A DNA stretch of 64,000 nt, from NCBI GenBank assembly GCA_040954595.2, contig CM082580.2:9588390-9652389 (forward strand), written 5' to 3'. The DNA comes from Balanoglossus misakiensis. Its lineage: Eukaryota; Animalia; Hemichordata. The notes below the pieces were generated by a model. That model was not told the DNA's origin and searched no databases. It saw only the letters and a list, made by a program, of their open reading frames with translations. Positions 1 to 64,000 of this stretch are shown here, in pieces (within the stretch, counting starts at the first letter, position 1; every line of letters starts with the position of its first letter). Both the position numbers and the translations under genes were made by a program.

Positions 1-3000
1 TTTTGAAAAAAACATGGGTTATAGCTCAGGAAAATCGTCAGAAATCGACGATTTTTCGACTTTGCGAATTTTGAAAATTTGGTCATTTTTTGAAAAAAAC
101 ATGGGTTATAGCTCAGGAAAATCGTCAGAAATCGACGATTTTTCGACTTTGCGAATTTTGAAAATTTGGTCATTTTTTGAAAAAACCATGGGTTTATAGC
201 TCAGGAAAATCGTCAGAAATCGACGAATTTTCGACTTTGCGAATTTTGAAAATTTGGTCATTTTTTGAAAAAACCATGGGTTATAGCTCAGGAAAATCGT
301 CAGAAATCGACGATTTTTCGACTTTGCGAATTTTGAAAATTTGGTCATTTTTTGAAAAAACCATGGGTTATAGCTCAGGAAAATCGCCAGAAATCGACGA
401 TTTTTCGACTTTGCGAATTTTGATAATTTGGTCATTTTTTGAAAAAACCATGGGTTATAGCTCAGGAAAATCGCCAGAAATCGACGATTTTTCGACTTTG
501 CGAATTTTGAAAATTTGGTCATTTTTTGAAAAAACCATGGGTTATAGCTCAGGAAAATCGCCAGAAATCGACGATTTTTCGAATTTGCGAATTTTGAAAA
601 TTTGGTCATTTTTTGAAAAAACCATGGGTTATAGCTCAGGAAAATCGTCAGAAATCGACGATTTTTCGACTTTGCGAATTTTGAAAATTTGGTCATTTTT
701 TGAAAAAACCATGGGTTATAGCTCAGGAAAATCGCCAGAAATCGACGATTTTTCGACTTTGCGAATTTTGAAAATTTGGTCATTTTTTGAAAAAACCATG
801 GGTTATAGCTCAGGAAAATCGCCAGAAATCGACGATTTTTCGACTTTGCGAATTTTGAAAATTTGGTCATTTTTTGAAAAAACCATGGGTTATAGCTCAG
901 GAAAATCGTCAGAAATCGACGATTTTTCGACTTTGCGAATTTTGAAAATTTGGTCATTTTTTGAAAAAACCATGGGTTATAGCTCAGGAAAATCGTCAGA
1001 AATCGACGATTTTTCGACTTTGCGAATTTTGAAAATTTGGTCATTTTTTGAAAAAACCATGGGTTATAGCTCAGGAAAATCGTCAGAAATCGACGATTTT
1101 TCGACTTTGCGAATTTTGAAAATTTTGTCATTTTTTGAAAAAAACATGGGTTATAGCTCAGGAAAATCGCCAGAAATCGACGATTTTTCTACTTTGCGAA
1201 TTTTGAAAATTTGGTCATTTTTTGAAAAAACCATGGGTTATAGCTCAGGAAAATCGTCAGAAATCGACGATTTTTCGACTTTGCGAATTTTGAAAATTTG
1301 GTCATTTTTTGAAAAAACCATGGGTTATAGCTCAGGAAAATCGTCAGAAATCGACGATTTTTCGACTTTGCGAATTTTGAAAATGTCGTCATTTTTTGAA
1401 AAAACCATGGGTTATAGCTCAGGAAAATCGCCAGAAATCGACGATTTTTCGACTTTGCGAATTTTGAAAATTTGGTCATTTTTTGAAAAAACCATGGGTT
1501 ATAGCTCAGGAAAATCGCCAGAAATCGACGATTTTTCGACTTTGCGAATTTTGAAAATTTGGTCATTTTTTGAAAAAACCATGGGTTATAGCTCAGGAAA
1601 ATCGCCAGAAATCGACGATTTTTCGACTTTGCGAATTTCGAAAATTTGGTCATTTTTTGAAAAAACCATGGGTTATAGCTCAGGAAAATCGCCAGAAATC
1701 GACGATTTTTCGACTTTGCGAATTTTGAAAATTTGGTCATTTTTTGAAAAAACCATGGGTTATAGCTCAGGAAAATCGTCAGAAATCGACGATTTTTCGA
1801 CTTTGCGAATTTTGAAAATTTGGTCATTTTTTGAAAAAACCATGGGTTATAGCTCAGGAAAATCGTCAGAAATCGACGATTTTTCGACTTTGCGAATTTT
1901 GAAAATTTGGTCATTTTTTGAAAAAACCATGGGTTATAGCTCAGGAAAATCGCCAGAAATCGACGATTTTTCGACTTTGCGAATTTTGAAAATTTGGTCA
2001 TTTTTTGAAAAAACCATGGGTTATAGCTCAGGAAAATCGCCAGAAATCGACGATTTTTCGACTTTGCGAATTTTGAAAATTTGGTCATTTTTTGAAAAAA
2101 CCATGGGTTATAGCTCAGGAAAATCGCCAGAAATCGACGATTTTTCGACTTTGCGAATTTTGAAAATTTGGTCATTTTTTGAAAAAACCATGGGTTATAG
2201 CTCAGGAAAATCGCCAGAAATCGACGATTTTTCGACTTTGCGAATTTTGAAAATTTGGTCATTTTTTGAAAAAACCATGGGTTATAGCTCAGGAAAATCG
2301 CCAGAAATCGACGATTTTTCGACTTTGCGAATTTTGAAAATTTGGTCATTTTTTGAAAAAACCATGGGTTATAGCTCAGGAAAATCGCCAGAAATCGACG
2401 ATTTTTCGACTTTGCGAATTTTGAAAATTTGGTCATTTTTTGAAAAAACCATGGGTTATAGCTCAGGAAAATCGCCAGAAATCGACGATTTTTCGACTTT
2501 GCGAATTTTGAAAATTTGGTCATTTTTTGAAAAAACCATGGGTTATAGCTCAGGAAAATCGTCAGAAATCGACGATTTTTCGACTTTGCGAATTTTGAAA
2601 ATTTGGTCATTTTTTGAAAAAACCATGGGTTATAGCTCAGGAAAATCGCCAGAAATCGACGATTTTTCGACTTTGCGAATTTTGAAAATTTGGTCATTTT
2701 TTGATAAAACCATGGGTTATAGCTCAGGAAAATCGCCAGAAATCGACGATTTTTCGACTTTGCGAATTTTGAAAATTTGGTCATTTTATGAAAAAACCAT
2801 GGGTTATAGCTCAGGAAAATCGTCAGAAATCGACGATTTTTCGACTTTGCGAATTTTGAAAATTTGGTCATTTTTTGAAAAAACCATGGGTTATAGCTCA
2901 GGAAAATCGTCAGAAATCGACGATTTTTCGACTTTGCGAATTTTGAAAATTTGGTCATTTTTTGATAAAACCATGGGTTATAGCTCAGGAAAATCGCCAG

Positions 3001-5380
3001 AAATCGACGATTTTTCGACTTTGCGAATTTTGAAAATTTGGTCATTTTATGAAAAAACCATGGGTTATAGCTCAGGAAAATCGTCAGAAATCGACGATTT
3101 TTCGACTTTGCGAATTTTGAATATTTGGTCATTTTTTGAAAAAACCATGGGTTATAGCTCAGGAAAATCGTCAGAAATCGACGATTTTTCGACTTTGCGA
3201 ATTTTGAAAATTTGGTCATTTTTTGAAAAAACCATGGGTTATAGCTCAGGAAAATCGTCAGAAATCGACGATTTTTCGACTTTGCGAATTTTGAAAATTT
3301 GGTCATTTTTTGAAAAAACCATGGGTTATAGCTCAGGAAAATCGTCAGAAATCGACGATTTTTCGACTTTGCGAATTTTGAAAATTTGGTCATTTTTTGA
3401 AAAAACCATGGGTTATAGCTCAGGAAAATCGTCAGAAATCGACGATTTTTCGACTTTGCGAATTTTGAAAATTTGGTCATTTTTTGAAAAAACCATGGGT
3501 TATAGCTCAGGAAAATCGTCAGAAATCGACGATTTTTCGACTTTGCGAATTTTGAAAATTTGGTCATTTTTTGAAAAAACCATGGGTTATAGCTCAGGAA
3601 AATCGTCAGAAATCGACGATTTTTCGACTTTGCGAATTTTGAAAATTTGGTCATTTTTTGAAAAAAAACCATGGGTTATAGCTCAGGAAAATCGTCAGAA
3701 ATCGACGATTTTTCGACTTTGCGAATTTTGAAAATTTGGTCATTTTTTGAAAAAACCATGGGTTATAGCTCAGGAAAATCGTCAGAAATCGACGATTTTT
3801 CGACTTTGCGAATTTTGAAAATTTGGTCATTTTTTGAAAAAACCATGGGTTATAGCTCAGGAAAATCGTCAGAAATCGACGATTTTTCGACTTTGCGAAT
3901 TTTGAAAATTTGGTCATTTTTTGAAAAAACCATGGGTTATAGCTCAGGAAAATCGCCAGAAATCGACGATTTTTCGACTTTGCGAATTTTGAGAATTTGG
4001 TCATTTTTTGAAAAAACCATGGGTTATAGCTCAGGAAAATCGCCAGAAATCGACGATTTTTCGACTTTGCGAATTTTGAAAATTTGGTCATTTTTTGAAA
4101 AAACCATGGGTTATAGCTCAGGAAAATCGCCAGAAATCGACGATTTTTCGACTTTGCGAATTTTGAAAATTTGGTCATTTTTTGAAAAAACCATGGGTTA
4201 TAGCTCAGGAAAATCGTCAGAAATCGACGATTTTTCGACTTTGCGAATTTTGAAAATTTGGTCATTTTTTGAAAAAACCATGGGTTATAGCTCAGGAAAA
4301 TCGTCAGAAATCGACGATTTTTCGACTTTGCGAATTTTGAAAATGTCGTCATTTTTTGAAAAAACCATGGGTTATAGCTCAGGAAAATCGCCAGAAATCG
4401 ACGATTTTTCGACTTTGCGAATTTTGAAAATTTGGTCATTTTTTGAAAAAAACATGGGTTATAGCTCAGGAAAATCGTCAGAAATCGACGATTTTTCGAC
4501 TTTGCGAATTTTGAAAATTTGGTCATTTTTTGAAAAAAACATGGGTTATAGCTCAGGAAAATCGTCAGAAATCGACGATTTTTCGACTTTGCGAATTTTG
4601 AAAATTTGGTCATTTTTTGAAAAAACCATGGGTTATAGCTCAGGAAAATCGTCAGAAATCGACGAATTTTCGACTTTGCGAATTTTGAAAATTTGGTCAT
4701 TTTTTGAAAAAACCATGGGTTATAGCTCAGGAAAATCGTCAGTAATCGACGATTTTTCGACTTTGCGAATTTTGAAAATTTGGTCATTTTTTGAAAAAAA
4801 CATGGGTTATAGCTCAGGAAAATCGTCAGAAATCGACGATTTTTCGACTTTGCGAATTTTGAAAATTTGGTCAATTTTTGAAAAAACCATGGGTTATAGC
4901 TCAGGAAAATCGTCAGAAATCGACGATTTTTCGACTTTGCGAATTTTGAAAATTTGGTCAATTTTTGAAAAAACCATGGGTTATAGCTCAGGAAAATCGT
5001 CAGAAATCGACAATTTTTCGACTTTGCGAATTTTGAAAATTTGGTCATTTTTTGAAAAAACCATGGGTTATAGCTCAGGAAAATCGTCAGAAATCGACGA
5101 TTTTTCGACTTTGCGAATTTTGAAAATTTGGTCATTTTTTGAAAAAAAAACATGGGTTATAGCTCAGGAAAATCGTCAGAAATCGACGATTTTTCGACTT
5201 TGCGAATTTTGAAAATTTGGTCATTTTTTGAAAAAACCATGGGTTATAGCTCAGGAAAATCGTCAGAAATCGACGATTTTTCGACTTTGCGAATTTTGAA
5301 AATTTGGTCATTTTTTGAAAAAACCATGGGTTATAGCTCAGGAAAATCGTCAGAAATCGACGATTTTTCGACTTTGCGAA
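1..5380. repeat. 87-bp tandem satellite array, about 62 copies, truncated by the window's left edge
   Basis: Unit CATGGGTTATAGCTCAGGAAAATCG(T/C)CAGAAATCGACGATTTTTCGACTTTGCGAATTTTGAAAATTTGGTCATTTTTTGAAAAAAC repeats head-to-tail, seen as a 29-aa period in the ORF track. It ends abruptly after ...ACTTTGCGAA at 5380. Confidence 0.99.
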
Positions 5381-5550
5381 ATCTCAAATTTCTTTATAAT
5401 GACAGATTGTATTGTGCATACATCCATTTTCTGATGCATGTGTATAAGTTTGCATGTATATATTCGCATGAAATTTAAGTTTTATACTTGAAATGAAAGA
5501 CCAACTACATACCCAAATAAGCTTGACAACATAGTGTATTACATCAATGG

Positions 5551-5571
5551 TTTATTTCCATTACATTTATT
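5551..5571 (-). terminator. Two candidate AATAAA polyadenylation signals for the ABCG gene
   Basis: TTTATT on + at 5551-5556 and 5566-5571, about 160-180 nt past the stop codon. Confidence 0.55.
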
Positions 5572-5730
5572 GCTCATATGTCGTTACAATAATAGTTGGT
5601 ATGTTACAAGATTTGTAAAATTTAATATTTGAATGGGATTACAAGTATAGTTGAAGTTTCTTTACAATGATGAAGATTGGTACGTATTACACGCATCAGC
5701 TGGAACGCGTGTGCCATTAGCAAAGAACTC

Positions 5731-8700
5731 TCACTTCTCAAACTTTTGAAGAAGACGATGACGAATGCGTGTTGAGTTTGCCTTGATGTAGAGGACAAGA
5801 TAACATAACACAAAACCGCCAGCGGCCGTAGCCACCAGTATCGCTATATCCATGGGTACATTGTCCTGCGTGAGAAATAAAATGGTGTGGCATGATCAGC
5901 ATCGAGGTAAATTTCTGTCACACCTATAGCACTATTGGAATGCGTCGAACGCAAAATGTGTAGAACATCAGCTTTTGATTGGACGTAGTTTTTGTATACG
6001 AAATTACGCACATGTGCGTATTAGACGATCGTCGTCCTTTAAATCTCAAATGTGGCCTATATAATGTCTGCGCTGTGTGAAAGCAAACTGCCATGTGCTT
6101 GGCGTGATTTTGGTCAAATCACGGTGTTTCTTTATGTTTGTCTATGTTTGCTGGCTTGTACCTATGCGATATTAATTAACATTTTCCTTTGATTAGTATT
6201 GATCGTTGACTGTAACAAAAACTTACCACATTAAAGCCGTAGCCCAGCAGAACTTGTTGTCCGTTGTGAAAACATCTCTGAGTATCTTCAATATCGCAAG
6301 CTGCAATGAAACACGAAAAACCATTGGCTCAGAGGACACAATAAAATTACGCAATAAGACCCCCCGGACAGGTACACCACGTGACATTGAACAGGTTGCG
6401 ACATATACGCAGCACCGTCAGCGTGCTCATAAGCGTAATAACGCAAATTTTCAGGGATTATGTAAGCGTGGTAGATGCCACTTGCACGGTGTGTTGACAG
6501 GGTTAACAAGCGATATATTTAAACTATTATACCGTGAAAAAGCCACAGGGAAAACATACATACCTATGTAATCGACATCTTTCCAAACAATTATGGATAT
6601 GCATTCAAATGCGAAGGGATATATGGACAAGTAGTAAATCCATAGAAGGAACGGTGGTAAAGTCCTGGAAGAAACACATGAATAATCTATCATTGTCGAC
6701 GTCGATGGCTTCACGTGCACATTTTGGTCTGTTTTCTAAAAGATAAACACGTGCGTATACATTGACAAACTTACCCGACTTTCAGAAAAAATCCGCCCAT
6801 GATGTAACTTGCTATTAACCAGGTGTCGAGCAGCCTCAACTCGTAGCCTGTAATGCTGGAGAACGGCGCCCCCAAACACATACCTGTGAAACAGCCGAGA
6901 CGTTTAACAATCATGAAGTTGTTCGTTGGTACCTGTAAATGCAGCTCCAGTGAATATAGTCTCATCATCCGAGGCAGTAACAGAAGTGTCCTATTTTGGT
7001 AAAACGTCTCCACATCTATCGCAGAACTCGCTAAATCTACTCAGTTTACACTGTACACCATGATACTCTAATAGCATTATAGCTCTGATGCCAACACGCT
7101 GCGTCTCACTCAAATGACGTCATCATGCCAAGCCTGTCTTGATCATCAACCATAGTATACACTCTCAGTTACGGTATGTCACTTACCGCTAAACTGCAGA
7201 GCAACGGTCATCAACATAAATACACCCAGAGCAGAAAAATATACCAAAGGAGATCCAAAACCTGAAATAAACAAAGATTATAGTTCCTTTATTGCCTGCA
7301 ATGGAAGGCCATAACTGACACATCACGTATAATATTGATCTCCACTTCATAAGCTGTTTTGTTTTTATCAATTACATTTACATAATTAAACTTCGATTAT
7401 ACACAACTTACCAATAACGACAAATGCAATCGTCCATATCACGAAGCATGATATCAGAGACATCAGCAGCTGATTAGAAGAGAAGAGAGTAAGCCATGTA
7501 GTATTCTTGTGGGTTCCAAAGACTGTGCTTGTTTTAGGCACAAGAAGATGCGAGAATAATCGTGGAATAATACTCACATCGGTTAAAACTTTAGAAATAA
7601 AAAATGCACTTAAACAATATGTGCCATCGTCGTATTCCTTGCCGAAGAGTAGGTTAATTGCTGGAAATTTCTGAAAGACAATATCGTGGTTATTCAGTTG
7701 CTGGTAAACGTGCAAATCTGATACTATATACTGTCGATCCCATACCTTAATTTTACCTCCAACCTATATTTAAATGTTATTATAATTTAGTGGTCGAGAA
7801 GTAAAAATTACAGACCTATATTCCTAACATCACATCACAGTTGGAACATCACAGACAGACAGATATGTAGATAGATAGATAAATAAATTAATAAATAAAT
7901 AAATAGAATCATACCCGAAGTGCGTCATAATATATCAATGCACCCATATATAGAGTTACAAAATACAAAGCTCCCTGCCAATTCTGCACACTGGATTGTT
8001 TGAGGTCTGTTCGCAGGTATAATGTTCCCGTTAATATGCTCACCACCTGGCGAAGTTAAAAGACCAGAAATGCATTCGTTAAATCATTATAGAATAAAAT
8101 GTGCTTCACTGAATGTTGACGTCGGGTTGAATGAACACATTCTCTCTCATTTATAGGGTGTGTCTTGATGGTGCCAGCTAGAAATAATTATCGGATTTTT
8201 CAGCGAAAATAACACCGGATAACTAAACAAGTTGCTAAACACGCAAAGACAAAGAAAGTACTACGATTTCGCAAATACTGACTACTTTCATAGTTGACCC
8301 TACTTACCACATCAGAAACGATTTTGACATAAATTGATCCAGGTTGTCTATAAGTATTGAGTAAATTCCTCTTAGACAGCACTTGCAGCTGATTCCCCCA
8401 AGAAGCGGAGTCCCTTTAGAGTCGGAGAGTAAAACCCGTTAATTCAAGTTAAAAGACTGAAACACGCGAAGTTCTCCTTGCACATTCTTATAACTTCAAC
8501 CTAACCGATAGCTTTGTATTACTATTACAGACAAGCCTTTTGGCTGCTTGTTTCAGTTTTTAATACGAAATCTATGTCAGATAGTAGCTGATATGTGTGA
8601 ATATACAGCAGGAGGTATAAGACAAAAATTTGTCCAAGTATATACAAAATTGAAGAGATCAATACTCACACATTGCCAATTTCGATTTCGTCTGCCTGCA

Positions 8701-11700
8701 TTTGTAGCAATAAAGTAAATGAATACCATATACTTTGTTCTGTGCTATTTTTTCAAGCAATAATTTGCCATGTTTGTCCCATTGTGAGGGTTGGATAACA
8801 CTATGAAAATGGCTGGAATTTTGTAAATTTTGTAAATAAAATAGAACATCAATACCGTAATTTTCGCGAACGATAATTTTCCGCGAACTACGCGAGAGCC
8901 AAAAAAGAGCGAAAATGTAAAGTCGCGTAAAAATGTGTTTCGGTGATAACGATGGAGTGAAATACGAGAACACTGGTGTATACGCAGAAAGACAGACTTA
9001 CCCCACACAGAGTTTTGTCGTCCTTGATATTATTGCACTCTGCCTCAATTGTCAGGAATTCACGGGAGTTCAAATATGCCAGCTGAAAATCCTATAAAAG
9101 AGTACACAGACAGGTATCTGCAAAGGCGATATTTGAATGGCCATCCTTCAAGCAGGAGTAATAGAAATCACGATAATTCAGCGGTAATTCAGACATGCCT
9201 GGTCCGATTTTGTTCAAATTGGTAAGAGAACAATATCCAAAATTGCGTTAACTTAATATGGGTCCGCGGTTCTAACAGATATGGCCCATCTAAAAATGAA
9301 GCTGCAGTTAAAAATGAGCCTCTTACCTGGACTCGTTTTAGGCATTCTTCTTCCATCCCAGGTTTTATCGCCAAGGTGTGGAGGAAAAAGTCGGTTGGGC
9401 AGTACTGGTCCGGACAAACATAGCCCACTGACTTAAAGAAACGGACGGCTGATTCAACCGTACCTGTATACACACATTTCCCCTCACTTAGCAGATATAT
9501 TCTGAAATAGAACGTGTGTGGGTTTTAATCAACCGGGATGGGTAAGTTGAATTGGGTGGTTTGGTGAACGGGGAGAAGTCATTTCCATATATACTCTAAG
9601 GCACGATTTAATTACCTGTCAAATAAAGCAGTTATATTAGATGATGGTTGGTGTATGGTTGTGATAACGGTGTGTCCTCTTTCTGCAAGCCTCTTCAGAG
9701 CTTTGACCACTTCTTCGGCCATTGAACTATCCATACCTGTGGTTGGCTCGTCGCACAATATAATCGGCGGATCACACAACATCTGAAATATGAATGCGTT
9801 TATTGAATAAAATGACCAAAACCAAGTAGTCTGCCAGTTTGGGGTGGTTTTCCCCAGTGAAACGAAAGGTATAGTCGCACAGTAAAGAAATGCTATTTAT
9901 TTGATATTATTAAAATAAATACCTGAGAACATTGGAAGACATGCTTGGGTCATCAAATTTCTGATTGTTGCATCTCATTAGATTTTAACATATGTGGCGC
10001 ATCCTACCTCGTATGCAAAGCTCAATCGTTTCAATTCACTGCCCGATATAGCATTGACATGCCCTGGTAAACCAACAAACGAACCGGCACATTCTGACAA
10101 TCCCATCTGGCATAATGAAAAAAAGGGTTTCACAGTTATACCAACTACTCGTATATTATCACCCGCACAATATACATGTTCGATTATTCTTGTTGGCTGG
10201 AGCGCCAACATCACATTTGTCATGCAATTAACATTTTAAAAAGGACCGTTGAGTGGGAAGTTTAACGCGGGAAATTACATCAGCTTAGAGAACTCAAGAA
10301 AGTAAAATATAAGCTTCTCACATCACATATTATTTGGTCCACCCTTTGAATTTTCTCCTCCTTTGAAGTTTCTCTTTTCAGTCGCAGATTGGCCTGGGAA
10401 AAAATCAGGACATATTAACCCCTTTCAATAAAATAGAAAAAGTACCAGCAAAATTTAATAGGTTTCGTGTCAAACACAAACCATTTACGTTTATTTTTAT
10501 AGCATTTCTAATTATCGCCTATTATAGACATGCACTGGTCTTCTGTTTATACATGTACTACACAAAAAATTGAGGTTAAAGATACTTATTTTCTGACGAA
10601 CGTAAGATGAGCAACCATCGCATTTTGCTACAAATGCAAAGTTAGAGGCAACGCAGGTGGCGTATGACTATGTCTGCCTGCCTGTCCGTCTGTCTGTCTG
10701 CCTGCGAACTATTACACGTTTTTTTATGAAACTTATTACTGATAGCAATCCTGCGTGGTTATAATGCATGCTTATCTACACAGTTAATAGATATTAGTGA
10801 TATATTTCCGAAATTGCAGGTCCATACATGTATTTGGTGAAACTCGCTGGGAACATTAGTGCGGCAGACATCTAAATGCACCTTTGACATACTATATTTT
10901 ACACGTTTGACCTCAGCCCTCTGATTAAAATGTTTCTCGTTTTCAGGAAAAAAGCAGCTTACTTTATATGTTTGTGCCTGGTTAATGTACATACTCACAC
11001 TTGCGCGCATATGCACAAACTTCACAGTGCCCAAGCTTGCTACACGGTACGGCATCCTAAATATCGCAAATTCACCTTACCTTAAACATGAGTTGTTCCC
11101 TTACGGTCAGTGTCTCCAGAAATAGGTCAAACTGTTGAACAAATGCCAGCTGTTTCTTGATAGAGTCATTAATAGGTCTCCCGTTCACCGTAATTAAACC
11201 ATTGACTGTAAGTTGCCCTGAGCTTCTACCAGATATAACGTTCAGTAACGTTGTTTTACCAGCGCCACTGCATTTAAATATGAATTGAATTCCACATTAT
11301 TTCTCACCATTACTTTATTTACAACCTGTCCAGACCCCCAGTTGCGCTCACACCTCTAATCATTTTCTTCGTGTTATAATTGGACGAGATATTCAAAGTA
11401 AAATTTCTGAGACAATCAATTGAATTTAACACGATTCACCAATGAAGGAAATCGTTCTCACCTTGACCCCATAATTGCCAAAAGCTGGCCAGGTTCTGCA
11501 CAACCGGAAACTTCAATGAAAAAAAGAAATTTTACAGAGTTGTTTACAGTACACGCAATTTGATAACCACATGCCAAACAAACCAACTATTGCACTCGAC
11601 TTTGTCAACATATAAGTAAGTACATAGGCAAGTTCAATTCGTTCAAATTCATCTCCAAGAGATAGCAATCAAATCAAATTTGGCACTGTACAGCTGACAT

Positions 11701-11902
11701 ATATGTAAGACTTACCTTCATGTAATAGTCTGTGGTTGGAAGACCCGACCCCTTGCATTTCGAGTACGTTTCCTTTTTCACTCGACCGACATGGCAGAGA
11801 AACTATAATGTCTTTCCATGTGACTTTTCGTTGCCTGTTCTCCGTCGCCGGTGAAATATTCATCTGCTCGGGTTCATTTTCAACCTTGGCCATTAAAATC
11901 AT
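5731..11902 (-). CDS. ABCG-family half transporter (white/scarlet-like), 18 exons, 644 aa
   Basis: Hand-spliced exons, all GT-AG and phase-consistent: 11716-11902, 11462-11510, 11081-11267, 10322-10393, 10008-10106, 9616-9782, 9327-9501, 9002-9091, 8670-8695, 8308-8413, 7915-8046, 7578-7670, 7412-7469, 7187-7261, 6775-6883, 6564-6664, 6227-6300, 5731-5865 (1935 nt including TGA). NBD precedes TMD. Walker A GSSGAGKTT, Q-loop FVQQFDLF..LTVREQL, signature ISGSELKR, Walker B IILCDEPTTGMD, H-loop TIHQPSS, white-type extracellular C..C(F)HNGQQVL loop. The start could instead be the Met at 11893. Confidence 0.93.
7850..7905. repeat. Compound tetranucleotide microsatellite (CAGA/GATA/AATA)
   Basis: cagacagacagatatgtagatagatagataaataaattaataaataaataaatag, in an ABCG intron. 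Confidence 0.8.
8852..8945. mobile_element. Degenerate MITE-like fragment
   Basis: TACCGTAATTTTCGCGAA...TCGCGTAAAAATG shares the TTTTCGCGAA / TCGCG.AAAAT motifs of the element at 58698-58789. Confidence 0.4.
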
Positions 11903-11917
11903 ATTAAATAACTATAA

Positions 11918-12015
11918 GTGTTGTTTTGTGTTGTGTTGTGTTGTGTTGTGTTGTGTTGTGTTGTGTTGTGTTGTGTTGTGTTGTGTTGTGTTGTGTTGTG
12001 TTGTGTTGTGTTGTG
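11918..12015. repeat. (TTGTG)n pentanucleotide microsatellite just upstream of the ABCG start codon
   Basis: About 18-19 near-perfect TTGTG units; gives the spurious CCVVL ORF. Confidence 0.97.
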
Positions 12016-12624
12016 CTCTGCTTACAATGACTGATCATGAATGTCGTCTCACCTCATCTGCTCCGACCAATTTGGTTGACATCGACAGTTGTTCGAACAT
12101 CGCTAAAAGTGTTAACTTTCCTACAAATGACCATTATATAAATGAATGTATAGAGGATTGTCATATGCTAAATATACGCATGTCATGCATATACATATAC
12201 ATAGACAATCTCCTAAATATATGCGTGTCATGCATAAATATAGGCATTCCATTAACCAAAGTGTTGATGACAAAACGGTACAAAGGTTTTTTGCCGTGAG
12301 TAATACTGGCAAACAGTGAAATATGCAAAGTGTCTCATATGCCCGCTTTTGCATTTTCAGGATTGAGATCGTACCTTCAGTTTTCGTCACTTCCGTATTT
12401 AATGGCTTAGAATATTCAAATGAGACACCTGCATCATTTTGCCGGCCACATCTTTTTCGCGGACCAGGAGGGGAAATTCTTTGAACTGTGGCACCGGGTC
12501 CGATTCCGGGGCCTTCCTGCTGACAAAGTTGTGACATCTCTCGATATCTGTTTGCGCACATCGTTGTTTGGGGTAAAATTACGGGACTGTCAAGTACTAC
12601 CGCTGTCCGTACATATATTGTCCC

Positions 12625-12677
12625 TAACCTAGCTAGGGGGTCTGAGTGTGTGCCAGTCAGACCCTCTAGCTAGGTTA
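12625..12677. mobile_element. 53-bp palindromic mini-element (MITE-like hairpin)
   Basis: Arms TAACCTAGCTAGGGGGTCTGA and TCAGACCCTCTAGCTAGGTTA pair at 20 of 21 positions, with an 11-nt loop and TA at both ends. Confidence 0.7.
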
Positions 12678-13152
12678 AAGGTCTCCATTCTGAAGATGAC
12701 ACTGCCACGCTCCACTCGTACCCGACAACTCCATCGATAAGATGACTACGAAATCAATAATTTCCGCATGAAATGATCAATTACCACATGAAAATTATAC
12801 AAGCATTACGGGAATACTGGTAATACATGCAGTTGCAGACAGTCACCAGAAAGTCAAAGTAAAGGTTAAAAGGAGCAGGTCTTTTGAGCATGAGACTGCG
12901 CCACCAGTGTCAAAAATACAACATGACTTTTGTTTTTGTTTATTTTGCTATCCTGGCAATAAGTGTAGTGTTTAGAACTGTAGTTTACCGAGAATTGTCG
13001 GAGGCTTGTTGATTCGATTCAGCATGTCAACATGACTCACCAGTACACCAGAGGGCAGTATCACAAATTTTTCCAGGATTCCTCTTGACCAGAACCAAAA
13101 TAGCAGAGTTTGAACAAATCACAAGACTCACTGCAATTGTCAGTTTTGCACA

Positions 13153-16100
13153 TTTATTACAATACTGTTACAGTATGAGAGGCACAATACTCGTAGATGG
13201 GGGTCTCAAATGTACAAAAGGGGCCGACACAAAATAAGAAAGAAAAAAAAAATACTTTCTTTTAAAAACATATACACAGTTATTATCACTTTATGAAGAG
13301 AATTAACATTTAGAATATCAGAATTTAAAATGCTTTTTTATATCATTTCTCAAAGAACTTCATCCGTGCACCTTAACTTTAAAAAAAGTCAATCCTCCTG
13401 TAGGTTTCTTGTCTCATTTATTTTTTAATTACAATATAGTGAACTAGGCACATGAGAGAAACGGAGACACCAATGAGTCTTAGACGAGTCTTGACAATTA
13501 CAAGCAGAGAGAGAGTGAAATGAAGTGGAAATGATAATATTTAAATGAAGGTCTTCCCTCAAGTAAATGCCCTTTTAGAAGTTCACGCCAACAATGGTCA
13601 CACATATCTCAAATGCCTGCAAAACATCTGGCTGAGACAATATTCCTTATTGGCCTGTGCTCTCCCCCTTCCAAGAAAGTAACTTTTTTGAATAGTGGGC
13701 GAACATCACTCATGACAAAGGCGTTCTGCCATTCATGAATGGGTCATCCCATTACATGTTGGGGGTGAGTGCATCATCCGTGGAAAACGTCTTTCCTCTT
13801 TCACAAGCTGGCCGGCCTCCACTGTTTCACAACTTCAAACGAATTCTTACTTCACAGTCCTAGAGTGTTCTCTGTTTACATTGTGAAACATATACTTGCC
13901 AGGACAAGATATGGAGCGTGAGTAAGCCCACCACAGATCAAGCCAGACTTCATTCTCATGAGGGAACATGAATTAACAAGTAACCTGTGCCCATATCAAA
14001 CGTATGAACAGGAGAGAGAAAAAAGAACTTGTATACACATCAAAAGCAGCAGACCCTGACACGTTTAGACTCTCAAAAGCCACTGAGCATGCTCAGAAGT
14101 TCAGTACGTAGAATTCCAAGAGAATGCCACAAGGCATCTGCTCAGTAATCTTAACCACAGATTTTTTTTTCGTTTTGTAATATTTCGACAAATCTACTTT
14201 TGAAAGATTTCTGAATATCAATAATTAGCCAATTTACTGGGAGTTGAAAAAAAGAATTATATATTCATGTGAATAGAATAGAGATTTTTTTTCAAAACAT
14301 GTACAGATGAAACATTGTTTTTTTGGTGACAATCCAACACAACAGGAAGCAAAAATTACAATTTCTGATACTGATTTGTCACTGAATTAAGTACTATCTA
14401 AATACAAGAAATATCAAATCTATTGATAAAATTAGACATTTTTTCGTCTGATAATGTTAACAAAGCATACTTATGTGAGTGAAACTCCTGTGTATTATAT
14501 TTTTGACACTTGTTTCTTTGCAGCCTAGCGTAAAGGCATCCCTTTCCGTCTCATTCGCATCAAGTTCATGAATCTGTTTCCATGGTGACTGTTTACTGGT
14601 GGGGAGGTCTGCCTGTAGGTCACAGCTCCTTTCCCCTACCCTCTCATAAAAACCACGGCTGCCGGTAAGTTTATACAAAAAAACACCTTCCTTTGTCCTT
14701 CTATACTAAAAAAAGTTTTTTTTCACAAAATCTTGTAAAAAATGCCGGTATCCACCACTTCTTCGAGCCGTAAAACTTCTGCACATGCAAAATTTGACTT
14801 AGATTCAAACTTACCAATTTTTTGTTATCCCTTACAATTGTCAGACTGCTAAGTGCTCTTTTCACATTATATATACATTTGTTTCTGTACAGCTTAATAA
14901 ATTTGGTAGGAAAAAGAGAGAATCTTGGTGAAGTAAACACCAAGCCACGACACAGGTCCAGTCTACAAGACAGACAACAGAATCACGAACAAGACTGCTG
15001 TATAGCCACCGATGTCCTTACACCTTACTCAGATGTACACCTTTCTCCTACCGAAAGGCAAATTTTTGAAGAATTTACATACATCAAAGCGAAGTTAGAA
15101 ATTAAGACATGCTCGTGTAAAGCACTCATGTTTGTCACGTTCTGACCATGTGGCTGGAGTTGGTCTCCAGAGGGCGTCATTTAGACAAAAAAAAAACAAG
15201 TTGGGAAGTCTGAATCCTACAGCATGTTACTACCAAGATATAAAGCGTGATGCCTACATACATTGGAACAAAACCTGCATGCTTCCATGCACTGCTTTCT
15301 CTTGTTGCCTTCTCTCTCTCTTCCTCTATTTTTATACAAAGTTTGTTCATCTAAAGACTTGACAACTTGACAGAAATAAACCATCTATTCTGAAAGTGGA
15401 AATCTCTCAATGTACTTTTTATGATATATTCATCACAAAATGATGAGAAAACCTTGCTTTAAAAAACAAACAAACTTGTCAATGAATACCTGTGAATTGT
15501 GGTTATCTAAAAAAGACAAACGCGTTAAATCTAGGACAGACACACAGACAAAAATCTACACGTTCTGCAGATTTCAGGACATTTTTTTTACATAATTGTT
15601 ACGTTTTGTTAACTTGAAAACTAGTGTGTTCATAAAGGTTTAAAGAAGAGTGTATCTCCTGGGTTGTATTTGATTTCTGGTGTTTGATCGGATTGCACTG
15701 AGTCTGGACAGGAGACGACGAGTACCGTAGTGCTATTCATGTCGTTGGTTTGTTCAAACAATTGTTTAGGGGGGAAAACAGCACCCCTGTCTTTTTTTGT
15801 TTTTAAAGTAGGCAATGCCACAACGCAGTCTTGGTCGTCGATGATGCCACAGTGTAAGATCACAGCTGTTCTTTACAAGCTGCGAGAGTGAAGCACTCAG
15901 CTGCCGGTATTTTTGGGGGGAATTTCAATTCCTCTCATGTGTGCTCCCCTCTCTCTCTCTCTCGGTCTCTCTCTGAAGGTACAAAATTTCAGTCACATGG
16001 CTCGGTTTGTCACCACAAAATAAAAAAACAAAACATAACAGAATAATCTATACAGTCTCAGTAGCAAAAAACTTCCAATAATAATAATAATAATGAAGTT

Positions 16101-17109
16101 TTCTGGTGATTTTTGAAGCAATATTTATCCGCATGAAATCTCAATTGTAAAAACAATCCAGCCTGAATTTGGGAGAGAGAAAAAAAAGGGGGGGGGGATT
16201 TAAGGAAAACGAAAATCTTAAGATAAATACAACTTCAAGAACTGTGTTACCATCAACTTACAAATTTGTACAAAAAAGCAATAAAAATACACGACGTCTG
16301 GACAACATAAACAAAGAAAGTAGACGATTAATATCGGTGAAATAATTAAGATCGATGTGGGGGGAAACCAACACAAACTATGACAGCTTTTACCTCAGAG
16401 ACTGGATGACAGTGAAATTACGAGATGTAACAAAGTCCATGTATACACATGATCATTACTATTTTAGTTTTTTTTTTTTGTTCTTTTTATAACGGGTATA
16501 CCACTTAGGGGTAACTGATGTCATGGTCACACAGAGTGTAGTAGCAGGAGAGATCAGCTCAGAAGACGAAAACGTCTCAGATCCTCGGATGTGTGTGTGG
16601 ACACGTGTACACTGAAACAACGCAATTTATAGGACTACACAGTCAGTCGGCACAGAGCCGTTGAGCAGGTCAAGAGGTCAAGGTCACATCGTGCCTGTTG
16701 CAGCTCCCGTGGGAACGCTCTCTCTCTCTCTTTCTGGGGTTGCACAATCACCAACCGGACTTTGTCGTTTATCCCATCGGCATGTATCCTCAAAACCTCT
16801 TTTTTTCCCTCTCAAGCAGACATCCTCAAAAAGTACTTCTTTTTCACCCTGGGGTGAATTATTCCAGTTGGTAATCCCTTTAGAGCAAAGTCCATTCCAT
16901 AGTCGCAGTAGTCCCAGTCCCTCTTGTTTTGTCAGTGAGGGGAGAAACGGCCGACTCAAAGTCGACTGGTTTTTTTATATTTCATCAACACGTTCGGTTG
17001 TTTTTACACTGTGTACAATTTCAGTGTTTTTTTTATACACATGCATTGGTGTTTGACATCAAGTGGGTCGAAAATCACACAAGTCCTCTGCTTGCACTGG
17101 CTGCAACAG
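13153..17109 (-). other. Probable long 3' UTR of the HDAC gene (about 4 kb)
   Basis: No coding signal between the TAA (17110-17112) and an AATAAA (+ TTTATT 13153-13158); U-rich on the minus strand. The end point is inferred and other AATAAA sites (e.g. about 13417) exist. Confidence 0.5.
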
Positions 17110-20100
17110 TTATGAGGGAGGTGTCCCCTCTTCCTCCTCCATTGGCTCAGACCTGAAACGATGTAAAAGGGGGAAAAGCTGTATTGTATAATAGTTCATT
17201 CTGACCCCAAAACAGGCTCATATTTCAACAGTGCCAGCAGCTTGGCTATAGGGGAGGGGGGAAGGGAGATGCAGTCAATACTTTTTCACCCTAATGGACA
17301 TTGTATGGCAACTTGGACGGCTGACTCAATTTAAACACAGACTTTCGAGAAGTGAATTTTATATTTTCTTTTCTCAATATCTCTGAAGGACTTTGTTGTA
17401 GCGCCTGAACCCTGATTACTCAACACACACTTACCCATCAGTGTCGGTCGACTGCACACCCATGGACAATGACGCAAGCGCTGTCACAGTGTCAGCCTCT
17501 TCCTTCTCGCGTTTCGACGCTTCTATCATGGAGTAGTTCACTGTGTTACTCCACCTTCGAACGCTCGGCCAGAATTCGGCTGAAGTGAGAGAGAGAGAGA
17601 AACACATAGATTCAAAATCACGAATAACAAAGCACTCAGATTTGCTGATGATGGCTGTTTGGCACTTCACACATTATGACTTTGCAATATTTCAAATAGA
17701 CTGATTTTCAGCAGTTTTTCTTTTTTTTCACTTGAAAATGATTACCCCAAGTTATTTTGAATGGGCTACTGATAATATTTTTTTTCTCCTCTTTTTAGGT
17801 GCCCCTATTTATTACTCTATATAAACATATCATATTAACAGTGCATCTTGTAGCCCTTGGGTGATCTATGGATGCATATAATAAGCCATTAGGGATACAA
17901 AATCAAGCCATTATCATCTTCGGGTTTATGCTCCAGGGAATTTGGTAACACGATTGAAAGCGCTGTTTTCAAGACAAAAATAATCACTGCCGAAAAGAGA
18001 AATTGTACATTGTATTTGATGTATCACTAACTATTTATAGCTCAATTCCAATTTTCAAAAGTGTGATAATTGGGATGTTTGGCAAACTGCTAAGTGATAG
18101 ATATATTTTAAACCTGCGTGAATAAATAATACATCAAAAATTGAACGTCTCCAAAGATTTGAACTACTTTTTTCGGTCTGCAAATCTGTGTGCGTGGGTG
18201 TTTGAGAGTCTGTGAAGAGCAGTCACTTACACTGAATCTTGACGCATCTTTCTATTGAAGACACAGCGTTTCCGTTCGGTATCTTGTGCATGGTCTCCTC
18301 GCTAAGAAGCGCCACCTCGTCGCCCAGCAGAGTCAACGAACACACCTCCGAGCAGTCGCAGATGGCGGCCAAATCGTAGCCTCCTTCCAGGGCTAACACC
18401 ACCCTGCCGCCGGCCAGAGCCATCAGCTTCCTGGTCATCCATCCAAAGCCTGGGGAAGAGGGTGAAACACGTCACAATTTAATTTTTACATCTCTGAGGC
18501 ACTAACAGTACATTCGCCATTGCCCAATTGAGACAGCACCAGAACATGAGTTCTATAGCAGTGTGAAAACTACAATGACGACACATTCTGTCGGATCATT
18601 GTTGGTACTTACAGGACGGCGTCACTTGGTAGCCCCCCAGCGGAGACGGGTGTCCCATTGCTGCATCAAATCCTGCAGATACTAGTACTATGTCTGGTGA
18701 GAATTCACGTGCTATCGGCATCACAATCGTCCTAAAGGTGAAATGTACACGCATCACAGAATTATATTTTGCGATATGTAATACAACTATCCCAGAGGCC
18801 AGCATATTCATAACATGTATGATAATTATGACATATGTTCATGTATAACCTTTTGACCACCATGGTTTGGTCCAAATTCATCGTTTTCTACAGTAAACTT
18901 GGATCTCAACAGAGGGAAACGGGGGTGAAATAAGGGCAGTGATAATCAATCTCTCACCTAAAGGCAGCTATGTAGTCAGCATCACCCATAGGTGGATCCA
19001 GACCACCGTGGAATGCTATATTGACGTTATAACCAAGGCCAGGTCCGCCACCACACTGTAAAATATGAACACCAGCAATCAGACTCAGTCAGATATGATT
19101 TCCGGGAGAAAACAAGGTGAAGACATGATTAAGTGCCCTGACATTTTCCTTTTGCTCCCGGCAATTGTTACCGAGTAGTAAAAATAGACACACAGCGTAA
19201 TTTCACTCGGTGTACTCATTCGATCTCATCAACAAGTGACCCAGCGGCTGATGGGGCTCCATTGTTGCGTGTTGCTAAAAAAATAATCAACATGTTTGAT
19301 TGATAGCAGATACATATCGAAAATAGAAATCACGGAAATGGTTTTTCATATTTTCAGATAATGTGACTGTTTAGACAATTCTGACTAAGGTCATTGAAAT
19401 TGACACACACACTGATATTCAAAAGGAACATTGATTAATCTTTAGGGGAGGTTTTATTTGGAATGGAAAAATACAATATTTTAATGCCTCAGAATGGGTT
19501 CTTACCTCATCAGGTGCTCCTGTACCTGGGAAAAAATTGCCATCGTCATGGCGATGCATTGATATGTATAGGACGTGTGGATCCTCGTAAAAAATCTTCT
19601 GAGTTGAGTTGCCATGATGCACATCCTGTAAGATAAAAGAGCAGACTTTTGAAATTAGAAGAAAAATACACGTCTTTTTTACAGGATTCGAACCCCGACT
19701 CACATACACGAGAAAAATCTGTCCTTAATAGAGAGGTGTCCTGATTAGAGAGGTGTCTGTAATGACAGGTTTCACTGTACATGTACACACAGCATAGGTG
19801 AAATGTTTAGGGATACATCAATTTCACCTCATATACTGAACTGTCAGAGATGCCATAAAATTGTACACCTCTATAAAACAACAACAATTCTTAGTTCGAC
19901 ATTTCAGAAACTTTCTTACCCAGTCCAGAATCAAAATCTTCTCTAATTTCAATTTCTGCCGCAGCTGTTTGGCTGCTATGGCCACGGAGTTGAAGAAACA
20001 AAAGCCCATGGCTTGGTTGGGTTCCGCGTGGTGTCCAGGAGGTCTAACCACAGCGAAGCCATTCTTGAGTTCTCCTGCCGCCACCTTGAAGGCCAGCTCT

Positions 20101-23100
20101 ATCACACACCCTGCAGCCTGTCAGTGCAATAAGGTACAAAGTGTCAGCATCAGGAGACAGCCATATTTACATGGGATGAGATGTGGATTTGATGACAATG
20201 TGCCACAACTGAACAGTCTACATAGTAGGGCATTTATTCTTTCTGTTGGGTTTTGGGTTTTAAATGTCTTGAGAGAATCCCTTGCCTCACTCAACTGTAG
20301 GTACATAACACACTGATCTCTGTTGTCAAATATACAAGAACAAATTTGACAAAGCAGTAGAACAAGACAAAACAGTACTATATAATGTTATCGGGCAGAC
20401 ATACTGACCATTCTAGCAGCACTTGACGTGTGGAGATCATTCCAAACTGTATCCGAGTCAAGTCCAAAGCCGCCACACGGTAGAACTGTAAAACTGATCT
20501 TGGGCATACCAGCTATGGTGGGGGAAAAGACATTTAAAAAGTGATATAGGGAGTGAATGGACCCTAAAATATACATGTATGTATAGGCTTTTGGGTTTTT
20601 TTCACTGCATGGCAAATGGCCAATGCACATAAAAAGAATATCCTACTTACCAAGCTTTTTACTGTCAATCTTTTGCCTGTTCAGTGGATTCGTACCATAA
20701 AATAAGGTATACCCCTCGCTGAAATCAAAGAAAGCGGAACTTAAGTTAGTTTCCCAGAATAAAGGCAAAGCCAGCTCCTTTGATGGGAGAGAAATATATG
20801 AATAAATATAGGTTCATAAAAGATCTATTTGTGATTTTTTTGTACAGTCTGCTGGGATACAGAACTTAACATCCACATCAGAATGTACAGGCCGACGTCA
20901 CTTGGGAGAAAATTTTACAAGAATACTTACTTATGACATGATTGGATTTCATCCAACGTTGCTTTTCTTGATTTGACACGCTGTTAACAGAGCAAAACAA
21001 GTCCAGGGTGACTGTAAGTTGGTAGTTTCAAACAGTTCTCACATGAAACTATTGCTTGCCTCATCATACATGTATCATCCACGGACAGCAGTGTGTCCCA
21101 ATAACCCAACAACTAATTTTGTGTTTATGCTTTGCAAAAACAAACAAACCCAGGCAATCATACTCATGTACTATCTACGGCAGACTTGATAAAATGTTCT
21201 CGTCGTGTTACCACGGAGACCTGATGATTGACAGGAGGGCCCTCTCACCTCACATCTTGATATAACTCCCGTCTCTTGGAACCTTGCCCAGATGCTTTGC
21301 AGTCTTCCGGCATGTTCCGGATGGAGGGAGTTATTCCCACAAGTACACTGGTGTTTCTGCATTAAGCTGTCGTACGCTAGCCCTGCCACAAGAGAAGAGA
21401 AGGAACGGTCACTAACAGTAACACACACTGGAGTGAGACATTGATAGTAATACATGTAGATCATTTTCTGAACTCCACAAGACCCTGCGAGATCTCGCGT
21501 CTGTAGGCAGTTTACATGGGAGGATGTTCACGTTAAAGCCCTATGGACTAATATTAGTACAGTTTGAAAATAAATTTCACGATAATTTCTCAGAAGTTGC
21601 AGCTCATGGGGCGTTAAACACAGGACAAACGACACAGTGATTTCGAAACTGACCTGTAGTAAACATGTGTTTGACTGGCTGATCCCCGGGACTGAACTGA
21701 CCGGAATCAGATCCTATTCGGAATGGAGCAGCCGGAGAGCTTTGGGCCCTGGACAGCGGTCGATGACAGTGTGATAGCCTGGTTAACGGATTCACTGCAA
21801 GGAAGAACAGAGGGATTGTCATCTAAGGCGACTTTCTCGCGTTAGAGCCAGGAAGACCTGTAGCCTCAATAATAACGCGAGAAGCAGATAGACATGTTCA
21901 CTTCACTGTTAACATCTCTTCAAACAGTCAAAAATCACTGAGCATGGACTGGACCATGCTGGTGAAAAAGAGACAATACAGACGGCCAGACCAACCTGGT
22001 ATGGATCCTGATACTGTGGCAGCTTTTATAGGTGGCTGGCGCATTTGGCCAATGTGTTGCTGTTTCTCTAAGTCCTCTTGTTCCTAAGGAAGGGACGAAC
22101 GAGAAATGTGTCAGTTAGACTTGAGATCCGCAGAGACACAAGACTACATATCACAAAATAAAGTGTGATGCCCCACCTGCAAATGTTCAGGCAACATATT
22201 AATCCAATTTTAGGATCAGCCATAAAACGTGAAACTGTTGCAAAGTGAAGCTTAATCAAAGGTACATGTATGATGTCACTCGTGATTTTCGATTTTTTTC
22301 TTCTCACCTTTGTTATTTTGTGACTTTCATCGTCACTCTCGACAGGCTCCTGCTTCACTTCGATGGCAGTCACTGCTGAAGGAGGGGGAGACGGCGTGGC
22401 AGTGGGACTCACCACGGAACCGCTCTCCAGGGGGATGTTCTTGAGAGGAGGCGGGGCCACCGGGGGCGTCTCCTTCATTTCCGCGTCCTGTGGCGTCGAC
22501 GACGACGATGCAGCGGCCGCGGCGGCCGCGTCCTCCTCCGCTTCCTCCGGACTCTCTTCCACGTGATTCTCCCGGCGTAACTGTTTACGCATTTGCTGAC
22601 ATTGAGGAATGAGGAAAAAGAAAACATTTCTATATTTAATCTGTTTCCATTCAACGATTAATACACTGGTTTCCGCAGAGGCAATTATCGATGATGTCTA
22701 CGTCACTTTGGAAGGAAAGGATGAAGCCATATCACCCAAAGGCGGAAGAAAACAAGGATGAGAAACCTGAACAGAACTCTCCATACCTGGATAACAGTGG
22801 GCCCTCTAACAAACATAATTTTTAAAAGCTTTGAGTCAATTTGAGGTTTTCTAAAAAAATTCACTGAGTCAGCCCTATACCTTTGCATGTAGTGTGGATA
22901 ATTTTCTTGAGTCACCAGTGAGTTTGTTGAGTCAGTGGTGCATCATATGGGCTAAGAGGACACACTGCTGGCTAAGCATTATGCACCTATTTTTAAGTGC
23001 CATCAAAGGGGCGTTGGGATAATCGTGAAACGGCGACTACCAGTATTTTAAAAAGTTACACAGCAACCGTAACTTGATATTTTCAATAAAATTTATTTTC

Positions 23101-26100
23101 ATGTTTACAACTACCAGCAGTTTCTTGTTGTCCTCCCTAAAAAGATGCTGAAAAAGCCAGTTTGCTATTTATCAACAAAAGACAGCCTTCAGGTATTGTC
23201 TGTTGGCAACACATGTATGAAATTCGAGCCCTGACCTAGATTCATCTGCTCTGGCCTAAATTCACCACAATGATGGCTATATATACATATGCAGGCATGT
23301 TGACAAGCCAAGTGTTCGTTCGTGTTTGGACAGTATTTTAGTGACAGCAAACAGCTGTAAAGGACATAGAGAACAAACACGAAAAGTTGCACCTATTAAT
23401 ATCACTTTAACATTCAAAACACATGACCTGTAAGTAAATGGCTGTGGAAGGGATCCCCCTTTAGGCAGTGGATGACCAAAAAAGTATAATTGGTTTGTTG
23501 GTCAATCAATTTCTTGGTTCAAGTTGTGACCTGTACTCGTATGCTGAAAGCACATGTACATGTATATATGTGACTGACTTGGTCGGGGTTGGCATTGCCC
23601 AAGTGCACCACATACCTGCTTGAGAAGCGTCTGCTGCTGCATCTGCATGTACTTCTGCTGCTTCTCCTGCAGGAACTGCTGGTGTTGCTGCTGCAGTAGC
23701 ATCTGCTGCTGCTGCTGGAACTGCTGGATGTGCTGGCTGGTTGGCAGGGGAGCCGACTGCGTTCTCCCCAGCGGCCTGTGATGGGATCTGGAATGATTAG
23801 CCAATCCAGGGGGGAGAAGACAGACATGGTACTATTACTCCACATCGACGTGACACCACAAGGGGGTTGGGAAGGGGTGATGGGGAGGGGGCGGTAATGG
23901 CGGGACTGGGGAAGGGGGAGGGGGTTGGCTGGTGGGATGGGCAGTTTTACTGTATATGGTAACCACAGGTAATGAACGCAGAACTATTCAAACTATAACG
24001 AGAAATTTTAGCACAGTGAAAGCAAACTGCAAAAGTAGAGCGCTAAACAATGCTGATATCTGTCCTAAACACAGCGATATACCAAACAACAAGTCATTAC
24101 TGATGACACAGTCCCTTCTTGTCATATGAGCGACAGACAGAACCCAACCATTCTGGTTCTCATATAACAGGGACTAACATTGCAACAACTGCCACTCGGA
24201 CTTGCAAACTACACTATAAACTACGATTTTTCAACAGTCACTATATATTGAACTAAATACGACAAAATGTGCAGTTTTTTTAAAACAGTTACTATATTTA
24301 GACACAGGAGAAACATTGCCGGGTTTTCTATTGAATAAACGGTGACAGACACGCAACATGTTGACGTTACACAGCTGGTCTGTGCAAGGACGTTTACCTG
24401 AACACTATTGGCGGGGGAATTTCACTTGGAGTGAACCACGATTTACCACACACAAAAAGAAAGAGTGCAGTTTTACACTGGTACTACAGTAAGATATACT
24501 ATGGCTGAGGTGTGCCGAGAGGGGGTTGGGGGTGGTGGGGGGAATCGGAGATACTATAGTTGCACATCAAACTATGACGCGTGCGTGTCTGTAGCGATCA
24601 CCATTTTTTTTGTCTACACAATCTGTTGTACTGTAGCTATTTTAGACACTTGTGCAAGGATGTTGCCCTACATACAGGACAGTTTTTCACCACTTCTTCA
24701 CCATACCCATTGTTTACGCTGCTTTTGAAATACGTACTCCTATTTGCATCACATTTATCATTTCACAAACAATCGCACGGAAATAATGCTTCAAATTTTT
24801 AATTCATCTGAAAGAAGGATATGGGTATTTCTGAAAAAGGCATGGTGAAGTATTTTATGTGGCGAAAGTGAGCGTCTGATTTTTTGAAAGTTTGGGATCA
24901 TTATTCGATTTCTCAATTTTTTCCCCAGCAAAATCGGCCCGAAACGAAGCACCAGGGTTAAAGGCACTAAACATCCACATCCTTGCACTTCTAAAAGGCT
25001 TACTGTGGTTCCATTTGTTCTCCACAAATTCCCTGTCCGGTCGGGAAAGTGAAAAAGCTGGTATTGGATGAAAGTCTGATCAGCACACATCAAAGCATTT
25101 GGTATTCCAACATGATGTTGACAAACAGAAAGTCGATGGGGGAGTTTACTCTCTGATGTACTCGGACCATATATATATATTTATACATCACCAGACAGGC
25201 AAGTTTCTTTGGTAAAACACCGTTTACACCACACCGGTTAAATATGTATTATTACATATATAACACTGATGAAAAATACGTTCCGACCACAACGACATGA
25301 AAAAATTCCCAGCTCGGCAGGATATGGAAGTGTTTTCATGTTTGTGTGATCTTACCGTATTAGTCTAGCATGGGCTACTAACCCACTGCTCAGAGGGCTG
25401 GTGGTACTGGTGTCAGCTGTAACTGGGATGCCTTGTATTGCGTGTGGATGGACGGCAGTTGCAAGACCACCTGGAAATTAAAAGGGGAAACAATTTAAAG
25501 CGTGGACTTGGGACGTGCGAGTTTAAAAACAATTTTGACCAACAAATGGGTGTGCCACTCAAATATGGCTACCTCTTTTTAAAACGATTAGACTAATAAA
25601 TGGGTGTGTCACTCAAATATGGCTACCTCTTTTTTAAATGATTTGACTATAAATGGGTGTGTCACCCAAATATGGCTGCCTCTCAGTACACATGATGTGA
25701 TACTCACTTGCTATCAGTGGATTGAGGGGTCCTGGGGCCATGCCAGCCTGTTCTAAAGCTTTCATCTGGGCTTGTACGTAGGCAGGATTGGTTGGTGGAA
25801 AGGAATTGTTCAGGTCAGCACCACCACCTGAAAGAGTGCAATGAATAAACAGGTAATTATAAAAGCGATAAAGTAGGGATATAACAATAACAAATTGTGA
25901 CCCCCTTCCCTCATCTAATCCAATGGGAATCACCAGTCTACTCAATACCATGTTCACACTGGTTAAAACTGGAAATGTTTTAGCGACACTATTTGTAAAC
26001 ACGTTGGGTTAATCCTTTGAGTCGCTTTGTGTCCTCACACACAAGTGTTAAAGCCTAACCATGGCAACCGATCCCATAGACAGAGTGTTGAGGATAGGTG

Positions 26101-29100
26101 CTAATCCTTTACACTGGCTCAGGTCTGGCCTACTTAAACAGTTCACATGTAATATTAGTATTTTGAGCTGAGATGTTTCAGAAATGTTTCAGTGGTCCCT
26201 GTGTGACGTGACACGCCACGCCATATATAATGGGCAGCTTAAAACTGTGAGGATGATGCAAGAGTTGTAAGCTACATACCCTGCGGTAACGTCACAAAAT
26301 AGGGAGGAGGAAACAGGTGGCCCGCCGCAAAGTGGTGCCCAATTCTTGATTTCAACAAAGCCTCAGTCGTTGTCTGTGCTGCTGTCATTGTACTTGAACC
26401 CTGAAAGTAGATCAAGAGGAGTACATGAAATGATGCAGTCACAGTCTCCGTTCCTAGAGCTGACAAAAAAATTCTGGTACCAAGTGAGGTACCAGACTTC
26501 AAACTTCACGTTCATAACACTCAGGACTCTTGGAATTGTCTTATTTCACTTTTTCCAGATGACAAAATCCATATCTTACGATACGATTTTTGGGCAAAAA
26601 AAAAAAAAAAACACTTCAACCCCACACACAGGTGTTTTCCCATAAATTCAAGGAAATGACCAGTTTTTGGCAATTATCTTTAACGTGTGCATTCATTTTT
26701 CGAAATACATGCAGTAACATGTTGGGTTCTTTCTCTGTTTAGCAGAAGGCCCTGACCCCTGGACCATGGCAATTTGGTGGCCATAAATATACACTGTTAG
26801 GAAATGCTTCTCTTGACCTATTTTAAAGTGTTAATTGCTTTTCTCACCTACATGCACATTAGTGGCCCGAAATAGAACATGTAACAGATACTTTTCTTAC
26901 TGGTACAGGAGTAATTTATAACCCTCCCCTTATCAAGGCCACAACGAATACCCTAGCTGTCTCATTTTATAGTACATTGTTTCCATTGTGTGTTTTTAAT
27001 CTGCACAAAATGTCTTTCCAGGAAAGACGCCAGGTGCCCATGTGGTCCCTCCCGACTCCGACTGTTTATAAAATATAGATGAATACCTGGTAATTTTAAA
27101 TTAATATTTGCTGGTTGTAGGAGTATTTGATCAGGTCACTAGACCTGGATGTTTAAAGGGGCATATGCAATGCCCAGCCAGACAACCTTTTGTTTCCCAA
27201 TAAACAGTTCCCTGTATGGACGAAATGGCTATTGTTTATATCCTCTATAGTATAAATACTTTATATATATCATTAACACCAAGGTAATAATAACATGTCT
27301 ACATTTAATATACAAGTTATACAAAATCTACAGTCCACCTTGACTCTAAAATACATAGTTTTGATAATTTTCAAGTAAATTTAGGTTTAACATGTGGAAT
27401 ATTCCGGAGGCTGGCTATAACTAGGGTACCGGAAATGCTATCATTAGATGGTTAGCCTCAGGTTTTCTCATGCTATAGATAGATCGCAGCATGGATGGGC
27501 TTACGCACATGTGCCTGTGTGCCCTTGAGACAAAAGTCAGTGATGGTACTGCATTCATTGGGTTACAAAGATCAGGGGTTCTGAAGTTATTAATAGAACT
27601 GTAAAACCTATATACCCCTAGAGGGGTAGTAGAGGTAGATGACAAGGGTCTGAGAATATGCTATTAGTGGCTGCTGCGGGACTTTGTGAATTTATGAACG
27701 TTTTGCATGACTTGTGATGCACAATTTGAACAGCATGAGCACACTTTGAAACAGTTACATCAAAACAATATTATACATTTTGGAGAGCTTTTCATTTTGA
27801 ATATGTTAATTAAATAGTTCTTTTTATATTGTTGCTAACTAAATACTATTATTCACACAAAAATAATATACAGAAACTTCACAAGACTTACTGGCTGTGG
27901 GGCAGGTGTTGATGTCGCCGATGCTGGTAATCCCAATGATATGTTAGGCAGTGAGGGAGATGTATACAAATTCACATCGTTGGTTCCCAGCATCCGTTTC
28001 ATCATGAGTGGGTATCCACCGACTTCAGCCTAGACGAGTGCAAACACATACAGGTAACAGTATTATTGCCAATGCTATGCTTTGAAAGCAAACAAAAGTT
28101 CGAATACATGTTTGACGACTGGAGATACCCCCCACATCTCAGGTACACGCTATTTATCGTGAATAATTATTACATTCAAGAAATGAAGCGATTGCTAGTT
28201 CAGGGAGACTGCATGCTTTGAGAAGCCCTCAGCCCAAGCTCGGAGGCCCACTGGTTTAATCAGCTGGGTATCCACCCTGTTAGAGCAGAAGAAGCTTCTG
28301 TCTGTAGAGTACTTATAGATGGATGAATATATAATAGAAATTGTATTTACCTCAGCCCCTAGGACTGAAGTGCCTCCGTTGCCGAAATCCGTAGCTGGAA
28401 TACCTCCACTCTGCGGGGAGCTGGGCCCTGAACCAGGTGCACTGTTACATAACGTTGTATCAACTGCAAAATATCAACCAGTCAAACGCCAGTTTATACC
28501 ACAGGCATCAAGAGATATCAGTATCAACAATATGTCATTTGGATACTGTTTGAAACTTAATATGCTACAAAATAATACAACATTTCATACATTTACTGGT
28601 GTGGTGTATAAGTAAAACTAGGGCATAATACCTTCATCAATATGATGGAAAAAATATTTCTCAACTCATCTCACAGTTTTTTACTGTGTACACACAATAC
28701 CTTTGTTAGAGGTTTATAACCCACTGAGGAGACACCAGGCAACCAAGGCAGTAATTTCAGACGTCTTAAATTGTGACATTTTCAGTCACTTGTATAATCA
28801 TCCACCTTTCGTAACTGATGTTGATTTGAATAATTATATAAAGCACATAGTGCTTACATAAAGTGATATGACATATATATGTTCCTGTGGGTATGCATAC
28901 ACACAGTCACACAAATAAAGGGTTTCTTTGTCAAGCTGGTTTGGGAAGATTGCTTGTGGAAGAGTTTCTTAACTAACTTCAAGGATGCAATAACGATCAA
29001 CTCTCTCACATATGAAACCATGTCACATCCACCCAGATGGACAATAATCTTTTTTTTTTGGACAATTTGTTTATAAATGGTGTCGAAAATGTGCATATTC

Positions 29101-32100
29101 TGCACAAGAACTTGGCAAATGGATACTGATATTCTAAAATATATTGTCGACTCAATTCATCTAAATCATGTCAATATTAATTTGTACAATAACCGTCTGA
29201 CTAAAGGGTTTCAATGCAGTCTCCTTAACTTACTGCATGAAACACTTTGTATGTTTAATAGTATTCTTTTTAATTCACTGGTATTTTTGTAACAAGAGTC
29301 AGTGTTCCTACCAGCACATTTGCCTAGGATGTCCACTTTCAAAAGCTATATTTCAATTGGGATCAACATGGCAGTGTACAATTTATTACCCAAGCAGGAT
29401 ACACACCGCCTCAAAGCTATTTTTATCCACTTTTCATTTTTGTAATCAATAAAATCTATGAGCCCGGAAGTACGCTAAAGATTTGGGCAAAAATACACCA
29501 GACTTTGTGAACCTTGATGAAAAACAGTATTTATCATACCGGAAAGAACACATCATTTTAAGGTTGCATGAACCTTGCATTGCGAAGTGTTCTTTTTTCT
29601 TGATATTCCTCCTCTGGTTATATGATACAGCCAGGTGCTGGATATGAACCAAGCATATGATCTCTTCACCACAAAATTATGTATGATAATAATATGAATA
29701 AACAGGCAACCGTTCATTCAATGTAGTCAGACATGCAGTAGAATTTTTTAACCACTTAAAAATAAAAGTGAGTTGCCCATGCAAAGAGGATTTCAATGCT
29801 GTGTACGTGTGTGTCCCCAAGGAAACTCACTTGATAGAGGTTTGCGCTTAAGGCTGCTGGATCCATCCCTTCTTCGCAGCAGTGGGCTACTCCTGCGTTC
29901 TGTGACTTTCTCTTTCAACCGGGAACGCACCTTCAAGTTGGAGTCAGAGGCTACAAGGCAAGAGAGTAATATACAGAGAGTTCAGAAAAGAAGCCAAAAT
30001 AATACCAGAACCAAATGGCAAACAGAGGCGAGAGAAAAAAAAGAAAGATTAGAATTACAGAAGATCATTCACGGTGAAATGAATGGATCACGTATACACA
30101 CATGCAAGCGGTTGTCGGCCAAGAGGAGGATCATTCAAAGACATGCCATCCAGAGTTCACGGGAAAATCATTTCACAGCCATAAAACATGCGCTCAATGC
30201 ACGTGCCATGCTCGCATACATGCGGGATGCAACTGACAAACCATTCGGTGGATAGTTCGTGCTGGTGAATTGACAGTGGTCTGGCTGAAGGCGGGCGGGT
30301 AGATTGGTTGGTTGATGGGTGGGGAGGGGGAGGATTAATTTGCTAGCTATACCACACGTATCGTCAAAGACATTTCGGCAACACTGGAGGTAAAACAGGG
30401 TAGGGGGAATGTTCAATTGTATCACGGGGCATGGCAGTGTCTAAACACGGAGAAGCTCGACTGTGATCGATGGATGGGAGTACAATACACCTGACAGGTT
30501 AAATGAACAGCTATACAGATATAATTAGAAACGTAACATGTGTTACTCAGGTACGCACACAGGGGTCATTTCAAAGTCATACAGTGACAGAGATGGAACA
30601 CACGCAACAAACGCACATCATCTCCCCCGTTCTCAAAATTGCAATTAATTGATCATATTTGAACGGAACTAAATAGCTCGGCCACCTGTGGAAATTGCTC
30701 TCCACACGGACTAATTGGGATGCAGTCAATCATGCAATTGAATATCATGTAGGCATTGTTATTGACGGCTCATCCATATCGTATCACTCATTGGGACGTA
30801 TCCTGCCGACACAAAGCCTCATTGTTGGGAGTCCCACAACAAATCAAGAGTGATGAAGAAAATTTCCAATATCCATTCATCATCATCAAATTTTGCAATT
30901 CTTTATTCCGGGCCTTACATTGCTCGGGTCTTATCAAACTGTCACTTAAACTAGTTATACATGATTAAAATTAGATGAAGTAAGTGTTTGTTTTAAGCAA
31001 TTCTAAGCATACACTCTTTACCTAAAACATACACACAACACACAGGAATGCACACACCAAGTTTATTTCCAAAATCCTTGCTTTGATCAGGTATGTAACA
31101 GTAAGACAATACACTGACCATCGCAACAAATAACACAGACTCTATCTCCTTCAGGAGATGATGGGTATTGATCACAGTAAAGAATTCACGTCACGTACAG
31201 CTCCCAACAAACACAGTCATGGTGAGTCCACCCCTTTCAGGTTTGGAACTGGTGTACACCAAACTGGCGATTTTTGTCACTGAAAAATGCCTTATGTTTT
31301 TCATTTCAAAATCGTCATGTACTATGCAATAATGCAGATATGTTATATGGAGAGTAAATGTACATGTATGTACACACAAAAACACCTGTTGACATCTTAC
31401 CTGTTTTTCTTAACGGAAACGCATGATCATACTGACCGAGTACTGGATGCTGATATGGGGGCGAGACACCACTATGTGGAGGGGAATGATGCTCCAATGA
31501 ACTGTGGTGGGTCCTGTAAGTATTAACGATATATGAACACTTCAGCTTACAACATACCAGTGCAACAACAGATATAAAATTTTGTCTGAAAGAACTGTCC
31601 AGATCTCAACCACCAATTTTTTCTCTCTCACGAGATTTAATCACAATTCTGTAAAGGCAAACACAAACAAAACTTCCCCCTTACCATTGCCTGAAATGGT
31701 GTGGCGGGGAATGGTTTAAACTATTAGCGGCAGCCTCGCGGTGTTTTTTGTTGAGTACAAACTCTTGCAACCTCTGCTTCACCTCACTCGAGGCATTTGC
31801 ACCTGCAAAGGCAAAAGAAAGTGGTCACCACGTTTAAAATTCTGAAACAGTTAACCATACTACTGAATCAATGCACTCTAACTCATACTAGAATAGACAA
31901 TTTAAATTTTGTCAGTTACAAACTTGTGAATGTTGCTTGTAATGTTAAATTACGTATGATGTCATACCAACAAAAGACCAGGATGTGAGGTCACCTCTTG
32001 TTCATGAAAGTGGCTTTTCAAATACAGCAGCTCGCAAAAAAAAAAACTTACTGCCATGTCCCTCTGGTTTCTCCTTCTTCTTCAACAAAAGTTCCTGCCT

Positions 32101-35100
32101 CTGCCTTTCTTGTTCTCGTCGCTGTTGCTCTTGAAGCCTCGCCTGTTGCTCCAAGAGTTCTTTCTCTTTCTGCAGCTGTAGTATCCTTTGAGTCTAGTCA
32201 AGCAATTGTACACATAGTCAAGCAAAACCATAAAAAACGGCAGACACATTTCTTCGTGCCGATATCAAACAATTTTGTTCCACTTTGTACCTAAAATCAT
32301 CATTTTCAGCAGAGCCGTTTTTTATTTTTTTAAGTGATCTAAATACAAGGTTCGGTTATGGACATTTGATTAAATAACTGCATCTTTCTGATCAGATTTT
32401 CTTACTTGATAAGGAGAGGAGTTTGACACGGCATATTGTGTCCAATCAAACAGCACTCAGAAAATCATTTTGCTTGAGTATTAAGTGTCAAGTTTTCTAG
32501 AAGTGTCTGATCGTTTGAAAGGAAAAGGTAAATGACCAGTAAGTGCAGAGTGATCCAGATTTTTCAGGGTTCAACACAGACAAGCTTTGCTTTAAAGGTA
32601 AATATATTTGTGGTATGATCACCGAGTGTGTAAATTTAGCCACAGTAACCATGGGAAGTTGAGAATCATTGGATTTTCAGAAACAACTATGCCATGTCTG
32701 CATTGTATGCCATCTTGGTTTTGAAAGGAAATTTCATATATTCAAACAACACACCCAGAGTGAAGTGAGCTTTGTAAAGAGGGATATGGCATCAATGCCA
32801 ATGCGAAGACAGGAGCTCGAACAACCGGAAGAAAACTACTAGATATAATGTACATTGACATCAGTGAGTTTGATTTCACTGCGAGATATCAAGTCCCATC
32901 CACAGAAACAATAAATTACCACTAACAACAGTTTACACTATTAACAAACACAAGACAAGCACTACATCTTATAGACAACAAGAATCACACATAAATGTGG
33001 TGTACATGTACCGTGTTGACAGACACAGGGTTTGCACTGCCCACGTCACTCCAGTTCTAGGAATTTTGCAGTGTGTTTTCCAAGTACTTGAGGTCAAATA
33101 TGTGATCATGCAGGATTTCAGGATTTGATTAAAAATACTGAACAATTAACAATTTCATTTTTACAGGGCTTCCAAGGAGTGGTTAAATTTTGGAGGAATA
33201 TTGTTTTTTCCAGGAGCGCACCAAACCTGCTGCGAGTGAGCAACAATACATCAACACACACAACAGATAAAACACATTTTCCCCCCGATTTGATAATTTC
33301 TGTACTTACTGTAAAGTTACTGACCTGTAAGTGGTCATGTAGCTGTTTCTCGTGTTGTTTGGCCAGCTCCTCTTGCTGCTGTTTGAACTGTTCAATAAGC
33401 ATCTGCTTCTGCAGCTGCTGTTGCTGCTTGAGTCGCATCAGATCCTCGTGTAGTTGCTGTGACTGCATGTTGAGTTCGTTCGAATCCAACACAATATCTC
33501 TGTGGACTAGTTCTGGAGACTGCATGTGAGAAGAACCATTGCTCTCTGCAACAAGCAAAATCAAGTACATGTATTCTATTATTTAGAGAAGCAGTACGAC
33601 CCCAGTTGACATACAAAAATTGTTGAAAAACACAACAACAACTATCCAACTGTCCAACAAACAGTTTTACTTCCCAATCCATGTTCAGGTCTCATACATG
33701 TCATTCAAAATTTTCCAGCAGCTTTGTAACGGCTTTGAATTCAGTAATTTTCAGCAAAATATCAAACTATTCATTTTATCAGACCAATCGTCACATCAAT
33801 AGTGGATCACTCACACACAAGTCTCATCGCTACAGACAGAGGAAATAATATTTTGTACCATACTGCATACACATCCATCAAAATCCATTTTCATAAATGT
33901 GTGCCCCATATAACAGTGTTCTCGGTCCAAGTCTGATAGATTTTTCTTTAATGATTGAACAGTTGTGACTCTTGGCTATTAACAGTATTTCTATGTGTCA
34001 AATGTAGTTTGACTTCCCTGTTAGGATGATGAAATAGCTGATGTATAAATTTAGTAACATAAGCCATATGTGACAAATCAGCAATGATATTGCTGAGAAC
34101 TGACTTAAGTCACAAAGATCCAGTTGTATACAATGGGTAGTACTTGTACACATATACTGCCTTCAATTGGAGTAGAACAACAAATTGTAGTTTTTACTCA
34201 GAACACGAGGACTTCACAACTAAGCCACAAGTTACGGTAATGCCTCAGCACGATTATCAAGCTGTAACAGCTACATTCAAGGTATTCCTCAACATTTGTG
34301 TCTTGCATATCTGAGTAATAACAGCCTTAAGCCTTTTAAATCCCCGCAAACTCTGCTCACCGGGAACAATAAAGAAACGTCAGAGTGAACCAGTTGGTCA
34401 ACATAAAATCCACATGCTTTCACAAAGTTCTTACATGTACGTGTGTTTTTTTTCTGATAGACATAAAAATGGACGGCTGGATATTTTTTTTATAGAAATA
34501 AAAAGACTTATTGCCAGTTCATGCTTTTAAGAGATGTCAGGGACAGCTATAAATCATGACAGTCAAAACCTACACAATTTTAACTAAAATGGAAAGGGGG
34601 TGTCTCTCCATGGGGTGAACTTGCCCTACATGTAGGTCTCAATCAGACAGAAGGCCATTACAAGCGTAACCACCAATAAAATGCTCGCGAGCGAATGGTT
34701 CAGTTGCAATGAAAGATATTTTTAGAAGATGCGAATGGCGTTTACGACTGCCAACAGCAGGCATGAAAATACTGAAAGCAATGCATGCTAAAAATGTACA
34801 CTACTGCAACACCGTAAAAACAATATGTTTTCTATTTGTGCTAAACAACAACCTTCCTTTAGAAATCATGAGTAGAGTAAATATATGTATATTTAATCAT
34901 GCGACTTCCAGTATCAAGCTGTATTCGTGGCCTGGTTCCCCCCCCCCCCTCCCCATCTAGATGAAACACTGCAAACAGCTAAAAAAAATTGAGATTTGGT
35001 ACCCAAGTGACAAATGAAAATCAAAAATGAATATTGTAAGCAGAGCTAACGCTTATGGCCTCCATCTAACATTCACTGGATTTTTTTGTTCATCTCGTCT

Positions 35101-38100
35101 CTGTTGTTGAAATGTTTAAGGATTTAGATTTGGGCAAGCTAAAGGTAAGCAAAATGTCAGCTGGCTTACCTTTGGGCTGCATGTGGTTTGAAAAGTGAGA
35201 GTTGACATCTAATTCCCTTCGCCCTCCCAAAGATGGTTCTACATTACAAACAAAAACAAAAATAAACAAAAAGATTGAAATTAACAGAACAATAAAACTG
35301 TCTTCCTAGCAATACCGCTTACCCTTTCAATCTATCTCATCCTTTGACTGTTATGCAAATCAATTTTATCATTTTATTATCCTAGTTGAAACTTGAACCA
35401 ATACATGTAATTTTCAGGAACATACGGATCAATTTTCATGTACAATGGAGTACATGTATACCACGCTGTATGTATTTCCCTCACAAGCAAATGACAAGGC
35501 ATAACACAAATTAAAGTATTCCATCAGTGTTCGGAAACAAAAATCTGCTTGGCAAAAGCACGATTTAGTCTCTTCTAGACTAGCACATATGTAACTGTGG
35601 CTGAAGTCCTACAGAGAGCTGATTAGCATTGCAACAATTTTTTTTTCTGAAGCTATGAATGAATTAATTTCTAATATAACCTATAACCTTTTAAAACCGT
35701 TCTTTCGGATGATTCAATTAAAATTTTAAAATTCTGAAAGTGGCCTTTTCTCTTCACTATTACTCAGTCAGAGTGGGATCCTCTTCAACAATTATACATA
35801 TGAATACATTTTCAAATGTTGCTGGCAGGTGACAATGACGTGTACTTTGGAATGTTATCTGTAGGGGTGCGTTCAGCTCAAATGGTTATACGGGTCAGTC
35901 AAACCCAAATCCGGAAGTGTGATACATTTCGCATGCTAAAAATAGAGGTGAGTAGCTTCTATGAAAGCTGGTGGTATTGTATAAAGCCAAAAATATCCAA
36001 GACAATAAACAAGACAAGACCATCACCTTTCTTGTGCATAGACTCGCACAAGTAATGATGATGATTTGCAAGTTCTCATGGGAACACAAAGGCATACGTG
36101 TACATGTATGTGTGCATGCGTGTATGCATATCTGTCAAGAGCTTTCTCAGAGATGTCTAAGAATCTCAAAATGTCATCTACTGAAAAAGACAGCCACCAA
36201 TGGTGACCTATCATAACCAATAAATTGTCTATCAAAAACATACGACACTCATTAACATGTAACCGTCAACTAATTGCTTCATGCCCAGTCAGAATGAAAA
36301 TTCATATTATTTGCATAGATGACCACCAATTATGTAACACAGAAATACACAACATACGCTCTTACCAATATGCTACAACGGGAATTGATCAACTACATGT
36401 ACAGAAGTACATTGGGAGAAGAGACTCGCATGGACAAAAAGCAGATCATGAAAATCAAGTACCGGTACATGTACAGTTTACAGATTTCAGACAAAGTTAT
36501 CATCTTCGCGGCCAAAAAAAAAAATTAACTGCCCAGGATGGAGAAACAAAGTATCAGAGAACACATCATTACAACGTTATTTAGAAATCCAGCCATGTGC
36601 TACCCCCATACATAGACCGACTGATGTCAGAAAAAAAAGTTGTACATTACCAAATCTAATCTAATGTTGTTCAAGTACAGTCAGCTAGAGTTCCAGTAAG
36701 ACGGGCCTCTCCCATCTGTGCCGACCTCCCTTTTCCACAGACAGCATCCCTTCTCATGCTAATCCGCCAACATATGAGCTATATATATACACATCGATGT
36801 AACACAGTGCATGTACTGTGGGTGCATATAAATAGCCCAGGTACCCATGAAGCTTATTAATATTTAATAATTCATAGCGCTGACATTTGCTTCGGAGAAC
36901 GAGGCTCTTAGACGATTTCAAAACAGATGTCGGGAAGTCTCTCCCCGCCAGGATGTGTGTCTTAATGGGGGAAGTAATGCCATATCAATGATTAACTGTA
37001 TCTATTATTAGTATTGAATTCACTTATCTTTCCTAAAAATAGAAATTTTAAAATCCCCAGATCTCTGCATCTTTCACGTGAAACAGACCCGGGCATAATG
37101 ATGGCCAACAAGTGCATAGCAAGCTGTGACCGTGCCGACAGACCCTCAGAGATTTTGTTTTGATAAATGCCGATTACAGTTACACTGCACTAAAAAGAAC
37201 TAAAAATATCCCTGCATATGGTCTTTTTTCCTCAGTTTATCTTCTTAATGTTCTAATTTTGTAAGGCAGATGAGCAAATCACGGAGCTCACAAAAAAGGA
37301 ATTTGAAAGTATGTGACTTTGAGGCAAACAAGGTCACTCTCTTTCCAGCAGCAATTGAGGTGGAGTTTTTGCATATCAAAAAAAAAAAGACTTGAACAAA
37401 ATCACATTTGCAACAAACCACTTATTTCCATCATTCATTTTTCTAGGCAAGTTTAGAAGATGGTGCGTTTTTAAGCGCAATAGGAGTGGCACCCCCGATC
37501 CAGTTGTGATGCATCATGTGAGTGAAAGCAAAAAAAAAAGCCTGGGAAGACGATCCTTAGTGCAATACAGACCAGCTAAAATAAACTTCCTTGATATTTT
37601 TGACTGGTTATAATGAAATTACACATATATCTTGGGTGTCCAATTACCAAAATGCAATTGGGATGAGTATTAATGTACATGTATCGCAGCATAAGTAATA
37701 TCCCACAGAGATGAGCTCATGTCTATATTCGATACCATTTCTACCCCAAAATACAGGGTACCCTGCCAGGGCATAGCATTAATGGCTGTGTTTGAAGATC
37801 TATTTTGGGTTAACAGTTTCACATCCCTAAATGAGTGAGAATAAAATAGGGGAGAGGGGACAATGTGTTGTAAAGCTATTAGTGGTGCTGATGTTTTGGT
37901 CATGCCCAATCAGGATTGACGTACTTAATGGGCACAGGACACACAAACATATCTCCTACTAGTTTTAAATAGCATGCTAAAGTATCTCTCTCTCCCACCA
38001 TTTGATTGGTAGGCAATTTATAGCCACATGGTTCTGACAACGATACCGCGCTATCAGGCCGCAATAGGAAGGTTGTTTCTTTGATTCAAAGCATCCATAA

Positions 38101-41100
38101 CATTCAAGTTTCGTTGTTACAAAAGTTACTGAATTTCCACTAAAGAGAAGGAAGCCTCTTCAAATGGTTTGTGGCAGCCGCTCAAAGTCAAACAGCACCG
38201 ATTTTAATACATGGCCTGCACATTGGCTCCAATGGTCATACAGTGTAGACTTGGGAGGGAATGGACCGGATAGAAGTTGATATTTAAACCGTTGCATCCA
38301 ATCCTTGCTGAGAGGCACTCAGAATAGGTCAATTGAGATGATTTGCTTCCGACAATGTCAAGTGCCGATGCATGTTCCGACAATGTTGAGTGCCTATGTA
38401 TGATTTTATGGCCGGACACGATACTTAGAAGCACTGTCATGCAGCTATCACGAGATGCATGTAACATTATTTTAATACACGCAGTGATGTTGATTATGTT
38501 TTGTAACAGCCACTCAAGGCACAACAAATTTGCTCATTAAAATGTGTTTCTACATGAGGTTTTAAAATGTTATAGCTGGTCGGTCAAGTTCAGTCCGGCG
38601 ATTTGACCAGTGACCGGCTGAACATGTAGATACTGTGTGTGTGTGTGTGCGTTGGGGGGGGGGGGGTGTTTTATACAGCAATATGGAGTTTGCAATGAAA
38701 GACCACTTTTACCTTGCTTCTTGCCTGCTCCTAACTCACAGGGCAAATTACTTTCTTTTTCACGAAGTGCTTCCATTTCCACCTGCGGATGACCGTGTGC
38801 AGTTTGAGCAATGCTGCCATCCGCTCCCTGGTTCTTGCAATTTTCCTTAAAAAACGACCACATCACTTCCTCGGGGATATCTGGCAGCATTTTCCGCAGT
38901 TCCGTCTTGCCGACGCCCACTCTCCTGCTCTCCGGCGACAGTGCGAAACTGCACGCCTCCACGTACAGATGTCTCCGCAGAGCCCGCCGGTAGTACTGGG
39001 GGAAAGTGGCCTGCAGGATGTCCAGGGTCAGCAACTTCCCTTCGCGTAATTTCTGCCGAATCCATTCGGCCACGATGTCCTCCGCGTCGTGCGCGTCCTG
39101 TCGCGAACCCAGCCCCAGCGGCTCGACGCCGACCATCTTGGCGATGCGGTCAATCTGGCCGGCGCTGAGCTCGGGCAAGACCCGCACGGCTCGCTCAACG
39201 CCCTCCTTGGTGCCATTCTTGATCGTGTACTTCTTGGCCGCGCTGTAAACAACGTATCGCATGTCCGCGATACACTCCTGACCTCTGGAATGGAGCAGCT
39301 CCGCCAAAGTGATGGGAGTTCCCTGCTCCAGGGCTTCCAGCAGGGATTCCGTGATGACCCGTTCCACTTCTTCCCCGGAATACTGGACCTCGTCGGCGGC
39401 GCGGGTACGGGCGTCCCGAGGATCAGATCCATTTTCGTTCCAGGGGTTCCTCTCTGGCATTCTGACCACTTCCATCTTGAGCTCAAACGATTCCTCGCCC
39501 GACAGTCAGTCCGTCCTGTAGAAGACCACGGCGATCGACCAGTACACACTGGTGGCATTCATTCATGGAGTCTCTGGTTACAGAGAGACTGAAATAGGCT
39601 TCGCGGTCTGGTCAGAGGTGAACATGAACTCATTCCAGTGCTACATGTACAACCAGCTCTGAAACCGTGTGATCAGACGTTCGAAAACAGCGCGGTGGTG
39701 ATTTCTACCTGAATTACCCCTGCCACTGTTTTACAAGTGTCTCAGTGTGTGTGTGTCCTTACAAGGTATGACCTCCCTTCTTGAGGGCCTACTTGCCCAA
39801 AATAAACACAGAGGGTGTCGGTTTCATGGGCGGATCCAAGAATACCACTTGGACATTGGTAAAGAAATCCAGACCTTGTATTATGCCTGGAATTCCCTGG
39901 TTCTCACAATCACACTGGAAGCACAGGCCGCCGCAGTCAACTGCTCACAGCAAAGCGCAGATTAGCACTGCTTGGTGTCAGCTACGAAAAAGGGGCAATG
40001 AGTCACTCTGGGGGCTCGCTCCTTTATTCCCCGTGACAATGTCAATAACCTCCAAGAGAGAAGTACACAGCTAAAAATAGCCAGTGATAAAAATCACACA
40101 TACATCTCTGTAGGGGATATAATTAAGTATGTCAGTCATGTGCAAGCCCAACCTCCCCTAAGGCCAAATCAGTAAATTCTTGTGTATACCAATCTCTTTG
40201 TTGGAGGTTATTATCGGCTGATCATCAAACCAGGGATAGCCTTGACCATTATTGATAGAGTGTCTCCCGGTAGCACGTATAAATGTCAGTTCTTTTTGAT
40301 CGGATGACGCACATTCGTGTTTGTCTCCCCGTGCTATCCGACCAGAACACTATATTTCTTCTGGATAGACCGCGGGAGTTGAAGGCAACAATACCCATTC
40401 AAGTCAGTCAAAAACCTTGGTAAACCCCCAATCTGACAAATAGGCCTTTTCAGTAAATTACGCGTTAAACTGTGGTGCTGCACTGTGCAGATAATGGGAG
40501 CCTGCTACGCGCCATGCAGCGACAGAAGCAATTTCACAGGCGCAGCCAAAGATTTCTACCCCATCCATATTTTTGAAGGCTTTCCAACCGGTGCTAAGGT
40601 TAGCAATTAAGCCATGTGTAAATGTAGAATTATTACAAAAATATGGTTAAAATGGGACTTTATAGAGGTACATGTGGTATATATGTAAATGTTCATCAGT
40701 ACCAGCAAACACCAAGCTCAGGGGAGGGTCGCTGTTGGATAATCCTGCTTCTGTTTAGATTCTGTATCTTCATCAAGACATTACTGATTTTTAATTCACA
40801 CAACCTAGCAGATACAGTATTTTTTTAAATATGCATGTACCATGCTTTAAACTCAATCAGACAGGGGTTCATGTGGCAAAAAAGGTTGTTCACCAATTCT
40901 TGTGCCACAGACAATGCAATGTACAATACATGTATGCAGAAGTAACATGCTTTCCAATCTGCCCCAGGACGAACAATGGTACATGTATACATTTTGGATT
41001 ATGGGCCCTGGGCACAAAATAAGAAGTATGTTCAGTTCACCCTGTCAAGCCTAAAATATCACTGACACAATGCGCTTATTGAATTTCTCTCCTAAATATA

Positions 41101-44100
41101 TAAACACAATCTAATTGCCTGGAAAGAAATGTCCCAGCTTGTTTATGCATGCACAAAGTGGTTGAGCAAGTATCAATATTCTATACACACAATTTTTTCT
41201 CTCCAAAATTAGACCTGACAAGTTATTTGTGGATTTCCTGATTAACAAACACTCAACACAATTGTCTACGAACATGCGTTTCCTGTACTTGTACCAAACT
41301 ACCAAGATTGTTTGTCTGAAGCCAAAAATGGCGCATGTATCCAAAATCAATGACCCTACCTTATCACAATAATTTTATTTTCTTGATTAGCCAATCACCA
41401 ATCAGATTACATCATCTATAAGACTGAGCATGCAGCCTTGGCATCATATGAAACCCTATTGGCTATTTTTGGCCCCAATGTAAACCATGATATCAAGCAC
41501 TTCATATTATGTTACTTACTGAGCCAACCAACTACAGGCAACGACCAAGATATTCAATATATAATCTTAAACTTTTCTTTTAAAGTTTTATGATATCAAA
41601 TTTTCAACTTTTCTGAAAAAAGGGGAAAGAAAAGAGAAGCATAATTTTAACCTGACAAAGAACTAGTAAGTCAATGTGTCTGCCATACACACGTACACAC
41701 GACTACAATTTCTTGATACTTAAATCATGTACATGTATAGTAACTAGTTCTGACTGCAAACTGACAAAGGTGACTCCCTGAGGCCAAAATATAACAATGT
41801 TAGCGCCTCTTTCTTCTTGTCCTAGAAAACGTGTGCCACAGATTTTTCTTGCTCATTTGCTGTTTTGAAGACCTCGATTGCAGAAAGCATAACCCACAAT
41901 ACATTTGTATGTGACTCGAAGAAAAAAAAAATCACCACTGTACTTGTAGTGATGTACCATTATACAAGAGCAGAGAGAAAACCTTTGAAGTTAAAATGTA
42001 GGTGGCCTAAATTTAGGAAACCAACAGAACAGAAAAGCTGAAATAATTCTGTATTGACACACAGCCATCTTTGCGCTTCAGCCCACTCACTGGAGGATCT
42101 TCTCTAACATGTTGCCAGGCGACAGCATTTGCATCCCCATCATCCCTTCTCCCTAAGAGTTTTCTAAATGTGAAAGCCGTAAAAATCTAAATGTCAGAGA
42201 GTTAAATTTAGCCTGAAATATATAGGGATTGGCCATTTCCCATGCAAAACATTTCCTGGTGAGAGACAATCAAGTCTACTTGTAAGTAGGTCACCGCCAT
42301 GTACTGCTTATTTTTACCACACAATTCACTACTTAAAATATGCACATGGAGTACGATTCTTGCACCTGCTTTTTTGTGATAGTATCATTGATAGACCATT
42401 TGAAAATGACAATACAGTAGAGGACATGGCAGGGTGATACTGTGCAAATGCATTGATCAGGCGAGATTTTATGCACTGTAACAATTAAACAACACATAAC
42501 GCTCCACCACGTACATTATAAAACTTATAAAAGGCACCTTGATGATGTCGATGGATGACCACATTATTTATTGTTGGGAAATTCACTGCAGTCCTTCACA
42601 CTGAGGTTAAATCAATACGAATGGGGACAACTGGATGTTTTACGCGTTAAACACAGTCGGTAGTATTTCAAAGTTTTGACAAGTATTGGGCATCACTTCA
42701 AACCAATACTTTGTATAACTTTGCATTTCTTGGAGGCGTACATTAATAGTTTCTACGTGTTTCGTAAACACGTAGTTGCTGAAAACAAACAGAGAGTGGT
42801 ATGTCAGGAGCGAGAATTTCAAATACCTCACTTCCGGTATACAGCCGCGCGAACATCGCGCATTCACGAGATTCGCATTTGCATAATGGGGTGTAGAGCC
42901 TAGGATCTCTCCCGGGAGACATCTCAGCTACATTTTTTACGTCTGTCATCTTAACTAGAACACCATTTAAACCGTGGTGACATTTAATGATCTATTGTTA
43001 TAAAAAGTATGCCACACTGACGCACGAGTGACGTCAAAACATTGTGTGGTATAGTTAATCCATGGCTTGTTATCTGAACCCAAACAATACGGATCAATTA
43101 TTCTATTATTAGGCACAGGGACGTGTTCTACAACCCATGTTGACTATTCTAAAATGTACATGTACATGTACCTATTCAAAGTCAACATACAAGCTACTAA
43201 AAAAATACTCCGTTTTACCCTATACCCTGATCATTTCACGTAACTAATTCTAACTGAACCATATTTTGATTAGCTTGGATAAACCACGCGTCAATACTGA
43301 ATAATATCCAATTGATTGACGTAAAAATACGACAGGAGAAAAATATTTACACTGCACAAATGGTGCTGACCCACAGATTCTGTTTTTTGACCTCTCGTGT
43401 CAATAATCCGCCAAAAAGGTCTGCATGACAGCCGCTTTATTCACTGTTAACAGTGAAAAATGAAAAATGCAGATGTCAATGTCAGTTTCTCAGACTCATT
43501 TTCAAAGGTGAAATGTAGTTGGCATGTACATGATGTAAGTAGCAGACAAATAGTACTTTTTTTTAAAGATCCATTTCACACGCATGCACGTACATGCAAC
43601 CTGTACTCTATGTGTACATGTATGTCAGTCTGCATCACAAAATGAAACCCACTGCAACTCATACTATCTATGATTATTGGTAGCTAGGTTATACAACACC
43701 CTAGTAAATATGTGCACAAGCACGAGAAACACCTTTGTGAGAACCTATATTAGTTTTAGATGCCATGTCCTTAATAATAGTCACTTTTCTATGATCCTCA
43801 AAATTGTATTCTGTGTACCGGTATTCAACTTACTTCAAAATCATGAATTCTCTGTCTTGCTCCAGCAACACACGACAGAGACTGATGTACCAGTAGCGCC
43901 TCGGCTGAGAAAACCTTGAGAGACTCGACCGGTCTCTATGACACTTTGACCCTGCAGACAGTTTTGACATTCTGAGAACACGTGCCATTGTTGTCGGGAG
44001 GGGCTTTGGCAAAGTCTTGGAAGAAAACAATGCACGCGTAAAGGTGGCACCTTTGTCTGAAATCACCAGCACTGCATGCCTGAGTGGCTCTTAAGTGCCA

Positions 44101-47100
44101 TGGATTATTGCAACATCACTCTTTTCATGAATGAAGAAGTCTCCTGTAATTATTGACTCGACCCGTAGTAGCGGACACAAAAATTGCATAGTCGAGGATT
44201 ATAAGTACATGTACCATGTGTCTATGCACAGTGACTTAACCACTTGTGACTGTGGGTCTATGATAACCCTCTCACCAACAAGGTTTAGACTGACCCTAGT
44301 GTCTTCGATGGCATGGGGAAGGGTAGATTTCTATACATGTCATTCTTCACAACAAGAGATCAAACATAAAAATCAGTTTCCTATTACCGTAGAGGAATAT
44401 CTAATCAGTGTAATAATGTGGAAAAATTTAGGTGATTACTGGACGCACACACAAGATATTCATGAATGTAACAATCACGCAGAACCTTTGGGTAGTCCCC
44501 AACCTTGTTGCTAAGCAAATTTTTGTAGGCAATGCCCTTAACCTCCAAGTTTTCCCAGCAGTACTTGCTTCAGATGCGTAAATAACAATCATTCCAAAGT
44601 CAGTGGGCTAAAAATAACTCAAGTTCATCTACTAAGTGCGGGGAATTAAAGAAGATTTTACACTTCAGCACTCTTGCCAGAATGACCCAATGAACCGAAA
44701 ATCTCCCTCAGCAGCTTAGTGGTGTACATCCACAATCCCCCGTATTATTTCCCAAAATAGTCACAGCACACTTCCTGGCATCTGTGTGCCAAAACAACAC
44801 AGGAACAACATTCTTGGGCGTAAAATGTACATTTGTATATCCACTGACCTCTGTGTGCCATCTAGTTTTCCCAAGTAAAATGTTGAGATTATACATGTCT
44901 CAGGGACCATCTCACATAGTGGCATACATGTACGTTCAACAAAAAGAACTGTTTTAATTGTTTTATAGACCAAAACCCCATTCCTTCCCCTAAATGAAAC
45001 GAAACTTCATAAGTGCTCAGTGTGGATGATATGACATGGTGTTGTAGAGGTGCGGGGACTTTTATTTTCTGTTTAATTAATGCACACGTAAAACTAGTCG
45101 ATCACTAAAAAGAGCATGAGGTCACCAACTGAACTGAAGTCAAACCTATTAACCACTGTGAATTAACTCATGCCACTGAGGTGATCCCTTCACTGTTTGT
45201 TAAGGAAACAGATTTTACGAGGCTGAACTCTCACATTTAAGGTCACAACTGTTTTGAGTTTTGTAGGAATGTACATTAAGAACTGTGCTTGTCAATGAAA
45301 TTAGCTTTTCTTCTAGTTCATTTACGAGCTGTACAGCTGTACATGTAACATACCTACCCCCCCCCCCCCCCCCCTGAACATACCTGTGACATGGGAGTCT
45401 AATTTATCATGTACATTGCATGGTATGATACTTCACATAAAAATTTATGTCATGAGATACATGTTGTACGTCTACAACTTAGTTAGCCAGTATCTACATG
45501 TAGATTGTCTATTCTTGGGTCTGCCAAAAAGCCAACAAAAGGTACACTAGATACTATAGGATAAGCAATTTGAACAGCCAAGCTCTATTACTGGTAAACG
45601 TCTTACAGTTCCATGTAACATCGCCATGAGGTTGCAAATTTAAAAATTCCAAAAGTTTGTCAACGGATTGCAACTTTTTCCCCTTTGACTCTGAAGGCTC
45701 AATAAATTCATACCAATCGATGTTTATACATGTACTACATGAATATATGATGTCTTCACCAACGCCTGTAGTCTTTCCTTTGAGAATCACTGCTTTCTAA
45801 AATTACACTGTAAATGGGAAGGTGGGAGGAAGCCCTCAAAATTCAGCACATCTCGAAAGGTTTCATGATAAAAATATCACCAAAGTTCTATAGATATCTC
45901 AATAATGCTATACGCAGCCGATGGCAAACTTCTGATGTTTTTTTGTTCTAAAGAATCGACCAACGCGTTCATGAAGCCAGAAAAAGTGAATCTTTGTACG
46001 GTCTGCCACGACTCGCGGTACTCATATCGGAAATGTTTAAAAATATCGCTTCTGCTGGGAGAAAAACAACTCATCAGGTCTCAGTGACAAAGCCATCTTA
46101 TGTCCATGCATACATGTAGGTTTGATTATGTTGCTAAACATGGCTCAAAACCTACTTAAATGGAACGAAAATATCACACAACACTGTAAGGTTTCATAAC
46201 ACCTAGCTTCGTGCACACGCTACAGTTTACTGGGGAAGACATTCAAATACCACTGTCCTGGTTTCAACCTCATTATGCACGATGTGCCATATGTCCCGAA
46301 TGGCCTGCAATAACCTGCTATTAAACTACATGTTCGCACATGACTCTGAGAACTTTAAATCACACATGTACACTGACGTATTACCGTGATAAAAAACTTA
46401 AAAGCCACTACAGGGTGATTTGACCAATCTAAACCCCTTGGTGGCAAAACTACACGCCCTTTTTCCAGTACACCACAATAGTCACCTCATATGCAGTGCT
46501 ACATTAATAAAGGTATACGGTCACCTACATGTATGCAAATTTACCAACAGTTACCATGATGGTAAATTGAGGTCTAACCAATCACAGATTTTCAGTGGGT
46601 GGCACATAGTTTTGGCTGTGTGTGTGGGGGGGGGTGAATGTGTATGTGTGTACATTTCATTCTGCATAAAACATACATACATGTACATGTATATCTGCAC
46701 ATTCATTATAACATAGCATTCAACCTTGCCCCTTTCAACATTTGTTGGCCATGAAAGGTGTTAAAATGCCCCCTTGTCTCTCCACATGCATTATCCTGAT
46801 TTCTTACAATCCTTTCAGGGCATTTCCCTCTAGTCCACTCGCATCCTGTGTCAAGAGTGGCAGAGTAGCCAACTCAATGGATCGAACTTCAGCCTAAACC
46901 CTTGCAAACACTATTTTTTTTATCTGTCAGACAAAGCAATGAAATTATTTATACAGGCACAATATTTTCTCAACAAGCGACCTTTGCAATAAGAAATATT
47001 ATTGTATGTATAACCACAGGAAAAGTGTCTCATCTCACTTTCTTGCTCTCACATGCGCACCAATGACAAACACTGATCGCAAACAATGTTGACTGTTAAC

Positions 47101-47948
47101 GTTGAGGATGGCAGTATCCTCAAAATTTGATAAGTAATTTGCTGATGTTTTTTGGTTCACACGTGGTGGCCACCTTCTCCTGTATACATGATGAACCAAA
47201 GTGTAAACTATAATCCATATCAGCTTAACTGTATTTATATTATGGGGATCAAAACACAAAAAGTTCAAGTACATAATCCATATCAGCTTAACTGTATTTA
47301 CATGTATACCATGGGGATCAAAACACAAAAAGTACAGGTACATATCATTATGTACAAGTCCATAAAAATTTCATATCATACAGGATACTAAGCTTTCACA
47401 TACTTTCCACCAATGGAAACACCACAAGTGTGTCATGTCAACAATTAATACCAGCATCATGCCTTCAATTGAAACTTTAATACATGGATCAACACCACAT
47501 AGCAAACAACGAGCCATATGGGAGGTTTTATTTTTACCTGGCAAGAGACACCCTATGACGGTGTAAAAAGTTATCCAATGCACCTTGCATACATACAGTA
47601 TACATGTACTAGTATATATTACATCATGATACACGTTGCTACCTTATAATACACCCTCTCTCAGGCAAATACAAATTACATGTACTTGATCACTGTTTGA
47701 TCCAGCCTATAACATGTAGTAATGGCACAGGTAAATTAAATTTGCCCAAACAATGCGCTGATGGTACTTCTGATATGACATGCCCATCAATCATCGCAAA
47801 CTGAACGCATCAACACAATGGCAATGTCTGTGCTTTTTGTTAAAAGCAATAAGCTGTTAAATAATGTCTAAGAAACCGATTTTTAACTGCCAAGATTCAC
47901 ACTAGTAACACCTTTTACTTTCTTTCTTTCTTTCTTTCTTTCTTTTTT

Positions 47949-47980
<32 letters not shown>

Positions 47981-50900
47981 ACTGTATGTCTAACAGACAA
48001 TGATACATCTGGCAAATGATAGTCAGAAAATGATCGTAGATAATGGAAAATTTTAATTTTCTGCTGTCCGTCTTCCTGTGTCCTTCACCGCCACAAGAAA
48101 GGTTTCAACATGTCTATTTTCTACCCCAGGTCGCATTCCAAACTTTGTTATCATTGTTGGTTCTCAACAAAAGCCGCCAGAGTTTGACGTCATCCGGTAA
48201 TGCTATCTAGCTACCTGTCACTGTGATCTATGCAACCCCTGGTCTTATTTTTAGTGCTCCCATTCACACACTAAGATAACACAATATACCGTGCATGTAG
48301 TTCTCCTGGTAAGCACCCTTGCTTGGCCTGGTGCCATGCATGATTGTCCCGTCATCCTCCAAGTCATAAAAAGTTCCAATTTTATGGTCAAAGCACATAT
48401 GTAGAAATATAAATCAGAGAAAAGCCATGCAGATCTGCAACTTCATAAATCACATCATGGTCTACACCTCTTGCATATAAATGTCATATGTATTTCACCT
48501 TCAGAACAGCAGGCAGACAGATATTTCATCTGTGAGTGTGTAAAACCAGAAGCACAAAAGTAGACTTAGTTCATTTTTAGTAGTTAATTTGAATATTGCC
48601 ATAAACAGCAAAGTTATCAGCACATACACAGCAATACGTTGTTCTGATACATTTACATATTAGCGTTAAAAGTTGCGACAGATGCATATATATTATTAAC
48701 TCATAAAATTTGTCCTTGAGCTCATTTGAAGTGAAAAAAGTCACAACGTGTCCGTGCACACGTATAATGGATCTAAATAAAGACAAAATGGCCTACGAAG
48801 CAGTGGCCATATTGGATCTTGCCGGGGACAATAAACATGCACAGACAGACATGAGTACAACACAGCCTGTTCTATGTGAATACAGGAGCTAAAACTATCG
48901 ACATATGCATGCAGTCTGTGTATTGTATCTTGGAAAAATTTTCAAAGAGATGGTGATGCTTTGGGAGAAGGAACAAAGAGTGCAATGCAATAAAAAATTT
49001 CCCGTCCTTCATGCAGTGTGTACCCTGGTTTTGTATAACCTGCCAAAAATGGACCACTCAATAAAAAAAAACATGTAACATCCCAGGGAGACAAAAATAA
49101 CTTTGTGTAAATTTAATGGTCAATTTTCTTTCCAGGAAGCAATATGTGTATGTTATTTTAAACCATGACTAATACTTTTGCAGCATTTAGCTGCTCACGT
49201 GTACATGTACATGTAGACTTCCCACGCATGCCATTAGCAGGCCCAACTACTGCATCTGTTTACTCTATCTGGGGTAAATTGAGTACGTCTATATACCTGC
49301 TCAATTTCATATGCATGCCAGTTAAAACCATGATAATTCATTATTTTTATTGGAACAAAACGTGCTGTGTGTACTAGATGACAAGCTTTTTACCAAGAAA
49401 TATTGTGGCCTAGTGGTCAGGGTACCGGACTCACAATCAGAGGGTCCTGGGTTCAATTCCCGGACATGGCCTTCGTGGATTTTCTCTCGGAGGATAGAAA
49501 TTCGCTTAGGTGATTCGCACCTGTTCCAGTCATTCTGTCATATGTGGATGTTTATTTTGTACTTTCTGTGTTTTAGTTGAATAAAAAAAAAATACATGGA
49601 GAAAGTGTGGCTGGACCTCACTAAGGTTTACTTTTACCGCATACGCAATGAAAGTAAACCTTGATGATGTCCAGCCACACTTTCTCCATGTATTTTTTTT
49701 TAGCAGAGGCCTGCCTAAACCAGGCACTGAAAGGACAACCGCACACTCTACACTCCACATACATGTATATGTAGTATGAACTATGATGTTTTTTTGAAAT
49801 TTGGGCATTTTCCAGGGGACTTCAAGTTGAACCCATCCATCTGTAGCATCACTGCTACTGTCAGGCCTCAAGTACAGCACACCAGAAAGCAAATTCTGCT
49901 CGTCCATCTAACCTCATGATTGGATTGAACACACTCAATCACTGTGAAAAATGAGCATTTTAATGCTTTCTGCCAAAACTTTTAAGTGATGAATGTATCC
50001 GGCCGCCCAAAGTTCTCCCCAAAAATGCCTCCAATAGTTCCATGTCTGCAAAAGGGTGCAAAACAACAACAACAGACTAGACGGGTTCAGACGAACATCT
50101 CCAACTTGGAATATTTTGCATTCCTGATGTGTGTTTATTTCATAATAAAAACGAAATGGACATCAGCTGAGTGCTTTTTAACAAGGTTGCAAGTGGAACA
50201 AACGGAGGTACATGTATCTGTCATAGCCGGTTCCTGTACTTGGAATGTTGATGTTCAAACAGAATCAAAGACTTGATTCCAACTTTATAACGGAATACTG
50301 AACCATAAAAATTCAATCTCCATTTTCCCACTAGAGATCTGGATTTGGGAAGACTCACTACATGAACATGTGTATGTATGTGAGGAGGAGATGCCTGGTT
50401 CTAGACACTAAGACAGATATACCCCAGCTGACATACTCAATCTTGACGTCCCATCCAAACTTAGTCGAACAGAAGGAGCAAATCCTACCATACGTAGCTT
50501 TCTACTCTTGGGGGGGGGGAGAGACTCCACAGACATGCACCAGCATATACACAGCCCAGTGTCAGACATGCACACGTACCATATGGAACCAAGTCTCGAA
50601 CGAGCAGCAGTCCACACCCAGCATAGAGCACATGCACAGCTTAAAATAGGCCAATTGATGTATGAAAGCAAATGGAATGGCGACATGAGAATGTTGAAAT
50701 GCCTCAAAATACACAGATATCTAGCACACATTTTTTAAAGGGTCGTGGTACACTATACATAAAACGTACAGGCAAGCTGCGCATCCACTGAATTCACCTT
50801 CCCCTTTTCTAGTCTATATATAGATGACACAGTGTATTACATCACGTAGCACTGCTACAAGAGAACATATACCATATGATCAATATACAGTAATTGTGAG

Positions 50901-53900
50901 CACAAAGCACTAAAAGAGTTTAGAGAAAATGTTATTTCATTTCATATACATGTACATGTACACATGTATTATACTTTTAAAAAAGTGCATTGTACAATCA
51001 TGTACAAACGCATTTTAACACGTACATGTACTATACACCCTACATCATAGAAGTACAATCATAGACACGCAAGAAAGTACAATCATGTATGTATACATTT
51101 ACGACTTACAAAATTATTATTTACGTCGTTGCATGAACAGTATCAGTAATAAGTTGTTGATAGCAAAGGAAAATGTTGCATCTTAAAAAGGACAAATGAT
51201 GTCATTTAGCACAACAAGCAGTATACACACATGTACATGTATACACCACACTGACGCACACGTGCTCGCGCACGTACACACACACAAACTTCTCTGCACT
51301 TCTGGTTACACCAGTGGATACATTCAACTACGACAGCTTCACACGCACACACATGCACATCACCAGCAGTGGTGCCTAGCATCCCAGTTAATACGCCCTC
51401 TGAGGAGATTTATGTCTTTAACATTAAAATGTCAGGGGGTCAAAATGTTCAGCATATCTGGGTGCATTTAAAGTCTGAAAGCAATAAGACCCCGCTGTGT
51501 TAGTTTCAGAGAAATATGCAACCCACGTAACACAACTAGCAAAGGGTCAAAGTACAAATATGCGTTTGAGCTGACCTGGCTTGTATTAAATATAGTTTTC
51601 CTGATAAATAATCCCTGTACACACTGACTACAGTCTTTATAGGTACTATTTGTTGAAAAACGTGCTAGTATTCTCAACAGTGGGGGCACAACTTCTCATT
51701 CCAGTGTTTCACAAACAAGTCATCACGGATGACATCACGGCAGAGAATTTGTAACCGCATGCGTTGTACAACAGTGAAAATACCTCAGAGTGTTCTGGCT
51801 TTTGACCAATGTTAAATGGAAATAATTTCAGGCATGGTTGAGAAACGATACGGCAGACACCAACGCAGAGAACTTCTTGTATTGTACAACATTGTTGTTA
51901 GGCACCTGTGACTGTGCTGAGAATTATTCGAGAGCAAAAGTGACATGTACATATATGTGTAGAGGTACATGGAGTACAGAGCATTGAGGCAGGGATCTAG
52001 TGAATCACATAATTTATTTTCTTTCGCAGGGTGGCCACAAGATAAAAAGTGCACCACGAAATGTTCATCATTGAATGATTAAGAAACACCCTTTTGACCA
52101 TACATGTGTATGTATGTCTATGTAAATTAAGAGTGATTGTACACCTTTAATACGGTATGACACAACATGAGTTTGATCGTCACAGTATAAATGTACATGT
52201 AAGAGTAGCTTGAAGACCACTTATCCCAGTCTGGTGCTGTCATACGTATATTAACAGCTACTGCCAAACAAAATAAAGCAACAATATTTTGATAATTTAG
52301 TGAGTGATAATATCAAAAAATTTCAGTTAGCAAGCAGGGCTACTTGGCAACGCAGGATACCTGATAGTTGGGTGACTACTACATGTACAGTATACCGGTA
52401 CAAACACTGATCATATTCGCATTGACTGACTTAAAACAGGCATACAGTGTATTGTTGTCTATACTCACCGGACCTGAATGTACTGGTACGCTGATTATAC
52501 CAGCACTGTTGAGTGTGGCATATCTGCCTCTCTTGGAAACTCTCCATGCCTGAGCCTTTAAAACCAGAGAACTGCTATTTCAGTTTGCTAGGCAGGAATG
52601 AAAGAAACTAAGATCTTCCAAGCTCACGGGCAGCGTTACTGCTTTGCGAGTTGTTGTCGGTCGGTCATTCACCTGGAGAAGCCCCCTAAATCATGCGAGC
52701 AGACAATACAAACAGACGTCTCAACGCCTAATGTGTACTTGTTGTAAAATGCAATACTACAATCACCGCGGTGGAAGTAAACAGGGTTGTGAAAGCAGCA
52801 CTCAACAGCCACCCCCCATTTGCGTCACGAGCGCGCTGTTCTATTTACTACGAACACTCCACCGGACTCAATGTCACCCCTGCCCACTGCGACAATAACA
52901 ATGGTTCCTACGTGCACGTTGTTGAGAGAGCCAGAGAGCCGTCACCCTCCATCTCTAGGGCTCTCAGTCATGTTCTGGCGATAAACAAACGCACTGCCCA
53001 CCGGGCACAGAGACAATTGCATGGCTCAATCTATCAACATCACATGAATCTGTTGTTCAACGAAAAACAACTGCTGAGCGGCTCTCTTTATCATGGTCTA
53101 CGAGGCCGTGCTTCATGTTCGCTTTGCCTAGTTAGATTTTGTATATACATTTAGATTCGTATACATTTTGAGTAACAGTATAGAATATATTCATGCAAGT
53201 TGTCGCTGTCATAGGCTCTGAAACTAAATGAATCAAGGAAAAAAGCCAGAAACATCATTTTGGCAAAGTGTGTCGCACGTACATGTACCATCAATATTCA
53301 GTGATTTGCACAATGTTTCATCTCAACAGGGGGATGGGGGGGATTCATCCTCCACACTGATATGTTGGCACCCTCTAGCAATTTGTAACAGCAAGATGAT
53401 TCTGCTCCAAACCCTCTCTTTCTCTGAGGCATATGTGTATGATTGATGAATACCTGTATACTGTACATGCTTCCCCGTTTGTGTTTTGAATCCACCTACA
53501 GCCTCATCTTCCGTCATCTACCAGCTCAGAGGGATTGCAATCACTGTCCTAGAATTCACTCATATGTAACTATGTCAGACATGTTTAGAATGCGAAGGGT
53601 GGCATGTACGTTTGTACGTGAACTGACAGTACCAATATTCTACATGTATGGTCCGTGAAGAGTGTGGTACAGGTCAACATAGCCGATGAACTAGCATATC
53701 AGAACCACAATGACTGGACCATTTAGTCAATAAAACGAGTGATTCAAAACATATCACACATAGATGTGCATGATGTGAAAGTGATTGGTGGTACCTGAGA
53801 TCACAAATACACTGTACATACTGTCATGTGAAAATTTCAGGTGCAAATGTACTTAGCACAGTTAAAAACACAGCAGCATTTTCAAGAAAGGAAAATCAGT

Positions 53901-56900
53901 AGACTTTACAAATACAATACATCGTCCATCATACATGTACATGTACTGTATGTATATACACACAATACACGATCTGCCCGGTTAATTCAAACCCAGCCAA
54001 AAGTCATTGGGAACGTACATGTGCACGGGGGTCACTGACCTGGCAAGCTTAATCGATTGTAATTTGTAATGCAGGAGGGCTGCTTACATTTACATTGGTA
54101 ATACCCATTATTCTAAAAAACAATTGCTCTTTGCGGGTACATGTACATTTATACAGAAACACCATGGCCCAGTCACAACAGAACTGACAGCCATTTGTCC
54201 GTGACTAGTAAACAGATGCAAAGCTGAGACTCACTAATCCACTTCTTAATACACACCACCCAGGTACATGTGCATTCCTCCGTTCCAACTCTCACCTCTG
54301 ACCGCCATCTACATGTATAGGCACCACACCAAACACTACATCATCATGAAATTGATCCACTTTGCCATTTAACACCAAGATACATTGTATTGACACCTGG
54401 ATTCACGACTGAGAACTGTGAAAACTGAGCAAACCTGTTCTAAAAAAATCAGGGCTGGTACATGCATACCAACAAGGTCTTTGTAAATGAAGACCAGTCC
54501 CAAAATTTGAGACCAGGCCGAGAAAGGAATTTTAAGCATTTTGAAAGCGGTCTCCCAAAAACTCCCTGCATGTATTTTGAGCGCCAATGTCAACAACTCC
54601 CATGATAATATCCACAGAAACAAGCTGTCAAAAAAACCCAACAATAATCACCACCATATCACATGATGGAACAAAGCTGTAAACAGCAATGATGAGGAAA
54701 GAGTCCTAATAAATCACATGGGTTTATGGAGTCGCCAGGACTGCAAGAATGTACGGCACATAACATTTTACACCATGCATACATTTATATTAAAAGCTGG
54801 CTATCACATCACAGCTACATGTAGTCTTTCACTGGGTTTTAATGTTTGATGCCCAAGTATTTCAGGGGATGCACATTTCTGCGTTATTATTTCTGCGTTA
54901 TCGCTTTTGTCACGACCCCAAACATTTTTCTAAAACACGTCGTTTCTCATTAAGATTTTCTAACTTCATGCACATGTACAAGTATTAGACATTATAACAC
55001 AGATGAAGCCACTGCTTGCCTTGCATTAGATTGTAGTACATTTGTAGTTGTATACACGTATGCGTCAATTTCATATGCTAATTTAATTTGAATAGGTCAT
55101 TAACTTACACATCATGTTAATAAGGTGAGGGCTCAGTCTGAAATGGTCTCAAAGGGGTGTCTTTTTTCCAAATTATAATGATAGAGGGAGCTCTTCCATA
55201 CTCCCCATGTCACGGGACAGGAAGTTTCATGACATAGCATACATGTACTGCACATACATAGTACATTGTAGTAAAGCACTGCTGTGAGGCCCGCCTGACA
55301 AGCAGGTTTCATTCATAAAAATGTCCTGTACTCCTGTTTGCTACAGTTTACCAACTTTCCTTCAATCATTCACAGCTCTAATATCTGTACTTGTTAATGT
55401 GTCAAATTATATAGCTTACAGAAGAAAAATATAAAACCATGGTAACAAGAGGTCTGCACATTTACAGGAAGAGCCAAAGGTGACACTTCCTGGGCACCTT
55501 TGAACCAGATTTCCTGTTAAAAATGCGGCCATCTCTCTTATCTGGTGAATGTACCATACATGTAGATAGCAAAAATAAAACAAATGTCTATGACAGAGAG
55601 TGTGTCACTCAACATTGACAAACACTTGACGTGCACATGTTTGTCTCAATACATTCTCCTTATACCGTGTCACAATCGTGACACCTGAAGAGAAAATCTC
55701 AAAACAAAACAGCTGTCAGGCAGCCATCCTCGTGTCAGGTTCACATAAACCATGTCAGATATATTTCAGTTATGAAATGATCGTAACAAAATGTTAGCCA
55801 TAATTGTTAACACTGTGACACAAATTGATGTTCATACACTTTATGTCATGGTCAATATATACCATTTGTTATATTTAAAATAAAACTTATTTCAGTTTTA
55901 GAAACATGGTCAAGCAATGTCAGTGAATAGGCTAGCCATATTTGAATATGAATAAATAAGACCAGGTATGTATGATTGTTGATCATGGCTCTCGACATGA
56001 AAATATTACCCAAAAATGGCTGCCGTGTGGCTGTCTTGGATCACATCACAAAACAGAACTGGTGTGCACATACATGTACCAAGTACGAGTGGATTCAAGA
56101 GAGCACCCGGCTGCCATGGCGACGTACAATCAAGTCTGACTGATGCTTAAACAACCATCACGATTCTCTTAAGTCACCTGAACTTAATTTGATGGTACAT
56201 TGAAAGGTAGGAAAGGAATCTGACACACGATCCACAGAAGTCATTAATAAATGGGAAATTGCTGTTCACTTATTAGGAGTGTATGGTGCTCTGGCGTCTT
56301 TACATTGCATATCCAGCTGTGAAAATGGGTTTGCACATGGCAGTTTGCTATCTTATCACCACTTACCTGTCACGGATGATGACAGCAGAGTCCCCACACA
56401 AGTTTAACTGTGTGGGTGGACTGGACTTGATGTCTCGTTGGTCATATGCACCATCTCACAAAGTAATAAATGCAGTCACCATGTGTGTATATTACATGTA
56501 TGTACGTATATTCTAATGAATTTACAATGCCATGCCATTCTCAAATTCTAAAAAAATTCATCCCATAGCTATTATGATGGTACATGTTACACATGTAAGA
56601 TCAGAATACACTCTAGGTCACATTAGATGTGGTCAAATGCTATTGGTTTATTAGATGCAGGCACATGTAATATGTGGTTTGGGAAAGACAGAAACATCAC
56701 TACCATCCTTACTATGAAAATATCCATAGATCTGGAAGAACCCTGGTTACTCTGACTTGGGGAACCTCAGTAAAATTCACCCCCGGATAAAATATTGTAC
56801 AATAAATTCAACGCAACCAAACTGCACGTTTTTTTTACTAGATTTTACATTCGGTACCTGCTTCAAAAACATCTCTGCTGTTTCCCACAGTGCATTTTAT

Positions 56901-59146
56901 CGATGGCTATTTTTACCGTTTATGGTCTCTCGGTGAAGGGGAAACATGGCGCTCTTTGACATTTATCATAACATGCAATTACGGCACCCCAACCAATGAA
57001 ATTACTGTTTCTATAAAAAGCTGGCTAAAACACTTTCTCTTGCCTCGACAAACTCAACCAACCAAACCCTAAAAAATAGTCTTTGTGGGTAAAGTAAATA
57101 TTATGAAATGTAAAAATTGTAAGAGGATCAATAAAACATGTCAAATTAATATACATTTTAAAGAATTGATGACTGTTTATACATGCCTGACTGCTGTTGG
57201 ATAATACAATGAAACAAATGAACCATCTGTCTTTTCTGACATATACCCTCATCTAACTAAGGGCATAATTAATAACTGTTAAAAACAACTCTGGGGTTTT
57301 TATTTCTTTATTGCTGTAAAGCCTGGAAGCATAGATCACGTGTGCGGCTGAATAATATTAATTCATGTTTTTTTTTCCATATATCTCATTTACTCCATTT
57401 TTGTTGGAAAACAAACAAAAGTAAACAAACAAAAGACAGTGTCGAAGGCTTTGTGCTCCCATTTGAACAGAATTGTTATATTCAAGTCTACATATATGTG
57501 TACGGTACATCAGTTAACAGAAGGACCCATACTGATCAATTATTTCTAACAAACCCAAAATTAGATATGTGCATAATTTATGAGATGAATAAATTGATGG
57601 AATACATTCCTGGAACTGTCCGAACCATACTCGCCAAATAGTTTCCGAAAGATATTGACCCGAAATGGCAGAAATTACAATTGATATCTCCGCTACAAGA
57701 TTTGCAAATCGTCAGACATTGTAAGGTCACCTCAAGAACCCTGCAAACCAAGCATCAAAGCAATTATGTAGAGTTTTTTGACATGTTCGATGTTGTCTAA
57801 CATCTATTACGTTGCATAACCGAGTTACTTTACTGCACAAGAGTTCGGGGAATGATCAGAATTGTGCGTGTACGGGACAGTACCTGCAACATTTTGCAAC
57901 TTATGCCCCAAGGAACAAAGTTAGCTTTAGACATATGAAAAGCCAACAGTGACCGGTGGTTCTGGTGTCCCTATGTCAGAAGCCTCTGCCTATGGCACAC
58001 AGAATCTCAAAAGTGAACAAGGCGCTACGTTTTACTGCCAAGTCAATATGCCCATTTAGGCACAAAAACAGCCCTATATAAAAACGGCACAATAGAAACA
58101 CTCTTCCTTTGACCTGTGATGACTAGAGATGTGTGGTTTTCGTATTCTTTGGATTTCATTGTATTTCTGACCTGCACAGACACAGAACCGAAGCCAAGCA
58201 GTGTAGATTACACACATGGTACATATGTACATTCGTATTTAAGAAAGACATCACGTTCACGTGGTCCAAAGAGACAGAAAAGGTCAGAGGTCAGCACAAC
58301 TGCTGTACGTCCATTTTCAAACAAGAGGGCAAGAAGTGCAGTGTACAACCATGGATTAAGTACCCTAGGCATGAAATGAATGCATTTATTAAAGGGACAC
58401 ATTTCTTGGTGTGGGCACATGAACAGCGCCCAGAAAATGCACTCTTTGCAAGCAACATAGCAGGCAGTACGAACAAACAACTAATTTTAGCTTCTAGATT
58501 AGATATAACCATCCTGTGTAATTTAATTTCAACTTGCCGGGTAATATAAACATTATTTTTATCCTTAACACACAATAAATGGACCCTCACAAGCATATAT
58601 GGCGATAAAAGGTCCCCTCCCCACATCAGGTCACGACCTCTGAGGGGCAATGTTATTAATAGTTTATGTACACTGTAGGGGATTTGCAGATGAAAAGTAC
58701 GTAAAACGGGAAATTTTCGCGAAGCGTAACAGTTAACACATTGGATATCGCGAAAATTTCCTGTTGCAAAATTTTCCCGTTTTACAGTAATCACCCAAAA
58801 TCATTAAGAAAAACTTTTGTTGACAGTTTATACCAGTCCATACAGATGTCTAAACATTTTATTACCATAGCTTCATTAGTGATACCAATAATTATAATTT
58901 ACATCAGAAAGTATGTCATCCCCACTCTTAAAACTATGAAGTACATTTAAATAAATTAAACAGAAAATTAGAATAATCATAAGCATATGTAATGGATCAT
59001 TACAGATCAACGCATTCCATATGCTTCTCTGATATTAACAGCCACTTCACAAACACACCATGGATCTAGCTCCATGATCACATATACACGCTAATATGTC
59101 CATAACCACAGTCAGAAAATGCTTTACCTTGGGGTTGGGAGCTCAT
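17110..59146 (-). CDS. HDAC4: Class IIa histone deacetylase (HDAC4/5/7/9-type), 27 coding exons, 1131 aa
   Basis: Hand-spliced GT-AG exons, phase-consistent: 59128-59146, 35170-35238, 33325-33545, 32052-32193, 31685-31802, 31401-31513, 29831-29950, 28351-28463, 27892-28029, 26280-26400, 25708-25827, 25356-25470, 23616-23787, 22308-22595, 21996-22083, 21654-21794, 21249-21382, 20931-20980, 20651-20718, 20409-20512, 19920-20117, 19506-19625, 18958-19055, 18613-18731, 18231-18449, 17435-17579, 17110-17152 (3396 nt). Motifs: N-terminal MSSQ, Q-rich helix, MEF2-binding [45 protein letters not shown], 14-3-3 sites GRTQSAP and SRAQSSP, VKQE SUMO site, HQCTCG..HPEH Zn module, [43 protein letters not shown]-terminal EPMEEE. 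The first two exons are less certain than the rest. Confidence 0.95.
19660..19779 (-). mobile_element. tRNA-derived SINE fragment joined to a MITE-like end
   Basis: Pol III B-box GGGGTTCGAATCCTG on minus (19682-19696), followed by repeated TAGAGAGGTGTC units and a TACAGTGAAACCTGTC-type terminus ending at 19779. Confidence 0.45.
25541..25684. repeat. Minisatellite, about 2.7 copies of a 53-54-bp unit
   Basis: AAATGGGTGTG(C/T)CAC(T/C)CAAATATGGCT(A/G)CCTCT recurs at 25544, 25598 and 25651. Confidence 0.9.
35936..40080. promoter_or_regulatory. Three perfect MEF2 sites (CTAAAAATAG) in HDAC intron 1
   Basis: CTAAAAATAG at 35936-35945, 37033-37042 and 40071-40080, all matching the YTA(W)4TAR consensus. 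Confidence 0.55.
38713..39475 (-). CDS. Putative alternative first coding exon of the HDAC gene (254 aa, unrecognised domain pair), or an intronic single-exon gene (301 aa, to 38570)
   Basis: GC-rich ORF with Kozak-like AAGATGG and an upstream in-frame stop. CAAG|GTAAAA donor at 38713/38712 falls in phase 1, matching HDAC exon 35170-35238. Beyond the donor the ORF reads into G-run/(GT)n low-complexity sequence. Confidence 0.7.
47209..47343. repeat. Tandem duplication, 2 copies of about 63-69 bp
   Basis: TAATCCATATCAGCTTAACTGTATTTA...ATGGGGATCAAAACACAAAAAGT.CA.GTACAT occurs twice. Confidence 0.9.
47918..47980. repeat. (TTTC)n microsatellite
   Basis: About 15 TTTC units, read directly. Confidence 0.95.
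49404..49465 (+). mobile_element. tRNA-derived SINE head (pseudo-tRNA)
   Basis: A-box TGGCCTAGTGG, anticodon-like loop CTCACAA, B-box GGGTTCAATTCCC; no intact acceptor stem. Confidence 0.7.
49582..49702. mobile_element. About 120-bp foldback / MITE-like long inverted repeat
   Basis: TAAAAAAAAAATACATGGAGAAAGTGTGGCTGGAC...AAGGTTTACTTT pairs with AAAGTAAACCTT...GTCCAGCCACACTTTCTCCATGTATTTTTTTTTA, with a short central loop. Confidence 0.85.
58698..58789. mobile_element. MITE with terminal inverted repeats
   Basis: TAC-GTAAAACGGGAAATTTTCGC ... GCAAAATTTTCCCGTTTTACAGTA, TA at both ends, plus internal TTTTCGCGA / TCGCGAAAA repeats. Confidence 0.75.
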
Positions 59147-60361
59147 TGTATCTACTCCTCAGGGTCTCCAGACGAAAAAACTGTACCCCCCGCTCTCCTC
59201 AAATTGGAAAAAGATTTGCTCAGACAGATGACTATCCTCTTCAAACGTAAATGAAACACAAACTTGCTTATGCGTGCAGAATTCTGGGTACTGTTAGCGT
59301 TACACTATGAACCACTTGCATGAAAACTTTTGAATGGATCTAGAAACCAGAAAAGTAAACAATAACAAAACAATTAGCTGGAGGCTGGGGAAAAGCAAAA
59401 AAAAAAGCAAATTAAAATACTGGTACATATATTTCATAATATACCGGAAGCATATTCGGAGCCAAGTCGACTCCACACTTATTATTCACAGTGTGCATTG
59501 CCTTTATTATGAAAAGTAGCTCTGTGCTATTTTTATCCTCAATAAACAAACTGTCGACATTTTCGGTCGAGAAAATTTAGATACATACCGCTCGCTCTAG
59601 TTAGAATATTCGTTCAGCGCGGTGACATTAAAAATGTCTACCGTAAATATTTGATAAAAGAAACGCAGATAAATAAACAAACTTCGACTTAAAACAAATA
59701 ATAAAGCTGGTTTCCGACCCTAAACAGGAAGATTCACATTCACGGCTTCAGCTGAGGTGATTTTTCACACATTTTAAATTGACTATCGAGCTCATTCGAG
59801 TTGTATCCTGTCAGTGTATCGCATTTTATCTAATATTTGCGTTGGGAAGGCATAATATTCGTAGAGAAAACTAGGGTGTGGGCTTCATCGTACCCGCTTT
59901 TCAGAACGGATTGTTTCGGTTTTATATTATGGTGGACGTGGACAGCGGTTGTGATGACGCGCGTGTGCCGATATCCAGCTCGGCCGATGGTTACAACCCT
60001 GGTCGTTTACGTTCACACGCTGGGTTGCCGTACGTACGTGCCCAAACAAACTCGGAGTGGGCCTGGCCGTCGACTGGCCGAAAATTTGACCGCAATGGCA
60101 CTTGTGGAAAGCGAAAACAACATACCGAACAGCCAACCGATTCAATTACAAGATGGCTGCAGAAAGCAGCGATAAAATCTCAGCAACCAACCCTAGGCAA
60201 CGTGACGGAAAGTCCGTAGAATTTTTTCACCGTAAAAAACCACGGATACCTCGGGAGATATGAACCCAGCACAGCGGGCGTGTTTACCTCTGTTCCACGC
60301 TAATACCACTGTTGAAAAAATTAGGCGGCATTATCACTTCCTATATTAGTCATAGTCTTAC

Positions 60362-60540
60362 CTGATATGCTAAAGTCTTGGCTAAATTCCTCATAGGAGG
60401 CCACTAAAACGAGAAGTTTTCAGAGCCAACCGCCATGATGATAGCTAAAAATAAGCCCAGCTCGACAGAGCTTCGCCATTATGTTGTACCACGTGACAGC
60501 GAGGGCCAATGACGACCAAGAAGCTGTCTGCTATTTTTAG
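60362..60540 (-). promoter_or_regulatory. Probable HDAC promoter and non-coding first exon
   Basis: Strong CAG|GTAAG donor at 60362/60361. MEF2 sites CTAAAAATAA (60445-60454) and CTATTTTTAG (60531-60540), E-box CACGTG (60490-60495), CCAAT (60506-60510), YY1-like CGCCAT. CpG-rich stretch at about 59.9-60.3 kb. Confidence 0.6.
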
Positions 60541-63500
60541 ATGAACACACAATAACATGATTGATGTTGCAAATACTGTGATAGCATCAGAGTGGAATCC
60601 TGCAATTATAATGAGCTATGTAGACCAATTTTGGAAAAAGTAACTGCCATATTGCATCCGACCCGAGCCCATCGCGGAGGATTTGAGAATCGACACAAAA
60701 TCTATGAGTATAATTTATTTCACTGAAACCGTTAATACTATCCCGGTACATGAAGATCTGATAATACTTAGCCAGGGAGTAGGCCTACAGACAAAGGATG
60801 GATGGATGCAATTCACTCTATTTTTAGTAACACTTTTTTTGCCACAAGGACAGGCATGCAGTGTATTTTTGTAATAAACATATGCAACCCGGCGATATGG
60901 ATGGCCTTCTGTGCGATATATACGTTTGCTAAATATGACACCCTATCAATCGCGAAAACAGCACACGGGATATGTTTATCCTGTAGCACACGAATAAAAT
61001 GCTTCGCGTCGATGAATATTCAATACAAAAATACCCCGCTATTCTCTATTTTTGAAGTGGCCATTGCAAATAGATTGTAGCCAAACAGGAGGGAAATGTA
61101 ACATATGTTTCCGAGGTAAATTACTGTACAAAGAAATAAAATTCACACCACCGCTTGGTGACGCGGAAATATGTCCCCTCTATCGGGGGGGGGGGTTGTA
61201 TATTACACTACTAAGTATTTTGAATGATATCCCTGAAAACCCAATGAAACATTTTGATAACGCCTGGTTATCCCCACTTTAAAGTTCTACGCGTCCGCAC
61301 TGAAATACTACAGCGACGCTTCTGCACCGTGCTTAGGTTGCTACACGCCGTGTATTTAGTATAACGAGTCGAGGAAACCTTTCCCCCTGCTCTACTATGT
61401 ATAATAAACAGATTTGTTCTTTAATATCATTGATAATGGTCTCTATTTTGGACATTTTTGAGTACAAAATAAGTGTCTGTCGTGCGGAATGCAAATAAAA
61501 TGTAAGTACCAGTTTCTCAGTGGCATTCGAAAAAGAAATGCGGTATTTTACCTACCTGTTTTACGCATTGGCCTGGCAACTGCCACTTCCACACCCGATT
61601 CATCAATAAAACTGTTGAGACATATTGTTGAGACTCCAACTGCAGAGAGCTGCTGGAACTTGAAATATAGCCACTCTGATTTATACACTTATGCGATTTT
61701 TTATTATTATGAAACCGGTTCAAGGGAAACTGGGACACGCAGGTTCTGTAGCATCAAAATCGTATATTCGTTTTATATAGCAACGCGTTGTCGATGCGCA
61801 TATTGGAAAGCGCTCTTGGAAATACATATACACGCCATACGCCCGCCAGCTTTATTTTCACACAATGATTATAATTTCTGTATTCGGCATTACAGACAAC
61901 GACCTATTTCAAATTTGATAATCACTCGAGGGTTTGCTCAATCTATCACAACCTCGTTGCGGTGTTTACTGACTGATCCGAAAGTTACTGAATAGAAGAC
62001 GTATTGAGTCAAGGTTTTGTAAATTGTACGCAGAATTCTGGTTGTAAACGAGCGACGAACCCCATACGGTTTTACGTAAATGGGGCGTGAGATACTAGTA
62101 GAATGACAAAATAACAAACATGTATAGGCCTAAGGACCTTCAGTGTCAGGTCTAGTTCAAGAACGTCCAACGAACGGGGGCGAGCAGTGCGAGAATGAAG
62201 AAAGGCGGAATTTCCAAAACACGTCGACCGTGAAAGGGGTATACGCCCACGTCATTCAGAAGTTGTTTGGGTTCTAAAAGGCAAAACGAAGCGTGAACCT
62301 ACGTGCCTGACGCTAGACGTGTAAGAATTACCAAGAACGGTCAAGGTCCATGCGTTCAAAGCAAAAAATAAAATTAAACGTGAACTTGTCACGCGAGCAA
62401 GCACTTAAAAATAACTCGAACGTGTATTGTAAGGACTATGATGGGGCAATGAATATTCATGTAAACACTGTCTACCAACGAAAGTCCTCTGAACTGTCTC
62501 CGATATAGGGTTTTGACCTGATCGTATATATAAGGGTGATTGGTTGGTGGTATACCTGTAATATCAAGCTCAAGATTGTCTATCGACAAGCCAGACAACC
62601 TCGGAAACGTAGATGGTTTCACTGGCCTTTGATATCAGCGCCATATAACAGTAATAGCATGCGGAAAATTTAAAGAAAAAGCTATATAGCGACACAGGGA
62701 CATAAGGTTAAATAATATAATTTCTCGAACAATTTCTTGGGAATGATTTCTTGCGCCTGACTAGGTAGCTTGTTGGTCGACCTATACTTGAGGGTTGAAG
62801 TATATTAAATTTTTTCTCAAGGAAGTTCAATTTTTCTCGCATGTGTGGACACGAGGGACAATCCCTTTTTTTCTCTTCTGAGTCACTTGTCACAGGAATA
62901 AATCGAGTGGCCTTTTTGAAAGTGATGTTTTTGCTATGTTGTGTGGATAAGTACAATTATTCCACACATTCTTACCAGATTGACGCACTCTAAAACTGTG
63001 AAGGGTGATTCGAGTAGTGGACTGCAAATGTCATATTTTTCGTGTCCGTTGTCTGAAGGCCAAGCAAGTCACGCGTCAACAAAGCATACCCACGCATCAC
63101 AACAGATAATCAAAACCCAAGCAAGGAAGAAATAATGTTGGAACCCTCTGTATAAAAATCGGGATGTAACGTCAGGTGTTACGAAAAGAGTGAGCTAACC
63201 CATGCCTGGCACCCAATTGGAAATTGCACACTTTACAAAAAACCACACTGTTGGCATCTGAGATCATTTGTCTAACGGCCACAATATGACCAGCCATGAA
63301 AGCGCTGGCTACGAGTAGCCTTGGACCAACACTTTATCACAGAGAAGTTTTTTGCGCCTGGTGAAACATTCCGCATACGCAGTGAACGTCCTTGCATAGC
63401 AACGCCGTGCGTGGATGCCATATCACAGCATGCTTTTTCGACCCAATCATTCTTGGAGTTTGCCACACACAAGTCAACTTGGACCAGGGATTTCTCCGCG

Positions 63501-63587
63501 GATTGTAATACTAAAGCAGAATGGAATTGCGTCTTCGTACTCAAACAATCCGGCCAATTTGTATTTATTTGTCAAAAAACATAGTTT

Positions 63588-63640
63588 CATCATCATCATC
63601 ATCATCGTCGTCGTCGCTGCCGCCACCACCACCACCACCT
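63588..63640. repeat. Graded trinucleotide repeat (CAT)n(CGT)n..(CAC)n
   Basis: catcatcatcatcatcatcgtcgtcgtcgctgccgccaccaccaccaccacc, read directly. Confidence 0.85.
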
Positions 63641-64000
63641 TCATTCTGTAGTACAAAAGATGTGTCCGACTGCAAAGTTTATCACACCAGTTGATTTAAT
63701 CCGTCAACAAAAGTTGTGAACACATTCCATGAAACGCAATGTCGCACCCACTTCAGTTTCTTTTACGCATACTGTATCACTTCCCACCGCAATATAGCTG
63801 GCAGTTATCCTCGTCGAGATGTAGGGCATGCGATTAAAGCCGTATCGACAAGTATGGCGGTCGATTTTGTTTACTCCATCGCTTTACGTCCCGTCGCGGC
63901 TCGCGACCTGCAGCGAGCAGTCGCTCACGATTATTGCCCACTGTACATGTCAAACACGACTCCAGGAAAATATCTGGCAATAGGGCTGCTGTTTTTTCTC

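Follow-up and report, generated by a model that had tools for sequence, protein, structure and literature searches.

A conserved coding exon inside the first coding intron (23.9 kb) of a histone deacetylase (HDAC) gene of the acorn worm Balanoglossus misakiensis is likely one of three alternative 5' coding exons of that gene, and it is predicted to add to the enzyme two helical units that likely bind chromatin or protein partners. Its coding part lies at 38713–39475 on the minus strand of the window, i.e., the whole stretch of 64,000 nucleotides analyzed here, and isoforms of Ptychodera flava carry an orthologous leader. Since P. flava models combine this leader with the same junction, the resulting protein of about 1380 aa, a new N-terminal module on an HDAC as proposed from the DNA letters before, is probably real in B. 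misakiensis.

By its sequence, the host gene encodes a class IIa HDAC of an enteropneust (acorn worm). P. flava isoform X2 mapped by tblastn over 35239–17434 in 18 nearly ungapped segments, with 740 of 814 residues identical (91%). The first common exon is at 35170–35238 (minus strand), and the remaining ones at 17434–33545 (minus strand) encode a Gln-rich region, 14-3-3-type motifs, the deacetylase domain and the LEGGY tyrosine. In the P. flava HDAC (P0003), Hist_deacetyl (PF00850) was found at the C-terminus with E 1.6e-89, and the window exons and motifs match it; the Gln-rich domain (PF12203) scored above its cut-off (E 1.5e-10) in a region where the window exons are 92–96% identical. Two RxxSxP motifs of the P. 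flava HDAC (P0011), predicted 14-3-3-type sites, are both present in the window translations, and a stretch at its residues 417–425 resembles a MEF2-binding motif. The catalytic tyrosine in LEGGY is kept in the window and in the P. flava HDAC (P0011). The vertebrate-type Tyr-to-His replacement was found in neither, as expected for an invertebrate, since among class IIa HDACs this replacement is described as vertebrate-specific in the available part of PMC7288346. Elsewhere in the window, exons at 9189–9896 (minus strand) look like those of an ABCG/white-type transporter, recognized by motifs, and positions 1–5380 are an 87-bp tandem satellite of about 62 copies with 98% matches, in which the long open frames are repeat artefacts.

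Three leaders, all in phase 1, can be read into the first common exon, and they are the counterparts of the three found in P. flava (59146–59128, 52547–52469 and 39475–38713). The short canonical one (59128–59146, minus strand) contributes 6 codons plus 1 nt. The second (52469–52547, minus strand), the counterpart of the 24-aa leader of P. flava, contributes 26 codons plus 1 nt; conserved between the two species, it was absent from the sequence-only reading. The leaders ending at 59128 and 52469 join exon 35238–35170 in frame, as the long one does. In addition, a possible non-coding exon ahead of the canonical leader is indicated by an acceptor at 59339 and a donor at 60362.

The long exon holds a frame of 763 nt (254 codons plus 1 nt) followed by a phase-1 donor after 38713. 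It opens with CAAG-ATG-G, a good context, with an in-frame TGA upstream at 39508–39506, and ends AAG/GTAAAA, in frame when joined to exon 35238–35170. Thus far the coordinates, start context, donor and junction of the sequence-only reading were all correct when the letters were read again, and so was its description of a GC-rich frame in an AT-rich intron (GC of 0.58 vs. 0.39). No frame without stops in the 23.9-kb intron is longer than the one that holds this ORF (311 codons); the runner-up has 180 codons. With a body of 1111–1124 residues, the predicted long form in this species is about 1365–1378 aa. The non-coding flank at 39476–39775 (minus strand) shows a third-position GC bias in the frame of the ORF (0.64 vs. 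0.43), exceeding that of 59 out of 59 AT-richer intron tiles; noticed post hoc, it may be left over from a reading frame that was once longer.

Orthologues of the exon were found in two other acorn worms. A search of 6075 longer candidate proteins gave a single match, isoform X5 of the P. flava "histone deacetylase 4-like" protein (1372 aa; E 2e-66), with 60% identity across 84% of the query. The P. flava HDAC4-like cluster has 18 members, and in the 15 listed, the leader is of 261 aa in 7, 24 aa in 4 and 6 aa in 4; all leaders join the same common exon in the isoforms listed. Isoforms X2–X8 (XP_070566410.1–XP_070566416.1, 1338–1381 aa) are computed RefSeq XP_ models, and isoform models of this type are usually backed by RNA-seq junctions. 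Among 1718 candidates of near length, the sole match was the 214-aa product of LOC144433617 (XP_077978079.1) of Glandiceps talaboti, 50% identical over 82% with E 2e-52, annotated as a separate uncharacterized protein. Glandiceps, like Schizocardium, belongs to the Spengelidae, and Ptychodera to the Ptychoderidae. The split between P. flava and Schizocardium is placed at more than 370 million years ago in the available text of PMC11175523.

Conservation among the three species is concentrated in a core of about 180 amino acids, residues 37–214, where identities in the three species pairs are 93/174, 115/176 and 109/174 (53–65%). Beyond the core, the tail is only 11–28% identical in the same comparison. 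This variable linker of about 40 residues (38714–38833, minus strand) is of similar length throughout: from N212 to the junction or stop there are 42, 41 and 40 residues. Such conservation of the core next to a tail free to vary is what a selected domain followed by a linker would show. No counterpart of the P. flava linker as a separate exon was found within the window. The module diverges much faster than the HDAC body, with 65% identity against 91%. Among the invariant positions are a MLPDIPEEV stretch and, on helix 3 in both units, basic residues (K81 and K82 in the first; R163, R167 and R168 in the second).

Relatives of the module outside acorn worms were found neither in the near-length, longer-protein and unit-2 profile searches nor by phmmer. 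The unit-2 profile added nothing to the P. flava and G. talaboti proteins already found, and phmmer against 1.84 billion representatives gave two matches, P0002 and P0018. The latter, a repeat protein with five short matching stretches and no alignable core, was dismissed as a chance match. HDAC-fused relatives can hide under cluster representatives lacking the module, so absence elsewhere is weak evidence. With three members known, all of them from acorn worms, the module stands as an unassigned family of small domains.

Splice sites were scored with small matrices built from this gene's 21 donors and 19 acceptors. The donor at 38713 scored 6.4, within the top 2% of 1703 intronic GTs. A competing phase-1 donor after 38740 (38731–38742, minus strand), 27 nt upstream, scored 8.5; joined to the exon at 35238 or 33545, it would lead to a stop after residue 245, while unspliced read-through of the long exon gives a 300-aa ORF. 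Together with the stand-alone annotation in G. talaboti, this stronger donor makes it conceivable that the product is free or decayed. The module might then be mainly a small nested gene or truncated product of 214–300 aa, with the HDAC fusion minor or limited to some species, a reading which is considered unlikely. The P. flava models show the fusion with the same junction, the linker length is conserved, and G-N-G-N, the last residues of the G. talaboti protein, would be expected from read-through of a phase-1 G/GTAAY donor. Splicing of the long exon onto the HDAC body in B. misakiensis is held to be very probable.

Upstream of the start codon, a 120-nt intron in the 5' UTR had been outlined in the sequence-only reading. 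Both of its sites are present as letters, and the donor at 39709 scored 4.2, but the acceptor at 39588 scored −3.4, which 55% of 1305 intronic AGs equal or better. This acceptor was rejected, since besides its low score, it would bring in three upstream ATGs, one of them opening an overlapping 176-codon frame. The best-scoring nearby acceptor would give an exon start at 39515 (39476–39535, minus strand), with a score of 9.1 (top 1% of intronic AGs); it would leave a 40-nt leader that omits the three upstream ATGs. Another acceptor at 40049 (minus strand) is very strong (12.1); it lies just downstream of a MEF2 site and may begin a non-coding exon. Given the good acceptors at 39515 and 40049, the long exon may be spliced from further upstream, and an upstream non-coding exon could equally feed it, as an alternative to an internal promoter.

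The perfect MEF2 site reported earlier at 40071 (40071–40080) is indeed present, but it is not singular, being one of 13 strict matches to the consensus in the locus. CTA(A/T)4TAG occurs 13 times over 17.4–61 kb against 0.95 expected, and 11 permuted control motifs gave 1–7 matches. MEF2 drives HDAC9 in a feedback loop, according to the portions of PMC6954409 and PMC7912504 available. By analogy, the surplus of sites suggests a MEF2–HDAC feedback loop acting on the gene rather than a mark of the long exon. Three matches to a looser MEF2 consensus cluster at 60445–60827, near the main promoter. Two 26-nt stretches with a MEF2-like core, 40072–40097 and 56890–56915, are 85% alike and inverted with respect to each other, possibly a composite regulatory motif.

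The fold of the leader was modeled from three sequences in all cases. AlphaFold2 predicted helices across residues 34–214 with disordered ends; mean pLDDT was 66 and pTM 0.49 for the full leader, and most ten-residue blocks in the helical region had a pLDDT of 70–90. The core is predicted to consist of two tandem five-helix units, all-helical and with no family or fold assigned: unit 1 at residues 37–118 (39122–39367, minus strand; 53–65% identity across the three species) and unit 2 at residues 129–214 (38834–39091, minus strand). Unit 2, which carries the invariant R163, R167 and R168, is predicted to fold alone, with a pLDDT of 84 and pTM of 0.73. The two halves align collinearly with about 20% identity, a score that column shuffling reached 4 times in 150 and 17 times in 609 (p about 0.03), so an internal duplication is suggestive, not proven.

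Structure and sequence comparisons of these models gave no firm relative. A Foldseek search, which the sequence-only reading had proposed for the 254 residues, returned nothing at E ≤ 0.001 in PDB or BFVD. VIA-align against 48,161 chains gave no Z ≥ 8 with either the full model or unit 2, PDB sequence searches nothing below E 0.3, and the ESM Atlas no usable match (later scores ≤ 0.85). Unit 2 came closest to the ENT domain of EMSY (Z 5.9 and rmsd 2.9 over 76 residues), on a par with chains of TetR, cyclin and TFIIB. Since no fold match reaches Z 8, a targeting role for the module rests on anatomy and context: its place at the N-terminus, the basic residues that are invariant in helix 3, and weak neighbors among nuclear helical domains. 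Such a role on the HDAC is judged about even in probability.

The same basic residues also enter a different account, in which the module began as the DNA-binding part of a pogo/Tc5-type transposase and was then domesticated, or comes from some other mobile-element or viral gene, and gives the HDAC its own DNA targeting. This origin is improbable. Pfam HTH_Tnp_Tc5 matched residues 130–157 at E 0.035, the exon is intronless and rich in GC at third positions, and relatives were found in acorn worms only. The match of this Tc5/pogo (CENP-B-type) helix-turn-helix reached 14.5 bits against a cut-off of 22.2, covered 28 of 66 profile positions (3–30) and appeared in one of the three orthologues. The 64-kb window contains one copy of the module, and of its 115 inverted pairs the 25 longest include no terminal repeats that flank this copy. 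No viral or metagenomic relatives of the module were found in BFVD, IMG/VR, JGI metagenomes, PHROGs or phage records, where animal transposons are poorly covered. Separately, a hairpin at 49584–49701 has 51-nt arms, 94% complementary, and a 16-nt loop, and is possibly a small non-autonomous element.

Composition had been the ground for supposing capture from a mobile element or virus. GC3 of the core is 0.78 versus 0.52 over 834 codons of the HDAC body (16 exon pieces, range 0.38–0.72), where two exons attain 0.64 and 0.72. CpG observed/expected is 0.99 in the long exon and 0.50 in the intron, and a value of about 1.0 is shared by the promoter region at 59–64 kb. Because the contrast in GC and CpG resembles the surroundings of the main promoter, composition is not proof of foreign origin, and the viral, phage, metagenome and repeat searches lent the supposed capture no support. 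The simplest origin is that a single small helical domain was duplicated internally before the two acorn-worm families split.

Less probable still is a CUE-like nature of the final two helices in each unit, with ubiquitin binding that would link the HDAC to ubiquitylated chromatin or proteins. Pfam CUE was matched in two of the three orthologues (best E 0.0079), and the MLPDIPEEV stretch is invariant. Against this reading, the match reached 16.3 bits with a cut-off of 21.1 and covered only profile positions 7–28 of 42, and the region following it is unconserved and modeled with low confidence. A degenerate tandem cyclin/TFIIB/Rb-type fold serving as a protein-docking platform is very improbable: it would agree with two five-helix units of about 85 residues each and with the many cyclin and TFIIB chains at Z 4.5–5.3 to unit 2, but rmsd values are about 4–5 Å, the listed matches cover only unit 2 in the full model, and comparison with 82 haloarchaeal TFB sequences, a narrow family sample, aligned 7–18 columns at a probability ≤2%, whereas the repeat-to-repeat control within TFB gave 98%.

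Under the preferred reading, of a conserved alternative 5' exon, the choice among three phase-1 exons would yield HDACs with a common body and different N-termini. The long N-terminus would tether two small helical domains through a flexible linker of 40 residues, and the long isoform would keep the putative MEF2 region, the 14-3-3 and Gln-rich regions and the catalytic tyrosine. Because of these retained parts, it is predicted to be active as a deacetylase while carrying one further domain, for targeting, and the module may direct the HDAC to new chromatin partners. A bolder version, which is unlikely, is an active HDAC that targets itself: the tandem helical units, possibly domesticated from part of a transposase, would bind DNA or chromatin, and the donor at 38740 would switch between fused enzyme and free module. 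No description of the long isoform was found in the literature searched, which covers few subscription papers. The fused sequence is already known as RefSeq models in which the leader has no named domain.

Compared with known proteins, P. flava X2–X8 are the closest, with an orthologous 261-aa leader, the same junction and a similar length (1338–1381 vs. about 1365–1378 aa), but their start codon is about 11 residues further upstream and the linker is 18% identical. LOC144433617 of G. talaboti has the same core (53% identical) and is annotated apart from the HDAC. The best structural neighbor of unit 2 is the ENT domain at the N-terminus of EMSY (Z 5.9 and 5.7; 5.0 for a Trypanosoma brucei ENT), a small, homeodomain-like helical domain of a chromatin regulator (as given in the available part of PMC8394001), although identity is 10%, Z is within the background range and Pfam ENT was not among the matches listed. 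Vertebrate HDAC4/5/7/9 share the C-terminal deacetylase domain, the Gln-rich region, the 14-3-3-type sites and the abundance of isoforms, whereas they have His in place of the catalytic Tyr kept by the acorn-worm gene. In the available excerpts of PMC7288346, PMC13267311 and PMC7912504, the vertebrate class IIa N-terminus figures as an adapter that bears sites for binding and phosphorylation, with no mention of an extra folded module. The route to chromatin described for class IIa HDACs runs through partners like MEF2 and uses this adapter region; a conserved folded module, on an isoform with the tyrosine intact, would, if true, aim the enzyme in another manner, in a sister lineage of chordates.
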